DNA of 64,000 nt from Andalucia godoyi And28. Its lineage: Eukaryota > Protista > Jakobida. Both the position numbers and the translations under genes were made by a program. Positions 1 to 64,000 of the stretch are shown here, in pieces. The number at the start of each line of letters is the position of its first letter. Position 1 is the first letter of the stretch. The notes under the pieces were generated by a model that was not told the origin of the DNA, ran no database searches, and was given only the letters and a program-made list of their open reading frames with translations. The stretch spans positions 17,534 through 81,533 of the forward strand of contig VRVR01000055.1 of NCBI GenBank assembly GCA_009859145.1, written 5' to 3'.

Positions 1-645
1 TGTTGACAATCCAGGATTTTGACAAGGAGAGATGTTTTCAGAATTAATTAAATGAAGTATTAATTTGAGAACGTCGGAATCTTCTTCGAATTCCTCATTT
101 TGTATCGATCTCTTCAATGCTTGGGTAGCGAATTGAAATGTGCCTTTTCACTTTCTCGTTTATTTCAAAAATCGATGCCTTTCGTTTTGCAGTGGTTCGG
201 ACGCTGTTTTGACGTGAGATGTTGAAGAAACCATGATTTGGGAATGGTTGTATAGTCGCGGATACAGACCAGTGTTCAAAACGCACGTGTTTGAGCAAAT
301 TTAGTGAAAATATTTATTGGGCGGCTCACCGCAAATGACCAATCAGTCTTGCATGAGATGAAATTCATATGACAATATCGTTGTACATATTTTGCTTCTG
401 TTGTATGTTGCATTTCGAAAGCGCACAAGGTTCAGTGCACCTCAGCCTTCTTATGACAAACAGAAGACCTTGAAATGTCGATTCGCTTCTCCAAAATCTC
501 GATTTCTTCTTTATTGATGCGATTCTCTGCGTTAGAAAGACACCAGAACATGAGATTGAGGAGGATCCATTCGTTTTACACGATTGAGTAATGACAAGAT
601 GAAAACAAGACAAGATTTGATCCGTGAAGAACGCAACCGCAAACT

Positions 646-1074
646 TTAATTCAGATGGACTATCCCTGTGAACTGCATGGACGCGTACGCGGGTTGGTTG
701 CATGTAATTGAACCCTTGGTGGTGAGGCTGATCACGAGACTGTCGCTGAACAGTGCCGGGGACATTGTGCCGTTGTAATGGCACACGAGGCCAACGTTTC
801 CAACACGAAAGTTGTCCGCAACTGCAGTGAAATTGGCTCCGTCCGTCCACGTGAACGTCCAGTCGAAGTTATTGAAGCGACCGTCGGTCATGCCAATCCC
901 CAAAAACAATATTGGCTGGGCAAGTGGGATGGAGATTTGCGCAAAAACCGCGCGCGTAGGAAGCTGCGAAGGATCATTCAAGATGTCCAATTCCCAGGTA
1001 GTCGCAAACACGCAGCTCACACCGCACAGAAAGAGAGCTCCCAGAAGCAGAGAAAGAATATTCTTGGCGGTCAT
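646..1074 (-). CDS. small secreted hypothetical protein (142 aa)
   Basis: ATG-started ORF with an N-terminal signal-peptide-like segment (KNILSLLLGALFLCGVSCVFA), followed by beta-rich sequence with two Cys and NxT sequons; no family recognised. Confidence 0.55.
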   Translation of the reverse strand: MTAKNILSLLLGALFLCGVSCVFATTWELDILNDPSQLPTRAVFAQISIPLAQPILFLGIGMTDGRFNNFDWTFTWTDGANFTAVADNFRVGNVGLVCHYNGTMSPALFSDSLVISLTTKGSITCNQPAYASMQFTGIVHLN

Positions 1075-1152
1075 GAACGAATTGTTGCAGTACAGGCGAA
1101 GAAAAAAGAACTTTTCTGTACTGAGGCTGAACAGCAGTGATGAACCAATATA

Positions 1153-1219
1153 CTCCTGATTCCTCTGAAAACTCCTAATTGTCCAAAAGTCTTTCCCAAT
1201 TGCCCGCTTTGATCGGGTT
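1153..1219 (+). repeat. left terminal inverted repeat
   Basis: ctcctgattcctctgaaaactcctaattgtccaaaagtctttcccaattgcccgct matches the reverse complement of 3465-3535. Confidence 0.7.
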
Positions 1220-1545
1220 TTTTAAATAAAGACACACCTGAACATTTTATTATAAAACAAAAAGAAAGAAACAAAGAGAGAAAGAGAGAAAAATCACTTC
1301 CCCAACTGTCACCTACCGTTGATGGGGAATGACATGTATTCTGATGTCAAACGACATCACACTGCTGGTTTGTCCTTGATGCTAGCAAACTCCACTTTAC
1401 AGTCTTTTTTGTTTGGATTCCGATTTTCAAAAAACCACTGACGCTTTTCTTCCTGTTCTGTTTTCTTTGATGTTTGCATTCTGCAGCTCTTCTGTGGCGT
1501 CATCCACGTCGTATTATGTGAAATCCTGCTCAATCTTTGAAGTTA

Positions 1546-3431
1546 TTAAGGGCATCTTTCTTTTTCCTGCAGCGACACACCGCTCGGACCAGCGACGTCC
1601 GATTTGCTGACGTACTCCATTCCCCACTGTTTGAATGTTTCTATTGCCGTCAGCTCGGCCTCGTCTCCAGTATGAACATGGTCCAGAATCCGACCTGTTG
1701 TGACGCCCTGGCGATTGATGCACTCCTGGAAAAACTGCCGAGAGTTCTCCCAAGCATGCTCGAAGTGTTCCTGCCAGAGACGTTGTGCTGCTTGGACGAT
1801 CAGTGCAGCGACATTTTCTGGTCTGTGCACGACCTTCGCCGGATCAGTTCCGTGAAGTAGAATTTCAAGATTCCGAAGACCTCTTAGAGAGGATCAAGAA
1901 ACGGAGAATACGGCGGAAGAAACGCCACACGTACATCTCCTGGGATCGTCGCCAGAACCGTATCACGCGCCTTGTGAATTGGACTGTTATCTTGAATCAG
2001 CAGTTGTTGGGCATCATCGCGACGCGGAAGTTGGAGACGCTGTCTCAAGGCCGCGAGCATTTTCGAGAGAAACTGTGCATAGACCGCGCCATTCACTGGC
2101 CCCGTTACACATTCGAAGTGGACGAATCCTGTCCTGTTCATCGCAGCGATCAGAGTGACATTTGGAATATTGGAAATAGATTCGACTGGCAGCAGTGGCC
2201 GACAGCCACGCAGGGAAATTCCTCTCGATGGCAACACACAGACGTTGAACGGACTTTCATCTGCAAAAATGCTGTTGTCGCACTCGGTATGGTAGTCCAT
2301 CAGCATGTTGTTGGCGTAAGCAAACCTCGCTTCAATGACGGATGGGAGATTTCCCATTGTGGGCACAGCATAGAAATCTGCTGCTCGAAAACCAAGCTGG
2401 TTGTGAAGGTTTCGCTGAAGAATCGTTGCGAGCAGCCTTGGAGTTTGGTGTCTCAATTCAGCAGGAAAGACTGTCTGTACTTTTCTAGCCAATTCGGTAT
2501 AGTGTAGGGTGTTGTTGACTGCCTGTTCTCCTGTAGCCTAAAGGATATGCTCATCTGTCAAGATCTTTGGTCTCCTGCATTTAGGATTCGCGGCACCCTG
2601 TGGAACAGGCTTCAAAGCATCTTCGCCGCGGTCCCTTGTCTTTCTCATTCGCGCGTAGCACTTTCGGATGGTCTCAGGTTTGTAACCTAGCATTGCGACA
2701 AGATGACGAACATTCATTTCCTCGGATGTGATTCCAAACCATACCACTTCTTTGTGCGCCTGGCTTATGCAATCTTTGATGTTCTCCGTATTTTGGTTCG
2801 ACAATTCTCCATCATCATCTTGTTTTCCCAGGATATCAGTCGCAGCAATCATTGCGAGTTCTCGGATCCCTGCGCGAGCAATGGACCGTCGAGCAATGAG
2901 CGTTCCGTTCCGCTTCCTTTCTTTCTTCTCATTGTCAGCCTCCCGGTGACGATTCTTCCTTTGGTTCTTGGAGCGAAAATCTTGCAACTGCAAATTTTGG
3001 ATTTCTGGAATATCAGATTGGGTGGGTTGTTGGATGTTTTCGATTCCTTCCGTATTGGACTCCAGAACGCGAGTCTGGAGTGCCGGGTTTTGTAACTGAC
3101 GAGCTTTTGTCACATTCGACCGCTTCAATACAGGGCCTTGTCGTTTACAACGTTTGCCGCCGATGCTGATGGTTGCAGCGGTGTGAATGGACCAGTGATT
3201 ATGGATGGAGACGGGGAGAAGTTGTTGAAGGTGCTGCGGGCTGCAACTGGGAGGTGTTTTGGGATAAATATTGTGGCAATGGTATGTAAATCCTTGTAAC
3301 TGGATTAAATACATACAGAGCAGGCGATCCTGGCGTGCCGGCAGAAGATTGCGTGTTGAATGTTTATTGTGGTTGATATTAAAGTAAACATAGAAAGAAT
3401 TTTCAGAATCAAAAATAAGCTTTGGCGCCAT
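1546..3431 (-). pseudogene. Tc1/IS630-like DDE transposase pseudogene
   Basis: ORFs 2538-3431, 1884-2492 and 1546-1830 join into one protein collinear with the 39346-40575 transposase. There is a TAG at 2538-2540 where the paralog has Trp (HIL*A vs HLLWA), a TAA at 1884-1886 at the catalytic Glu (DPL*E vs DPCEE), then a frameshift near 1830-1840. Confidence 0.85.
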
Positions 3432-3464
3432 CAGGGAGCTTTTGAAATTTACGTGGGTAGCATC

Positions 3465-3535
3465 AAGCCGGACAAACCAGCGAACGATTGGGAAGGACTT
3501 TTGGGCAATTGGGAATTCTCAGAGGAACCAGGGAG
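3465..3535 (-). repeat. right terminal inverted repeat
   Basis: Reverse complement reads ctccctggttcctctgagaattcccaattgcccaaaagtccttcccaatcgttcgct. Confidence 0.7.
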
Positions 3536-3675
3536 GACTTGTGTTTGTTCTTGTTCTACATGCGTCAACCAACATTCAGCTGCTGGACAAATTTCTTTTC
3601 CGTCATTTGCTCGAATTATACTTCTCTTGCGTAATTTCCAATCTATTTCTTCGACTTCCAAACCTTGTTGTGTCC

Positions 3676-6600
3676 ATGCAGTTCATTGTCTTTCTCGTGC
3701 TTTCATTTCTGCTTCTAGTGTCCTCGATATGTTGCATTGTCCGTGGCGCTCCCACACAAATCCCATTTGATGGAAAAATCGGCTTTCTTCCTCAAAACGT
3801 TGCGCGGCGGCTCAAGCAACAACTGTTGCGGGGTGGCGTTGGAAACCATTCGCGTTCATCCCCTGATTCCACACGATGGATGCTGCACGCAACTGTCAGA
3901 AACGGCAGTTGGTGGGCGGGGCTGGAACGACAATTCGATTCAGTGATTCTTGAATTGGTGGAAGACAGCATCTTTGGCTTTGCGACTGGATTGGTCAGTC
4001 AACTTCAACGATGGAAAGAGGATGGTGCAGCATTGGTTGCTGAAGGTAGTCAACCGCATGAACATCGTGCAGGAGTTTCTGGTAAGATTCTCCAGAAATC
4101 GAAAGGTGTTCGATTGCCATCTCGGACGTCAGTTGTGACACTGATAGGTGAAACACTTCCTGTTAAGAAGCTCGATCGACAAGTGCATTTTCTTCCCGCG
4201 AAATTCAAAAATGCTGCCAATCTACTGTCTATGAATAGAATGAATGTCGCGACGCATGCCGAAGCGAATCGGACTTTCAGGTCTGTTTCGTATGCCCCCC
4301 GGATTGTGTTGTACTTGTTGATTTGTACATGAACACTAATGGGCCAAACTGGTCCCCGATCAACTGGGGACAGTCCTTGCCGCTGAATTTCTCGACTGCT
4401 TGCTGTTCTCCGCCGCTTGGTGGATATCAATGCGATTCGTTTGGAAGAATTTTGAAAATTGGTTTGCTTAGAAATCGCTTAAATGGTTCGATTCCAGAAT
4501 CATTGGGTAATTTGTCAGATTTGGTGGACCTTCGCTTAAATTCCAACTCTCTCTCTGGGAGTATTCCTGATTCTGTGTGGAATTTGGAGCAATTGATCCA
4601 CCTAGATCTGAGCGATAACGCACTGACCAGCGGAATTTCTGCAAATGCGGGGACGTTGGTGCACTTGCAGTACCTTGATTTGGACACGAATATGCTTACT
4701 GGATCGATTCCGTCGTCACTGAGCAATCTGATGCAGCTTCAGCACTTGGTGCTGTATTCCAACCTTCTTACTGGACCAATTCCAGAATCTCTTGGACAAC
4801 TGACGCAGCTTCAATATTTGTATTTGGATTCCAATCAACTCTCCGGTTCAATTCCAGAGTCTCTGGGTGATTTGCTACTGCTTCAGGACCTGGATTTGGA
4901 TTCCAATCAGCTGACAGGATCGATCCCTGAATCGCTTGGCAATCTATCTCAGCTTCAGTTTCTGATACTGAGTTCCAACCAGTTGAATGGTTCGATTCCA
5001 TTCTCGCTGGGGGACTTGTTTCAACTTCAAATGATGGATTTGGCTTTCAACAAACTAACTGGACCAATTCCTGCTTCACTCGGTAATTTATTCTTGCTCG
5101 AGACGCTTTTCCTGAATGATAACGACCTATCGGATGAGTTGAACTGCATATCATTCGGTCAGAGGATGAAGACGGTGAATTTGCAGGGAAATTCTCTCGT
5201 TGGTCCAATACCCTCGTGTTTTTGCGATCAAAATAGATTGACATTTGCATATTTAGGAAACAACTTATTTACGTCATTTCCGAATTGTTCACTGTCAACT
5301 TTAATCCACTTAGATTTAGCCAATAATCGCCTTTCCTCGTTCCCTTTCGCCATCATTTCGAAGTTTTCATCTCTTTTATCCCTTGATGTAAGTTTCAACC
5401 ATTTTTCTGGAAGATTTCCGTTAGATCTATTCGTAGCAAACTCTCCATTGCGATCTCTCTCGCTTGCTTACAATGATTTCAACGATGCATTCCCCTTGTA
5501 TGTTTGTAATTATGCCATATCATTTGGAGAAGTCGTTGTGTCCGCAACAAATTTGGAGAGTTTAGATATTTCTGGCAACACAATCACGGGGGATTCGGGG
5601 AATAATTGACTACACTTTGTGTTCTTACTGCAACGAATCCAAAGTTTATTCGCTTACATCACTCAAAATGAAGGACTCTGGTCTTCCGTCTCTGTTTCGA
5701 TCATTTTCATTCGAACACGTTGGCGGTGCATGTTCTCTGCTACCGCTTTCATTCTTTCATATTCTTCCATTTCTCAATGGCCTTTCATCTTTAGATGTTT
5801 CTCCGAACGATCTTTCTATAGGTCTCGACGCAGTGCTGTCAATTCCATTACTTTCGTCGTTTGACATTCGAAACAATTCTAACGCGCGGAAATCGACGCT
5901 CTCATTTGTCAATCAACAACTATTCTCATACGACCCTACAACCAACTATCCATTCAGCACAAGCATGTCATGTGTGCAGGCAAAGGTCGGTCGACTTGCA
6001 TTCCAGGCGGATCCGGTGTTTTTTGACTATGAAAACTGTGTTTGTCGACCTGGATTCTATGGCAAGCCGCCAAATTGCACGCGATGTTTGTCCAATGCGG
6101 ATTGTTCTTTCAGCAATGAAGCGGACATTCCGTATGGAAACATATCCATTGCTTTCCGAGAGATTGGGAATATCATTGCACAAAAGGGATACTACGCATC
6201 TCCTCCTGTGACGTACACAGAGATGATGGACAACCAATCCTATCCTACGTCCATGGAGATTTGTTCGTTGGCTGGAACCGATTTGACTCCCTGTGCTGCA
6301 ACTCCAGCAGGTCCTTGCAAGACTGGGTATGAAGGAAGACTGTGTTCTGCCTGTTCGTCAGGGTATTTTCGCACTGGAGACCGATGCGCAGTATGCCCGA
6401 ACTCGGTTGGCCTAACGTTTTTCGCCATGTTTGCAGTCCTCACAGTGATCGGATTAGTGGCGTGGTCCTTCTTGTCCGGCTCTTCTTCTTCCGGACTTGT
6501 CAAGATGGTGCTGTTCTTTTGGCAAGCGCTGTTCTTCATCCGCGCCCCAATGCCAAATGGAATGTACCTCTTCACACACGGAGCGTCATCCATGACGACG

Positions 6601-7494
6601 ATGACAATCGCTGGACCAGAATGCTTCTTCGATTCCTGGGATTACATGTCGAATTTCATCTTGTCGGTGATAGCTCCTGTGATTGCAGTCTGGCTTGTTG
6701 CGTTCATTTGGCTTGTTGGAGCGCTTCGTTTGCGGCGATCTTCTCTTTCGTCGAAAATCGCATGGTTCGACCGATGCCGCCGTTCTGCCATTTTCTTGTT
6801 CCTCTTTCTTTTCATGTCTGCTGTCTCCGCTATTCTTGCGTCATTGTCGTGCACCGCAGATGTCGGCGACGGCAAGTCGTACCTCATCTTCTATCCAAAT
6901 GAGGGATGTTCGAAAGTTCTGCAAGGGAAATCTTCCGTCCTTCTTGTTGTGTACGTATTCGCAATTCCAGGTGGCCTGTCTTATCTTGTCTGGCGTAGTG
7001 GTGTCTTTTCCAAGAATGCAAAATCGGATACACGCAGCATGTACGTCTACTCGTTGCTTTTTGGTTCGTACCGACATGATAGACGATGGTGGGAGTTTGT
7101 TGTAGTCCTGCGTCGAGTGCTGTTTGTGGCTGCATATGTTACAATCTCTCCTCTCTCTGAGTACCGCACTATGTTGGTTGCATCTGTTTTAGTTGCAGCT
7201 GTGGGTGCTCAAGCCATCGCTACGCCGTACCATCGTTCTGCCGAGAATTCTTTCGAAATCATCTCACTTGGAATCTTGCTTGTCAATCTCGTATGTTCCG
7301 TGCAATCGCAAGTTCTTGCCGTACAGGACATTGATGAAGCGGGTACGCTCGTGTTTCTCATGAACGTCGGGTTTTCAATTGTTGTTATTGCGATGTTGGC
7401 CGTGCACTTTCAACAACGATTGCTGAAGAAGAAAAGATTGAATGGAGATGCGTCGCTTACCGAAAGCTTTCTCGAGCAGAATGGAACACTATAG
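3676..7494 (+). pseudogene. LRR / Cys-rich / multi-TM receptor-like protein, copy 1, split by two homopolymer frameshifts (pseudogene, switchable allele or sequencing error)
   Basis: ORFs 3442-4332 (from ATG 3676, signal peptide), 4323-5609 (10 plant-type LxLxxNxLxGxIP repeats) and 5617-7494 (Cys-rich plus ~9 hydrophobic segments) are collinear with intact paralog 51334-55227. Frame changes fall in C6 (4295-4300) and G5 (5587-5591). Confidence 0.8.
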
Positions 7495-7678
7495 ATAGCA
7501 GAAACGCAATTCTTGATCACAAACTGCATGCTGATCTCGGTTCTTATGTAGGTTGGACTTCTTTGCACTGCATTGAATTTGAAGTTGAGATGATGTGAAA
7601 ACGTCGCGCTTCCAAATTCTGTATTCAGCAGGACCATGAACTGTATCGGACATAAATCATGTTACACCCAAGCCCCCG

Positions 7679-8839
7679 TTATGTAAACATCCGCAATTGA
7701 ACAGAAAGCGTCAATTCGACGAATGCTAAATCATAATGACGGTGTCGCCGTTGCCACAGGAAAAGCTTTCCGTTTTCCGGATTCGCTGACGGAGACCCGT
7801 ACACTCCCATGTTGCCACTGAGACTCTGATCCGAGAGAGGCTGATCCAAGTGAGAGAAAACGTCGCTTCCACGGAAAGCAAATTCTGTTAGAGCATTCTG
7901 GGGGGCTGAAACAACAGATTCCCAGTTCGTCCTGCTGCTTTTTGATTTCGTCAACGGAGCGGGATTCACCAGGATGACAACTCCGTCGTTGTGGGACGCA
8001 GTATCGACAACAGGTGCTGGTGTCGGTTGTGATCGCTGATGACGACGGCGGTTTGACTTTTTCCCGCTATGCACTTCGTATTCGGACAACTCTTCTTCCA
8101 AATTGCGTTCGGAGTCGAAAGCATCACTCTCCACAAATTCGTCCCAGTACCGGCACATTTCATCGTTTTCAAAGAATCGAGGAGCTTCAAACTTGATTTC
8201 GTACAAATCTCGGTCATACGAGATGCGATCGATCACTTGAGTAAACGCCAAATGCTTCCATTCCGACGTTCCTTCAACAATCGTCTTCCAAAACAGCGTA
8301 GCATTCTCGCCTTTGTGTTCACTTGTTGTTTTCGAATACAACTCGTCCATTGCACGGGCAAGGGAGATGTTGACAGCCGTTCCGAACGGCGAGTCCAGTA
8401 ACGGCTCATTCCAGAGAAATCGATACTTGATTTGGACTGGATTGGATTGCAGTAGACGTCCTGCAATTGAGTGAGTATTCCCATTCTGGTGCTCTTTGGA
8501 TCTTCTCGGATTGGACACACTGGAGAACATCGATTCAACCACGCTATGAGAGAACATGGATGATATCCCATTTTGCCCAGGATTGACAGGTGAATGGTGG
8601 ATCAGAATCCTTTCCAAATTCCTTGTGACATGCCGGGATACGACATTCGACAAGAATTGGCAAAGAACTGACTGGTCATTTGGACGTTGCATTCTGTCCA
8701 AGAAAAGTCCCGGTGGTTTCGGTAGCTGAAGGTGGAACGGGTCTTCGTTCTCGACACTTCCTGAGGCCAGAGAATCATGCGAACCGAGAAGGACGCAAAC
8801 GAGCAAGACGATCGGAGTCCATGGAAATGAGAATCGCAT
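7679..8839 (-). CDS. secreted hypothetical protein (386 aa)
   Basis: ATG start and signal peptide (MRFSFPWTPIVLLVCVLLGS); a degenerate paralog at 31586-32390 confirms a coding origin. Confidence 0.75.
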   Translation of the reverse strand: MRFSFPWTPIVLLVCVLLGSHDSLASGSVENEDPFHLQLPKPPGLFLDRMQRPNDQSVLCQFLSNVVSRHVTRNLERILIHHSPVNPGQNGISSMFSHSVVESMFSSVSNPRRSKEHQNGNTHSIAGRLLQSNPVQIKYRFLWNEPLLDSPFGTAVNISLARAMDELYSKTTSEHKGENATLFWKTIVEGTSEWKHLAFTQVIDRISYDRDLYEIKFEAPRFFENDEMCRYWDEFVESDAFDSERNLEEELSEYEVHSGKKSNRRRHQRSQPTPAPVVDTASHNDGVVILVNPAPLTKSKSSRTNWESVVSAPQNALTEFAFRGSDVFSHLDQPLSDQSLSGNMGVYGSPSANPENGKLFLWQRRHRHYDLAFVELTLSVQLRMFT

Positions 8840-9066
8840 CTCTGCGTTATGGTGCGTGCTCCGTTGACCACTCGTTGCGGAATGAAGATGTCACAAGTCG
8901 CAGTTAAAAGAAAAGTTGCTGCAATCTTGGGGCAGTGAGACGGAACGGAAAAGTGAGTCGTCATCCTTGCTATCCCGAGACACGTACTCAAGTGCGACCA
9001 AATCCACAAAACTCGGAAATCATGTTCGAGAAGTCAAGTTTTCTGTTTCCCTCCTGAATTTTCCAA

Positions 9067-10161
9067 ATGTCCTCCAACGACGATAATGCAGAGCAATCCT
9101 CTTTAGACGATGAATCTGAGGATCAGAGATCGTCGGATGAAGAGTTTGCTCCTCCTGTAGCAAAGATTGTTCGGAAAGGAGAGTGCCGCGCTTCTTGTCA
9201 CCCAACTGATCCACACCATGTTTTGTTTTCCCTCTCGAAATCCAGACTTTTGTATCTTCGCGAGCATCCGCGATCGTCCTGTTTCACTGTTCTTAAGTAT
9301 CGAGGATTTGGCCATTTCGAACTCACGCGATTGTCGTGTCTTTACTCGTCGAAGCCCATCGAGAGCGCAGCGGATTGCATTTCCGCTTCTGGGGAGGGAA
9401 TTGACAAATCCATTGAACATCTCGAAAGGTGGAATTCTACGGCCCTCATGCGGGGAACTCCGAAAAGCATTTCGTCGAAACCCATCACTCAGAGATTACG
9501 CAGTCTTCTCAAATCCTCTTCATTCGAGCAAAAACCGGCGAAGCGCTGGATGAATCCCCAATTCATCGCCTCTGTCAAAGACTTTTACGAAGCGCATCTC
9601 GTGTTTCCAGAGGTTGCTCGATGTCTCCGTGAACTTTCTCCTGCGTTCTATCGAGGAAAGATGAAGTTCATGTGCGATATTTCCATTTGGATGGGCGTCA
9701 TTGAGTATTTTGTCATCAAACACTGTGCTGTCTCGTTTTACTTTACACTGGTCGAGCGATCCGGAACCGAGGATGCGACGAAAAAGAATGAACTCACAAC
9801 GAAATTAGAAGACGAAATGCGCAATACGGACGGAATTTTGAACTCGTTGCGACAGTTTCGGTCCATTATCATTGAGGATCTGGAACTTATGATGCGTTCT
9901 GTCCAACTTGTCTGCCAAGATCGTCTGTTGAAATTTCAGGATTTTCCTCAAGAAGAGTTGATGCTTGAATGGTGGCAAATGGAAGAAGTCTGGAAATTGC
10001 GCACTCAGGTCACGGGGTTCCTCTGTCGTGTCAGAGAATTGAGACCTTCATCACCTATCCAACCTGGAGATGTTGCTTCTGAGACAGATGTGATGCACTA
10101 TCTCCTGCAAAATGGTCGATGCGCGTTTCTCGTTCCATACTTTTGTTGCGATAGATTGTGA
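9067..10161 (+). CDS. hypothetical protein (364 aa), acidic N-terminus, helical C-terminus
   Basis: Long ATG-started ORF with protein-like composition; no motif recognised. Confidence 0.65.
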   Translation: MSSNDDNAEQSSLDDESEDQRSSDEEFAPPVAKIVRKGECRASCHPTDPHHVLFSLSKSRLLYLREHPRSSCFTVLKYRGFGHFELTRLSCLYSSKPIESAADCISASGEGIDKSIEHLERWNSTALMRGTPKSISSKPITQRLRSLLKSSSFEQKPAKRWMNPQFIASVKDFYEAHLVFPEVARCLRELSPAFYRGKMKFMCDISIWMGVIEYFVIKHCAVSFYFTLVERSGTEDATKKNELTTKLEDEMRNTDGILNSLRQFRSIIIEDLELMMRSVQLVCQDRLLKFQDFPQEELMLEWWQMEEVWKLRTQVTGFLCRVRELRPSSPIQPGDVASETDVMHYLLQNGRCAFLVPYFCCDRL

Positions 10162-10651
10162 CGCGTATGAGAACAGAATCTTGAATCCGGGAAAACTGAT
10201 CAGAGGCTTTGAAGTTTCGCTGAATATGAGGGGACGATGGAAGTGGTGCCAGACCCGCACTTGCGCGTTCAGGTTGGGAATCTCTGAAATGCCACCAATG
10301 TTGTGGGGCGTCCTATGCAACAGCTTCGCAAATGGTCGTTTTGTGTATGAGAAACCCAATCCTTGCCGACTTTTGACTTGTCACTCTTCAGCAGGATGCT
10401 GACAATTCGTGATTAAAACCTTGTCCAGCTGTAACCAATTTTCAGAAACTCATCCTTCGGGCGCCAAAAAATTCCCGACAGCCACAGTTGGTGGCAGCAA
10501 GTTTTGCTTCTCCATCAAGGATGCGCTCCAAAATTTGATAGTGATTTTGTAAGTCTCTAACAAACAACAAGCATATCTTCGTTTCCATTTCCTTTTGATT
10601 TTCAGCAGCGCTCAGAATAATGTTCAAAACACTCACTGTTGCTCAGTTTCT

Positions 10652-11368
10652 ATGACGACAAACAATTGCCTGACCATCGAAAATGTATTCATCCATCGTG
10701 CCATTCCTGTCTGCGATTCGCTCGAAGAGTATCTTGGGAATCCTGGCAACGCTGTAGCCCTCTCAACCAACTTTCCGTCCATCCTTGGTCGGTTCGATAT
10801 ACCCTGGAACGTGGATACACCGGATCTTGCGCGTCAAATGATTGATTTGCTTGCGGAACTTCTTGCATACGTTGATATTCAAGTTGATCATTACTTTACT
10901 CACCACGGCGAATTTATGCCATTTACTTGTGTGTCGATTTCTACCATCTTGGGTCACTTGCATCAGAGCGTGGGGTCGTCTATGTGTATCCTTGTGAAGA
11001 ATCTTGTGAAAGAGAATCGAAGTCCCACTTCGATTGTGCAACGATCGTTCAAAGAGTGGCATGCGTTGGTCCAAGAGTATAACTACGTCATCAAAATGCT
11101 GGACTATGCACAAATTTCTAACGCGCACACAACGAAAGAATTGTTGCGCGCCTTGTTGTTAGCGGACAGAGTGATCGATGAGTCCAGCATCCGAAAGGCA
11201 GTAATTCGGATTCAGCAATCTGATACTCGCGTGGAGCCGCTGTCAACTCCCTTGGGTACTTCTCCCCGTCGCGCTCTCTGCATTCAAAACGATCATGATT
11301 GCTGTCTGTGTTTGAAACCCTTGACAAACGCTGCTAAACTTTTCGAGAAGTTCCGTCCGACGTGGTAG
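10652..11368 (+). CDS. hypothetical protein (~238 aa)
   Basis: ORF 10595-11368, first in-frame ATG at 10652; C-terminal CCLC cluster; no family recognised. Confidence 0.55.
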   Translation: MTTNNCLTIENVFIHRAIPVCDSLEEYLGNPGNAVALSTNFPSILGRFDIPWNVDTPDLARQMIDLLAELLAYVDIQVDHYFTHHGEFMPFTCVSISTILGHLHQSVGSSMCILVKNLVKENRSPTSIVQRSFKEWHALVQEYNYVIKMLDYAQISNAHTTKELLRALLLADRVIDESSIRKAVIRIQQSDTRVEPLSTPLGTSPRRALCIQNDHDCCLCLKPLTNAAKLFEKFRPTW

Positions 11369-11636
11369 TTGCAAACAATGTGCTCAAAGGGGGAATGATA
11401 ATGAGAAGATTCTGAGTACGGATTGCTGCAGAAGGGACTAGTTTGCATGCAACCGATGACTGCTGTCAAAACTTCTCTTCAAGTCTTGCCATATACTGAA
11501 CCAATCTTCGGTGTAAACAGTTATCAGTGGTTTGCGAGTGTGATGCGTCACCCAATATGTTAGACTCCGGATTGCCATCTTTTTCCATGACCACAGGCAT
11601 TTACAGTCTCGGAGGAGAGGAAAAACTACCAAAAAA

Positions 11637-12938
11637 CTATTGAGAAAACAGCGAAAATTCTCCAGCATCATCAGACTGACGAGTAGAGGCAGAAACTGGG
11701 CGTATTGCGTACCTTTCAGAGTACACAGTGTCGTTGTGCATTTCGAAAACCGTTGGGTCTCGAAGAATGGGAGGGGAAATGGTAGTGAATCCCTCGGCAG
11801 TTAGTATTTTTTGCATCCTCGTCAAATCATTTGTGGGAGTTTCAAAGAAACGAAATCCTTGTTTTTTCCAGAACTCCAACGTTGCATTTGTTGCAATTGC
11901 TTCAATTTCCACTTCTGCTTCGGATGACAGAATCTTCAGAACTCGGAATACGTGCCACACTGCATTTTTGTACAACTTCTTACCGATTCCCCGTTTCCGA
12001 TGACACTTGTCAACTAACAAATGATCGATTTTGATGGTAAGTTCTCGCTTCACATTCTTCTCTCCTTCTGGAATTGGAAGCATCTTCATACTGTAGGAAA
12101 ATAAGCAAAATCCAACCACATTCTTGCTTTCATCTCGATACACAAGGGTGTCCATCTCATTATCAACATTTCTGTACTGAGTGGGAATGTCGTTCGACAC
12201 ACTTTCGAGAGGCCGTTTGTTTCTTTCGTTTCTTTCATCCAACCACTTCTGAATATTATCACGATACTGTTCAAAGTCCGCATCGCTTTTCGACAAGGCT
12301 TTGATTTGTCTAATTTCATCCTGAAAAACGTTATCATCAATTGATGGATCGAGATCGTAAAATCCGCGCTCATCCCGCGTGGTCGGAAGAATCACTGAGC
12401 GTTTAAGAAGCTCCCTGTATTCCCAAAAAGAGTGCTGCTGCGACAAAAGTACTTCTATTCCGAAAGTACTACAGAAATTTAGGTTCCCGGTGGTCAATGA
12501 TACTTGCGGGCGATTCGAGGAAACATCAGCAATGTTCATTTCCAATTCAACAGGAGCCGACAGGTCAACTTTGTGCAAGTCAGACAACAGGTCTATCCAG
12601 TGGTCAAAGAGCGATCCTTGATTCCTGAGCAAGATCTGGTTTGTGTCAATGAACACACGAAAAAGTTCACAAACTGTGACGACGAAAACACCAGGTAGGC
12701 GTCTGCTTTCATCTGGGTAGCCGAATATTGTACGTTTAACTTTCCCGTTCGAAAAGGAGACTGCTAGACCAGCGAGCTCAAAATTCAAGGCAAAAAACTG
12801 GTCTCCCAAAATTTCGAGCACGAGGCCGAAATGCTGACAGACGTATTTGACGGTGTCGTCAAGGGTTTCCGGAACACACAATGAAAACCTGCATTTGTCA
12901 GAAAACCGGCGAAAGGATTGGAACTTTGACGAAGACAT
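11637..12938 (-). CDS. protein with C-terminal GNAT acetyltransferase domain (433 aa)
   Basis: GNAT motif A (IDHLLVDKCHRKRGIGKKL) and motif B-like ATNATLEFWKKQGF; N-terminal ~270 aa unassigned. Confidence 0.8.
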   Translation of the reverse strand: MSSSKFQSFRRFSDKCRFSLCVPETLDDTVKYVCQHFGLVLEILGDQFFALNFELAGLAVSFSNGKVKRTIFGYPDESRRLPGVFVVTVCELFRVFIDTNQILLRNQGSLFDHWIDLLSDLHKVDLSAPVELEMNIADVSSNRPQVSLTTGNLNFCSTFGIEVLLSQQHSFWEYRELLKRSVILPTTRDERGFYDLDPSIDDNVFQDEIRQIKALSKSDADFEQYRDNIQKWLDERNERNKRPLESVSNDIPTQYRNVDNEMDTLVYRDESKNVVGFCLFSYSMKMLPIPEGEKNVKRELTIKIDHLLVDKCHRKRGIGKKLYKNAVWHVFRVLKILSSEAEVEIEAIATNATLEFWKKQGFRFFETPTNDLTRMQKILTAEGFTTISPPILRDPTVFEMHNDTVYSERYAIRPVSASTRQSDDAGEFSLFSQ

Positions 12939-13658
12939 GACGATATCAAATATGCATCAAACACAATCAGAAGAAACTGCATCATTGGAAACATAACAGA
13001 GCTGACCCTCGAACCATCATTTTCAAAAAGCAGCGCCTTTCGAAAAGATGTGAGTCGGTGCAAGCAGACGAATCCTCCCTCCGCTCTCAAGTTTGGGATG
13101 CGTGCAACAGAAGAGAGAGAAAAATGTTTCTGAACAGGTCTCTTGTTCCCGCTGTGGTTTCCGTCGCCTCTTTCTTCATATGATTATTTACGATCCACTT
13201 ATTCGCGAGGCTTGGGACCCTTAGTTTTTCTCCTCAACTTTGTATCATTGTTTGAAAATATTTGGCCACGTAGAGTCTCATCTCCCAACCTTTTGGAATT
13301 TGATGACAGCTTGTCTCAAGATCTCAGAACGCAGAATGAGGACCAAAGGCGCGCTCTTTGGCGGATCCGAAGACACTTTTCTGAGCTTATCATCCATCGC
13401 GACTTTCGCACAACCTGGCTGCTTTCATTCTCGGTCCTCGTACCTTAAACTTCATTTCCCGATGGAATGATCCAATTTCGGGGCGGGGGTTTAGTTCTGC
13501 TTTCGATTTCATCGACTGCAAGATGATGAGGCCGGTGTTCTCTCCCGATCGAAAATTCTGCTGCTTTCGGATCAAGCTACTCCGTCTGGTCGCTTTTCTT
13601 CGTCAATTGCCCTTATTCAATAGTCAATTTCCACTCCAGGGACTTCGGTAGGTTGGCT

Positions 13659-14039
13659 ATGGCGGCGGTCTTCGCTGAAAGCATTCTGTTTGCAAACTTA
13701 GAAACAGCAGATGAAACGCTCTTCATTGTAGAGTATTGGGAGAAAAAGAGAATTTATGATTCGACACGAAAAAACAACAAAGGAAATCTGCAACGCCGAG
13801 CAAGCGAATGGACACGAGTTCGATCCGATACTTGTCGCACGAAACCTCTTGACTATGAATTTCGAAAATCAACTGTGGGCGACGAACCGGTAGTCGATGA
13901 ATCAGTGGGACATAATCCTTGCTTTGCGGTTGACGACGCTGCTTCTTGGGAGCTTGCGTGGAGACAAATTAATTACTTGGAACTGCAAATTTCCATCCAG
14001 CATTCCAAGATGAAAGACTCGGACAGCATTTTTAAGTGA
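13659..14039 (+). CDS. possible small hypothetical protein
   Basis: 126-codon ATG ORF filling an intergenic gap and converging on the next gene; no motif. Confidence 0.3.
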   Translation: MAAVFAESILFANLETADETLFIVEYWEKKRIYDSTRKNNKGNLQRRASEWTRVRSDTCRTKPLDYEFRKSTVGDEPVVDESVGHNPCFAVDDAASWELAWRQINYLELQISIQHSKMKDSDSIFK

Positions 14040-14682
14040 ACTTCTTTGACGTGGTCCCCATATTCCTGTGACAATTGAATTTTCTACTATACCAGTCATC
14101 GTTTGGTACGTAGTGTAGCAATTTCCTGAAGCCAGATTCCACAAAAACAGCGCGTGCGCTATTGTCATACACCCCTACTTCACGCAATGCTTCTTCCTTC
14201 ATTTCGGCTGTGATATTTGCTAGACCAGGTAGAGTCGGCTCATTTAACCGGAACGACTCTTTCCATTTAGACTCGGCCTTTCTGTAATCTTCCAAGAGGG
14301 CCACTGAAAATTTGTCTTTGAAAGATCTTAATACTAGCGTCTGGCCAAGAATACTCACAGGAGTCGCAGGAGATACGAATTGCTCAGCATTTCCTTTAAG
14401 AGCTGTAATGGACAGTCCTGGCCGTGCATTTTCGCAAGCGTATTGCAGAGTCACCTTGAACCTGCCTTCCGCTTCTGACCTGAGCAGTTTCTGAGCGTAC
14501 ATCAAATACTTGTTGTGAAGTGAATTTCGCACACCAGAAAACTTGTTCAAACGGTCAAGTTCTTCAAGCAGGATAACGTCCGTGTGGAGACAAAGGGCAA
14601 AACCGATACATATGCCTGTTACTCCAGTCAGAGCGCATTGCACAAAAGGAGATGAAAGCTTACCAAGTATGCTCTGCCACAT
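14032..14682 (-). CDS. hypothetical protein with one N-terminal hydrophobic/TM segment (~216 aa)
   Basis: ORF 14032-14712, ATG at 14682; hydrophobic segment FVQCALTGVTGICIGFALCL; divergent from the nucleotidyltransferase across ~224 bp. Confidence 0.6.
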   Translation of the reverse strand: MWQSILGKLSSPFVQCALTGVTGICIGFALCLHTDVILLEELDRLNKFSGVRNSLHNKYLMYAQKLLRSEAEGRFKVTLQYACENARPGLSITALKGNAEQFVSPATPVSILGQTLVLRSFKDKFSVALLEDYRKAESKWKESFRLNEPTLPGLANITAEMKEEALREVGVYDNSARAVFVESGFRKLLHYVPNDDWYSRKFNCHRNMGTTSKKFT

Positions 14683-14906
14683 AATGTTCCATTTGAAAGC
14701 AGAGAACAGCACACGCTTTTCGAAAGAACCGCTGAAAAGGTTATCCCAAGACCCAAGTTTTTCACGAGGAAGCAGGCTGGTCTGGATTCAATTGATGACA
14801 AACTCGGGCAGTCTTGCATTCATCAGCCATCGAAAACTCTGCATGAGATCAAATTCCGAATCCCTTTTCTTTCTTTTTGTTTTATGTTGAAAAGCAGAAG
14901 CGCACC

Positions 14907-15890
14907 ATGGGTTCAATCAACGGACGACTGCAAGACCTCATTGCCTCTCTCGAGCTCAGAGAAGACGAGAGAGCGAAAGCAGTATCTCGTCATACGAAGA
15001 TTCGCGAGGAAGTTCTTCTTCGTAATGCCGTTTTACCTTGCAAACTTGCATTTCTGACGGGGTCGTATGAACGGCGAACGTGTATCCGACCTCTCCACGA
15101 CATTGATCTTTTTGCAGTTGTTGATACCGATCGTTTCAATCTGAAAAGAGTCACTGCGCGAGAATTGTTGGAACTGATGAGCCGTGTTATTCGTGACGCA
15201 TATCCCACGTCTCGTATTCGTATCCAGTGGCATTCTGTGAATATCAAGTTCGCCGACGGCGTTGCCTTTGACATTCTGCCAGCGTTTGCTAAAGAGGCTC
15301 GCACAAAAGATGGTGAAATTGCTGAGTATTATGTCATTCCGGAAGTCATTGACGAGAATCATCCAGGCAAGTTTATTGCCACCAACCCGAGACTGTTTTC
15401 AAATTGGAGCTCGCAAGTTCACGGTGCTTGCAGCGGAATACTGAGTCCTTTATTTAAGTTGATGAAACTATGGAGACGCTCCATTAGTCGGCGATACAAA
15501 GCTGCAAACCGCATCTTTCCCTTGTATTCCCATTTGCTTGAAGCAACTGTTTACCATTCGGTGGACCCCGAAGCATTGGTGAATCTACAAATTCCCACCG
15601 GTCAGTCATCACTCGGTACTCGTCTCCGATTGTTGTTTTCAAATGTTTTGAGTTTCTTGCAAAGAAAACAAAAATGCTTGGACATTTGTTCGTTGACGTT
15701 TGCTGGCGGTCCGACATTTCGTCCTTTCGACGAGCATCTCACGGATTCTACTCGTGCAGAGGTAATCATGGAGCTTAAGAACGTTTTACATGTACTTGAT
15801 TCGTGGTTGTTGAAAGAAGCAAAGAAGACTACGCCAACAGACGAGACATGGAATGCTTACTGCGCGCTGTTTGGTATACAATCCAATTGA
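14907..15890 (+). CDS. cGAS/DncV-like nucleotidyltransferase (CD-NTase / SMODS, OAS-related), 327 aa
   Basis: FLTGSYERRTCIRPLHDIDLF supplies GS plus DxD (15060-15107); QWHSVNIKF; the third acidic residue is in FDILPAF (15270); also YVIPE...FIATNP, LFKLMKLWRR and SHLLEATVY. The catalytic triad is complete and the gene is intronless. Confidence 0.88.
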   Translation: MGSINGRLQDLIASLELREDERAKAVSRHTKIREEVLLRNAVLPCKLAFLTGSYERRTCIRPLHDIDLFAVVDTDRFNLKRVTARELLELMSRVIRDAYPTSRIRIQWHSVNIKFADGVAFDILPAFAKEARTKDGEIAEYYVIPEVIDENHPGKFIATNPRLFSNWSSQVHGACSGILSPLFKLMKLWRRSISRRYKAANRIFPLYSHLLEATVYHSVDPEALVNLQIPTGQSSLGTRLRLLFSNVLSFLQRKQKCLDICSLTFAGGPTFRPFDEHLTDSTRAEVIMELKNVLHVLDSWLLKEAKKTTPTDETWNAYCALFGIQSN

Positions 15891-16618
15891 GCACAAAGCT
15901 GGTGATGTTGCTGAATCGCAGGCGCATAGCATATTCAAAATCCCACTCTGTCTTGTAACCGTAAATAGAGCTGGACCCTTTTCAACCGCTCAGCTCTTCA
16001 GGACGGTGAAGTACTCACTCTTTCTATGACATACGTTCAGGTATTCTTTCGCAATTCACGTTCTTCCTTTCCAAAGTCATCCTCGACGAGAGCCCTTTCG
16101 ATCCAACGTACCCAAACCAGTTGTTTCACCAGTCGATGAATCTTGGAAAAGCGATCCGCAGAAACGGGCACTCCTTTGCGTGTGTTTGTTCCTCGAACCA
16201 GGTTAAGGATACTTCATGGAATGCAAATGTCAGAGGTGTCCAGATTTTGACGGAAAAGCATCACTGCAAGAAGATGTGCAACACCATTCGAGTGTATGTG
16301 CAGCTGTGCGACAAGGTTGGGAAAGAGACGAAAACATGGGACCCATTGCGAAGCCGATAAACCTAAGTTTTTCATGGACCGTCTTTTCGGACAGCCAGAC
16401 ATGTTATTGCCAGGATTGGTCGTCACACTGTTTATGCATGCCTTTGGGAAAGAGGGGATGTTAACTTGCACTGCGGACGACGGATTTTTTGGGATGTCGA
16501 TCTTCAATGACAGTTGTGACTCGGAATGAACCAAGAGAATGCACTCGATGTTCTGCGACAACCATTTCATTGTCTGCGAATCAGATATCGCAACATTTTG
16601 GGACTCAGCGATTCGCCT

Positions 16619-19600
16619 TTAACTTTTGGTTACACTACCGAAAGCTGTCTTGATAATCACCAGGGTATCGCGGTAGAAATTCCGAATTTCGATGACAGTC
16701 GGGTCCGTTGCCCCCAGCTGTATCGTGGCCTGGTTTAACAACGTAAGCAGCTCACCAGCTCCTTCATGTGGGCGTATCTCCACGAGCTGTCGAATCGCGT
16801 TGAATCTTCTTCTAAAAACTCGAAGTTCAGTTGAGTTTGCATCCACAGACGCCAGTCTCTTTTGAATTGGAACATAGGAATCTGTATCTTCCCTCTGTAA
16901 TTTCAAAATACGAGGTGGCGAGGATAGCTGACGACAAAGATCGTAAATTCCATCACTTTGCGTGATTGTGCCTAATATCTTGAGATCATTGGACAATTCT
17001 GTGCACTCTTTCACAGCGTCTGAAAGCCAACCAAGTTTGATCAAACATCCGATCAAAAAAGCACGGCATTGGAGGAACTCACTTTTCGATGCATCAGGGC
17101 TATCGTGCAGACACAATGACCTACGGATTCCACATACGGACATTGCTTCATGATAATTTCCCTTTTCTACGAGAACTTGACCAACTCTCCGTCGGTGTGA
17201 CAATACCACAGAATCATCTACGTCGGACCGACTCTTTTCGAAGTCAAGTATAGAATTGAATTCTCGTAAGCCACTCTCGAAGGCATTCAACCGGATGAGG
17301 CAAAAACAATAATAGAGTCGAGGAGTCACAATTTCCACTTTAGTAAATCCCGATTGGAACTTCTTATGTACTTCAGTCAATGACTGGAACACAATGACGG
17401 CATCTTCATATTTTCCAAGTTCATACAGCCAAGTCGCCATATTATGGCGAATCCATAGCATGGAACGACTCTCCTCTCCCGCAATACGTCCGTAATCTAG
17501 TAAGAGTCTCTCATACATTTGGACACATTTAAGAAGTTTGGCGGTGTCTTTGAGCTTGAAGAAACAGCGTGCCTGTCCGTTGAGAGCAATTAATTTGCCT
17601 TCGACATCATTTCTGGCTGTTGCAATCACCATCGCAATTTGATACTGTTCAAGAGCTGCGTCAACGTAATCGTTGTCGAACAGTTCGGAAGCAAACCAGT
17701 GAGAGAGAGACAGTGTAACATGAGAAGTTGCACCAAAAACAGACGACCACTCTCGTGACATCTTACGTAGCGATTCAAATGCTCTTTCTCGTTCATTTCC
17801 CAGTGCTATACTTAGTAGCAAGCGTTCAGTTTGAATAAGCAAATGAAACGCATGATCATCTGAAGGCCACAGTTTTTCAACATCCGTAACGAGAGCGGTA
17901 CACCATTTGTCAGCCTCCTTCATTCTATCGTTGTGCACTAGCGAACGAAACATTCGATACCTGAGCAAAAGTATATAACCAACCACGGTGTCACTCAGTG
18001 TTGATAACGTCGAAATCGAAGGCAACACACTCTCGAACAAGCCGTGGAGCAAGTTCAATCTCTCACATCGCTTTAATCCATTCGAAATCCGCAAACACAA
18101 TTGCCAAAATTCCGAAGAGGCCTCTCCCCAACAAGCTGCAGCAATCGCAAGTGACGCTTCACGGAAGACTTCTGAACCGCCATAATCCGTTCCATCGTAG
18201 ATGTGAACTTGCGAAACACCGACGCTTGCTTTGCGAAGATCAGAAACGATATCCAAAATCCACGGTCGGATATCGGGATCGTTATTGAACATCTTCACCA
18301 ACAGAGGGTACAAAACGTCCCGTACAAAAGAAGAGAAGACTGGAGGCACACCAGAGTTGCATACCGAGTCCAGCCAGTCCTTGTCTTGAAGATCCAAGTT
18401 ACTGTAGACTTCCCTGACTGCCGGAATATTGTTCGGATGAAAAAGAATGCTCATCAAAATGCCAATCGAAAAAACATCTGATGCTGGCAGCAAATTCCTC
18501 ACGTCATGCGAAGTTCCATGCACAATTTGCTCGGGACTTCGAAAACCCGGCGTGCCTCCAAATACGGATCGATGACTCCGTGAGGTGTTTCCAGACACGG
18601 AAACTTGAGATCCAATCCCAAGCTCGTCTTCTTGAAATTTGTATGACATTCCAAAATCTATGAGTGCAACTACATACGATTTAACCAGTGCTGAACCACT
18701 GGTAACATCCGGAAATGAAGGCGCTACCGGGCGACCATCCGCGTCCAGATGACACTCTCGCAAAACCAAAATATTCGACGGCTTCAAATCTAAATGCAAA
18801 CACTTCATCTTATGCATATGGTGAATTGCAAAGAGGATTTGCAGCATTATATGTCGACATACTAAGAGCATTACTTGCGGTTCCCGTTCCCATCTTGATT
18901 TCCAATCGGAAGACTCGAGCAAATCATGAAGCGATCCCAAGGAAGAGTACTGTGAGAAAACCGCCCCATCTCTGGCAAACAATACGGGTGCAATGTTTGC
19001 ATGGCCGTCAAGTTCTGCCCAAATGTCTCTCTCTCGCGTGCGTGCATTCACATGAGACGACAATTTGCAAGCAAAAAACTTCGTAGTAATTTCGGTTGAC
19101 AAATTTGTCGAATCAATACGAACAAACTCGACCATGTATACTGCACCATATCCACCGACTCCGATCAGAGCGTGCACTTTGAGAAGCTTGCATTTCGGGT
19201 CGTCATGTGCAACCATGCTGTCGCACAGAGAGCGCATTTTTTCATGAGAATAAAGCAGCGGAGGTCTTCTTCGACAGGAAATCTTCAGAAATCGGTGGGA
19301 GTATGCGTGATGCAGCAATAACGCGGTAAAGCAAGCGCCAAGATCTGAAGCATATACACATATCCCATCTCCACCGTCTGCTACCGTGGACAACATAAGG
19401 CAGTGAACACGTGCGGACTCTTCCATCTCATACGGCGAGTGATGATTCGAGGCTTCAGCATTGCTCCCGAGATTGGCTCTTGTAATGTGAAAAGGAACTT
19501 CTGGTGAATCTTCTCTCATTTCAAACTCACCATTCACGACGAGAGGGACACTGACGTCTTCAACTCCTTCATGTCGGTCACGGCACAATTGATTGTACAA

Positions 19601-20146
19601 GAGAAACCTAATCTTTCCCAATGGATGCATTGCACTCGACGCATCCAATTGCAATTGATCAGTGGACACCGCACTGCTTGTCACGAAGAGTAGCACCGGG
19701 TTGTGTATGCTCACCTTGCGTCCAGCAGACAACTGTGCTGTCACAGCTACTGGCAAGTCGGAAAAATCATCTGGCGCCAAGAAAACAGTCCTCCAACTAA
19801 TGCCCCTTCCCCACATCACTTCCGATGCCCAGTTACGTGCCTCACGTTGCAGTATTTCTTCTGAAGGCGAAGTATACACAATCCACATGCGGACAAGCAG
19901 GTTTGCAGTTTGCAGGAATTGGGGGCCTCCACTCCTCTTGGAATAAGAAAGGGAAGCATAGCTGAAAGGATCGGTGATGTAGAGCGCACATATCACAGGA
20001 TATACGTCCGTAAATCCTTCGGTACCCCAATCGGAAGGACACGCAACCTGACGGAGACCATGAGAACCGCCAACTTCAAGCGAATTATCGCTTCCGGCAG
20101 CGGACACAGTTGCTCCCCACGACTCTCCAGATTCAGAGAGAGCCAT
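16619..20146 (-). CDS. Ser/Thr protein kinase with C-terminal TPR-like helical repeats (1175 aa)
   Basis: Kinase motifs GVGGYGAV, FACK, HLDLKPSN, DFG, GTPGFRSPE and SDVFSIG. The C-terminus has kinesin-light-chain-type TPR patterns (GEESRSMLWIRHNMATWLYELGKYEDA). Confidence 0.9.
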   Translation of the reverse strand: MALSESGESWGATVSAAGSDNSLEVGGSHGLRQVACPSDWGTEGFTDVYPVICALYITDPFSYASLSYSKRSGGPQFLQTANLLVRMWIVYTSPSEEILQREARNWASEVMWGRGISWRTVFLAPDDFSDLPVAVTAQLSAGRKVSIHNPVLLFVTSSAVSTDQLQLDASSAMHPLGKIRFLLYNQLCRDRHEGVEDVSVPLVVNGEFEMREDSPEVPFHITRANLGSNAEASNHHSPYEMEESARVHCLMLSTVADGGDGICVYASDLGACFTALLLHHAYSHRFLKISCRRRPPLLYSHEKMRSLCDSMVAHDDPKCKLLKVHALIGVGGYGAVYMVEFVRIDSTNLSTEITTKFFACKLSSHVNARTRERDIWAELDGHANIAPVLFARDGAVFSQYSSLGSLHDLLESSDWKSRWEREPQVMLLVCRHIMLQILFAIHHMHKMKCLHLDLKPSNILVLRECHLDADGRPVAPSFPDVTSGSALVKSYVVALIDFGMSYKFQEDELGIGSQVSVSGNTSRSHRSVFGGTPGFRSPEQIVHGTSHDVRNLLPASDVFSIGILMSILFHPNNIPAVREVYSNLDLQDKDWLDSVCNSGVPPVFSSFVRDVLYPLLVKMFNNDPDIRPWILDIVSDLRKASVGVSQVHIYDGTDYGGSEVFREASLAIAAACWGEASSEFWQLCLRISNGLKRCERLNLLHGLFESVLPSISTLSTLSDTVVGYILLLRYRMFRSLVHNDRMKEADKWCTALVTDVEKLWPSDDHAFHLLIQTERLLLSIALGNERERAFESLRKMSREWSSVFGATSHVTLSLSHWFASELFDNDYVDAALEQYQIAMVIATARNDVEGKLIALNGQARCFFKLKDTAKLLKCVQMYERLLLDYGRIAGEESRSMLWIRHNMATWLYELGKYEDAVIVFQSLTEVHKKFQSGFTKVEIVTPRLYYCFCLIRLNAFESGLREFNSILDFEKSRSDVDDSVVLSHRRRVGQVLVEKGNYHEAMSVCGIRRSLCLHDSPDASKSEFLQCRAFLIGCLIKLGWLSDAVKECTELSNDLKILGTITQSDGIYDLCRQLSSPPRILKLQREDTDSYVPIQKRLASVDANSTELRVFRRRFNAIRQLVEIRPHEGAGELLTLLNQATIQLGATDPTVIEIRNFYRDTLVIIKTAFGSVTKS

Positions 20147-20724
20147 GCCGATTGTTCTCTTTCACAAATGCTTATTAATGTCGCAGAAAAATGAAGCAAC
20201 ACAGGTGCAAAAACGAAATAACTACACTATCTGGCACGTGAAGTAGCGTAAAGGCGGGGCCGCGGGGAAGCAGAGCTGTTGCCCTGTTTTTTGCAGCCTG
20301 CTTGGCAGATCCCGCCTCCTACAAATATCCTCCGTTTTGCCATTGCGAAAACTCATTGCCGCAGGCAAGGTGTGTGAGCTCGCCGATCGGAGCGCACGCT
20401 TGAAAAATGAAATGTTTGCTCGTAACGCCGTCATTCCCAATTTTCAAAGATCAGGGCTTTTGTGAACCTTCCGTGATCCGTCCGCCGTCGGCACAGTTGA
20501 AGGTTGAAGCCACTTTTGTGTAGCCCATCAAACAGAACGGTGCTGTGCTGGCAGAATCGGCTCTTTTTGCTTCCTTGACTCCGGAAAGCCCTCAGCAACC
20601 CAGACCTTCAATCTCCTTCGTCCTTCATCGCCGTTCGTCTCGGTCTAACCACTTTCGTTCTCCTTTATTTTTCTCCCTTTCCCTTTTCTTTTTCAGTCTC
20701 CGTTCTTAACATCCCATCAGCATC

Positions 20725-23700
20725 ATGAACGGCTCTGGTAGGCAGGCCACGAACTCCCGTGTTGACTTCCGAGTGCTAAAGTTTCCCCCTGTCGCTGTTC
20801 GCGTTTGCGGTACTTCTATTTCCGAGGGCGATGGGCTCGTTGGTCCGTTGCGGTCGCTGTCAGTCGATAGTTCTTCCACTTCGGAAACGTGTCGTCAATC
20901 AGTTCGAAAAGACGATGCACATCCAGATGTGGATTCCGATTGGATGTTAGTCGATGTGACAGATGATGAGTGGAAACTGCAATGGAAATCCAATTTTGTC
21001 GAAGGAGGTCGATCGCTTTCCAGGTTTGCCCAGAAAATTGCGAAGAAGCTCACAGAGGATGAAGAGCTGTTTTGCGTAACTGTTGTGGGTTCTCCTCAAA
21101 TGAACACATTTGTCTGTGACAAGGCCCGCTCTTTGGATAGGGCTCAGACATGTATCCAAGAATCCTTGGAAGCTGTTCTGACAGTCGTTTTGTTGATTGC
21201 TGATCCAAACGATCGTGTGTCTGATTTGATACTTGACGAGACATATGCCGATGTTTCGAAGCACGTTCCTTCTTCGGTACCTGGTAATCCTGCAGATTAC
21301 CGTGCTGGATGGTCATCGTACATCCATAACCACTCGATTGTAATTGACACTCCGTCCGGGAAGTCAATGTCAGCGACCGACAACCGCCCCGTCCTTGTTT
21401 CCGCAAGTATTTTGGACGTTCAATGTTTGAGTGACACTGCCGGATCATCTGCGAGATGTTCTTGGGAATGGGAAAATGTTGGTGAATCTCGTGTGGATTC
21501 TTTATCATTCTCGCGTTCTACCTCCACAGACAGTGATGTCATTGATGAACTGTTTGCAACTGTTCATTGTGGGTTGCCAGGATTGTTCGGAACTCATTCG
21601 GAACGATTTCCTACGGGATTGTCATTCTTTTTTGGAGGATCTTGTGACACTTCAAGCGACCAGCAGAAAGCGATGGGTCTGCGTTTCAGTGGCGATGGTT
21701 GTTCGTTTGAGGTGGGATCTTTTATGATCATAACCTCTTCATCTTTGAATCGTGTTGTGAATCTGCACAATGGTTTTTCCGTGACTGTTGACTGGAATCA
21801 TCCACCAGGCTCGAAAGGCACGTTTCTGTCATCGACGGAAGCAACAGTGCAAAACTTGCTGCAGACATTACCGGTTGTTGAAGAAATTCGAAAGCACTCT
21901 TCAAAATTCACCCCTGTCTCTGGATTGAACATTAAGATGAGCGGTTATCAGGTTTTCGCTTCTGGACTTGTACAGCTACGATTCAGATTTGGTGATGCAC
22001 TGCTGCTCATTTTGTCGGTAGGACAAGCTGACACCGTGGTTCGATCCGTCATGCTTGAACTTCGACAAAAGATGCAGTCGTCGGATAAAGCCGGCAGTTA
22101 CCGCACCGTGCATGTCCTGGGCTGTCGTTCAATTCAATGGTCTTCGCAGCATGGTTTATTCATTCTTCCTCCGAAGAGCAATGGCCTGGAACATTCCACG
22201 GTTTCTTTCTCGTGTTCTTCTGTTCCACTCCAGAATCCATTCTTCCCGACAGATTCTTATGGCAGACTGTGTGTGGGTGCACACACCGAACCCGGTGACA
22301 ATTTATCCGCTGTATTGGATGGCTTCTGTGATTTTGCAAATGATGACAGCGGAGGTTTGGTTTCCTTTATCTCCCCCAATGGTGACCAGCTGATGAGCTA
22401 CAAGGGCAAATTACAGAATGGAAAAGTGCTAGACCATTCACAGGTGCTATGTACGAATTATCAAAATGGTCGACTGTTTTCTGGCGTCTTTGTCAACGAG
22501 GTTCCACACGGGATAGTGGAAATGCGAGACTTGACGAATCTTTCGTCTGATGGCTTGCGATTCGAGAATGGCAGAGATTGCGGTTCTGTGCCTCTTAGAG
22601 ACCAGTTTCACAGTTTCCTGGAGAACATTAAGCAAAAGTTTAGTACCGACCCGCACATCCATCATTTGGACAAGCCGTCTTTTGTTCTTCGCAATGGCGA
22701 AGCATTCTGCGTCTTTTCGCACGAGTGTCGTGTTTCTTCAACTGCTTCAAATATTTTCCGTGGTTGGACGCTTTCAGATGGAGTCGTTGCTGTCAAAATT
22801 TTTTCTGAAGCGCAGGGTCATAAGGATGCGACTGTGAATGGGCGCCTCCCCATCAGTTCAGACCCTGATAGTGGTATCGTTCGGTACATCCACACAGATT
22901 GCGTGCGGTCCTCTGAATGTTCTTTGCGTTCATCGGACGGGAAGCCTGCCTCTGCACTTGTTCTTGAATTGTGTGAGCCAGGTGATGCCGAGACTCACAT
23001 TGTAGCATTGCAGAACGAGATTTCTTCCGAAAAGTTCTTGTCGCATATTTTCGGACTTCTTCGAGGGTTGCATGGCATCCACAACTTGAGTATCGTCCAC
23101 CGAGACATCAAGCCGTCTAATGTTTTGTTTTCATCAGGACCTCTTGCTCGTCTTCGACTAGCCGATTTTGGTATTTCTGCCTTTTTACCGAGTGGCAAGA
23201 CAAGCAGGCTGCAAACAGCCCTCGATGGTGTCGGTACTGCTGGATGGTGTGCTCCTGAACAAGTATCCGATACGCTGCTCCACACAACACGGACGGATGT
23301 ATTCAGTTTTGGATGGACAATGCTCTTTCTGTGCATTGATCATGAACGTTGTTCAAAGTATCCCCGTCTCTGCAAGAACAGTTCTTTTTTGGCTCTGTCT
23401 CCATCCGATCGAATGGAGTTATTCCGAACTTCGCAGGGTCTTGAGGCATACCGAAAGGCTTTATCCGACGATATTGAAGGAATCAAGGCTGGTCGGATAC
23501 CTCTTCACATGGAGTCTGCACATGCTCAAAGCACCATGCAATACTTCTTCGCAGATCTCTTCAGTAGAATGGTGGATGTTGATCCCAAGAAACGGGATAC
23601 TTCAGCGTCATTGTTGCGACATCCTCTGTTCTGGTCTTGTACTGAAAGTTTGAATTTGGTGAAAGATGTTGTTGACGTCGTGCATGATTTGGCAATTACC

Positions 23701-24159
23701 CAACCACGCGCTCCCACGGGTTCAGAAGTCTTGGATGTGCTTTTGCAAAGGAGTTCCGCCGGCAAGAATTCCATTCTATCCTCTTCCTCCTTTGATGCCT
23801 GGGGTCCAAATTCCAATATGCTTATTCGTGGACAGTTGATAGATTCTGTTTTTGATGTTAGAGCCAAGAAGTTGCCGTCCACAGCCAACCTGACGATGTA
23901 TGCGGTCATGAAATTCTACAGAAACATTCTCACCCATTCAGATGCTTCGTCGGCGCTCTTCCTCCTCGGAACAAACAATGACTCTTTTCTGACGTACCGT
24001 TTGCTGTCTGCCGCGAAGAATGGATTGTTGTTTCATGACATTTGGAAGATATGTTTAGAAGCTTTCCGCAGAACATCGAAAAAGGATCGTACATCTCTGT
24101 CCAGAGAAGATGTTAACTCTCTGTGTATCTTAGAAAAATGCTTTGGAACACTAATGTAG
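20725..24159 (+). CDS. soluble IRE1/RNase L-family kinase + KEN (HEPN) ribonuclease with MORN-like repeats (1144 aa)
   Basis: Kinase motifs VAVK, IVRY, LELC, IVHRDIKPSN, DFG, GTAGWCAPE; kinase-KEN junction LLRHPLFWS (~23611-23637); RNase motif KFYRNILTHSD (23911-23943); MORN-like YKGKLQNG / FSGVFVNEVPHG (~22390-22530). No signal peptide or TM segment. Confidence 0.85.
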   Translation: MNGSGRQATNSRVDFRVLKFPPVAVRVCGTSISEGDGLVGPLRSLSVDSSSTSETCRQSVRKDDAHPDVDSDWMLVDVTDDEWKLQWKSNFVEGGRSLSRFAQKIAKKLTEDEELFCVTVVGSPQMNTFVCDKARSLDRAQTCIQESLEAVLTVVLLIADPNDRVSDLILDETYADVSKHVPSSVPGNPADYRAGWSSYIHNHSIVIDTPSGKSMSATDNRPVLVSASILDVQCLSDTAGSSARCSWEWENVGESRVDSLSFSRSTSTDSDVIDELFATVHCGLPGLFGTHSERFPTGLSFFFGGSCDTSSDQQKAMGLRFSGDGCSFEVGSFMIITSSSLNRVVNLHNGFSVTVDWNHPPGSKGTFLSSTEATVQNLLQTLPVVEEIRKHSSKFTPVSGLNIKMSGYQVFASGLVQLRFRFGDALLLILSVGQADTVVRSVMLELRQKMQSSDKAGSYRTVHVLGCRSIQWSSQHGLFILPPKSNGLEHSTVSFSCSSVPLQNPFFPTDSYGRLCVGAHTEPGDNLSAVLDGFCDFANDDSGGLVSFISPNGDQLMSYKGKLQNGKVLDHSQVLCTNYQNGRLFSGVFVNEVPHGIVEMRDLTNLSSDGLRFENGRDCGSVPLRDQFHSFLENIKQKFSTDPHIHHLDKPSFVLRNGEAFCVFSHECRVSSTASNIFRGWTLSDGVVAVKIFSEAQGHKDATVNGRLPISSDPDSGIVRYIHTDCVRSSECSLRSSDGKPASALVLELCEPGDAETHIVALQNEISSEKFLSHIFGLLRGLHGIHNLSIVHRDIKPSNVLFSSGPLARLRLADFGISAFLPSGKTSRLQTALDGVGTAGWCAPEQVSDTLLHTTRTDVFSFGWTMLFLCIDHERCSKYPRLCKNSSFLALSPSDRMELFRTSQGLEAYRKALSDDIEGIKAGRIPLHMESAHAQSTMQYFFADLFSRMVDVDPKKRDTSASLLRHPLFWSCTESLNLVKDVVDVVHDLAITQPRAPTGSEVLDVLLQRSSAGKNSILSSSSFDAWGPNSNMLIRGQLIDSVFDVRAKKLPSTANLTMYAVMKFYRNILTHSDASSALFLLGTNNDSFLTYRLLSAAKNGLLFHDIWKICLEAFRRTSKKDRTSLSREDVNSLCILEKCFGTLM

Positions 24160-24539
24160 GTCTCTGAATATTGTCAAATGAATGGCCATGTTTCCCTTTT
24201 CGAAGCGGACTTTTGACCATGATTCAAGCCTTTCCGACTGCGGGTGTCAGTGGACGATTGTGTCAATGAATTGTCCATGCGTATCCAGAAGTACAGTGTT
24301 GTTGTCGATCCTCATAAATAATATTTACCTTTTTTTCTGCGCATGATCTCTCGCTCAAAAACCACATCGACACAAGCAAAAGAAGAAAACAAGCAAATTG
24401 GAACGCAAAGTAAGTGACTTGCAAATGCTTGCCAGTGATCCATACTGTCTTCAATGCTACATCAGGCGTGCACCAACCCCATCCTTGTCGTTTGGGCTGT
24501 TCTGAAGAGCAGCACATGACCAACAATCAAGAATTCAAG

Positions 24540-24805
24540 ATGTTCCTCTCGCTTCGACTTTCGAGCATCTGGCGCAGTTTTCGCTGTACGATGCAGTGAA
24601 CTGTTCCGACGCATCGAACATCCCACCGTGCAGTCGCAAAGTTTGCTATGGAAATGGCGTGTTCCAGGTGATCGACGCACTTCTCGACATGTCCTGCGTA
24701 TGCTATGCCTTCGATGCCAAGGGATGCTGGGCAGGAGAGTACTGCGAGCTGGCTGCGACCCCGCGTCCAACTGCAGACAGTGTGTCCGGTGTGAAGACTG
24801 GGTAA
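24540..24805 (+). pseudogene. EGF-like Cys-rich exon or gene relic
   Basis: CSRKVCYGNG...SCVC...GCWAGEYCE has EGF-like Cys spacing, with GTAAG donor-like sites at ~24410 and ~24802. I could not build a complete gene model. Confidence 0.35.
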
Positions 24806-25934
24806 GCATCAAGGGTGTAGTCCAGCAGCTGGTTGACTCTGTACAGATGCCTTCGTCGAACGCTTGAGCGGCAACCACCGGAGAATCCAAGCAACTGGGC
24901 GCAGTCCGCTCCAAGTTCTGCATCTTGTCGGCATCCCGCATGGCCGCGTACCAAGGTTCCGGATTCGACTTCACCTGTCGACTGACTACAGTCCACTGCC
25001 AGTGGACCTTGCAATCCTCGAGCAGCGGCTCTAATCTGACGATTGTCTGCGAGTCTCTTTGCTGGATCCTGCCGTAGTTCTAGCACAATTTGTCCGAAAT
25101 GCTGTTGGCGGGGGTGTCTGCTTTCGTTGACTTCATGTCATTGAAGAAGGTGAAGGGAAACCCCGTTCCCCATTTCATTCACTTCAGCATCATTCCAAAT
25201 GCGTATCCGAGGCATTATAGCTGATTTCATCAGCCCTTTTCTGTTGTGATCGTTTGATGGGAGCGAGAGATCGTCCCGTTGGGATGGGTTCATCGTAAAA
25301 TCCATTATTCAATGGAGATTCGTCCGCAAGGAGCTTGTAAATGTTGTCAACATTTCATCCATGATGCAATGAAGGCAACAGAGGGCCTTTGTTGCGTTCT
25401 GATGTCTGACGACCATGCATCCATATTGAGAAGTTTTATTGCTGCAAGTTTGTTCTTGGATTTGTCACTGTGAACATCACGCTAAACAAGAAGCTAGCCA
25501 TCCGATTGTTAGTGCGAATTTGAATTATGATGCCGGAGGTCGTGAACTTCGACGAAACGGGGGTTCAGGGAGACCAAGAATCGAAGATCCGCTTTCTGGC
25601 GCCCTCGAAGGACTAGGAGGAGCGTCCACCGAAAGGTCATTCCTCAACGCAAACACGCCACTATGATCAACTCTCTATCAGCAGGAAGAGCAAAGACGCC
25701 AACAGGAAAAGGCGAAAAGCGAGAGGACAGCAAAGTGAATGAAGACGAGCGTTGCAACTGATGTCCGAAGCTCCATTCCTGGCATCCAGCAAACTTAAGA
25801 ATGACCGGTAAGGTTAAGTATGGTTACAATAAGCGAAGATGCACACAAATGGGTTCTTTAATCATGACTGAGCGAAACGTGCTCAGACCTGGAGAACACA
25901 CGTTCGTGGAATACTTGGAAGATCTTCAAAATGC

Positions 25935-27998
25935 TCAAACCGGGTTGTTTTGATCACCAGCAGTTTCAAAGAACTCTCGCACGCGTCTAACCAGCCGATC
26001 ACTCGCGCTGCTCCGGTTCTCCAGCTCAAACAGACTGGGGAACTCGTGATGCAGTCGTTGCAAAAAGGAACGCAGAGGTCGCCGCTCCTCCGTGTCCAGC
26101 GCAGGAATCGGAAGAGAAGGATTCAGCACATCGTTCAAAATGCCTGATCGAATTTCAAACAGTTCATCTTTGTTGTGCAGCCGAGTATGTGATTCTAGAG
26201 TTGATTCCTTCAAATAGATGGCCACCGGCGGCAGCCACGAGAGAATATCACCGATTGCCAGGTACACCGTCGTGAGCACAGCTTGCTGCAGACACACTTG
26301 GAGCCGTTGTCCATCGGACAGAACTACCAACGACGCCACTGCATCCAGCCAATCGGGAGAGAAGGCCGCGTGGTAGTGAAACTCTTTTTTGTCACGCTTC
26401 TGGATAAAGGACGCACCGCCCCAGTCAATCAAGCATATGGGAAACTGAAAGTCGCTTTGCATCTCCTCTAACAGCACCACATTTTGCGGACAAATGTCCA
26501 TGTGGTAGATGCCACGGTCATCGCACTGCAAGACAATGCTCATCAATTGTTGAAGAAGTTCCGTGCAAAAAGCGAGGGAGCGGTTCGGATAGCACGATGC
26601 AAGCGGCAACGGCACTCCTACAGGCGCAGTGCACAGAATAGCTCCTTGATCGGACTGTTCAGAATGCAAGAGAGTGGGGACCCAGAAGCGATGACGGCCC
26701 CAGTCGATTCTGGAAAGCTCCTGCAGTGCCCCAAGTTCGGTTGTCCACTCCGCGAGCCTCGATACCGGAAAACACTTCGCAACAATAGAGTTCGTCGCAT
26801 CAAGAGTCCCAGTTGCTAGTTCCACAGCATTCATCTTCCCGATGCCATGGACCGGGGCACGCTGCAGCATTCCAGTCAGCTCCAGTCTCGGTGAAACAGA
26901 GAGTGAGCGCACGATTCCAGAGGACAAGGCAGAAATAACTGGAGGCGGCGTGCCATTCCACCCACACAAGGCATGTGGATCGCTGGACAACAAGAAGCAA
27001 AGCCCCTTCATACCGTCCTCGTGAAGTGCAATGGGTTCAGTTTCCAGCAGTTCATAGTCCCATCCAAACTCGGAATCGAAAATGCGCAAGCACAGAAACA
27101 CAATAAATTTCCGGTTGCACGCAAAGCCCCAACACACACGTCGAGAAATACCGGATTCCTGAACAATGTGCGCAAACCGCTGATACACTTGCTGGGTAGC
27201 CTCGGAGAGCTTTGACTTTTTGGTACCGTCGAGTCGATCGGATCCTTTGAGTTCCCCGGCAATGCTTGCTCCCGAGTACATGGGACACCGAAGAGCGAGA
27301 CGACCGATGCAAAGCAGCAAATCCACCCTTTGGTTCTGTCCGTAGAGGCCACTCCGCGAGAAATCCACGAGATGCATGTCGCCGTGCTTGGAGAGGAATC
27401 GTGTGATGAACAACCGGAACTGGACTTGCAGGAGCGGCTCAGGACAAGAGTCCAAAGGAAGCGTTCCCACCGTCTCGTTCCACATTGCCTGGAAATCCTC
27501 CCAGAACGGGAGATTGGAAGAAATGGAGGGGAAAAGATCGTCAAACGAAGATCTCGTGGCATACAAATTGGTGGTGCCGCTGCGCGACGACGACCCCAAC
27601 GCCAGCAAATCCTGCGACAGCTTGGAGAGGAAATACTTGATATCGGATACCTTCGCCACCTCTTCGGCAGCAAGTCTTCCTTGATGCTCCGCCTCTTTCT
27701 CTTGTCTCTCACGATCAAGGGCTATTTGTGTCGACTCTTTCTCCTGTCTTTCTCTCTCTTTCTCAAGGCGTTCATGTTCAGCGGCTGCTTCAACAATTTC
27801 CTTCGCTTTCCTTTCATGTTCAGCGACTGCTTCAGCAATTTCCTTCGCCTTCCTTTCATGTTCAGCGGATGCTTCAGCAATTTCCTTCGCCTTCAAAGCG
27901 TGTTCAGCGACTGCTTCAGCAGCCTCCTTTGCCTGCTTCAACTGCTCGAATTGCTTCAGCAGCTCCTGAATCTTGTCATTTGGATCGGACGAACTCAT
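25935..27998 (-). CDS. Crinkler/RHS-type (CR) effector: coiled-coil header + PD-(D/E)xK nuclease + atypical kinase, copy 1 (687 aa)
   Basis: EK-rich header; nuclease VDLL...GELK...QVYQR; kinase VAK, TELGAL, HMDICPQN, DWG. Confidence 0.8.
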   Translation of the reverse strand: MSSSDPNDKIQELLKQFEQLKQAKEAAEAVAEHALKAKEIAEASAEHERKAKEIAEAVAEHERKAKEIVEAAAEHERLEKERERQEKESTQIALDRERQEKEAEHQGRLAAEEVAKVSDIKYFLSKLSQDLLALGSSSRSGTTNLYATRSSFDDLFPSISSNLPFWEDFQAMWNETVGTLPLDSCPEPLLQVQFRLFITRFLSKHGDMHLVDFSRSGLYGQNQRVDLLLCIGRLALRCPMYSGASIAGELKGSDRLDGTKKSKLSEATQQVYQRFAHIVQESGISRRVCWGFACNRKFIVFLCLRIFDSEFGWDYELLETEPIALHEDGMKGLCFLLSSDPHALCGWNGTPPPVISALSSGIVRSLSVSPRLELTGMLQRAPVHGIGKMNAVELATGTLDATNSIVAKCFPVSRLAEWTTELGALQELSRIDWGRHRFWVPTLLHSEQSDQGAILCTAPVGVPLPLASCYPNRSLAFCTELLQQLMSIVLQCDDRGIYHMDICPQNVVLLEEMQSDFQFPICLIDWGGASFIQKRDKKEFHYHAAFSPDWLDAVASLVVLSDGQRLQVCLQQAVLTTVYLAIGDILSWLPPVAIYLKESTLESHTRLHNKDELFEIRSGILNDVLNPSLPIPALDTEERRPLRSFLQRLHHEFPSLFELENRSSASDRLVRRVREFFETAGDQNNPV
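27771..27935 (-). repeat. 42-bp (14-aa) tandem repeat, ~4 units, in the CR copy 1 header
   Basis: ttcatgttcagc recurs at 27771, 27813 and 27855, degenerate at ~27897; it encodes (AEAVAEHERKAKEI)n. Confidence 0.9.
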
Positions 27999-28200
27999 GG
28001 GTCAATACAGAAGTGAAGTGAAATGAAAATAAAAATAAAATAAAGAATGTGAATACACATAGAAAGAAAGAAAGAAAGAAGAGGAAGAGAAGGGGAGAAA
28101 ATGTAAACGGGAAAAAACAGCTCAAGCGCAGGGTTTTTCTGACTGCTCAAATGGTACGAGTACCGAAATATCTATACTCGTGGTGGTGAATAGCTATTCA
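27999..28200 (-). promoter_or_regulatory. conserved ~200-bp upstream cassette shared by CR copies 1 and 5
   Basis: Reverse complement aligns with 36993-37185 (ttcaccac.acgagt...atatttcggta.tc.ta.catttgagcagtcagaaaaaccc.gcg...ttctttctatgtgtattcacattctttatttt...tgtattgacc.atg). Confidence 0.75.
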
Positions 28201-28219
28201 CTGATTCGAATCAGTGAAT
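28186..28219. repeat. two overlapping perfect palindromes (16 bp and 24 bp)
   Basis: gtgaatagctattcac (28186-28201) and attcactgattcgaatcagtgaat (28196-28219), between head-to-head CR copies 1 and 2. Confidence 0.95.
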
Positions 28220-28376
28220 TCCAGTACTCATGGGAAAATCACGAGTTCGGGGATTTTCGATCTTACCAGATTTTTCTCCGAATTCCCTCCTTTCCCGTCT
28301 GAATTCTCTTTTTCCCGTTTCTTCTTCTTTCTTCTTTTTCTTATTCCAATTCCTTCTTTCATTCATCACCCCAGCC

Positions 28377-30278
28377 ATGAGTTCGTCCGGTTCAGATGAT
28401 GTGGTTCAGAAGCTGCTCAGGCAAATCGAGCAGTTAAATCGTGAAAATGAGAGAGAGCGGCAAGAAAAGGAAATCGCGCAGGCTGCCGTTGAACACGAGC
28501 GCCTGGAAAAAGAGAAGGAACGACAAGAGAAAGAAGCGGAACATCAAAAAAGACTTGTTGCCGAAGAACATGCGAAGAAATCAGATGTGCAACTCTTTCT
28601 CTCCAAATTGTCGCAGGATTTACTGGCTATTGCGTCATCGTCGCGCAGCTACACCACAAACTTGTCTGCCACAGACGCCTCGTTTGAAGATTTGTTTCCG
28701 TCTCTCAACGACTGTCCGAACTGGAACGATTTTCAGGCGCTTTGGCAAGCAACAGTGGAGAAGCTGCCTTCCGAGTCATGTCCCGAGCCACTGTTGCAGG
28801 AGCAATTCCGTGTGCTCATTACGCGATTCCTTTCGCAGCACGGCGACATGCACCTGGTGGATTTCTCGCGCAGTGGATTGTATGGATTGAACCAAAAGGT
28901 GGACTTGCTATTCTGCCGGGGCCGACAAGCCCAGCGCCTGCCCACGTACTTTGAATCGTGCCTCGTCGGCGAACTCAAAGCGTCCGGCCAGGTCGAGGAT
29001 GCCGACGATTCGAAACTTTCCGACGCCGTCCTGCAGGTGTACCAACGATTCGCACACATTGTTCAAGAATCGGGTGTTCGTCGGCGCGAATGCTGGGGGT
29101 TTGCGTGCAACCGCACGACAATCGTGTTTCTGTCGTTGCGCATTTCTGATTTAGAGTCTGAGTGGGACTACCAGTTGCTACAGACCCCGCCGATGGCGCT
29201 TAAAGATGACGGGTTGAAGGGACTATGCTTCTTGTTGTCCAGTGAATCGCATGCCTTGTGTGCGTGGAATGGCGCAGCGCCACCTGTTGTGTCCACCTTG
29301 TCTTCTGAAATTGTGAGTTCACTGTCCGTTTCACCGAGACTGGAATTGACCGGGATGCTGCAGCGTGCACCCGTTCATGGCATCGGCCAGATGGATGCCG
29401 TGGAACTGGCAACTGCGACTCTTGATGCGACGACCTCTGCTGTTGTCAAGTGCTTTCCGGCATCGAAGAAAGCAGAATGGACGACCGAACGTGGAGCACT
29501 GCAGGAACTCTCGAAAATTGACTGGAGTGATCACCGTTTCTGGGTGCCCACTCTTTTGCGTTCCGAACAGTCTGAGCGTGGCGCCATTCTGTGCACAGCT
29601 CCAGTAGGAGTGCCGTTGCCGCTTGCGTCGTGTTATCTGGGCCGTGCTCTCATTTTCTGTTCAGAACTTCTGCAGCAATTGATGAGCATTGTATTGCAAT
29701 GTCATGACCATGGCGTGCATCACATGGACATCTGTCCGCAGAATGTAGTGTTGCTGGAGGAGGTGCAAACTTCCTTTCTGTTTCCAGTATGTCTGATTGA
29801 CTGGGGTGGCGCATCGTTTATGCAAAAGCGTGACAAAAAAGATTTTCACTACCATGCCGCTTTCTCGCCGGATTGGTTGGACCCCATGCGTTCGCTGGCG
29901 AATCTGACGGATGGACAACGGCTCCAAGTGTGTTTGCAGCAGACTGTGCTCACAGTGTTGTACCTGGCAATTGGTGACGTCCTCTCGTGGCTGCCGCCGG
30001 TGGCCATTTTCCTGGATGAATCAACCCATCGAGAAAAGCATACTCGGATGCACAACAAATCCGCCTTGTTTCGAATCCGAGCGCGTATTCTGAACGATGT
30101 GCTGAACCCATCCCTTTCGATCCCTGCGCTGGACACGGATGATCGACGGCCTGTGCGTTCCTTTTTGCAAAGACTGCACCATGAGTTCCCGAGTCTATTT
30201 GAGTTGAAGAAACGAAGCAGCGCGAATGCTTTGCTCGTTGGACGCATTCCAGAGATTTGTGCGACGTTTCGAGGATGA
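28377..30278 (+). CDS. CR effector (coiled-coil + nuclease + kinase), copy 2 (633 aa)
   Basis: ATG at 28377 (MSSSGSDD) matches the paralog N-termini; VDLLFC...GELK...QVYQR, VVK, HMDICPQN and DWG are intact. Confidence 0.85.
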   Translation: MSSSGSDDVVQKLLRQIEQLNRENERERQEKEIAQAAVEHERLEKEKERQEKEAEHQKRLVAEEHAKKSDVQLFLSKLSQDLLAIASSSRSYTTNLSATDASFEDLFPSLNDCPNWNDFQALWQATVEKLPSESCPEPLLQEQFRVLITRFLSQHGDMHLVDFSRSGLYGLNQKVDLLFCRGRQAQRLPTYFESCLVGELKASGQVEDADDSKLSDAVLQVYQRFAHIVQESGVRRRECWGFACNRTTIVFLSLRISDLESEWDYQLLQTPPMALKDDGLKGLCFLLSSESHALCAWNGAAPPVVSTLSSEIVSSLSVSPRLELTGMLQRAPVHGIGQMDAVELATATLDATTSAVVKCFPASKKAEWTTERGALQELSKIDWSDHRFWVPTLLRSEQSERGAILCTAPVGVPLPLASCYLGRALIFCSELLQQLMSIVLQCHDHGVHHMDICPQNVVLLEEVQTSFLFPVCLIDWGGASFMQKRDKKDFHYHAAFSPDWLDPMRSLANLTDGQRLQVCLQQTVLTVLYLAIGDVLSWLPPVAIFLDESTHREKHTRMHNKSALFRIRARILNDVLNPSLSIPALDTDDRRPVRSFLQRLHHEFPSLFELKKRSSANALLVGRIPEICATFRG

Positions 30279-30516
30279 AGCACTTGGATCTGGAAATTCG
30301 GCAAACGCAGCGTGGGACACCGATGAGAACGAAGATCGTGAATCCATTTCAACCGGGTTCTCGAATTGTTGATGATTGCTTTCATTGTTTCTTTGAACTG
30401 ATGATCTTTCTCCAGCACGGGTGTGTCTCAGGGAACAAGACCTTGCAGTCAGAAATGCTTGGAGGTCCTGCAATTCAACACCTCGAAGACCGCGAAAGTC
30501 AATGTAGGTACCATCG

Positions 30517-31365
30517 TCATGACGGAGATGTTTTTGATTTTGACTCGAGCTCGTCTGCTGGTTCTAGGAACGGTGTGTCCAAGGCACTCGGAGCAAGATC
30601 ATGTGGAAACGGATGCATCTTCCACACACGATTCACGTCTCGTACATCCAGAGAGACGGAGAATCGCTCAGGATGGATGATTTTTCGAATGAATGCTTGA
30701 AACAAAATGGGATAAACCTTCAATCTCAGAATGATTGCAAACAAGAACAAGATGCGATCGGCAAGCGTAGAACCCTGGCTCTCCGCAAAGTTGGAAAACT
30801 CAAAAAGTAAATTCAACAGGGTCCACAGCCCAAGAAAATAACACAGGCAGCCATAGGTGAGTCGAAGTTGGAACAATGAGAGTCGATTCTTCGACAGCGA
30901 AACGAACCAGAGAACATCGATGTAGAGCAAGGAAACAAACAGCAAAGGATAGAATGCAGCAGTCGCGAAAGTGATCGAGATTTGCACAGCCAAACTCGAT
31001 TGGAGCAATGGCACAGTTTGCGCAAAGATAATGTCTACTACCAGCAGCAAACCAATTAAGATCAAATAGTATTCCTTCAACCAGGAGCGTTCTTCCGCGA
31101 TACGGTATTTCAAAAAAGCTTCCTTTCCCCAGAGAGCAAACAGAAATGCCCATGAAAAGCACGTGATTGTGAAATGAAAGGCTACAATAGAAAGCACGAC
31201 CTTGACGACCAGAAAATTCAGAAGACTGGGTACGGTAAGAATAATAGAAAAAAATGTGACGCCAATTACACAGATCCACCAAGGCCAGTCAAAAAGCACG
31301 CGTCCCCACGTCGATGACTGAAAGGAGACGTTGCATAACGAGTCGTACGCGCGAGAAGTAAGCAT
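30517..31365 (-). CDS. polytopic (~6 TM) membrane protein, paralog A (282 aa)
   Basis: Multiple hydrophobic segments; shares WGxEA, YxDxLW, QLRxxYxxLC, NLLFEFS and AIxLRLKxYPILxQ with 55634-56449. Confidence 0.8.
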   Translation of the reverse strand: MLTSRAYDSLCNVSFQSSTWGRVLFDWPWWICVIGVTFFSIILTVPSLLNFLVVKVVLSIVAFHFTITCFSWAFLFALWGKEAFLKYRIAEERSWLKEYYLILIGLLLVVDIIFAQTVPLLQSSLAVQISITFATAAFYPLLFVSLLYIDVLWFVSLSKNRLSLFQLRLTYGCLCYFLGLWTLLNLLFEFSNFAESQGSTLADRILFLFAIILRLKVYPILFQAFIRKIIHPERFSVSLDVRDVNRVWKMHPFPHDLAPSALDTPFLEPADELESKSKTSPS

Positions 31366-31585
31366 TTGGGTCTATGCAATTGAAAAGAATGGTTGATTCT
31401 TGGAAATTTCCAAAATTCGGCATCCGGGGGAACAGGATTTTGTTCCTTGAAAACGGTTAAACAAAACCAAAGGAATCTGTAGACACTTGTCGAATGGATA
31501 TTAGACATGCCAGAAAACTGAACAAGACTTCAACGTCTTGCAGTATTTTGCACTCCACGTCCTTCGTGCAACTCAACGCAAACAA

Positions 31586-32390
31586 ATGCCGTACTTGATT
31601 CCGTGGACCTGCATCCGTGTGATCCTGTCGCTCGGCTCCATCGTATTCTGTTCTCATGCTTCGTCGAATCACGGGAATCACGAGAATGAGGAACCGTTCC
31701 ACCTCAAGCTGCCGAAGCAGCCGGCGCTTGTCTTGGACAGATTGCCAACGTCCACATAACCCGTCAGTGCTTTGTTAGTACTTGTCGAATGTTGTGTCCC
31801 GACATGTCATTAGGAATGCGGAACGAATTATCGTCCAGTACCAATCTTTCAATCCCGGACAAAACGCGGTAGCATCGATGTTCTCCAGCATCCCAATACG
31901 AGAAGATCCAACAGAACACGAGAATCCAATGGCCGAGTTGTATTCGATTGCTACAAATGGCCGAGAAGACGAGGATGCTTCCGTGTTCCGGAAAACGGTT
32001 ATCGAAGGGGAGGTCGAAAGGGGAAGATTTCAACTTCGTTCCTGTTACGCGTTGCATCATTTACGACGAGGATTTGAATGAAATCGAGTTTGAAATTCCT
32101 CGATTCTTTGGAAGCACTGAGGCATGCAGCGCTGGGACGATTTTGTGGAGAGTGATGCTTTCAACTCTGAGCCCACTTTGGAAGAAGAAATTTCCGAATA
32201 CGAAGTGCACAGCGCAAAAAAGCCAACCGTCGTCGTCATTAGCGCACACAACCGAGATCAGCGCCTGTCGGCTCTCCGGCTTCTGATTATCACAAAATGG
32301 TCATACTGGTGAATATTGATCCTGTGACGAAGTCGAGAAACCGAAAGACAAACTCGGAAACTGTAGTTTCTGCCCCGCAGAATATACAAG
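31586..32390 (+). pseudogene. degenerate paralog of the secreted protein at 7679-8839
   Basis: Fragments ENEEPFHLKLPK, SVLC*YLSNVVSRHV (TAG for Gln), WDDFVESDAFNSE..LEEEISEYEVHS.KK and VILVN...VVSAPQN, with frameshifts and internal deletions. Confidence 0.85.
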
Positions 32391-32480
32391 TCGCACGTAA
32401 CGGAGAGGGAGTAATCGTTCCGAGAATTTCGTCTTTACGAGAATTTTTGAAGACATCGAAGCTGTATTGTTTTTTTTATT

Positions 32481-34517
32481 TTAGGTCTGTCCAAAACGAC
32501 ACTTGGAGACTGCGACGTAGCCAAGTATCCGGTAGAACACCAACATCCCGAGAAGGACCATGCAGTCCCCGGTGATCGACATGACAGAGTATCCCAGCGT
32601 ATCGAGTGCTTGCTGCCCGGTCGCGATGCATGGGCCGTCCGAACAAGTGAAGGTGGTTCCCTGGAATTCGTTGAGCGACAGGGCTTCTTGGGCGTACAAG
32701 AAGAAGGAAGTGTACTTGAACGGATAGAACCACCAGCCAATCTGGTCGGACTGCGTCACAAAACCACCCACGGAAAGGAAGATTGTGATCACGATACTGG
32801 CAAGCACATTTCCGACGTCCACGGTCTTGGAGATCGCGGCAAGTGTCAGCGAAAGCGCCGAGTTCACCTGTTCAAACAGCAGCAAAATGCCAAAATACAA
32901 GAAAAACTTGCCAGCGTCATGGGAGTCGTATCCAATCATAAAGTAGGAAATGACCGAGTACAGAAAAACGTAGAATGCTTCAAACGGAAGCGTCGCTCCC
33001 ACATATGCAGCATAGTAAGAGAGCGAAGAGTACATCGAGTCCTCGCGCTCCTTCCAGAACACGGCACGCTCTGCAGGAAACGATGCAATGATGGAGAGCG
33101 ACGGAACAAAAGCAAATGTACACAGCGACATGAAAAACGAAGCCACTCGCTTGTATATGGAAGCTTGGTTGTCTCCAATCTGCAGATACAGCAATCCGAC
33201 GAACACAGACATGAACAAGTATGCCACAACTTGCGTAGAAAGCAGGATCGGGTCGCGCGTATAGTTTCGCAGCGTTCGTTTGAACAGGACTGCGAACTGA
33301 ACCGGTAGCGGGGCAGTGCTGCTTCGAGGTTGCTCCTGGAGAGTGGCTGGGACGCCAGACGGTGCTGCAGACGTGGGAGATGCAGGGCTGGCCATCGGCT
33401 GTGCTCCCATGCACTTCTTGAGAGACATGGAGAAGATCGAATTACCGGACTGCTTCAGCCCGTTTCCGTGCTCGACCATGAACCCCGTAGGATTCTCCAA
33501 CGCTGCATCAATGACGCCTTGGCTTTCCCGAGGTGCGGCATTCCAGAATTCCTGCATGATGGCAACGTACTTTGCATCTGCCACAGACTGCCGCTGTAGC
33601 GCCTCTTCGTCCATTTTTGTCTCTTTAGCTGTTAGGCTACCGTCGCCATTCTCATGCACATGCCAATGTTCGTGCTCGTGCTCGTGCTCATGCAAAGAAT
33701 ACACACTCATTGGAGACGTGATGCTGAGCATGTAGTCCGCAGGATTTGTCAGCGGCGGGACAGGACGCCCAATGCTTTCAAAGTGCGGGATCGCTCCATC
33801 CACAGTTCCATAGTACGCCATCTGACCCTTCGCCATCAGGATGATCTTGTCGAAAAGCTTCAGAAGCTCAAACGAAGGCTGATGAACAGTGCAGATACAA
33901 GTGCATCCCTTCGTGTCCGCAAGCGTCCGCAACAGCTGGATGACCTTGAGTGCCGAAAACGAATCGAGACCCGATGTGATTTCGTCCAGCAACAGCACAT
34001 CAGCGCCTTTAATGAGTGCGATTCCGATACTCAGTCTGCGTCTCTGGCCGCCCGAGAGCCCCCGGATCATCGGCCCACCGGCCTTCACCTCTGCACACGA
34101 AGAGAGCCCCAGGTCTCTCAGCACCGACGACACGCGCTCCGAGATCTCCGGCTCCTTGAAATTCGACAGCTTTGCTGCGTATTCCAGCGTCTCGCGTGTC
34201 GACGCAGTTGCCAAAAGCACGTCTTGCTGCTGGATGTACCCGACTCGGGAAGACGGAACCAGGTACTTTACTTGGCCTGTAACCTGGCCGGTTCGCAGTC
34301 TACCTGACAGCGAATCCAGCAATGTGGACTTTCCGGCGCCAGACGAACCCAGGATGCATGCTACTTCCCCTTTGCACAAAGCCCCGGACACATTCTGCAG
34401 AATTCGAGTTTCCTTCACTTGGAACGATACGTTGTTCCACACCAGAACCGGCTGGCGCGCTGCAGCTAGCTCTGTGCGAGAAGCCACATCCACCCCGGAT
34501 TCAGAAACCACAGACAT
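32481..34517 (-). CDS. ABCG: ABCG (White-type) half-size ABC transporter (678 aa)
   Basis: NBD precedes TMD; Walker A GSSGAGKS, signature LSGGQ, Walker B LLLDE.TSGLDS, H-loop TVHQP; 6-TM ABC-2-type domain. Confidence 0.95.
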   Translation of the reverse strand: MSVVSESGVDVASRTELAAARQPVLVWNNVSFQVKETRILQNVSGALCKGEVACILGSSGAGKSTLLDSLSGRLRTGQVTGQVKYLVPSSRVGYIQQQDVLLATASTRETLEYAAKLSNFKEPEISERVSSVLRDLGLSSCAEVKAGGPMIRGLSGGQRRRLSIGIALIKGADVLLLDEITSGLDSFSALKVIQLLRTLADTKGCTCICTVHQPSFELLKLFDKIILMAKGQMAYYGTVDGAIPHFESIGRPVPPLTNPADYMLSITSPMSVYSLHEHEHEHEHWHVHENGDGSLTAKETKMDEEALQRQSVADAKYVAIMQEFWNAAPRESQGVIDAALENPTGFMVEHGNGLKQSGNSIFSMSLKKCMGAQPMASPASPTSAAPSGVPATLQEQPRSSTAPLPVQFAVLFKRTLRNYTRDPILLSTQVVAYLFMSVFVGLLYLQIGDNQASIYKRVASFFMSLCTFAFVPSLSIIASFPAERAVFWKEREDSMYSSLSYYAAYVGATLPFEAFYVFLYSVISYFMIGYDSHDAGKFFLYFGILLLFEQVNSALSLTLAAISKTVDVGNVLASIVITIFLSVGGFVTQSDQIGWWFYPFKYTSFFLYAQEALSLNEFQGTTFTCSDGPCIATGQQALDTLGYSVMSITGDCMVLLGMLVFYRILGYVAVSKCRFGQT

Positions 34518-34989
34518 TTACGCCCGCCGCACCACTCTTCGCGATTTGCCTCCAAAAAAATCTTTTCTTTCTACGCGGCTATCTAGATGTATCCGCGATC
34601 ATGTGTGCATTAAAAATGTGAAGCGGAGGTTTTCGAATGTTCCAACAACGCGGTATCTGATAGCGAGTGTCGACAACGGACGACAGCAAGGAGCTCCAAT
34701 AGAAAAGTTTTTTTCGTTAATTGTCACTCCTGCAAGCTCCCCTCCGTTCCGTTGTGCTGAGACCGAGCAAACCACGAAGGTATGATCCTAAATGCGATCT
34801 TCATGATCAGAAATCGAGCTGGTTCCGCATTTCACACATATACACTTAGTGACCTTCGGACCTTGCGAATCCTTGGGAATTTTGTTCAAGAGCATTGCGA
34901 TTCTTGATGTCCAGGAAGGATTATGACATCTCCGTTGGCTAAGCCATGAAAATACCAGCAGAGAAAGACACATTCCGTACAGGAAGAGA

Positions 34990-36117
34990 GGAAACTGGAA
35001 ATGACAGTGCTATTGGCGCGAAAGTACGGTACTTTTAAACGGTAATGTACTGTAGTATCCGGCATCGAGCGATATGTTGCATCGGACCGCACCCTTATCG
35101 CGCCCCATGGACAATTGGACAATTTGGACATCCATACAGAGACTTTGGAGTTTGGACTTCGCCGTGCAGCGCTTGTTGTTGCAAAAGCTATTCCCACCGA
35201 ACAAGCTCTCAGAAATGAAGGCGGAACAAGCAGCTCTTGAGCGATTGGCCCCGATTCAGTGGGGTAAGTTTTCTCAATGGGTTCCAGCACTGATTCACCA
35301 TGCGCAGGACGGCTACGGTGTGCTGTGTACATCTCCGATTGGGCAACCCCTGCCGCTGGCTAGTGCATTTAAGAAGGGTACAGAGCGACTTCGATGTTGT
35401 CAGGAACTCATCGTTCAACTTTGCAGCATCATCATTGTTGCACACACTCGCAGTGTTTGGCACATGGATCTATGTCTTCAAAATGTCGTCTTACTATCAC
35501 CTGGTAGTGTCGACCAATTCAAATTTCCCGTATGTCTCGTAGACTAGGGTGGTTCTTCATTTCACGACAAGGAGAATGCGGGATTCCAGTATCACCTTGC
35601 GTTCTCCCCATCTTGGCTACAAAGGTATGATCGCGAAAAGAAGAAGTTGAAGGACAATGTCGGATTGTGTGCTTCTTTGCAGCAAATGGTGTTAACTGCG
35701 TTCTTCATTGCCTTTGGGGTTTATTTTTCGTGGCTACCGCCGAAAATTTGCACGCTTCATTACGAAGACGACAAGATTGGAAAGTCGCGCCATACATCTC
35801 TTTCAAATGTCGATCAATTGCCCACAGAGCGTACGAAGCTGATCGATAAGTTGCTGGATGAAAATTTCACTGCAACTCATTGCATTGGTTCCATTGCTCA
35901 AATGTTGACGGATCGCAAACCCCTTCTGGACATGTTTCGGGCGCTCCGCGAGGACTGTCCGTGGCTATTCGTTTTGAATGCTGTTCATCCTCGCGTCAAT
36001 CAGCGGCTGTTGGTTGAACGCATTGTTCGCGCTTGTCATGTCCATCATGACGTTACTGCTGATTACAGTCTAGTTGATGGAGTAGACATACCATCGTCTG
36101 AAGATGGCCGACAATAA
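34990..36117 (+). pseudogene. divergent CR-type kinase fragment, copy 3
   Basis: ORFs 35074-35547 and 35647-36117 share a frame: WVPAL, CTSPIGQPLPLAS, HMDLCLQN, CLVD*GG (TAG at 35545-35547 for the Trp of DWG), FQYHLAFSP. The 5' part is decayed and the boundary is approximate. Confidence 0.8.
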
Positions 36118-36277
36118 CATGGTCAGCTAGTCGTGGTGTGACCCTGGAATTCTGAGAGTTGGCTTTGTGGACGGTTGATTCCATTCATTGACGGCCATCT
36201 TTGTTTGAATCATTTCATCCTGCACAGGCAAACTTTGGCAACAGTGTATCCAATTAAGTCCGTGGCATCCTTTCCCT

Positions 36278-36862
36278 TCAAGCAGAATGCAAGAGCAAAA
36301 TTTGGAAAGGGATTTGGGTGTTGCCATGTTGAGACAGGAATTGAGAAATGAGTAGCCGAAATTGTTCTTGAAGTAGCGGCTCGGAAGATGCATCCGACGG
36401 TAGCTTCCCCACCGTTTTGTTCCACAAAACCTGAAAGGCATCCCAATTTGGAGGCACGGAAAGAGAAGGAAACATGTCTTCAAACGAAACTTCGTCTCGG
36501 TAAAGATAGTCCATGAATCCTCTCGACGACGTCTGCGCATCCAACAAATCGTGGGACAGGTTGGAAAGGAACTTCTGGATTTCAATCTTTTTCAGCCCGT
36601 CATTCGACTTCCTTAGTGCCTCATTCGACTTCTTTATTGCCTCATTCGCTTTCTCTATTGCTTCTCGTGCAATCTCAGTGGCTTGGCGCAGTTGCTCCAG
36701 AGTGAGCTTGGTCGAGCTATTCTTGTCTTCCTGTTGGTGCTCGGCGTCATTTTCCCGTCGCAGCTGTTCCCGATCGGACTAAATCAATTCAATTTCCCTT
36801 TTTAACTGCTCCACCTGCAGCTGCAGCTTCTGAGTCTCAATATTTGGATCGGAAGAATTCAT
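36278..36862 (-). pseudogene. CR effector N-terminal fragment, copy 4
   Basis: ATG at 36862 (MNSSDPN), coiled-coil header with an in-frame TAG (~36780), then KFLSNLSHDLL, SFEDMFPS, WDAFQVLWNKTV, EPLLQEQFRLLISQFLSQHG; truncated before the nuclease core. Confidence 0.8.
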
Positions 36863-36992
36863 CAGTCAGCAAAAAAATCAAAGAGAACAGAAATTCAAAG
36901 AATTGTGAAAGAAAAGAAAAAGGAGAGAAGAAAAAAATCCAACACAGAAAAATACTGCACAAATGCTGGTGTTCTTCGAATCGCGCGTGAAG

Positions 36993-37185
36993 GGTGAGAC
37001 CGGTTTCACCACTACGAGTCGGTATATTTCGGTATTCATATCATTTGAGCAGTCAGAAAAACCCCGCGTTTGTCACATTTTTTCCCGTTTATATTCGACT
37101 TCTCCTCCTCCTCGTCTTCTTCTCTTTTTCTTTCTTTCTATGTGTATTCACATTCTTTATTTTCATTTCATTTTTGTATTGACCG
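36993..37185 (+). promoter_or_regulatory. conserved upstream cassette of CR copy 5, starting with a near-palindrome
   Basis: Homologous to the reverse complement of 27999-28200; begins ggtgagaccggtttcacc (36993-37010). Confidence 0.75.
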
Positions 37186-39075
37186 ATGAGTTCGTCCGAT
37201 TCAGATGACAAGATTCAGGAGCTGCTGAAGCAATTCGAGCAGTTGAAGCAGGCAAAGGAGGCTGCTGAAGCAGCGTTTGAACGTGAAAGACAGGAGAAGG
37301 AAAAGGAACGCCAGGAGAAAGAAGAGGCACAATCCGCTCTTAGACGAGGAAGACGACGGAATGAGATTTTGGAACAGGAACTGCAGAAATCAAGAATCGA
37401 AACGTTCCTTACCGGACTCTCACGGGATTTATTGGCCGTTGGGTCGTCGTCGCGCAGTCGTGGAACGAAATTGTATACTTCGAACGTCTCTCTCCAGCAT
37501 CTCTTTGCTGACTTTCCTCCTCCTCTGCATTGGGATGACTTCCAAGCTATGTGGAACGAAACGATTGGCAGTTTACCTCTGGACTGTACGGAGCCACCAC
37601 TTCAAGAGCAGTTCCGACTGTTTGTCACCCGATTCCTTTCCACCCACGGCGACGTGCACATGGTGGACTTCTCCAGAAGTGGCCTGTATGGACTGATTCA
37701 GAAAGTGGATTTGCTCTTCTGCCGCGGCCGCACTGCCAAGCGTCTGCCCACATATTTTGAATCCTGTCTTGTTGGAGAACTCAAAGCATCAGATTCCGCT
37801 GAGCATCCGGATGCAAAGTTGAAAGAGGCTGTTTTACAAGTGTATCAGCGCTTCGCGCACATGGTGGAGGAGTGCGGGATACGCCGACGTTCGTACTGGG
37901 GGTTCGCTTGCAACCGAACGTCGATCGTGTTCTTGCATCTGCGCATTCTGCAGACTCGCAAGGGGTGGGACTATGATCTGTTACGGACAAAACCAGTCGC
38001 TCTGGATACGGAAGCCTTGCATGCCTTGTGTGCCTTGTTGTCGTGTGACTCTCATGCGTTGTGCGCATGGGACGGCGCATCGCCACCTGTCATTTCCCCA
38101 GTATCTTCTGGCATTGTTTCTTCCTTGCGGATTGCAGGACAAGTGCATTTGACAGGAATGCTGCAACGCGGACCAGCACACGGAGTTGGAGAGCCAGATG
38201 CAGTCGAGGTTGCGACTGGAATGGTAGACGGATCGACGTCCGTAGTTGTGAAGTGCTTTCCGAGATCAAGACTCGCCGAAATGGAGACCGAACGAAGTGT
38301 GCTGCTCGAGATTTGCGGAATCGACTGGGGTAGTCACAAGCACTGGGTACCGTCTCTTCTCCTTTCTGATCAGTCTGATCGTGGGGGTATTTTGTGCACC
38401 ACTCCTGTTGGAAATCCGTTACCACTTGCCTCGTGCTTTCCCGAGCATATGGTTCTTCTGTATTGCACCGAACTTCTTTTTCAACTGACATCCATCGTGT
38501 TGAAATGCCATCGGAAATGCGTTTACCACATGGACATTTGTCCTCAAAATATTGTGCTTCTGAGCGAACCCGTGGTCCAATTTCAGTTTCCCGTTTGTTT
38601 GATCGATTGGGGAGGCGCCTCTTTCTTGCAGAAACGAAACGACGAGTTTCATTACCACACTGCATTTTCTCCGGACTGGCTGCACGAAGTGCGTTCACTG
38701 GCAGATCTGTCCAATGGCGAGCGACTGCAGGTCTGCTTGCAGCAAGTCGTCCTGACCTCCATGTATCTCGTGTTTGGCGACATTCTCTCGTGGCTACCGC
38801 CGGTGGCCATTGTCCTCTCCGAGAACCAGCAACAGGATTCACACGTTCGCGTACGAACGAAAATGGATTTATTTCGGATTCGAGGAGAACTTATCGGCAA
38901 TTTGCTCGATGCGTCGCTTCAAGCACCAGTGTTGGCAGACCGTGGGCCTCTACGTTTGTTTTTCCAGCAATTGAAGGCCGCGGTTCCGAAGCTTTTTGAT
39001 TTAGGAGAGCGAAACAGCGCGGATGACGCGCTCATTACTCGTATGCAAGAATTTTGCCTTTCTATCCGTGAGTGA
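37186..39075 (+). CDS. CR effector (coiled-coil + nuclease + kinase), copy 5 (629 aa)
   Basis: All family motifs intact (VDLLFC, GELK, QVYQR, VVK, HMDICPQN, DWG). Confidence 0.85.
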   Translation: MSSSDSDDKIQELLKQFEQLKQAKEAAEAAFERERQEKEKERQEKEEAQSALRRGRRRNEILEQELQKSRIETFLTGLSRDLLAVGSSSRSRGTKLYTSNVSLQHLFADFPPPLHWDDFQAMWNETIGSLPLDCTEPPLQEQFRLFVTRFLSTHGDVHMVDFSRSGLYGLIQKVDLLFCRGRTAKRLPTYFESCLVGELKASDSAEHPDAKLKEAVLQVYQRFAHMVEECGIRRRSYWGFACNRTSIVFLHLRILQTRKGWDYDLLRTKPVALDTEALHALCALLSCDSHALCAWDGASPPVISPVSSGIVSSLRIAGQVHLTGMLQRGPAHGVGEPDAVEVATGMVDGSTSVVVKCFPRSRLAEMETERSVLLEICGIDWGSHKHWVPSLLLSDQSDRGGILCTTPVGNPLPLASCFPEHMVLLYCTELLFQLTSIVLKCHRKCVYHMDICPQNIVLLSEPVVQFQFPVCLIDWGGASFLQKRNDEFHYHTAFSPDWLHEVRSLADLSNGERLQVCLQQVVLTSMYLVFGDILSWLPPVAIVLSENQQQDSHVRVRTKMDLFRIRGELIGNLLDASLQAPVLADRGPLRLFFQQLKAAVPKLFDLGERNSADDALITRMQEFCLSIRE

Positions 39076-39345
39076 AACACTTCCCAACTGCAACGGGGTG
39101 GCGACATCTGTCCCAAGAAACTTTCTACTTGGTTTCAAAATCAAAGTGGACCCAAATACCCTTGCAAAATGGAATTCTTGCAAAGTAAAATGGGTCTCTT
39201 CCAATCCGTAAAGTTTAGGTGTGCTCCTTATTTTTGTTTCAGTGAACTGATGGTGCAAGTGGAGAATGCGGTCATTCAAGGGCGTTTCCGCCTCCCCCGT
39301 GCCCACGGAGCTACTGTGAACTAGGTTGACGGCTTACGCTTTCTT

Positions 39346-40575
39346 TTACTCGTTTTCATCCGTTCCAACATCCTCTTCAGCATCATTAATGGCGGTATTA
39401 CCTCTGATTCGATCTGACGGGCCCGGTCTCGTGTCGTGGAGCGATGCAATAGGAAGCTGCTCCTCTCCTTCATCATGAACAGCGTCAGACACAACTTCGT
39501 CTGCTTCTACTCCCGCTTCCACACCCTCTGTCAAGACCCCGGACCGATGCTCAAGACCCCATTCTTTGAATTGCGAGATTGCAGCTTTTTCTTCGTCGTC
39601 GCCTGCGTGAACTTGGTCGAGAAGTCGCCGTGACGATATTGGCTGTCGAGACAAACATTCCTCAAAAAAAGACAATGCACGACCCCATGCCGCCTGCACT
39701 TGGTCGGTAGTGATCTTGAAGAAAGACTCGCATATAAGATAGACAATGTTTTCCTTGGAATGTGGGATGATGGTCGTCAGCAGTCTGGAAAAGTGGTATT
39801 TCCAGATGCTGAAGACTTCCTCGCAAGGATCCAAGAAGGGTGAGTACGGAGGCAAGTGACTCAGCTCCACCTCTTGCGGAATCACAGACTGCACAACATG
39901 CGATTTGCGAATTGAACAGCTGTCCAGAATAATCAGCTGCCGAGTTCCATCTTTCCGAGGAAATGCATTCTTGCTGGAAAGTTCCTCGAACATATTCTGA
40001 AGGAAACCCGCATACGTCTTTCCATTCACATTTCCGGCAAAGCACTCAAAATACACGATCCTTGTCCGATTCATTGCGGCAATTGTGGTAATGACAGGAA
40101 GGAAAACCTTTCCAGCTGGGATAACCGGTCTGCAGCCTTGGAGGCTGATGCCCTTGCGCGGTAGCGCATCGTAACTGAAATGTGTTTCGTGTATGAAGAT
40201 CGCTTCGTTATAATCCCGACTTTTCTCGGCTGACATTAAAGCAGCGTACTCGAATCGTGCCTCGATGTTCTTCTCCGAGTTCCGGCTCCCGGGAACCGGA
40301 TAAAAGTCTGCGGTCCGCAATCCGAGGTAGTCATGCACCCACTGCTCCAGAGTTTGTGCGCTCGAGACCGGGTCAAGTCGTAGGAGTTCGGGAAACTGCT
40401 TTTGCATCATAGTCACCAAGTCGACATATGAAAGTGTGTTGTCCATTGCTATCTGACGAGAAGCCCAAAGAAGATGATCATCGGAAAACATTCGAGTCCG
40501 GCGGGACTTTGGGTTTGTAGAACCGTGCCCGGCTGGTTCAAGCGGATTTTCTCCCCGTTGCTGTCGCTTCCGCAT
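39346..40575 (-). mobile_element. Tc1/IS630-like transposase ORF (409 aa) with degenerate catalytic motifs
   Basis: FIHET (first Asp replaced by His), ILDSCSIRK (vs DNxxxH), LPPYSPFLDPCEEVF; collinear with 1546-3431. The reading frame stays open upstream to ~40740 (KELASVLQYKESTLR, HTH-like) without an ATG. No convincing TIRs. Confidence 0.8.
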
Positions 40576-41669
40576 TGCGTAGTCGTTGCTCCGAAGGGTT
40601 GATTCCTTGTACTGCAGGACACTTGCAAGCTCTTTGATATTGGCGTTTCCGAGGATCAGATTAGTAGCTGCACTCTGAAGATTTGAACTTCCGAGTTCCG
40701 ACTTTCGAGCCTTTTTGCTTTTCAGAAGAAAGAAGGAATTCTAAAAATAGCTCTTCCTCAAAATTGAATTCAGAAATTCCTGTCATTTCCAGTCTTTGAG
40801 GGTTCCTTTTGTTTCCCGCCATCCGTTTTCATTCTCTTTCTGTTCTTTTGGCTGGATTCCTTCATTGATTCTGCTGTTGCTTGCTTTCTTCATCTCTGAT
40901 TGATTTTCGTGGCCTGATGGTGGTGCACGTTGTGAAAGCTGCCATTCCAGGGCGGCTGCGCAACCCCGATCTGCACCACATCATTCTGGACTGGGTGCAC
41001 CTCTAATCGCCGGCGCGTGGGCCGCGATGAGCATGCGTCAGTGCTGGCTCAGGCGGCCGCAGTGCTTGTGCAGGAGTCTACCGGGTATTCCTAGTGCAAG
41101 CGAGTGTCCAGTCCCGCGTAGGCACACACTCACTGTTTGTGAAGGCTGCGGAGGTTGAGGACGGAAAATGTCTGCTAAGGGGACATTTCGTGAGCGTTTC
41201 CCAGATTCTTTGCTTTTATAAAAATGGGGGGTGCGCCCTAAACAGCACCAGCAGAATCGTAGTCGCCCTTCGATGTTGAGCGTGATGCACAACCCGATCC
41301 ATCAGGGGGAAATACGAGTAAAAGACAAAAGCAGAACGATGGAAAGGGAAAAAGTGACGGGGGAAAATTGAGAAAGAAGCAAAACAAACAAATCTTAACT
41401 GTTGTGGGCCTCAAGAACAACGTCTCGCTGACATCAAAAGTGGCTCAGGAATTCAAGTTTGCTGATACGAAACTTTAAAATAGAAGCGCAAACTTCCCCA
41501 GAGTCTCCTTCCAATTCTGCGAGGCCGAAGAGTCGAGGATGTTTTGCCCTCGATTCATCGTATCGTTTCATTTTTTAGATTTTGACGACCTGGAAGTGCT
41601 TGTTGGGAAACCAGATCTTGCAATCTGAATTACGTACTTCTACCGAGAAGATTTGAATATCACAAAAGA

Positions 41670-43694
41670 ATGGCGGTGTCGGATGTACAACTCCGATCAT
41701 CCGTCTCTGTTGAGTGGCAGAACCTCGCATTTTCATTTGGAACAAAGAAGATCTTTTCGAATGTCGATGGATGTGCACATGTTGGAGAACTCACATGTAT
41801 TCTTGGAGGGTCAGGAGTTGGAAAAACAACACTCTTGAATATGCTTGCGGATCGTGTTCCGGCCGACAAGAGAGTGGTTACGTCCGGAACGATTGTATTT
41901 GGAGGAAAAGAACGACGTCAGATATCCGACTCTGAATTCCGCAGGTTATCTGGCTATGTCATGCAACAAGACTGGCTACTGGAGACTCTGACTTGTCGAG
42001 AAAACTTGCAATTCGCGGGACTGCTAAGACTTCCCAGCCAAATGACGAAAGCAGAAATGCTCGCAAAGATCACAGACATCGAAAACCAATTGGTTCTCGG
42101 AGAGTGCGCAAATGTGATGACCATGAATTTGTCTGGCGGCCAGAGAAAGAGACTGTCGATCGGAATGGAGCTCATCACCGATCCATCCGTCCTGTTCCTG
42201 GACGAACCAACCAGCGGCCTGGATTCATATTCCGCACGCACGGTCATTCGACACCTGCGAGCCATGGCAGTCAGGTCCCAACGCACAATTCTGTGTACCA
42301 TACACCAACCGTCATCCGATGTCTTTGCGCTTTTTGATCGTGTGCTGGTTTTGGGAAAGGGTGGAGTGGTCTACTGCGGCTCTCGATCCATGATCACCCA
42401 ATACTTTGCAGATATAGGATTTCCCTTGCCGGCGTTCCTGAACCCAGCCGATGTTTGCCTAACTATTGTTCAGTCGCTCCATACTTTATCGTCTCCCAGT
42501 CCTGCAAGTTCAGAACCCGCAGATATCGTAGAAGGCGGTTCCGAAACGGAAGGACACCATGAAGTTGTGCAGCTTCCCGCAAACCCCCACGAGGCCGGGT
42601 CGGCTGCAGATGTCGCCATGGATGAAATTGATCTTTTGATACGAGACAAGCAGCATCTTGATTTTGTCGCCACGTTCGCCAAATGGTCCACCGCCCATGC
42701 TTGCACCGCTACACCAGTGATGCACAATGCACGTCCCTCGACAATAGACACTGTTCTAGAAACTGCCATTGCCGAGGATGGTCAGCGTGAATCTGTTGTC
42801 CAGAGGAATACCACTGACAAGGAAGGAACGCACGCTTCTCGTGAACTGGGCCTGATTGCACAGACCGTACTACTGGTGAAACGAAACATGCTGTCGTCCT
42901 CTCGCAATCGGTTTGTGATGAGCTTGCGACTTGCACAGACGCTGTTTCTGTCGATGATTGTGGGTCTGATCTTCCTCCAACTCGATACGGATCAGAAAGG
43001 AGTGCAGAACCGTGAAGGTGCATTGTTTCTCTCCGCAACCGCCATGATCATGAGCGGTATCACAAGCTGTCTCTTTGTTTTCCCTCGTGAAAAGCGTGTC
43101 TTTCTGCGCGAGTATACGTCTGGAAGCTACTCTTCTCTGTCTTTTTTCTTTTCCAAAGCGATCACCGATTTGCCTTTTCAAATTATATTCCCTTGTTTGT
43201 ACGGCGTGATTGTGTACTGGATGGTTGGTTTCCAGGACACCGCGTCCAAATTTTTTACATTTCTCGGTGGGGTTATTCTGCTGTCAAATGTAGGCTCCTC
43301 CGTTGGTTTCCTGCTTGCAGTCAGCGCTCCAGATCCGGATGCAGCGATCTCGCTTCTTCCTTTCGTCATGATTTCTGCAATGGTATTCGGAGGTCTCTTC
43401 ATCAACACCAGCAGTGTTCCCGTCTATTTCTTACCCTTTCAAATGATCAGCTACATCAAATGGGGCTTTGAGGGTCTGTCCATCAACGAGTTTGAGGGTC
43501 TTTCGCTCCACTGCAAATCCTCACAAGTTGTCAATGGGCAGTTCTGTCCGGTAACCAGCGGTAAGCAAGTCCTCGACAGTCTCGCCTTTGACAGTTCGAC
43601 AGTCGCACTGGCATTTGGAATTCTTTTGGCCGAATTTTTTGTTTTCCGCTTGTTGTCCTTCCTTGTTCTTTCCATTATTGTCAAGAAGCAGTAA
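41670..43694 (+). CDS. ABCG: ABCG (White-type) half-size ABC transporter (674 aa)
   Basis: Walker A GGSGVGKT, LSGGQRKR, VLFLDEPTSGLDS, TIHQP, C-terminal 6-TM domain. Confidence 0.95.
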   Translation: MAVSDVQLRSSVSVEWQNLAFSFGTKKIFSNVDGCAHVGELTCILGGSGVGKTTLLNMLADRVPADKRVVTSGTIVFGGKERRQISDSEFRRLSGYVMQQDWLLETLTCRENLQFAGLLRLPSQMTKAEMLAKITDIENQLVLGECANVMTMNLSGGQRKRLSIGMELITDPSVLFLDEPTSGLDSYSARTVIRHLRAMAVRSQRTILCTIHQPSSDVFALFDRVLVLGKGGVVYCGSRSMITQYFADIGFPLPAFLNPADVCLTIVQSLHTLSSPSPASSEPADIVEGGSETEGHHEVVQLPANPHEAGSAADVAMDEIDLLIRDKQHLDFVATFAKWSTAHACTATPVMHNARPSTIDTVLETAIAEDGQRESVVQRNTTDKEGTHASRELGLIAQTVLLVKRNMLSSSRNRFVMSLRLAQTLFLSMIVGLIFLQLDTDQKGVQNREGALFLSATAMIMSGITSCLFVFPREKRVFLREYTSGSYSSLSFFFSKAITDLPFQIIFPCLYGVIVYWMVGFQDTASKFFTFLGGVILLSNVGSSVGFLLAVSAPDPDAAISLLPFVMISAMVFGGLFINTSSVPVYFLPFQMISYIKWGFEGLSINEFEGLSLHCKSSQVVNGQFCPVTSGKQVLDSLAFDSSTVALAFGILLAEFFVFRLLSFLVLSIIVKKQ

Positions 43695-43869
43695 GCCAAA
43701 CGCCCGCCTTCGAACGTTCAGCCCCTAGGAAGCAAACACTCTAATGAAAGGTTGTGACGTGTGAGTTTGTTGGGAAACTACAATTTTCTTCGCCTTTTTG
43801 ATGCCGATCCTGGGAATGACCCATTGACACATACACATTCGAATTTCCTTCCAAAATCGTCCTGTCAAA

Positions 43870-44010
43870 ATGTTGAAATATACCCTAGAACAGAGAGAGA
43901 GGGTTTGTAGATTAACGAAGATGGAGATGACATGGCCAAAGTAGACAAAATATTGAAAGTCAATCCGAAGACTGCGTCTGCATGGATTCAAAAGTACCAG
44001 CGCGCTGTTT
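43870..44010 (+). pseudogene. transposase-type helix-turn-helix relic
   Basis: MLKYTLEQRERVCRL, a 1-nt frameshift, then EDGDDMAKVDKILKVNPKTASAWIQKY, resembling the N-terminal HTH of Tc1/IS630-type transposases. Confidence 0.5.
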
Positions 44011-45326
44011 GGATTGATTTAACTTGTGCACTTGCTGTTTTGCTCCGAACGCATTGCCAGGCGATTGGCCACGTATATTGAAGCGTGTCTTGTGGGAGAG
44101 CTCAAAGGATCTGGTGGCGAGCATGCCGACGCGAAGTTGGAGAAGGCTATTCGGCAAGTGTACCAACGCTTTGCACACATGGTCGAAGAGTGCGGGATAC
44201 GCGGACGCTCGTACTGGGGATTTGTGTGCAACCGCACGTCGATCGTCTTCCTGCATCTGCGCATTCTGCAGACTCGCAAAGGGTGGGACTATGACTTTTT
44301 CGAAACTAATCCTGTTGCATTGGACACCGAGGGTTTGTACGCGCTGTGCACGTTGTTGTCGTTTGACTCTCATGCATTGTGTTCCTGGGACGGAGAGGCT
44401 CCGCCCGTGGTGTCCGCTGCATCGTCTGCGATCATCGATTCGCTATCGATTGCACAACAGGTCCAGTTAGTTGGGATGTGGTCGAGATTGCGGTGGCTGT
44501 CGTGGATCAGACGACCTCGGTTGTCGTGAAATGCTTTCCGACGTCGAAACTCGCAGATATGGAGATGGAGAAAAGTGCACTGACAGAACTTGCTACAATC
44601 GACTGGAGCGGTCATAAGTACTGAGTGCCGTCCCTTCTGCTCGCCGAGCAGTCCGAGCGCGGTGGTGTTATCTGCACGACTCCCGTGGGCAGCCCTTTGC
44701 CACTTGCATCGTGCTTTTCCGAGCCTGCGATGCTTTATTGTTCCCGGCTTCTCCACCAGCTGATATCCATCGTGTCGAGCTGCCACGAGAAGGGCATCTA
44801 CCACATGGACATTTGTCCGTAGAACATCATCCTTCTGAGCGAGCCAGTCAATGAATTTCTGTTCCCAGTATGCTTGATTGATTGGGGCGGTGCTTCGTTT
44901 ATGCAAAAGCGAAATGACGAGTTTCACTACCATTCTGCCTTCTCGCCCGATTGGCTGGATTCAGTGACATCGTTGACAGATCTGTCCGATGGCGAGCGGT
45001 TGCAGGTCTGTTTGCAGCAGGCAATCTTGACTACCATGTACTTTGCATTTGGCGACGTGCTCTCGGGGCTGCCTCCAATGGCCTTTATTCTTGATAAGAA
45101 GAATCTGCAACAGGATTCGCACTCTCGCGTGCGGACCAAAACAGAGCTGTTTGAGATTCGAAGAGAAATCATCGCTCATCTGCCGGATCCCTCGCTTGAT
45201 ACACCAGTGCTGGCCGGCCGCGACTCTCTACGATTGCTTTTCCAGCAGCCGAGGGACGCGGCGCCGACGTTTTTTAAATTGGAAGAGCGAAGCACCGCAG
45301 GTTGTTTGCTTTTGAGCCGTGTGTGA
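44010..45326 (+). pseudogene. 5'-truncated CR effector pseudogene, copy 6
   Basis: Collinear with copy 7 from just before the VDLLFC motif. Lesions: a ~40-nt frameshifting deletion at ~44478, TGA for Trp at 44622-44624 and TAG for Gln at 44820-44822. Confidence 0.9.
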
Positions 45327-46400
45327 GAGTCTTGCACGACCGTCCGCGGATAACTCAATCCGGACTTGAGCATTCGACAAACGCAACAGACCTTGAAATT
45401 TTTCTCGCATTTTGGCATTTCTGGTCAGCATATGTGTCGATCAAGTAGATGACTGAATTCAGTTAACGAATCGTACCCCCAGTTACTCTTCTGGAAGTTC
45501 GTAGGTTGCACCCTTTCATTCAAATTAGTTCTTCCTTGTTATGCTGACATGGGTTGAAAAACCCCATCATGGTTTCTGGAATGAGACAGGTGTACATCAC
45601 AAGGAGAACCGAGGATAATGCTAGCGGAACAGTCAAGCATACGGTGTTCGGATGTTTGATTTGCCATCTCCCCCTCCAGCATCTGTCGGGGAAGCCGAAG
45701 AGCGAAGAATGGCAGTTACTGCAGACACGATGCGAAACATAAACAAGAAAATTGCCGGTCGGTGGCAATGACCCATCTGAGTCTCGAATTGAAAGCTTTC
45801 AACGTGGACTTCCGCTTTTTCGCGCTTTTTTCTGACCATCTGACAGGCTTTCGGAATGCTCGTCCCGGATGGAACCATCGAAAACTCGAAAATTTTCTCC
45901 CCCTCTTATTGCCAACCCTGAATGATCGCAAATCAGATGTCATTCTGGAATCGTCTGTCGATCACATGCTCACATCGGAGCTCCGCTAGGTTGTTTGCTC
46001 GCATCTCCGGTCATCGTTTTCTGACAGCAATGGAGATGCAAGTTGGCATTTGACACTCGAGTCTCCAGGTTCCCAATGTGCTAGGACAAGTTTTTTGCAG
46101 TAGTCCGCCTGCATGAACAGAGCGGACATGTCTGGTTCCGATTATTACGAGCAGAAGCAGGGTATGTCACATCAGATACGGCTCGGAGAATGCTCGGATC
46201 TTTGCAGAATCCAATTTCGCCTTCATTTTTAGCGTTTGATCGAAAGCGAGAACTCCAGGCGGTTGGAGGCTTGTGCGAAATTGAATGGACAGCAAACATG
46301 AAACGGCACCCTTCTTGTCTTTCTTTGTGATTCTCTTTTTCTTCTTTCTTTCTTGTTATTGTTTCAAAAGTACAACAAATAACCAACCAAACAAACACGC

Positions 46401-49400
46401 ATGCGAATCTTGATCTGGCTTTTGCTGTGCATTGGAATCAGAGTAGTTACGGCGGACTTCGGTTGGAATCCCCAGGGTCCCTTGGGCTTGCCCGGTGCTC
46501 CCCAGCGGCCATGGTCAATGGTTGTTGGTCCGGACAATGTGACGTATGTTGCGTTCTCTGACATGCTTCCTCCGTTCAATGGCAAACTCCACGTGATGAA
46601 GTTTGATGGATCCGATTGGGTTGACATAGGATCTGCACCTATGTCAAACTCCGGTGCGACTTTTACAAGCATGGCGATCAGCCCCGTTGACAACAAGATT
46701 TATGTTGCATTTCAGGATGGAGCATATCAAAGTCGTTTTTCTGTTGCTACGTTTAACGGGACTGGTTGGCAGTATGTGGGTCCTCCCGGAAGTCTTACTG
46801 CGAGTGGGGGTATAACAACGATTGGTGTCAACAAGGTGGGAGATATATATGCTCTCATCCTGGAGGCGGCCACTCCAGTGACACGACAACCATACGTGCG
46901 AAAGTTCAACGGAGCGACGTGGTCCATGCTCGGAACCTATCTTTATAATGACTCGACAGAGTACACGTCTCTGGCTTTCAACGCTGCCGGAAATCCGTAT
47001 GCTGCATTCACGGCTGGGACTTCCAGCGATGGGTATGTCTCTCGTTGGACAGGATCTGCGTGGGAGATACTCCCGGACAAATTTTCGGCTCACGTACAAG
47101 CTCTCCAGCTGCAGTTGGATGCTGCTGACTCTCCATATATCGCCTACAATCAGCCATTCTCAAATTATCCTGGAAATGGCTCATATGTGAAACGTTGGAA
47201 CGGCTCTGACTGGGATATTGTCGGTGGTTCATTTGCTCCTGGCCAAGTAGTGTTTCTTGCATTTGCCATCGACAAGCATGGAAATTTGTTTGTGGGCTAT
47301 CCGGATCAATCCTACAGCTTGTTGAATCGTCTCGCTGTTGTTGTCCAGCAGTGGAATGGTTCCGTTTGGTCTCTTGTTGGAGGTACGTATGCCTATCCGG
47401 AGTTCAACGTTGTCAACTGTGAAGTCTATTTGGGAACGCCTCTGAATGCGACCGTCGTGGTCGGATTTATCGATATGACGCCATCGTACGCTGTTCGTCC
47501 TGTTGTCATGCAGTACTCCAATATCACTTGGTGTGAACCGGGGTACTTTCGGCATTCCACCTACTACAACTGCAGCGTTTGCCCTGCAGGTACATTTTCC
47601 GTAGGAGGATCGGCGTACTGCACTCCTTGTCTTGCAGGGACGTATTCCAGTGAAGGCGCTTCTAATTGCACTGTTTGTGCTGCTGGTTCCTACAACAGTA
47701 ACCAGATGTCGGTGTCTTGCACGCTGTGCTTGGTAGGAAGATCTTCTCTACCCGGTTCAACATCGTGTACGAATTGCTTGTCAGGATACCATTCTCCTGT
47801 TGCAGGCACTCCGGCATGCCTGCCCTGCCCTTCCGGTTCTTTTGCATCGGCACCAGGCACAGTGAATTGCACCTTGTGTCCATCTGGAAAATATTCACAA
47901 AGCAATAGCTCGTCTACGTGTCAGAACTGCGTTGCAGGAACCTATAACCCCATCGTGGGAGCGAATTCTTCTTCGTCATGTCTTCCATGCGCTGCTGGCA
48001 GTTATTCGGCAGTTTCAGCATCCTCGACATGCATCGGGTGTCCAGCAGGAACTGCCAGCTTGAAGATTGCTGCAAATACCTCTTTAACTTGTGTTTCATG
48101 CGGTTCTGGTTCGTATGCAACCACCAATGGTTCAACTGTGTGCACTCTTTGCGATGCTGGTACTGCGAGTGCTGCAATTGGAGCGAACCGCTCCAACACA
48201 TGTCAACCTTGTATTCCTGGATCCTATGCTCCCTTCAACGGTTCTGCGACGTGCGCAATTTGCCCTCCTGGAACCTTCGTCAACGTTTCTTCTGCAACAT
48301 CTTGCAGTCCTTGTGCAGCTGGATACTATTCCTCAACAAACGGAACAGTGAATTGCGAGTCCTGCGTCGCTGGAACTTACAGCGCAGTCACTGGTGCCAA
48401 CTCTTCCAGCATTTGCACTCCATGTGCGCAAGGATCTTTCGCAAGCTTCAATGGATCCTCTGGCTGCATGTCGTGCCCACAGGGTACATTTGGAAACTCA
48501 ACTAGCTCAACAAGTGCATCTTCGTGCTATGCGTGCCCTGCGGGCTCCTTTTCAACGACGACCGGATCTTCTACTTGCACGCTATGTGCGAGTGGAACGT
48601 TTGGAAACACGACTGGTGGTACGTCAAATGCTTCATCCTGCTATACTTGCCCTAAAGGTTCGTATTCACCGGTCAGCGGCTCGACGTCATGCACGCTTTG
48701 TGCTACAGGAACGTACAACAATCGAACAGGAGCAACCAGCTCTGCAGCGTGCACACTGTGTCCGGGGGGTACGTTTGGAAACACAACAGGGGGCTCAAGC
48801 GTCCAATCGTGCCATGCATGTGCTCCTGGGTCGTTTAGCAGCAGTGCGGGAGCCACGAACGCATCCACGTGCGTCAAATGTCCCATTGGATCGTATTCGA
48901 CATCGAAAGGCTTGATGTCATGCACTTTGTGCAGCGCAGGGACTTCAAACAACGCAACGGGCTCGTCGAGTACTTCTGCATGCACGTCTTGTTCTGCTGG
49001 GAGCTATGCGACTGCTGCAGGGTCCGCTGCATGTACCCCCTGCTCCGCTGGAACGTACAATCCGAAAACCGGCTCGACAAACAATGCATCCTGTTTGCTT
49101 TGTCCCGCGGGCACCTTCAATCCGAGCAACGGCTCGACGAATGCAACATCGTGCATTCCATGCGCTGTGAATTCATTCTCGTCGTCGGCGGGCAGCGCTA
49201 CCTGCACAGCTTGCAGCACCGGACAGTGCGCGCCCGCTGTCGGATCGACGTCCTGCGGCGCTTGCACATGCGCTCCCGGCCAGTATCGCGTCAGCGCAAC
49301 AGCCTGTGCGCAGTGTCCTGCAGGCACATGGCAAAGCTTACCGGACCAGCAGTCCTGCTACTACTGTCCCTTTGGACAGACTTCATCAGTCGTCGGTGCG

Positions 49401-50861
49401 AACAACGTCAGTGTCTGCACTCCTTGCGCTGTTGGAACGTACCCTGTGGCTGGATCTGCGAGCTGTGCGCAATGCTACCCGGGGTGGTTTGCACCAGGGT
49501 TTGGCAACGGAGGCTGCAGCCCATGCCCAGCAGGAACCTACACGGGCATCTACGCAAGCGGGGCTTGCGATGCGTGCCCAGTAGGAACGTACTCGCCAAC
49601 TGCATCACCATACTGCACGACCTGCAGCAGCGGAGTCTCCAGCGTGGACAGAGCTCCGCGGTGCAATGTCTACAATGTTTCCGAGACTGCACTGTCGCCG
49701 ACGGAACTGTCGCTGCTGGTGACAGACTGGCAGTGTGCGTCGCACCAGCTGAGCTCGTCGAATGCCTCCCTTGCTGTGTATGCGACATGGAATCGTCAGG
49801 CAGTGTCCGTGGAATCGTTTGCCTCGTGCAACGTCAGCACATTTGAAACGCTGCCGACTGCGAGCATCAAAGGAGAGTCGCTGAGCCTGGCGCTGAATAT
49901 GACAACGCTCACGTCGGCAAGCGCTTGGTTTGTGCAAGGCGCAAAGTGTTTCGTCTGCATGCGTGGATCCGCGGCAGGCAGTGCCTGGATTGCGCTGTCA
50001 GAGACGGAAGTAGTCGCCGAGAATTCGGAGGTGCTGGTAGGTGCTATTGCTCCCGGCCAGCCAAAGTTCGTTTCCACACCATCGTTCGCAACCGCCGGCG
50101 CACGAACCGTCGAAATCACTGTCACGGTGACCGGAGGCACGGTGGATGCATATCTGTCGACATCGAATCCATCGCCCTCTTCGGCGAGCTGGGAGGTCAT
50201 GCAGCGCATCGAGTCGACAACGGCAACACTATCGATCCTTGCGAGCGGGCCGGTGTACGTCGGTCTGTACAATCCAACGCCGTTGTCACCTGTTCCGGTT
50301 CTGCACTCTGTCCGCAGCTCCGGATCACAACCGACTGTGACGGTTTTCTATGCGCTCCGGAGCCCTTCTTCACCATCGTCTGACGGAAGCGGATCGGGGT
50401 CACTGTCTGCAGGAGACATTGCTGCAATTGTTTTGGTACCTCTGGTGGTCCTCGGCGCCCTTGTCGTTGGAGTCTGGTTCTGGAAACGGCGCAAGTCCGC
50501 AGCTCTGCCTTTATCTCCCGTCATCCCCATGCTTGACATGAGCACAGACGATGCGGAGTGTGGATCATCATCGAATGTTGCAGAATGCAAGATGTCGTCG
50601 AGCATTGACGTCTCTACCGTCATCGTGGAGACGGAAGCGGCGCCAGAGAAAGAAAACGTCGTCAGTGAAGAGTCGCGAATTTCCGAGCCAGAGACGAGCA
50701 TCAGTGCGGCGGAAATGGTGCCCGACACTGGTTTGAACGAAAAGTCGGCTCCTTCGAATTGTGAAGAACAATCGAACTTTGATTGTACGCCACTCCAGGA
50801 GAGAGACTCGGGAATTGCTGAGGATGTCGCTGCTGCAGACCCTCCGCCTGCCGCTGAGTAG
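46401..50861 (+). CDS. type I surface protein: signal peptide + beta-propeller + ~20 Cys-rich GCC2/GCC3 (ephrin-receptor-like) repeats + TM + acidic tail (1486 aa)
   Basis: Signal peptide MRILIWLLLCIGIRVVTA; 6-7 repeats of (F/W)(N/D)GxxWxxVG; many CxxCxxG(T/S)(Y/F) units (~47530-49680); TM IAAIVLVPLVVLGALVVGVWFW followed by KRRK. Confidence 0.9.
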   Translation: MRILIWLLLCIGIRVVTADFGWNPQGPLGLPGAPQRPWSMVVGPDNVTYVAFSDMLPPFNGKLHVMKFDGSDWVDIGSAPMSNSGATFTSMAISPVDNKIYVAFQDGAYQSRFSVATFNGTGWQYVGPPGSLTASGGITTIGVNKVGDIYALILEAATPVTRQPYVRKFNGATWSMLGTYLYNDSTEYTSLAFNAAGNPYAAFTAGTSSDGYVSRWTGSAWEILPDKFSAHVQALQLQLDAADSPYIAYNQPFSNYPGNGSYVKRWNGSDWDIVGGSFAPGQVVFLAFAIDKHGNLFVGYPDQSYSLLNRLAVVVQQWNGSVWSLVGGTYAYPEFNVVNCEVYLGTPLNATVVVGFIDMTPSYAVRPVVMQYSNITWCEPGYFRHSTYYNCSVCPAGTFSVGGSAYCTPCLAGTYSSEGASNCTVCAAGSYNSNQMSVSCTLCLVGRSSLPGSTSCTNCLSGYHSPVAGTPACLPCPSGSFASAPGTVNCTLCPSGKYSQSNSSSTCQNCVAGTYNPIVGANSSSSCLPCAAGSYSAVSASSTCIGCPAGTASLKIAANTSLTCVSCGSGSYATTNGSTVCTLCDAGTASAAIGANRSNTCQPCIPGSYAPFNGSATCAICPPGTFVNVSSATSCSPCAAGYYSSTNGTVNCESCVAGTYSAVTGANSSSICTPCAQGSFASFNGSSGCMSCPQGTFGNSTSSTSASSCYACPAGSFSTTTGSSTCTLCASGTFGNTTGGTSNASSCYTCPKGSYSPVSGSTSCTLCATGTYNNRTGATSSAACTLCPGGTFGNTTGGSSVQSCHACAPGSFSSSAGATNASTCVKCPIGSYSTSKGLMSCTLCSAGTSNNATGSSSTSACTSCSAGSYATAAGSAACTPCSAGTYNPKTGSTNNASCLLCPAGTFNPSNGSTNATSCIPCAVNSFSSSAGSATCTACSTGQCAPAVGSTSCGACTCAPGQYRVSATACAQCPAGTWQSLPDQQSCYYCPFGQTSSVVGANNVSVCTPCAVGTYPVAGSASCAQCYPGWFAPGFGNGGCSPCPAGTYTGIYASGACDACPVGTYSPTASPYCTTCSSGVSSVDRAPRCNVYNVSETALSPTELSLLVTDWQCASHQLSSSNASLAVYATWNRQAVSVESFASCNVSTFETLPTASIKGESLSLALNMTTLTSASAWFVQGAKCFVCMRGSAAGSAWIALSETEVVAENSEVLVGAIAPGQPKFVSTPSFATAGARTVEITVTVTGGTVDAYLSTSNPSPSSASWEVMQRIESTTATLSILASGPVYVGLYNPTPLSPVPVLHSVRSSGSQPTVTVFYALRSPSSPSSDGSGSGSLSAGDIAAIVLVPLVVLGALVVGVWFWKRRKSAALPLSPVIPMLDMSTDDAECGSSSNVAECKMSSSIDVSTVIVETEAAPEKENVVSEESRISEPETSISAAEMVPDTGLNEKSAPSNCEEQSNFDCTPLQERDSGIAEDVAAADPPPAAE

Positions 50862-51333
50862 AACCCCGTAAATCTCCTAGATACGCTCCATCTCATTCAA
50901 AATCAAACTGTGAAGGACACTTCTGGAGATCGCTTTTGAGAGAAACTACAAAGGATGCGTGATATGTTCGAGGAAAGTCGTCAGGGCACTGCTTCCGGAG
51001 CTGCATACACGACGGCGCCGAAGCACGTTCCGTCTCTTGTTCCAGCTTCTCCTTCAATTCTCTTTGTTGTCACGTGAATCCTGGAGTGGCGATCTATTTC
51101 CGCACATGCACACCACGATTGGGATGATTTTCACATTACGCCAGCGATTTCAAGCTGCCAGGTCCACAGAAATATCTAGAAATGCTTGATGAAGGACGCC
51201 ACTTCGTTCGTCAAATCTGTTCTTCTCACGATTTTATGCTACCAAATGTTCAGCACCACGATGTCGTCCGCACTTGGAAAGGAAGTAGCTGCAACTGTTC
51301 AATCTGGAGCATGATTGACACTTTCAATTTTAC

Positions 51334-54300
51334 TCACGCGTGCAATTCATCCTCTTCTAGCAGACCGTCGTTCAGTGACTCGTGGCTAACTAGCTTCTCT
51401 CGCTTTCTCCGTCGTCGTCGAAAGTGAAGAATTAGCATCGCAATGACAATAGCCGAAAATCCAATGTTCAACAGAAAGACGAATATTCCTGCTCCAATGA
51501 CATCCTGCACGCCAAGAACTTGTGATTGCACAGAGCACACGAGATTCACAAGCAGAATACCAAGCGAGATGATCTCGAGGGAGTTCTCGACACTGCGATG
51601 ATACGGGGCTGCGACTGCCTGTGCAATTGTGGCAGACACCAAAACACTGGCAACCAACGTCGCGCGGTATTCGGAGAGTGGTGGAATGGTGACGTATGCA
51701 GAGACAAAGAAGACTCGCCGAATTGTCACGACGAGTTCCCACCATCGTCTATCCGGTCGATACGAGCCAAACAACAATGAGTAGACGAACATCCTACGTG
51801 TATCCGCTTTCGCATTCCTGGACAGTACACCACTGCGCCATACAAGGAATGACAAGACGCCCGGGACCACCAAACAGTAGATCACAAGAAGTACGGAAGA
51901 AGCAGCTCGCAATGTCGACGAGCACTGTTCGTTTGGATAGAATACGAGGTACGATTTGCCATCGCCTGCGTCCGTTGTGCATGACAGGGAGGCAAGAATA
52001 GCAGAGACCGCAGACATGAACAGAAACAGAAACAAGAAAATAGCAGATCGGCGACACCGGTCCATCCATTCGGATTTCATTGCAAGCGAAGATTGTCGCA
52101 GAAGAAATGCTCTCGCAGACCAAATGAGCACAACAAGACACGCTGCGATCACAGGAGCTGTCACCGAAAAGATGTAACCGGACATGTAATGCCAGGAGGT
52201 GAAGAAGCACTCTGGCCCGGCGATCGTCATTGTCGTCATGGATGACGCTCCATGCGTGACGAGGGACATTCCATCTGGCATGGGAGCTCGAATAAAGAAC
52301 AGCGCTTGCCAAAAGAACAGCAGCACCTTGACAAGCCCAGAAGAAGACGATCCAGACAAAAACGACCACACCACTAGTCCGATCACCGCGAGGGCTGTAA
52401 ACATCGCGAAAAACGTCAGACCAACCGAGTCCGGGCATTCTGCGCATCGGTCGCCACTGCGAAAATACCCTGACGAACAGGCGGAGCACAGACGTCCTTC
52501 ATACCCGGTCTTGCACGGTCCTCCTGGAGTTGCATCGCATGGCGTCAAATCTGTTCCAGCCAATGGGCAAATTTCGATAGTTTTCGGATAGGATACATTA
52601 TTCATCATCTGCAAGTACGTCACAGAGGGAGATGCATAGTATCCCTTTTGGGCAATAATATTCCCGCTATCTCGAAATGCAAGAGAGAGATTTCCGAATG
52701 GAATGGCAGCTTCACTGCTGTAAGAACATTCCGCATTCGACAAACATCGTGTGCAATTTGGAGGCTTGCCGTAGAAGCCCGGGCGGCACACACAGTTCTC
52801 GTAGTCGAAGAAAGCCGGATCAGCCTGGAATGCCAATCGGCCAATCTTTGCCTGCACGCACGACATGCTGGTGCTGTAAGGATAGTCGGTTGTGGGGTCG
52901 TATTGGAATTGCTTCCAGTTCGTATAGGAGATCTGTGATTTGCGAGCGTTGGAATTGTTGCGAATGTCAAATGACGATAACAATGGAAGAGAAAGTACCA
53001 TACCAAGACTTGTGGAAAGGTCGTTAGAAGAGACATCCAGATTGGAGAGGCCTGGAAGAAATGGGAGAAATGAAAACCAAGGAAGTGGTGGCCCACTGCA
53101 GATGCCTCTCGAAGTCTGGACTGACGTGGAAGGAAAGTGCGCTGGAAGTTTTGCATCTTTCAAAATCAAAGATGTCAATGAATATGCTGACGTGCTCGAA
53201 CACAGTTCGCAATACCTGTAATTAACAACTCCAGGTACGCCAGTAATTGTGTTGCCAGACAGGTCTACAGCCTGCAAATTTGCGACAACATCGATAACAG
53301 ATCCTGCTGGAGACAGGTAATTACATGCATACACAGGAAACGCATCCTTGAAGTGGTTGTATGCAAGGGAGAGAGAACGCAGAGAAGTCGCAGAGACAAA
53401 CACATTCACTGGAAACGTAGGACCCAGCATATTGTAGCTCAAGTCCAGTGACAGCAACGACGGAAATCCGGACATGCTTTCGAATGGAAATTGAGAAATG
53501 CGGTTGTTCGAAAGATCGAGTTGAATCATGGATACCGATGTGCAGTTCGGAAACGATGTGAAATTGTTGCTTCCCAAGAAAACAAATGATAATCCAAGTT
53601 GATCGCATAAGCACGACGGAATCACTCCTGCTAAAACATTTCCGTGTAAATTCAACGTTGTTAAGCTCTGGCCAAGAGATTCGCACTTCAAGGTTCCCAT
53701 AAGACGGTTTCCGTTCAGCAGAAGCTGCTGAAGATGCGACAACCTACCCAATGATTCTGGAATAGATCCCGTCAATTGATTGGATGCCAGGCTGAGCTGC
53801 TGAAGCTGTGACAGGCTACTTAGCGTCTCAGAAATCGAACCGATTAGCTGATTGGAATTCAAATAAAAGTGCCGAAGTTGTGATAGAGAGCCGAGTGACG
53901 CAGGAATTGTTCCTGTAAGCCGATTCGAATACAGATACAAATGGAGAAGCTGTGACAAATTACCCAAGGACTCGGGAATCGAGCCCGTCAGCTCATTCGA
54001 ATACATGTACAAGTACTGAAGATGTGACAGATTACCCAAAGACTCAGGAATCGAGCCAGTCAGGCAATTCGAAGACAGTGCCAATTCTTGAAGCTGCGAC
54101 AGGTTACCCAGTGAAGAAGGAATTAATCCACTCAACTCGTTCGAATATAATCCTAAGACCTGAAGTAGGAATAGATTGCCCAGTGAGGATGGAATCGATC
54201 CTGTCAGCTGGTTAGAATACAAATCCAATCTTAGAAGTTGTGATAGATTGCCTAACGAAAGAGGGATGGAGCCGCATAGCTGGTTGGAATACAAAAACAA

Positions 54301-55227
54301 TATTTGAAGCTCCGACAACTCGCCCAAGGTCGCCGGAATCGACCCCTTCAACTGATTCGAGGATAGATCCAACAATCGAAGCCGCAACAGATCACCGAGC
54401 GACGCTGGAATGGTGCCATTTAATTGATTTTCACTCAAACTGATGTTCACGATTCGTCCTGTTGAATCACAATCATAACCTCCAAGCGAAGGAGAACAGC
54501 ATGCCCAAGAGAAATTGAAAGGCAATGACCGGCCCCAGTTGATAGGCTGCCAGTTTGGTCCGTTAGTAGTCTTGTACAAGTCGGTGAGTGCCGCACAATC
54601 TGCCGCATACGACATCGAGGATGAACGGATCAATTCTTGAGAAATGCTCTTATTCGCACCTCGCAGTTTCAGAGAAGTGTATATCGGAGACTGACCGTGT
54701 ACCTGCTCGTGTCGATACAGATTTGTGAAAGGACGATCTTTGATGGTCTGTCGTCGAACAGCCTCGATAGGACGTAAATTACTGTGCACGGCGAACTCTT
54801 GAAACACGTTTTCCTTGTTTCGAACCCTGCCAGAATCCTGCTCAAACACCAAGCGTGACGCTGTATTCGGTTTCTCAGACGCAGTGAGATGCCATCCCGA
54901 ACTATGTCGAAACTGAAGAATCAGTCCTGCTACAAATCCGAGGACGCTCTCTTCCACTAAAGCAAGAGTCGATGATTCAAACTGTGATTCCAACGACGAC
55001 CACCACGTAGCATTTCCGACGGTTGTCTGAAGCAAGATTCGTGGGAAGTCCAATCCACGTAAGGAAAATCCAAAAGCTTCTTGGGAAATCTGTTTTGCGA
55101 CATCTCTAGGAAGTATTCCAATCTTCCCATTAAATTCGATGTTACTGGAAGTGCCACCGACATGCGCGGCGGCAGCAATGAAAAGCAGAGAAATGAGTGA
55201 CGAGAGAAGTTCGAGACACAGAAGCAT
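51334..55227 (-). CDS. LRR / Cys-rich / multi-TM receptor-like protein, copy 2 (intact, ~1297 aa)
   Basis: ATG at 55227, signal peptide, ~200-aa N-terminal domain, Cys cap (WACC...CDSTGRI), 11 plant-type 24-aa LRRs, further degenerate LRRs, Cys-rich stalk, ~9 hydrophobic segments with WWE..RR and PY...N..E..SL motifs. Confidence 0.9.
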   Translation of the reverse strand: MLLCLELLSSLISLLFIAAAAHVGGTSSNIEFNGKIGILPRDVAKQISQEAFGFSLRGLDFPRILLQTTVGNATWWSSLESQFESSTLALVEESVLGFVAGLILQFRHSSGWHLTASEKPNTASRLVFEQDSGRVRNKENVFQEFAVHSNLRPIEAVRRQTIKDRPFTNLYRHEQVHGQSPIYTSLKLRGANKSISQELIRSSSMSYAADCAALTDLYKTTNGPNWQPINWGRSLPFNFSWACCSPSLGGYDCDSTGRIVNISLSENQLNGTIPASLGDLLRLRLLDLSSNQLKGSIPATLGELSELQILFLYSNQLCGSIPLSLGNLSQLLRLDLYSNQLTGSIPSSLGNLFLLQVLGLYSNELSGLIPSSLGNLSQLQELALSSNCLTGSIPESLGNLSHLQYLYMYSNELTGSIPESLGNLSQLLHLYLYSNRLTGTIPASLGSLSQLRHFYLNSNQLIGSISETLSSLSQLQQLSLASNQLTGSIPESLGRLSHLQQLLLNGNRLMGTLKCESLGQSLTTLNLHGNVLAGVIPSCLCDQLGLSFVFLGSNNFTSFPNCTSVSMIQLDLSNNRISQFPFESMSGFPSLLSLDLSYNMLGPTFPVNVFVSATSLRSLSLAYNHFKDAFPVYACNYLSPAGSVIDVVANLQAVDLSGNTITGVPGVVNYRYCELCSSTSAYSLTSLILKDAKLPAHFPSTSVQTSRGICSGPPLPWFSFLPFLPGLSNLDVSSNDLSTSLGMVLSLPLLSSFDIRNNSNARKSQISYTNWKQFQYDPTTDYPYSTSMSCVQAKIGRLAFQADPAFFDYENCVCRPGFYGKPPNCTRCLSNAECSYSSEAAIPFGNLSLAFRDSGNIIAQKGYYASPSVTYLQMMNNVSYPKTIEICPLAGTDLTPCDATPGGPCKTGYEGRLCSACSSGYFRSGDRCAECPDSVGLTFFAMFTALAVIGLVVWSFLSGSSSSGLVKVLLFFWQALFFIRAPMPDGMSLVTHGASSMTTMTIAGPECFFTSWHYMSGYIFSVTAPVIAACLVVLIWSARAFLLRQSSLAMKSEWMDRCRRSAIFLFLFLFMSAVSAILASLSCTTDAGDGKSYLVFYPNEQCSSTLRAASSVLLVIYCLVVPGVLSFLVWRSGVLSRNAKADTRRMFVYSLLFGSYRPDRRWWELVVTIRRVFFVSAYVTIPPLSEYRATLVASVLVSATIAQAVAAPYHRSVENSLEIISLGILLVNLVCSVQSQVLGVQDVIGAGIFVFLLNIGFSAIVIAMLILHFRRRRRKREKLVSHESLNDGLLEEDELHA

Positions 55228-55633
55228 TTCTTGAAATGACAAATTGTTTGCATGCTACGTAACAGATGATATTTTTAAGAACTGGAAAAGAACAAAGGCA
55301 GCAGAAATCCAGCTAGGAATCGGTCAGGTTAATTTTCTGTTCCGCCAATTGGCATTGTGAAGCGCCTTCCGAAAAAAGACACGCAACAAAAACCGAAGTT
55401 TTGGCATCAAGTGATGCAGGTTGTCCAACGTGCAGGACAGCAGACCTACTTGCGATGCAGTGCACAACGTTTCTTCGTGCCACCTGGAAACCGTCGTTTG
55501 GAGTGCAAGAAACCGCGTTGCCGTTGAGGGATAGTCTGCGAAAACTTTGCGGACACACATTGCCCCTCCAGTTTGAAAGCAAAATCGTGCAAAGCACAAT
55601 CAATACTGCGTGATTCGCAGTCGCATTCCGCAT

Positions 55634-56449
55634 TTAGGACTCATCAGTCTCGGAATCCCGATGCTCTGGAGAAAGGAGAACTGTTTGTAGTCCGGAGCTC
55701 GGAGGCGCATCAAAGACAGATGAGTCTCTCCAGTACGTCGACGCAAGCTTCCTTTCAGAGACGATGACAAGACGATTGGGCCATATGATTTTGAAAATAT
55801 ACACTTGAAGCAAAATCGGATAGAGCTTGAGTCGGAGTACGATTGCAATCAGGAAAAAGAAGCGAAGGCCGACGGAATTTGCGTGACTCTGCAACCATCC
55901 AGAAAATTCGAATAACAGATTGATCACTGCTAAGACGAACATCAGAAGACATAGAGACAAATATGCAAATCTTAGTTGCCACAACTTCACGTGGTGATGA
56001 CGAACAGCGTAGTACCACAAAGCATCAACATACGCGAATGCGGCTGCTAAAAAGGAATATGTCAAAACAATAGCGACTTCATCAATGACCATAAAAGCCG
56101 GACTTCTCAAGATTCCGGAGAGCGGAAGAAAGGCAAGATCTACTCCACACAGCACAACAATCAGAACGATGTTGTATTTCACAAACCAAGAATGCAGATG
56201 GCCAACACCGTTGCGAGCGGCTTCACGCCCCCACACAACAAAAAGACACGTGAATAATGCGCAAAAACACACATAGAATGCGCCGAAAACGCTACCTGCA
56301 AGAAGAAACAAGGAATTGTCTTCTTCAGAACTTGGGAAAAGGATAACTAGCCCGTACAGCACTGCTCCAAGACAAAACAAAGCAAAACTACAAATGAAAA
56401 CTACGGAGCCTGAAGTGCTCCAAAATGATATTTTATTCAGCCTTTGCAT
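55634..56449 (-). CDS. polytopic (~6 TM) membrane protein, paralog B (271 aa)
   Basis: Hydrophobic segments; motifs shared with 30517-31365. Confidence 0.8.
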   Translation of the reverse strand: MQRLNKISFWSTSGSVVFICSFALFCLGAVLYGLVILFPSSEEDNSLFLLAGSVFGAFYVCFCALFTCLFVVWGREAARNGVGHLHSWFVKYNIVLIVVLCGVDLAFLPLSGILRSPAFMVIDEVAIVLTYSFLAAAFAYVDALWYYAVRHHHVKLWQLRFAYLSLCLLMFVLAVINLLFEFSGWLQSHANSVGLRFFFLIAIVLRLKLYPILLQVYIFKIIWPNRLVIVSERKLASTYWRDSSVFDAPPSSGLQTVLLSPEHRDSETDES

Positions 56450-56729
56450 TCAGGTTGTTTCATAGTCTCCAAAGAAATAAGCAAATGTCCATCTTCAAGT
56501 TTGTTTTCCACCCACTTGTCAATGCAAAAAGGAGGGATGGAAATCAAAGGTTCAAATAAGAGGAGTCCATGAAAACGGATACTCATAGCATCCGAGGGAA
56601 TCGGGAAATTTTCGAACTATGCTTTTCTCTCTTGGCCTCATTCCTGCTCGATTCTTCTTTTTCCCCATGTTTCCCCTTTTCTTTTCTATTTCCGTTCTTC
56701 TATCTCCCCCTTGTTAAACCACCAGTGCA

Positions 56730-58607
56730 ATGGATCCAAATCTTGAAAATCAGGAGCTTCGAGAGCAACTCAAGCAGGCCAAACGCGAGAAAGAGGTCGC
56801 TCAGGCAGCCTTTGAACACGAACGTCTTGAGAAAGAGAGAGAAAGACGAGAGAAAGAGAAAGAGCGCCAAGAAAAGGAGAGGGAGCGCCAAGAAAAGGAG
56901 ATAGCGCAACAAGAGACGGAGAGGGAAAGACAAGAAAAGCAGAGGTCGCAAATCAAGCAGCAGTGGCTGGCAGATGAACTGCAGAAATCAAGAATCGAAA
57001 CATTCCTCATCGGGCTCTCGCGAGACCTGTTGGCTGTCGGATCATCTTCACGCAGTCGGGGAACAAATCTATGCACCTCAAGGGCCACTCTTCAGCAGCT
57101 CTTCGCCTTTGTTCAGTGTTCTCTTTTGCATTGGAATGATTTCCAAGCACTCTGGAATGACACCGTAGGAAGTTTATCTCTTGACTGTCCTGAGCCACCG
57201 CTGCAGGATCAATTTCGCTTGTTTTTCACTCGGTTTCTTTCCAAACACGGCGATGTGCACATGGTCGATTTTTCGAGAAGCGGTCTGTATGGACTGATCC
57301 AGCGTGTGGACTTGCTGTTTTGCCGAGGACGGTTTGCTACGCGATTGGCCACGTACTTTCAAGCGTGCCTTGTGGGAGAGCTCAAAGGATCTAGCGGCGA
57401 ACATGCCGAGGAGAAGTTGGAGGAGGCTGTTCGGCAAGTGTACCAACGCTTTGCTCACATGGTCGAAGAGTGTGGGATACGCCGGCGTTCGTACTGGGGA
57501 TTTGCCTGCAATCGCACGTCTATCGTCTTCCTGCATCTGCGCATTCTGCCGACTAGCAACGGCTGGGACTATGATTTGATGCAAACAAATCCTGTTGCAC
57601 TGGACACCGAGGGTTTGTACGCGCTGTGCACGTTGTTGTCGTTTGACTCTCACACACTGTGTTCCTGGGACGGAGAAGCTCCGCTCGTCGTGTCCGCTGC
57701 ATCATCTCCAATTGTTTCTTCATTACGAATTGCACATCAAGTTGAGCTTACCGGAATGCTACAGCGTGGACCTGTACATGATGTGGGAGAACCGGAAGCA
57801 GTCGAGGTTGCGACAGGTGTGGTGGATCAGACGACTCCAGTTGTCGTGAAGAGCTTTCCCCCTTCGAAGCTGGGTGATATGGAAATAGAACGAAGTGTGT
57901 TAGTAGAACTTTCTACAATCGACTGGGGCGATCGCAAGTACTGGGTGCCGTCCCTTGTGCTCGCCGAGCAGTCCGAGCGTGGCGGTGTTCTATGCACCGC
58001 TCCTGTGGGAAATCCTCTGCCACTTGCATCGTGCTTTGCAGAGCGTATGGTTCCTTATTGCACGGAGCTTCTTCTTCAGCTGACGTCCATCGTGACGAAT
58101 TGCCAAGAGAAGGGCATCTACCACATGGACATTTGTCCTCAGAACATCGTCCTTCTGAGCGAGCCTCTCAACGAATTTCTGTTCCCAGTATGCTTGATTG
58201 ATTGGGGCGGTGCTTCGTTTATGCAAAAGCGAAATGACGAGTTTCACTACCATTCTGCGTTCTCGCCCCATTGGCTGGATGCAGTGACGTCGTTGGCCGA
58301 TCTGTCTGATGGCGAGCGACTGCAGGTCTGCTTGCAACAAGCCATTCTGACGACAATGTACATTGCATTCGGCGACGTGCTCTCGTGGTTACCGCCAATG
58401 GCCATTGTTCTTGATAAGAAGAAGAATCTGCAACAAGACTCTCATACGCACGTGCTGACGAAACACGACCTCTTTGAGATTCGAAGAGAAATCATCGGCA
58501 ATCTGTTGAATGCGCCGCTCCATCCGCCGTTGTTGGCTCCAAACTCGTCGTTCTCGTGTTCACACGCTCCTCGAGGCTCGTATGCACCTGTCTCGTCGTT
58601 GTACTGA
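56730..58607 (+). CDS. CR effector (coiled-coil + nuclease + kinase), copy 7, with replaced C-terminus (625 aa)
   Basis: Nuclease and kinase motifs intact. Homology to copies 5 and 6 stops at ~58537, and the last ~23 codons are read from the antisense strand of the neighbouring gene. Confidence 0.8.
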   Translation: MDPNLENQELREQLKQAKREKEVAQAAFEHERLEKERERREKEKERQEKERERQEKEIAQQETERERQEKQRSQIKQQWLADELQKSRIETFLIGLSRDLLAVGSSSRSRGTNLCTSRATLQQLFAFVQCSLLHWNDFQALWNDTVGSLSLDCPEPPLQDQFRLFFTRFLSKHGDVHMVDFSRSGLYGLIQRVDLLFCRGRFATRLATYFQACLVGELKGSSGEHAEEKLEEAVRQVYQRFAHMVEECGIRRRSYWGFACNRTSIVFLHLRILPTSNGWDYDLMQTNPVALDTEGLYALCTLLSFDSHTLCSWDGEAPLVVSAASSPIVSSLRIAHQVELTGMLQRGPVHDVGEPEAVEVATGVVDQTTPVVVKSFPPSKLGDMEIERSVLVELSTIDWGDRKYWVPSLVLAEQSERGGVLCTAPVGNPLPLASCFAERMVPYCTELLLQLTSIVTNCQEKGIYHMDICPQNIVLLSEPLNEFLFPVCLIDWGGASFMQKRNDEFHYHSAFSPHWLDAVTSLADLSDGERLQVCLQQAILTTMYIAFGDVLSWLPPMAIVLDKKKNLQQDSHTHVLTKHDLFEIRREIIGNLLNAPLHPPLLAPNSSFSCSHAPRGSYAPVSSLY

Positions 58608-59293
58608 ATGGCGGGCACGAAACCGGTCTTGACGCGACATAATTTCTCGAATTTTGCACTTACATCTGGATCAATCACCAGTCGTTCATTCGCATTGTGC
58701 CCTGGTCCGAAGTACGGAAGCATCGAAGGGTGGAGAATATCTCTTACATGTTGTTCGGATCCAGGATGATAATCAACGATCGGCTGCGCATTCTCGTAGC
58801 GGTCGATTGCAGCGTTCATTGACGACATCTCAGCCGGAGCGAACGCATTGCCGACGTTCGCAGTGCTTTCCGGCGAATTCAAGATGTAGATCGAATCGCT
58901 GGGTAGATCCTCCTGATCCTTTTCGTACTCGACAACAGAGAGAGTTGCAAGTCCATCTTCGTATCCTTTCAAAGCATTCCACAATGGCAAGCCGTGCTTG
59001 GCATTTGCAATGTAAAATTCGTCATACGGCATGCTGTCCCAGCCTCTTTCAATTAGCGCTTTCAAGCATTCTTTGTCAAAACGGAAAACAAATGAATCAT
59101 CGTCGCTGGTTCCTTCTCCATTAAGAGCCTCAAGGGCTGCGCTGGGGGATCCATGCTTCTTGATACGAGAACTCACAGACGCAGTGAGCCGCTTCGCGTA
59201 CCCCGCGCCGCATATCAAATTGCGCACAAGTTCATTGGCTGGAAGAAAAGTCCCGAAGTCGGAAGCAGCGAATCCCGCTGAGATGTGGATCAC
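58538..59293 (-). pseudogene. 3'-truncated DUF4246-like gene
   Basis: DYHPGSEQHVRDILHPSMLPY resembles the DWHPGS..V.DLVHPSL motif I recall for DUF4246. After ENDEFG the ORF runs into CR copy 7 antisense sequence. The start is uncertain: no ATG, and a ttaac..tag acceptor-like site lies just upstream. Confidence 0.55.
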
Positions 59294-61426
59294 ATTTTTC
59301 TAGCAGTTAATAAAACTGACAGAGGCCAGTTGTGAAGAAATGTCCGAAGATTAAATGCAGTAGAAGGGCGTAAGTGCAATATGAAACGGAAATGTATTTG
59401 CTCGCAGCAACTAAAGTTCAGTGCAGTCGCTGCTGATGAGACAGAAGGCAGGATTTCCTGTTTCAATTGTTTCTACAATTGCATTTTCTCTCTCGACGTT
59501 GATGCAGTCCAGTCCGTCTGCTTGCGTGGTGACTCAAAGGCTAATGTCTCAGCATTCCAGTACTCCGTTGCTCTCGTGCGCATGGGCCCATAACAGGGTA
59601 GCTTCACGTTTGCCGTATTTCAATTCAACTACCCATCGTCTTCTTGGTTCGAAGTGCACTTTTGGCCGTTTTCGTTTGGGGCTCAATTTCAAACATTCTC
59701 CTTTCTTTCGGACACTTCTTTCATGACGGCTTTGTTAAAAACATAACGGTCTCTGAACGTGTTCTCCAAGGTATCGTCAAAAAGAGTACTGTCTGCGACT
59801 GTGCCACTCCCTTCTACCATCGACGGTGAAACACAACTCCTTCGCTTGTACCTGTTGCAGGTAATGATAGTTTGATCTCTGTGAGTGGGAATATCGGAAA
59901 TTCCCAAGGAATGCGCGTCTTTACTACAATTCATCTGCATTTTCGATCGTTTGGAGCTGGTCTTTGCTTGCAAATCTTTCGAGTGCCGTGCTGTGAAAAG
60001 TATTCTGTTGGATCAGACACGCGTTTTCCAACAGCTGTGTAGTCTATCTTGCAGTAATGGATTTTACTGTCCATTTACTGCATCTCGTATGTTCTTGGAA
60101 TGTTTGCACTTTGTGTAGTCTTGGTATATACCGTAACAAGGATACTGCTCTTTCTTCGCAAGGCCAGTACGATTCTCCGTCCCGGGTGGATATTGACGCA
60201 CTCCAGATCACTGTTTTGGGATTGGCTGCGCTTGGGGTTTTGTTTTGCTGTTTGACTCGTAAAAATTAATTTGTTTGGCTTCGGATTAAACAGCTTCCTT
60301 TTAAACAGAAAAGAATCCTGCAAACTGTGCAGGATGAGTTGCCTGGCGTTATTTCCAAGGTTCCGGAACGTGCGTCTCTATTGGAAATTACAGCACGCGA
60401 ACGCGGCCAGGTAGTCAATGGAAGCTATTTCAAAATGGAGGGAAATGAAGGGACAGATGCGACGACATTTGAAGCTGCTCCTGAAACGGAATAGTTGTTC
60501 TTCGTGGAAACACTGGATGCAGATGTTCGACGCTGCTGATGCGAACTCGCTGTGTAACGCCTTAAGAATCGTCGTGGCTTTCGAGGACGTCCAAAGGACC
60601 CCTTATCTGTTTGCGGATTGCTCATTTCACTGGGTCTACTCGCACTTGCCTGTTATGAACTGGACAGGTTTTCATTTTCCAATCCAAACTGAAGAATCTT
60701 CATTTTCCCTTTTCTTTTGTGTTAATAACTGCTTCTTTAAATTCGGCTTTCCGTCCTCATTTTCGGTGTAATGGGTATTTCTCTGATAAATACAGCGATT
60801 CTTGGCGTCGCTTCAAAGTAAATATCACTATGGTGATTCACAGCATGTTCTGTGTGAAATGGCCGAGTATCCGGGCCTCCGGACAAAGCCATATGTTGCC
60901 ACATCTATCATCGAATAATAAGAACAGACAGGGATCTAGAAGAGGAAAACGACGTCTTTGTTTCAAAAGTAGCTTAAAACTTTAAAGATTGGACCTCAAT
61001 TGCAAATTATCATCCGGACGTTACTTCCAAACAATTCGGTAAGCTGCGAGACAGCAAGACAGAATAACAGCTTCCACTGCCAAAGAAATGAGATGCAACC
61101 ACTTAAATTTTCCAAGGAAAGAGTTTCACAACAAAGGATCAAAACCAAGGAAACCTCGAAGTAAGTTTTATCATTTTCTCCTTTTTATCCATGGTGAGGA
61201 TGCTTTCGCATATCTCATTCGAAGACTGTCGGACAGAAGATGAAGAGAAGGCCGAGCAGGTCATCTCAAACAGCAAACTTCACGATTGAGTAACAAGAAT
61301 AGGACCCGACAGGTGAGCCGCCGGTGGCAAATTCTAAAGAGCGCGTATCCACACACGGTGACAGGAACTCGTGATTTCAGGTCGAAAACCAGATTGACTA
61401 GCTGAACACGGGGCATGTGAACGATT

Positions 61427-64000
61427 TTACCGAGTTCCCTGAGAAGGAAGCAATGCCTCGGATAATTCCCGATCCCCGATGCGCAATTCCTGTTCGTTCT
61501 CTCCTACGCGATTGCCAACATCCACACTCGAAACAAATGGCGTTTTTCGACTTCGATTAACCAAGTGTCGGAACTTGAAACTCGACAAAACCACAATAGA
61601 AACGACTACAAAGCCGATATTGATGACAAACAGCAGAATCCCCACGATGTCCGCGTCGTTTGTTCCGATGACCTGCGACTTGACTGCAATAACATAGTTC
61701 AGACCCAAAATCACAACCTCGAGCATCTCAAGAATGTTCTCAGACGTTTCATGGAACAGAAGGAACAGGCCTTGTAAAACAAGAGTCACACCGAGAACAG
61801 TCATCGCCAACAATGGTCGAACAGCTGATCGCTCAGAAAATGTGGCAAACGCAGCCGCGAATACCACACGTCGTATTGTACTCACTAGCTCCCAGAAATA
61901 CGCCCGAGGATGGTATGAATCAAATAATAAAGCTAAGACGAAGCTGCGTCGCGTTTGACGGCCTTTCTTCAGTACTCCGCTCCGAATCACAATCCAAGTA
62001 AGAACCACCGGTAAACCTACAACGTAAACAACGAGGAGCCCGGCCGAAACACCTGTAAGGACTGACGAACATTTGTGATACGGCAAGGACACCATATAAC
62101 TGTGTCCATCGCCAGGATCGTCTTCACAAGCCAGCGGCGTCAATATCGTCTTCGTGGCGCCCATATACGAGAACAGCAGGAAGAAGATGGCACTGCGCCG
62201 ACATCGATCCTTCCACTTTTTGTTCGTTGCTACCGCAAAACCACGAAACTGAATAACGAGATGTCCAACAATCCAGATGCAAAAGACAATGAACAAAGCG
62301 ATCCATGGGGTCAGGACAGACAGAGTGTAGGAACGCTCAAACGACCAATGAGACACGAAACACCCCGGTCCAACAAGAGAAATGGCAAATGTGGATTCAC
62401 CGGTCGATTCAACAAAGTTGAGAAATTTCGGCATCGGTACATGGATGTAAAATAGGCCTTGCAAAAACAACATCAATATCTTGATCATTCCTGAAGCGGC
62501 GGAACTGATGAACAAACTCCAGACAAAAAGAGCAGAAATCAGGAGGAAGATAGCAACACCGAATGCGACAAGAAGAAGCCCATTGGGGCATTCGAAGCAA
62601 GATTCGCCAACCAAGAAATAGGATTCTGCGCAAGCAGAACACAATCGACCAGAGTATCCGTCCGCACAGGGACCATGTTCAGCAGCGTCGCAGGGACTAA
62701 AGTCCGTTCCAGCATGCGAACAGATCTCCACTACTTTCGGATATGCTTGATTGTTCATCATTTGCATATACGTAACCGAGGGAGAGGCGTAGTATCCGCT
62801 TCGGGCTATGACGTTCCCACTTTCTCGGAATGCAACGGACATATTTCTGTACGGAATGTCCGCTTCACTTCCGAATGAACAGTCTGCATTCGACAAGCAT
62901 TGTGTGCAATTGGGTGGTTTGCCATAGAATCCAGGGCGACACACACAGTTCTCGTAATCGAAGAAGACGGGATCTGCCTGGAAAGCCAATCGACCCACCG
63001 TTGCCTGGACACACGACATAGTTGTGCTGTATGGATAGTTGGTCGCGGCGTCGTATTGAAATTGTTGCCCGTACGTATAAGAAAGCAGAGATTTCCGGGC
63101 GTTGGAGTTGTTGCGAATATCAAATAACGAGAGTAGCGGGAGTGAAAACAAAATGTCAAGGCCATCAGAAAGGTCGTTGGAAGATACATCGAGAGTGGAA
63201 AGACCCGTTAGGAACTGAAGAATGTTAAACAACGGAGAAGGAGGTAGTTCACAGATGTCAACCGACGACTGGACGGATGAAGGAGGAAACTGAGAAGGAA
63301 GATTCGCAGCTTCCAGCAACAAAGACGTCAAAGAATATACGGAGGACAATATGCAATATTGACAACTCCGATAGTCTATTACTCCTGGTATTCCAGTAAT
63401 CGTGTTACCTGACAGATCGAGAGTTTGTAGACTGATTGAAACATTCACGACCATCCCGGAAGATGAAAGGTAATTGCACACATACAACGGAAGCGCATCG
63501 TTGAATTGATTGTATGCAAGAGAGAGAGCGCGCAGCGATGTCGCAGAAACAAACACATTGATAGGAAACTTAGGACCAAGTAGATTATAGCTGAGATCAA
63601 GGGACAGCAATGATGAAAACTCGGTTATGATTCCGAAGGGAAATTGAGAAATACGATTTTTCGAAAGATCCAGTTGAATCAAAGAGGACAATGCACAGTT
63701 TGGGAAGGAAGTGAAATTGTTGTTTCCCAAGAAGGCAAAGGACAGTCCTTGTTGATTGCACAAGCAAGACGGAATAGCTCCTTCCAATGCATTTGCTTGT
63801 AAATTCAATGTAGTTAAACGCTCCCCGAGACACTCACATTTCAAAGAACTGGTAAGAAAATTCCCATTCAGCAATAGTCCTTGAAGCTGAGACAAACCAC
63901 CCAGCGACGTCGGAATCGATCCCGTCAACTGGTTAGAATGCAGGTGCAAGTGCTGAAGTTGCAACAAACCACCAAGCGACGGCGGAATCGATCCCATCAG
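61427..64000 (-). CDS. LRR / Cys-rich / multi-TM receptor-like protein, copy 3 (5' end outside window)
   Basis: Frame is open to the window edge. GSIP LRRs, stalk near-identical to copy 2 (FDYENCVCRPGFYGKPPNCT), divergent multi-TM region. Confidence 0.9.
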   Translation of the reverse strand: MMGSIPPSLGGLLQLQHLHLHSNQLTGSIPTSLGGLSQLQGLLLNGNFLTSSLKCECLGERLTTLNLQANALEGAIPSCLCNQQGLSFAFLGNNNFTSFPNCALSSLIQLDLSKNRISQFPFGIITEFSSLLSLDLSYNLLGPKFPINVFVSATSLRALSLAYNQFNDALPLYVCNYLSSSGMVVNVSISLQTLDLSGNTITGIPGVIDYRSCQYCILSSVYSLTSLLLEAANLPSQFPPSSVQSSVDICELPPSPLFNILQFLTGLSTLDVSSNDLSDGLDILFSLPLLSLFDIRNNSNARKSLLSYTYGQQFQYDAATNYPYSTTMSCVQATVGRLAFQADPVFFDYENCVCRPGFYGKPPNCTQCLSNADCSFGSEADIPYRNMSVAFRESGNVIARSGYYASPSVTYMQMMNNQAYPKVVEICSHAGTDFSPCDAAEHGPCADGYSGRLCSACAESYFLVGESCFECPNGLLLVAFGVAIFLLISALFVWSLFISSAASGMIKILMLFLQGLFYIHVPMPKFLNFVESTGESTFAISLVGPGCFVSHWSFERSYTLSVLTPWIALFIVFCIWIVGHLVIQFRGFAVATNKKWKDRCRRSAIFFLLFSYMGATKTILTPLACEDDPGDGHSYMVSLPYHKCSSVLTGVSAGLLVVYVVGLPVVLTWIVIRSGVLKKGRQTRRSFVLALLFDSYHPRAYFWELVSTIRRVVFAAAFATFSERSAVRPLLAMTVLGVTLVLQGLFLLFHETSENILEMLEVVILGLNYVIAVKSQVIGTNDADIVGILLFVINIGFVVVSIVVLSSFKFRHLVNRSRKTPFVSSVDVGNRVGENEQELRIGDRELSEALLPSQGTR

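Follow-up and report, generated by a model that had tools for sequence, protein, structure and literature searches.

Could two nearby genes of the jakobid Andalucia godoyi, one encoding a nucleotidyltransferase of the CD-NTase type and the other a soluble protein in which a kinase runs into a KEN-like tail (kinase-KEN), form a signaling pathway like that of OAS and RNase L? The question was raised by an earlier note on the 64,000-nucleotide stretch of DNA analyzed here (the window), where these genes, together with an intervening gene for a kinase with TPRs (kinase-TPR), were described as a cluster leading from synthase via messenger to RNase. We found the parts to be mostly as named, whereas for the pathway nothing but adjacency could be adduced. 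Real and unusual as the genes are, only their closeness suggests a joint function.

Organization of the locus

All three open reading frames were found where the note had placed them (Table 1). The distance between the CD-NTase stop and the kinase-KEN start is 4835 bp, in line with the spacing of about 4.8 kb given there, and the kinase-TPR and kinase-KEN genes are indeed head-to-head, 578 bp apart. The region between them presumably holds the promoters of both kinase genes. The gene models of this stretch were recorded only in EukProt according to cluster look-ups, those of CD-NTase and kinase-TPR being both present there. Searches for tRNA genes and Rfam families gave no matches in the window.

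Table 1. Features of the locus, numbered from the first nucleotide of the window.
Feature	Position	Strand	Residues	Remarks
216-aa single-TM protein gene	14032-14682	-	216 aa	annotated EukProt protein
CD-NTase ORF	14907-15890	+	327 aa	
NTase core	14907-15497	+	aa 1-197	within CD-NTase
CD-NTase catalytic residues	from 15060; in 15099-15113; within 15267-15287	+	G52-S53; D65, D67; D122	
Kinase-TPR ORF	16619-20146	-	1175 aa	
Helical C-terminal half with TPRs, kinase-TPR	16622-18229	-		TPR_12 match at 17366-17530
Non-RD (HLD) Ser/Thr kinase, kinase-TPR	18248-19177	-	aa 324-633	Pkinase
N-terminal orphan region, kinase-TPR		-	first 320 aa	no match in Pfam, PADLOC, NCBIfam or PDB
Intergenic region between the divergent kinase genes	20147-20724	.		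578 bp; coordinates from ORF list
Kinase-KEN ORF	20725-24159	+	1144 aa	
Orphan N-terminal region, kinase-KEN	20725-22677	+	aa 1-651	no recognizable fold
IRE1-family kinase domain, kinase-KEN	22678-23631	+	aa 652-969	PDB matches, Pkinase
HPLFW junction	23620-23634	+		RHPLFW at aa 965-970
Probable divergent KEN/HEPN RNase tail	23620-24156	+	aa 966-1144	179 residues; hhalign, junction
R1066-N1067-x3-H1071 motif	23920-23937	+		hhalign register
DSFLTY motif in the kinase-KEN tail	23980-23997	+		

The three genes had been described as single-copy in the midst of pseudogenized families, which holds within the window, where none of them has a paralogue. LRR proteins and cysteine-rich surface-type proteins are encoded in the neighborhood, as are a transposase and a kinase-like family some members of which are broken. 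Broken copies were found in the LRR family (3442-7494), in the DDE_3 family (1606-2648) and in the kinase-like K family, which has four intact and at least two broken members. The window is a fast-evolving, gene-family-rich part of an intron-poor protist genome. About six kinase-type genes are intact in the window, in addition to fragments, and with so many kinase-like genes a kinase beside any given gene is unremarkable.

An intact SMODS-type nucleotidyltransferase

That the CD-NTase is intact, as claimed earlier, was borne out by matches in Pfam, PADLOC, NCBIfam and the PDB and by a full set of catalytic residues. SMODS (PF18144) was the top Pfam domain, with 59.3 bits against a cut-off of 26.5 bits (E 7.3e-16) over profile positions 3-162 of 164, and NTP_transf_2 was detected too. 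The PADLOC Cyclase model matched at 3.3e-31, and NCBIfam CBASS_cyclase_b (NF041117) at 2.8e-31, the latter over residues 10-197 only and with 109 bits, thus missing the equivalog cut-off of 200 bits. PDB chains 6p8u/6p82 matched at 1.6e-11 with the GS and DxD motifs aligned. Residues G52-S53, D65, D67 and D122 were aligned to the 6p8u-type chain and fall in invariant columns of the alignment; by its residues the protein is a catalytically complete SMODS-type enzyme, and its assignment to the CD-NTases is solid. The designation as an OAS-like synthase, on the other hand, had to be abandoned: the enzyme is of the SMODS/CdnD type, SMODS and NTP_transf_2 being the only domains detected, and the OAS1_C domain is absent.

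The nearest bacterial relatives exhibit 26-32% identity over residues 1-190 and are housed in type III CBASS operons with the order TRIP13-HORMA-HORMA-cyclase-SAVED endonuclease. The C-terminal 130 residues of the CD-NTase are unrelated to those of the bacterial type III CBASS cyclases, and searches of Pfam, PADLOC, NCBIfam and the PDB gave no sensor-domain match in its C-terminus. Codon usage and GC content are host-like, and the surrounding genes are of eukaryote type. A word-indexed homologue search returned one fragment only, located on a 1151-bp metagenomic contig without neighboring genes. The enzyme, which is eSMODS-like, probably has its ancestry in bacterial cyclases of the CdnD/type III-CBASS type. 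When activated it would most likely, like its relatives, join NTPs to form a cyclic product of two or three nucleotides, and the receptor for this product may be encoded elsewhere in the genome.

Relation to eSMODS and to bacterial CBASS

The eSMODS are a eukaryotic CD-NTase superfamily (Culbertson & Levin 2023, PMC10732462), which according to the same study had never been characterized. In the library searched, we found no later paper in which the product of an eSMODS, its receptor or its effector is named. The present enzyme resembles them in being encoded by a eukaryote, in having SMODS as its top domain, in its affinity to clade D-type bacterial cyclases and in its similar length (about 320-330 aa). 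One of them, Cunea sp. P001167, aligns with it end to end (27% over 324 aa). In contrast to the eSMODS, its genomic context is visible, and the sequence files that accompany PMC10732462 do not contain it. Identity to four eSMODS was 25-29%, compared with about 30% to bacterial cyclases, in pairwise alignments that run end to end only with Cunea. Since the CD-NTase is equally distant from both groups, an independent acquisition could also account for its presence.

With the type III CBASS cyclases the enzyme shares an identical GS / DxD / D active site, and they are its best structural-database and profile matches. It differs from them in being monocistronic, eukaryotic and host-like in codon usage, in having no bacterial partners nearby, in falling below the equivalog cut-off and in its unrelated C-terminus. 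The locus thus offers an eSMODS-like CD-NTase in a genomic setting, intact and host-adapted and with every bacterial partner missing.

The kinase-TPR protein

The assignment of the middle gene as a kinase with TPRs was solidly supported by Pfam (Pkinase 2.6e-19, TPR_12 6.3e-8), and the motifs GVGGYGAV, FACK, HLDLKPSN and DFG were found. By its architecture, a non-RD kinase fused to TPRs, the protein may be a scaffold or a receptor-type signaling kinase.

A soluble protein with an IRE1-family kinase domain

The kinase-KEN protein had been called soluble, and its 1144 residues are indeed free of any hydrophobic segment above threshold. Signal peptide, lumenal domain and TM segment are all absent from the reading frame, whose start is the first ATG downstream of a stop codon. 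Neither ankyrin repeats nor any other Pfam family could be found in residues 1-660 even at E<=1, and the N-terminal region gave no NCBIfam or PDB matches. Internal repeats, or similarity to the N-terminus of kinase-TPR, did not rise above shuffles. A CARF_HEPN match in this region (E 0.042, 10.8 bits) was put down to chance, and a single-sequence AF2 model of the N-terminal 660 residues was unusable (pLDDT 33). If the protein is ligand-regulated, the N-terminal region is the candidate sensor.

The 16 best PDB matches of the kinase domain were IRE1 chains (1e-16 to 2.5e-15), with OSR1 behind. The 60 best PDB matches listed include no RNase L chain, which places the kinase closer to IRE1 than to RNase L. 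Foldseek with the AF2 model of the kinase and tail also gave IRE1 among the top matches, in a ranking driven by the kinase. A word-indexed search with the full protein returned zero homologues, hence no detectable orthologue, and the same search with the kinase and tail alone returned generic kinases and two fish "IRE1-like" proteins only.

The Pfam Pkinase match (1.4e-25) begins at profile position 72. VAVK (688-691), HRD (792-794) and DFG (814-816) are retained, and in the N-lobe alignment neither the Gly-rich loop nor the alphaC Glu is present. AF2 modeled the kinase core confidently and without an alphaC helix. With loop and Glu lost, the domain is probably either a pseudokinase or a kinase of low activity, serving as a nucleotide-binding dimerization scaffold. 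By the mechanism of IRE1 and RNase L, such a degenerate kinase would most likely be a nucleotide-binding dimerization module, and the orphan 650-residue N-terminal region would drive dimerization and thereby render the probable RNase tail active.

A probable KEN tail

At the end of the kinase domain, RHPLFW aligns to the corresponding junction of yeast and human IRE1 in PDB entries. An hhalign comparison of the tail with a PDB-verified four-sequence KEN profile gave 75.9% (E 2.3e-5, 105 columns, junction included), with R1066, N1067 and H1071 aligned to RNKKHH / RNLGEH and a Lys facing the catalytic Tyr of IRE1. A W and the D-x-F-x-x-Y of the tail were aligned as well. The RNase L motif quoted in the earlier note proved correct; PDB chains read ...DLLKFIRNLGE[H/N]I..., and hhalign sets KFYRNILTH in the same columns. 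Without the junction the register was the same, with a score of 15.95 as compared with 11.4 +/- 1.85 for shuffles (z ~2.5), and two of 100 shuffles matched this score.

Among the parts, the KEN assignment is the weakest: the RNxxxH motif is in register, but Pfam, homologue searches and AF2 gave no confirmation. Pfam PF06479 (Ribonuc_2-5A) found nothing on the tail at E<=1, and an exhaustive phmmer search against 1.84 billion representative proteins yielded nothing apart from the query and one Ig-repeat protein, a spurious match. The AF2 model was all-helical with low confidence (pLDDT 31-64).

Judging from these alignments, the tail is probably a divergent KEN/HEPN endoribonuclease, and we regard its KEN membership as quite likely. 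The protein might instead be a soluble, divergent kinase (or pseudokinase) whose C-terminus is extended by helices, RNxxxH occurring there by chance. The unmatched PF06479, the lack of any true homologue among the representatives, the low pLDDT, the two shuffles that reach the score once HPLFW is removed and the Lys in place of the catalytic Tyr would all agree with such an extension. We nevertheless consider it rather unlikely: the kinase is specifically IRE1-like, and in the IRE1 family the HP[FL]FW junction always runs into a KEN domain. The identical register with and without the junction, in which W, RNxxxH and D-x-F-x-x-Y are all aligned, and the appropriate length and all-helical prediction of the tail also speak for KEN membership.

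Comparison with IRE1, RNase L and fish IRE1-like proteins

In IRE1 proper the kinase is preceded by a signal peptide, a lumenal sensor domain and a single TM segment. Kinase-KEN shares with IRE1 (ERN1/Ire1p) the VAVK, IVRY, HRD and DFG motifs, a G-T-x-G-W-x-A-P-E activation segment and the HP[FL]FW junction, and IRE1 provides its closest PDB kinase domain and the register of the tail RNxxxH. It differs in the absence of signal peptide, lumenal domain and TM segment, in the loss of the Gly-rich loop and alphaC Glu, in a tail too divergent for Pfam and in the exchange of Tyr for Lys.

RNase L binds 2-5A by N-terminal ankyrin repeats. Like RNase L, kinase-KEN is soluble, begins with a non-catalytic region followed by a degenerate kinase, and ends in a KEN-like tail with KF-x-RN-x-x-x-H; a nucleotidyltransferase able in principle to make an oligonucleotide messenger is encoded near it. 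Unlike RNase L, it lacks ankyrin repeats in Pfam and PDB searches, and the synthase here is of the SMODS/CdnD type without OAS1_C. The origin of RNase L has been reported to precede the common ancestor of jawed vertebrates (PMC10400998), and any likeness of kinase-KEN to RNase L would accordingly be convergent.

The fish "IRE1-like" CARD-kinase proteins (e.g. Labeo rohita, P0008) are likewise soluble and have an IRE1-type kinase, preceded by another module, a CARD, and followed by a short tail with L-R-N-x-x-G-H that is not called KEN by Pfam either. They are, however, animal proteins with a much shorter tail, and their similarity to kinase-KEN is confined to the kinase (54% identity over 68 aa only). 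The architecture of kinase-KEN, with no membrane segment, a degenerate kinase, a probable KEN domain and a 650-residue orphan region, is that expected of a ligand-gated RNase.

Possible functional coupling of the neighbors

We lean slightly towards regarding the three genes as separate stress or immune-type genes in one variable neighborhood. This reading is in line with the domain identities and with the type III CBASS ancestry of the CD-NTase, whose HORMA, TRIP13 and SAVED-nuclease partners are missing. PADLOC and Pfam searches of four neighboring proteins and the orphan regions found no HORMA, TRIP13 or SAVED/Cap4/NucC-like partner near the CD-NTase. The end-to-end similarity of the enzyme to a published eSMODS points in the same direction. 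Kinase-like genes are common in the window, and duplicated and decayed families abound. Moreover, no ankyrin, SAVED, CARF, STING or other ligand-sensor domain could be recognized in either kinase protein by Pfam, PADLOC, NCBIfam or PDB searches.

A 12-mer, TCCCTTTTCTTT, lies about 45 nt before the start codons of both CD-NTase and kinase-KEN. It is part of pyrimidine tracts that precede many unrelated genes of the window, and because these tracts are generic we rejected the 12-mer as evidence of co-regulation; this, too, is in line with separate genes. Scans of viral and metagenome contigs for the context of relatives yielded nothing useful, and three metagenome loci turned out to be plain kinase matches.

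Some observations sit less comfortably with separate genes. CD-NTase and KEN-type genes are both expected to be rare, and their chance placement two genes apart would then be unlikely, though this argument is post-hoc and comes from a scan in which such pairs were sought. A soluble protein with a degenerate kinase and a large unexplained N-terminus is what one would expect of a ligand-activated RNase L analogue, and no other receptor for the CD-NTase product is visible within 64 kb.

The pathway proposed earlier would be a protist analogue of OAS-RNase L, with a cyclase of the CBASS type and an effector of the IRE1 type. The CD-NTase would sense infection and make an oligonucleotide, kinase-KEN would bind it by its N-terminal region and pseudokinase, dimerize and cleave RNA, and regulation or sensing would fall to kinase-TPR. 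By its residues the CD-NTase is intact for catalysis, and the effector has no membrane segment, carries kinase motifs of the IRE1 type together with a degenerate N-lobe, and has its RNxxxH in the RNase L register. The distance between the two rare gene types is 4.8 kb, the kinase genes presumably have a common divergent promoter region, and all three genes are intact among decaying families. We still find this pathway unlikely. A sensor of the ankyrin, SAVED, CARF or STING-like kind could not be detected, the bacterial relatives of the CD-NTase signal to SAVED nucleases and need HORMA proteins, the KEN membership of the effector is itself only quite likely, and the generic upstream motif leaves no evidence of co-regulation. 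Clustered pathway partners are, in addition, rare in eukaryotes.

A more specific version would be an independently assembled antiviral axis of the OAS-RNase L kind, in which a CD-NTase derived from type III CBASS and a soluble kinase-KEN derived from IRE1 would have remained clustered in the manner of bacterial defense operons; the odds are clearly against such an assembly. That a (cyclic) oligonucleotide would then bind the N-terminal region and the pseudokinase and dimerize the protein, with kinase-TPR as regulator by virtue of the shared promoter region, seems equally improbable.

If the genes are coupled, the logic of OAS-RNase L would have been invented a second time, by convergence, and the locus would be one of the rare examples of clustered defense genes in a eukaryote. 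If, as we are inclined to believe, they are uncoupled, it provides two expressible proteins for probing the products of eSMODS and the role of soluble IRE1 paralogues outside the unfolded-protein response.

The 216-residue membrane protein

Upstream of the CD-NTase, and head-to-head with it, lies the gene of a 216-residue protein with one N-terminal hydrophobic segment (ORF residues 22-52). Its reading frame corresponds exactly to the sequence of an annotated EukProt protein. The protein had zero matches in Pfam, PADLOC, NCBIfam and the PDB and would, by these searches, be an orphan.

Small TM effectors, which disrupt membranes, are a known class of CBASS effector. The partner of the CD-NTase might thus be this divergent single-TM protein, the two forming a minimal pair of cyclase and membrane effector with the kinases as bystanders. 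Its position as immediate neighbor, with 224 bp between the start codons, and its annotation as a gene with a hydrophobic segment would suit such a pair, which we nonetheless hold to be very improbable. The protein matches no CBASS/PADLOC effector model or other family, and the codon usage of the reading frame, although the best of its six frames, gives the weakest coding signal among the neighboring genes. The 344 bp upstream of the metagenomic cyclase homologue contain no trace of it, in a stretch too short to decide the matter. The 216-residue gene lies on the minus strand inside the interval that the earlier note had delimited, and was missed there.

Organization of the locus

ORF calling in the interval 14032-24159 gave four ORFs of annotated size (see table), including the three described in the earlier note, and all four were found by exact-sequence look-up as gene models recorded in EukProt alone. 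The window has a GC content of ~0.47 and long unbroken ORFs on alternating strands, no tRNA or Rfam matches were obtained across it, and the genome is eukaryotic and intron-poor.

Genes and gene families in the window (window positions)
Feature	Position	Strand	Description
TM neighbour	14032-14682	-	216 aa from first ATG
NTase	14907-15890	+	327 aa
Kinase-TPR	16619-20146	-	1175 aa
Kinase-KEN	20725-24159	+	1144 aa
Kinase-like family, intact	25935-27998, 28230-30278, 37186-39075, 56730-58607	-, +, +, +	625-690 aa
Kinase-like family, fragments	35176-36862, 43993-45362		
LRR family with DUF7630	3442-7494, 51334-55242, 61427-63997	+, -, -	Large proteins
DDE_3 transposase, intact	39346-40575	-	409 aa
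DDE_3 transposase, decayed copy	1606-2648	-	Two pieces near window start, 38-44% identity
ABCG-type half-transporters (two)	32481-34517, 41670-43694	-, +	~30% identical to each other
Cysteine-rich protein	46401-50861	+	1486 aa, 13 Ephrin_rec_like repeats
GNAT protein	11637-12938	-	433 aa, C-terminal GNAT acetyltransferase domain (E ~4e-6)

A CdnD-like nucleotidyltransferase

The NTase is a genuine CD-NTase, as had been proposed. It matches Pfam SMODS (E 7.3e-16, 59 bits; cut-off 26.5 bits), the PADLOC "oligonucleotide cyclase" (3.3e-31) and NCBIfam CBASS_cyclase_b (2.8e-31, yet under the 200-bit equivalog cut-off), and its catalytic set is complete (G52-S53, D65, D67, D122). The best solved structures were 6p8u/6p82 (1.6e-11), nucleotidyltransferases of 300-302 residues that we take to be CdnD of a HORMA/TRIP13 CBASS system, and to which the stretch FLTGSYxRxT..PLxDIDxF aligns nearly residue for residue. 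Contamination was ruled out, since the codon usage is that of the host genes.

When 185,579 prokaryotic genomes were scanned with a pattern, 287 relatives were obtained, the best with 26-32% identity to residues 1-190 of the NTase. The two bacterial operons examined, L011 and L002, are type III CBASS operons with the order HORMA-HORMA-cyclase-SAVED/endonuclease, and L011 has TRIP13 too. Since its bacterial relatives belong to type III CBASS, the NTase is CdnD-like and the label "OAS-like" was wrong in detail. In L002 the SAVED endonuclease is followed by a second, shorter cyclase-like ORF (8460-9266; PADLOC Cyclase 1.4e-18).

Judged by alignment, the NTase probably corresponds best to eSMODS, a clade D-derived eukaryotic superfamily found in Amoebozoa, choanoflagellates, Ancyromonadida and a sponge, and noted as never characterised (Culbertson & Levin 2023, PMC10732462). 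Four eSMODS sequences from the supplement of that paper exhibited 25-29% identity, and that of Cunea (P001167) aligned end to end (324 residues), whereas alignments to bacterial cyclases end at about residue 190-200. The NTase sequence itself was not among the sequence files of the paper, and a literature search found no paper linking eSMODS to any effector. The sole close relative, on a metagenome contig (L001:345-1100; JGI 3300042922), is 49% identical over 251 aa and unbroken. It stops at codon 252 and has no counterpart of the final ~75 residues of the NTase; the gene is truncated or encodes a shorter form. The contig (1151 bp, GC 0.50) is too short to carry neighbour genes.

A soluble IRE1-like kinase with a putative KEN tail

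No 19-residue window above the hydrophobicity threshold was found across the 1144 aa of kinase-KEN, and the start of its ORF is the first ATG to follow a stop, so the protein is soluble, unlike IRE1 and in line with the earlier note. Its kinase domain resembles that of IRE1 specifically: IRE1 chains make up the 16 best PDB matches (1e-16 to 2.5e-15), followed by OSR1, and the match extends through ...DPxKRxTxxxxLRHPLFW, an HPLFW-type junction of the kind that precedes the KEN domain of IRE1 and RNase L. VAVK and IVRY are kept in the N-lobe, as are HRD, DFG and GTxGWxAPE in the catalytic loop and activation segment. The Gly-rich loop position reads SSTASN, no αC glutamate aligns and the αC helix was not built by AlphaFold2; the domain is likely a weak kinase or a pseudokinase.

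The tail (aa 966-1144, 179 residues) probably belongs to KEN. A KEN profile of human IRE1a, yeast Ire1, and human and pig RNase L, all four verified residue by residue in PDB chains, was aligned to it by hhalign with 75.9% probability (E 2.3e-5, 105 columns); the conserved Trp is matched, KFYRNILTH falls on LLRAMRNKKHH/LLKFIRNLGEH, and DSFLTY on DDFVCY. When the first 12 residues were removed the same register was still top (score 15.95), a score reached by 2 of 100 shuffles (11.4 +/- 1.85). AlphaFold2 predicts an all-helical tail, and R-x4-H is the catalytic signature of HEPN/KEN (PMC3710099). These observations argue against reading the tail as something other than a KEN domain, an alternative that we consider unlikely, albeit one with evidence of its own: Pfam Ribonuc_2-5A gave no match even at E<=1, phmmer against 1.84 billion representatives found no real homologue, AlphaFold2 confidence is low (31-64), the kinase part determines the Foldseek ranking, and hhalign places a Lys at the position of the IRE1 catalytic Tyr. 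For the RNase tail claimed before, RNxxxH is in register with RNase L/IRE1, but family match and homologue are missing.

The cyprinid fish proteins P0008 and P0010 are annotated "IRE1-like". P0008 combines a CARD, a kinase and a short tail containing LRHLRNALGH (no Pfam KEN call), and is a further case of a soluble IRE1-type protein whose N-terminal module is of immune type.

Kinase-TPR and the search for a nucleotide sensor

Kinase-TPR consists of an orphan N-terminus of 320 aa, a complete kinase domain (GxGxxG loop, FACK lysine, DFG) and a long helical C-terminal half with TPR_12 and TPR_10 matches, which bears out its earlier identification. It is a non-RD kinase, since HLD replaces HRD. 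Its start codon faces that of kinase-KEN at a distance of 578 bp.

The proposed pathway, in which a messenger from the synthase activates the kinase-KEN RNase under control of kinase-TPR, requires a ligand-binding module. In RNase L this is formed by ankyrin repeats, and bacterial relatives of the NTase signal to SAVED domains. Neither the N-terminal 651 aa of kinase-KEN nor the 320 aa of kinase-TPR matched anything in Pfam, NCBIfam, PADLOC or PDB, and no internal repeats in, or similarity between, the two were found. The lone match, to a CARF_HEPN model, was at chance level (E 0.042, 10.8 bits). Single-sequence AlphaFold2 of the N-terminal 660 residues of kinase-KEN gave a pLDDT of 33.

Are the genes coupled?

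Support for coupling of the NTase and kinase-KEN is proximity only. A 12-mer common to their upstream regions was rejected as evidence, being part of polypyrimidine tracts that occur ahead of numerous unrelated genes across the window. The ATGs at 14907, 20725, 27998(-), 37186, 46401 and 56730 have long CT-rich tracts ~20-90 nt ahead of them; such tracts appear to be a genome-wide 5' feature, possibly a promoter, 5'UTR or splice-acceptor-like signal. A kinase neighbour per se is unremarkable, since about a quarter of the genes in the window are of kinase type; what is notable in the pairing is the KEN-like tail. No kinase-KEN orthologue was detectable in protein-library and metagenome-contig searches. 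RNase L proper is reported to predate the common ancestor of jawed vertebrates (PMC10400998), so any relationship to it would have to be convergent, built on the IRE1 scaffold.

Our readings are not all mutually exclusive. We lean slightly towards independent genes in a common variable, immune-type neighbourhood. With no recognisable sensor domain in either N-terminus and a generic tract upstream, the synthase-to-RNase pathway seems improbable; the parts named in the earlier note were largely right, but the pathway is still a hypothesis on adjacency. Less probable still is a pairing of the NTase with the TM neighbour, which the earlier note did not mention. This protein has one N-terminal hydrophobic segment, and its gene is divergent from the NTase, the start codons being 224 bp apart. 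Since the known effectors of CBASS include a class of small membrane proteins, the TM neighbour would be a natural candidate partner, at least as natural as the kinases, but it gave no family match in Pfam, PADLOC, NCBIfam or PDB and has no homologues. Independently of coupling, the locus offers an eSMODS-like CD-NTase visible in genomic context, and a putative new variant on the IRE1/RNase L architecture that is soluble and carries an orphan domain.

Surrounding gene families

The neighbourhood is family-rich. None of the four genes has a paralogue within the window, and the kinase-like, LRR and DDE_3 families all include broken copies, in agreement with the claim of single-copy genes among decayed families. 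The kinase-like family is lineage-specific, with four intact copies (55-74% mutual identity) and at least two broken or frameshifted ones; three of the four intact copies match a protein kinase weakly and only in part (E 3.5e-6 to 1.4e-3), and some members (at least one copy) carry an N-terminal Ala/Glu/Lys repeat. The LRR copy at 3442-7494 is likely a pseudogene, since it is broken up into three ORFs that do not share a frame (54-73% identity to the intact 1302-aa copy). The GNAT protein lies two genes upstream of the CD-NTase; the protein collection has no exact copy of its ORF, and the annotated gene model may therefore be different.
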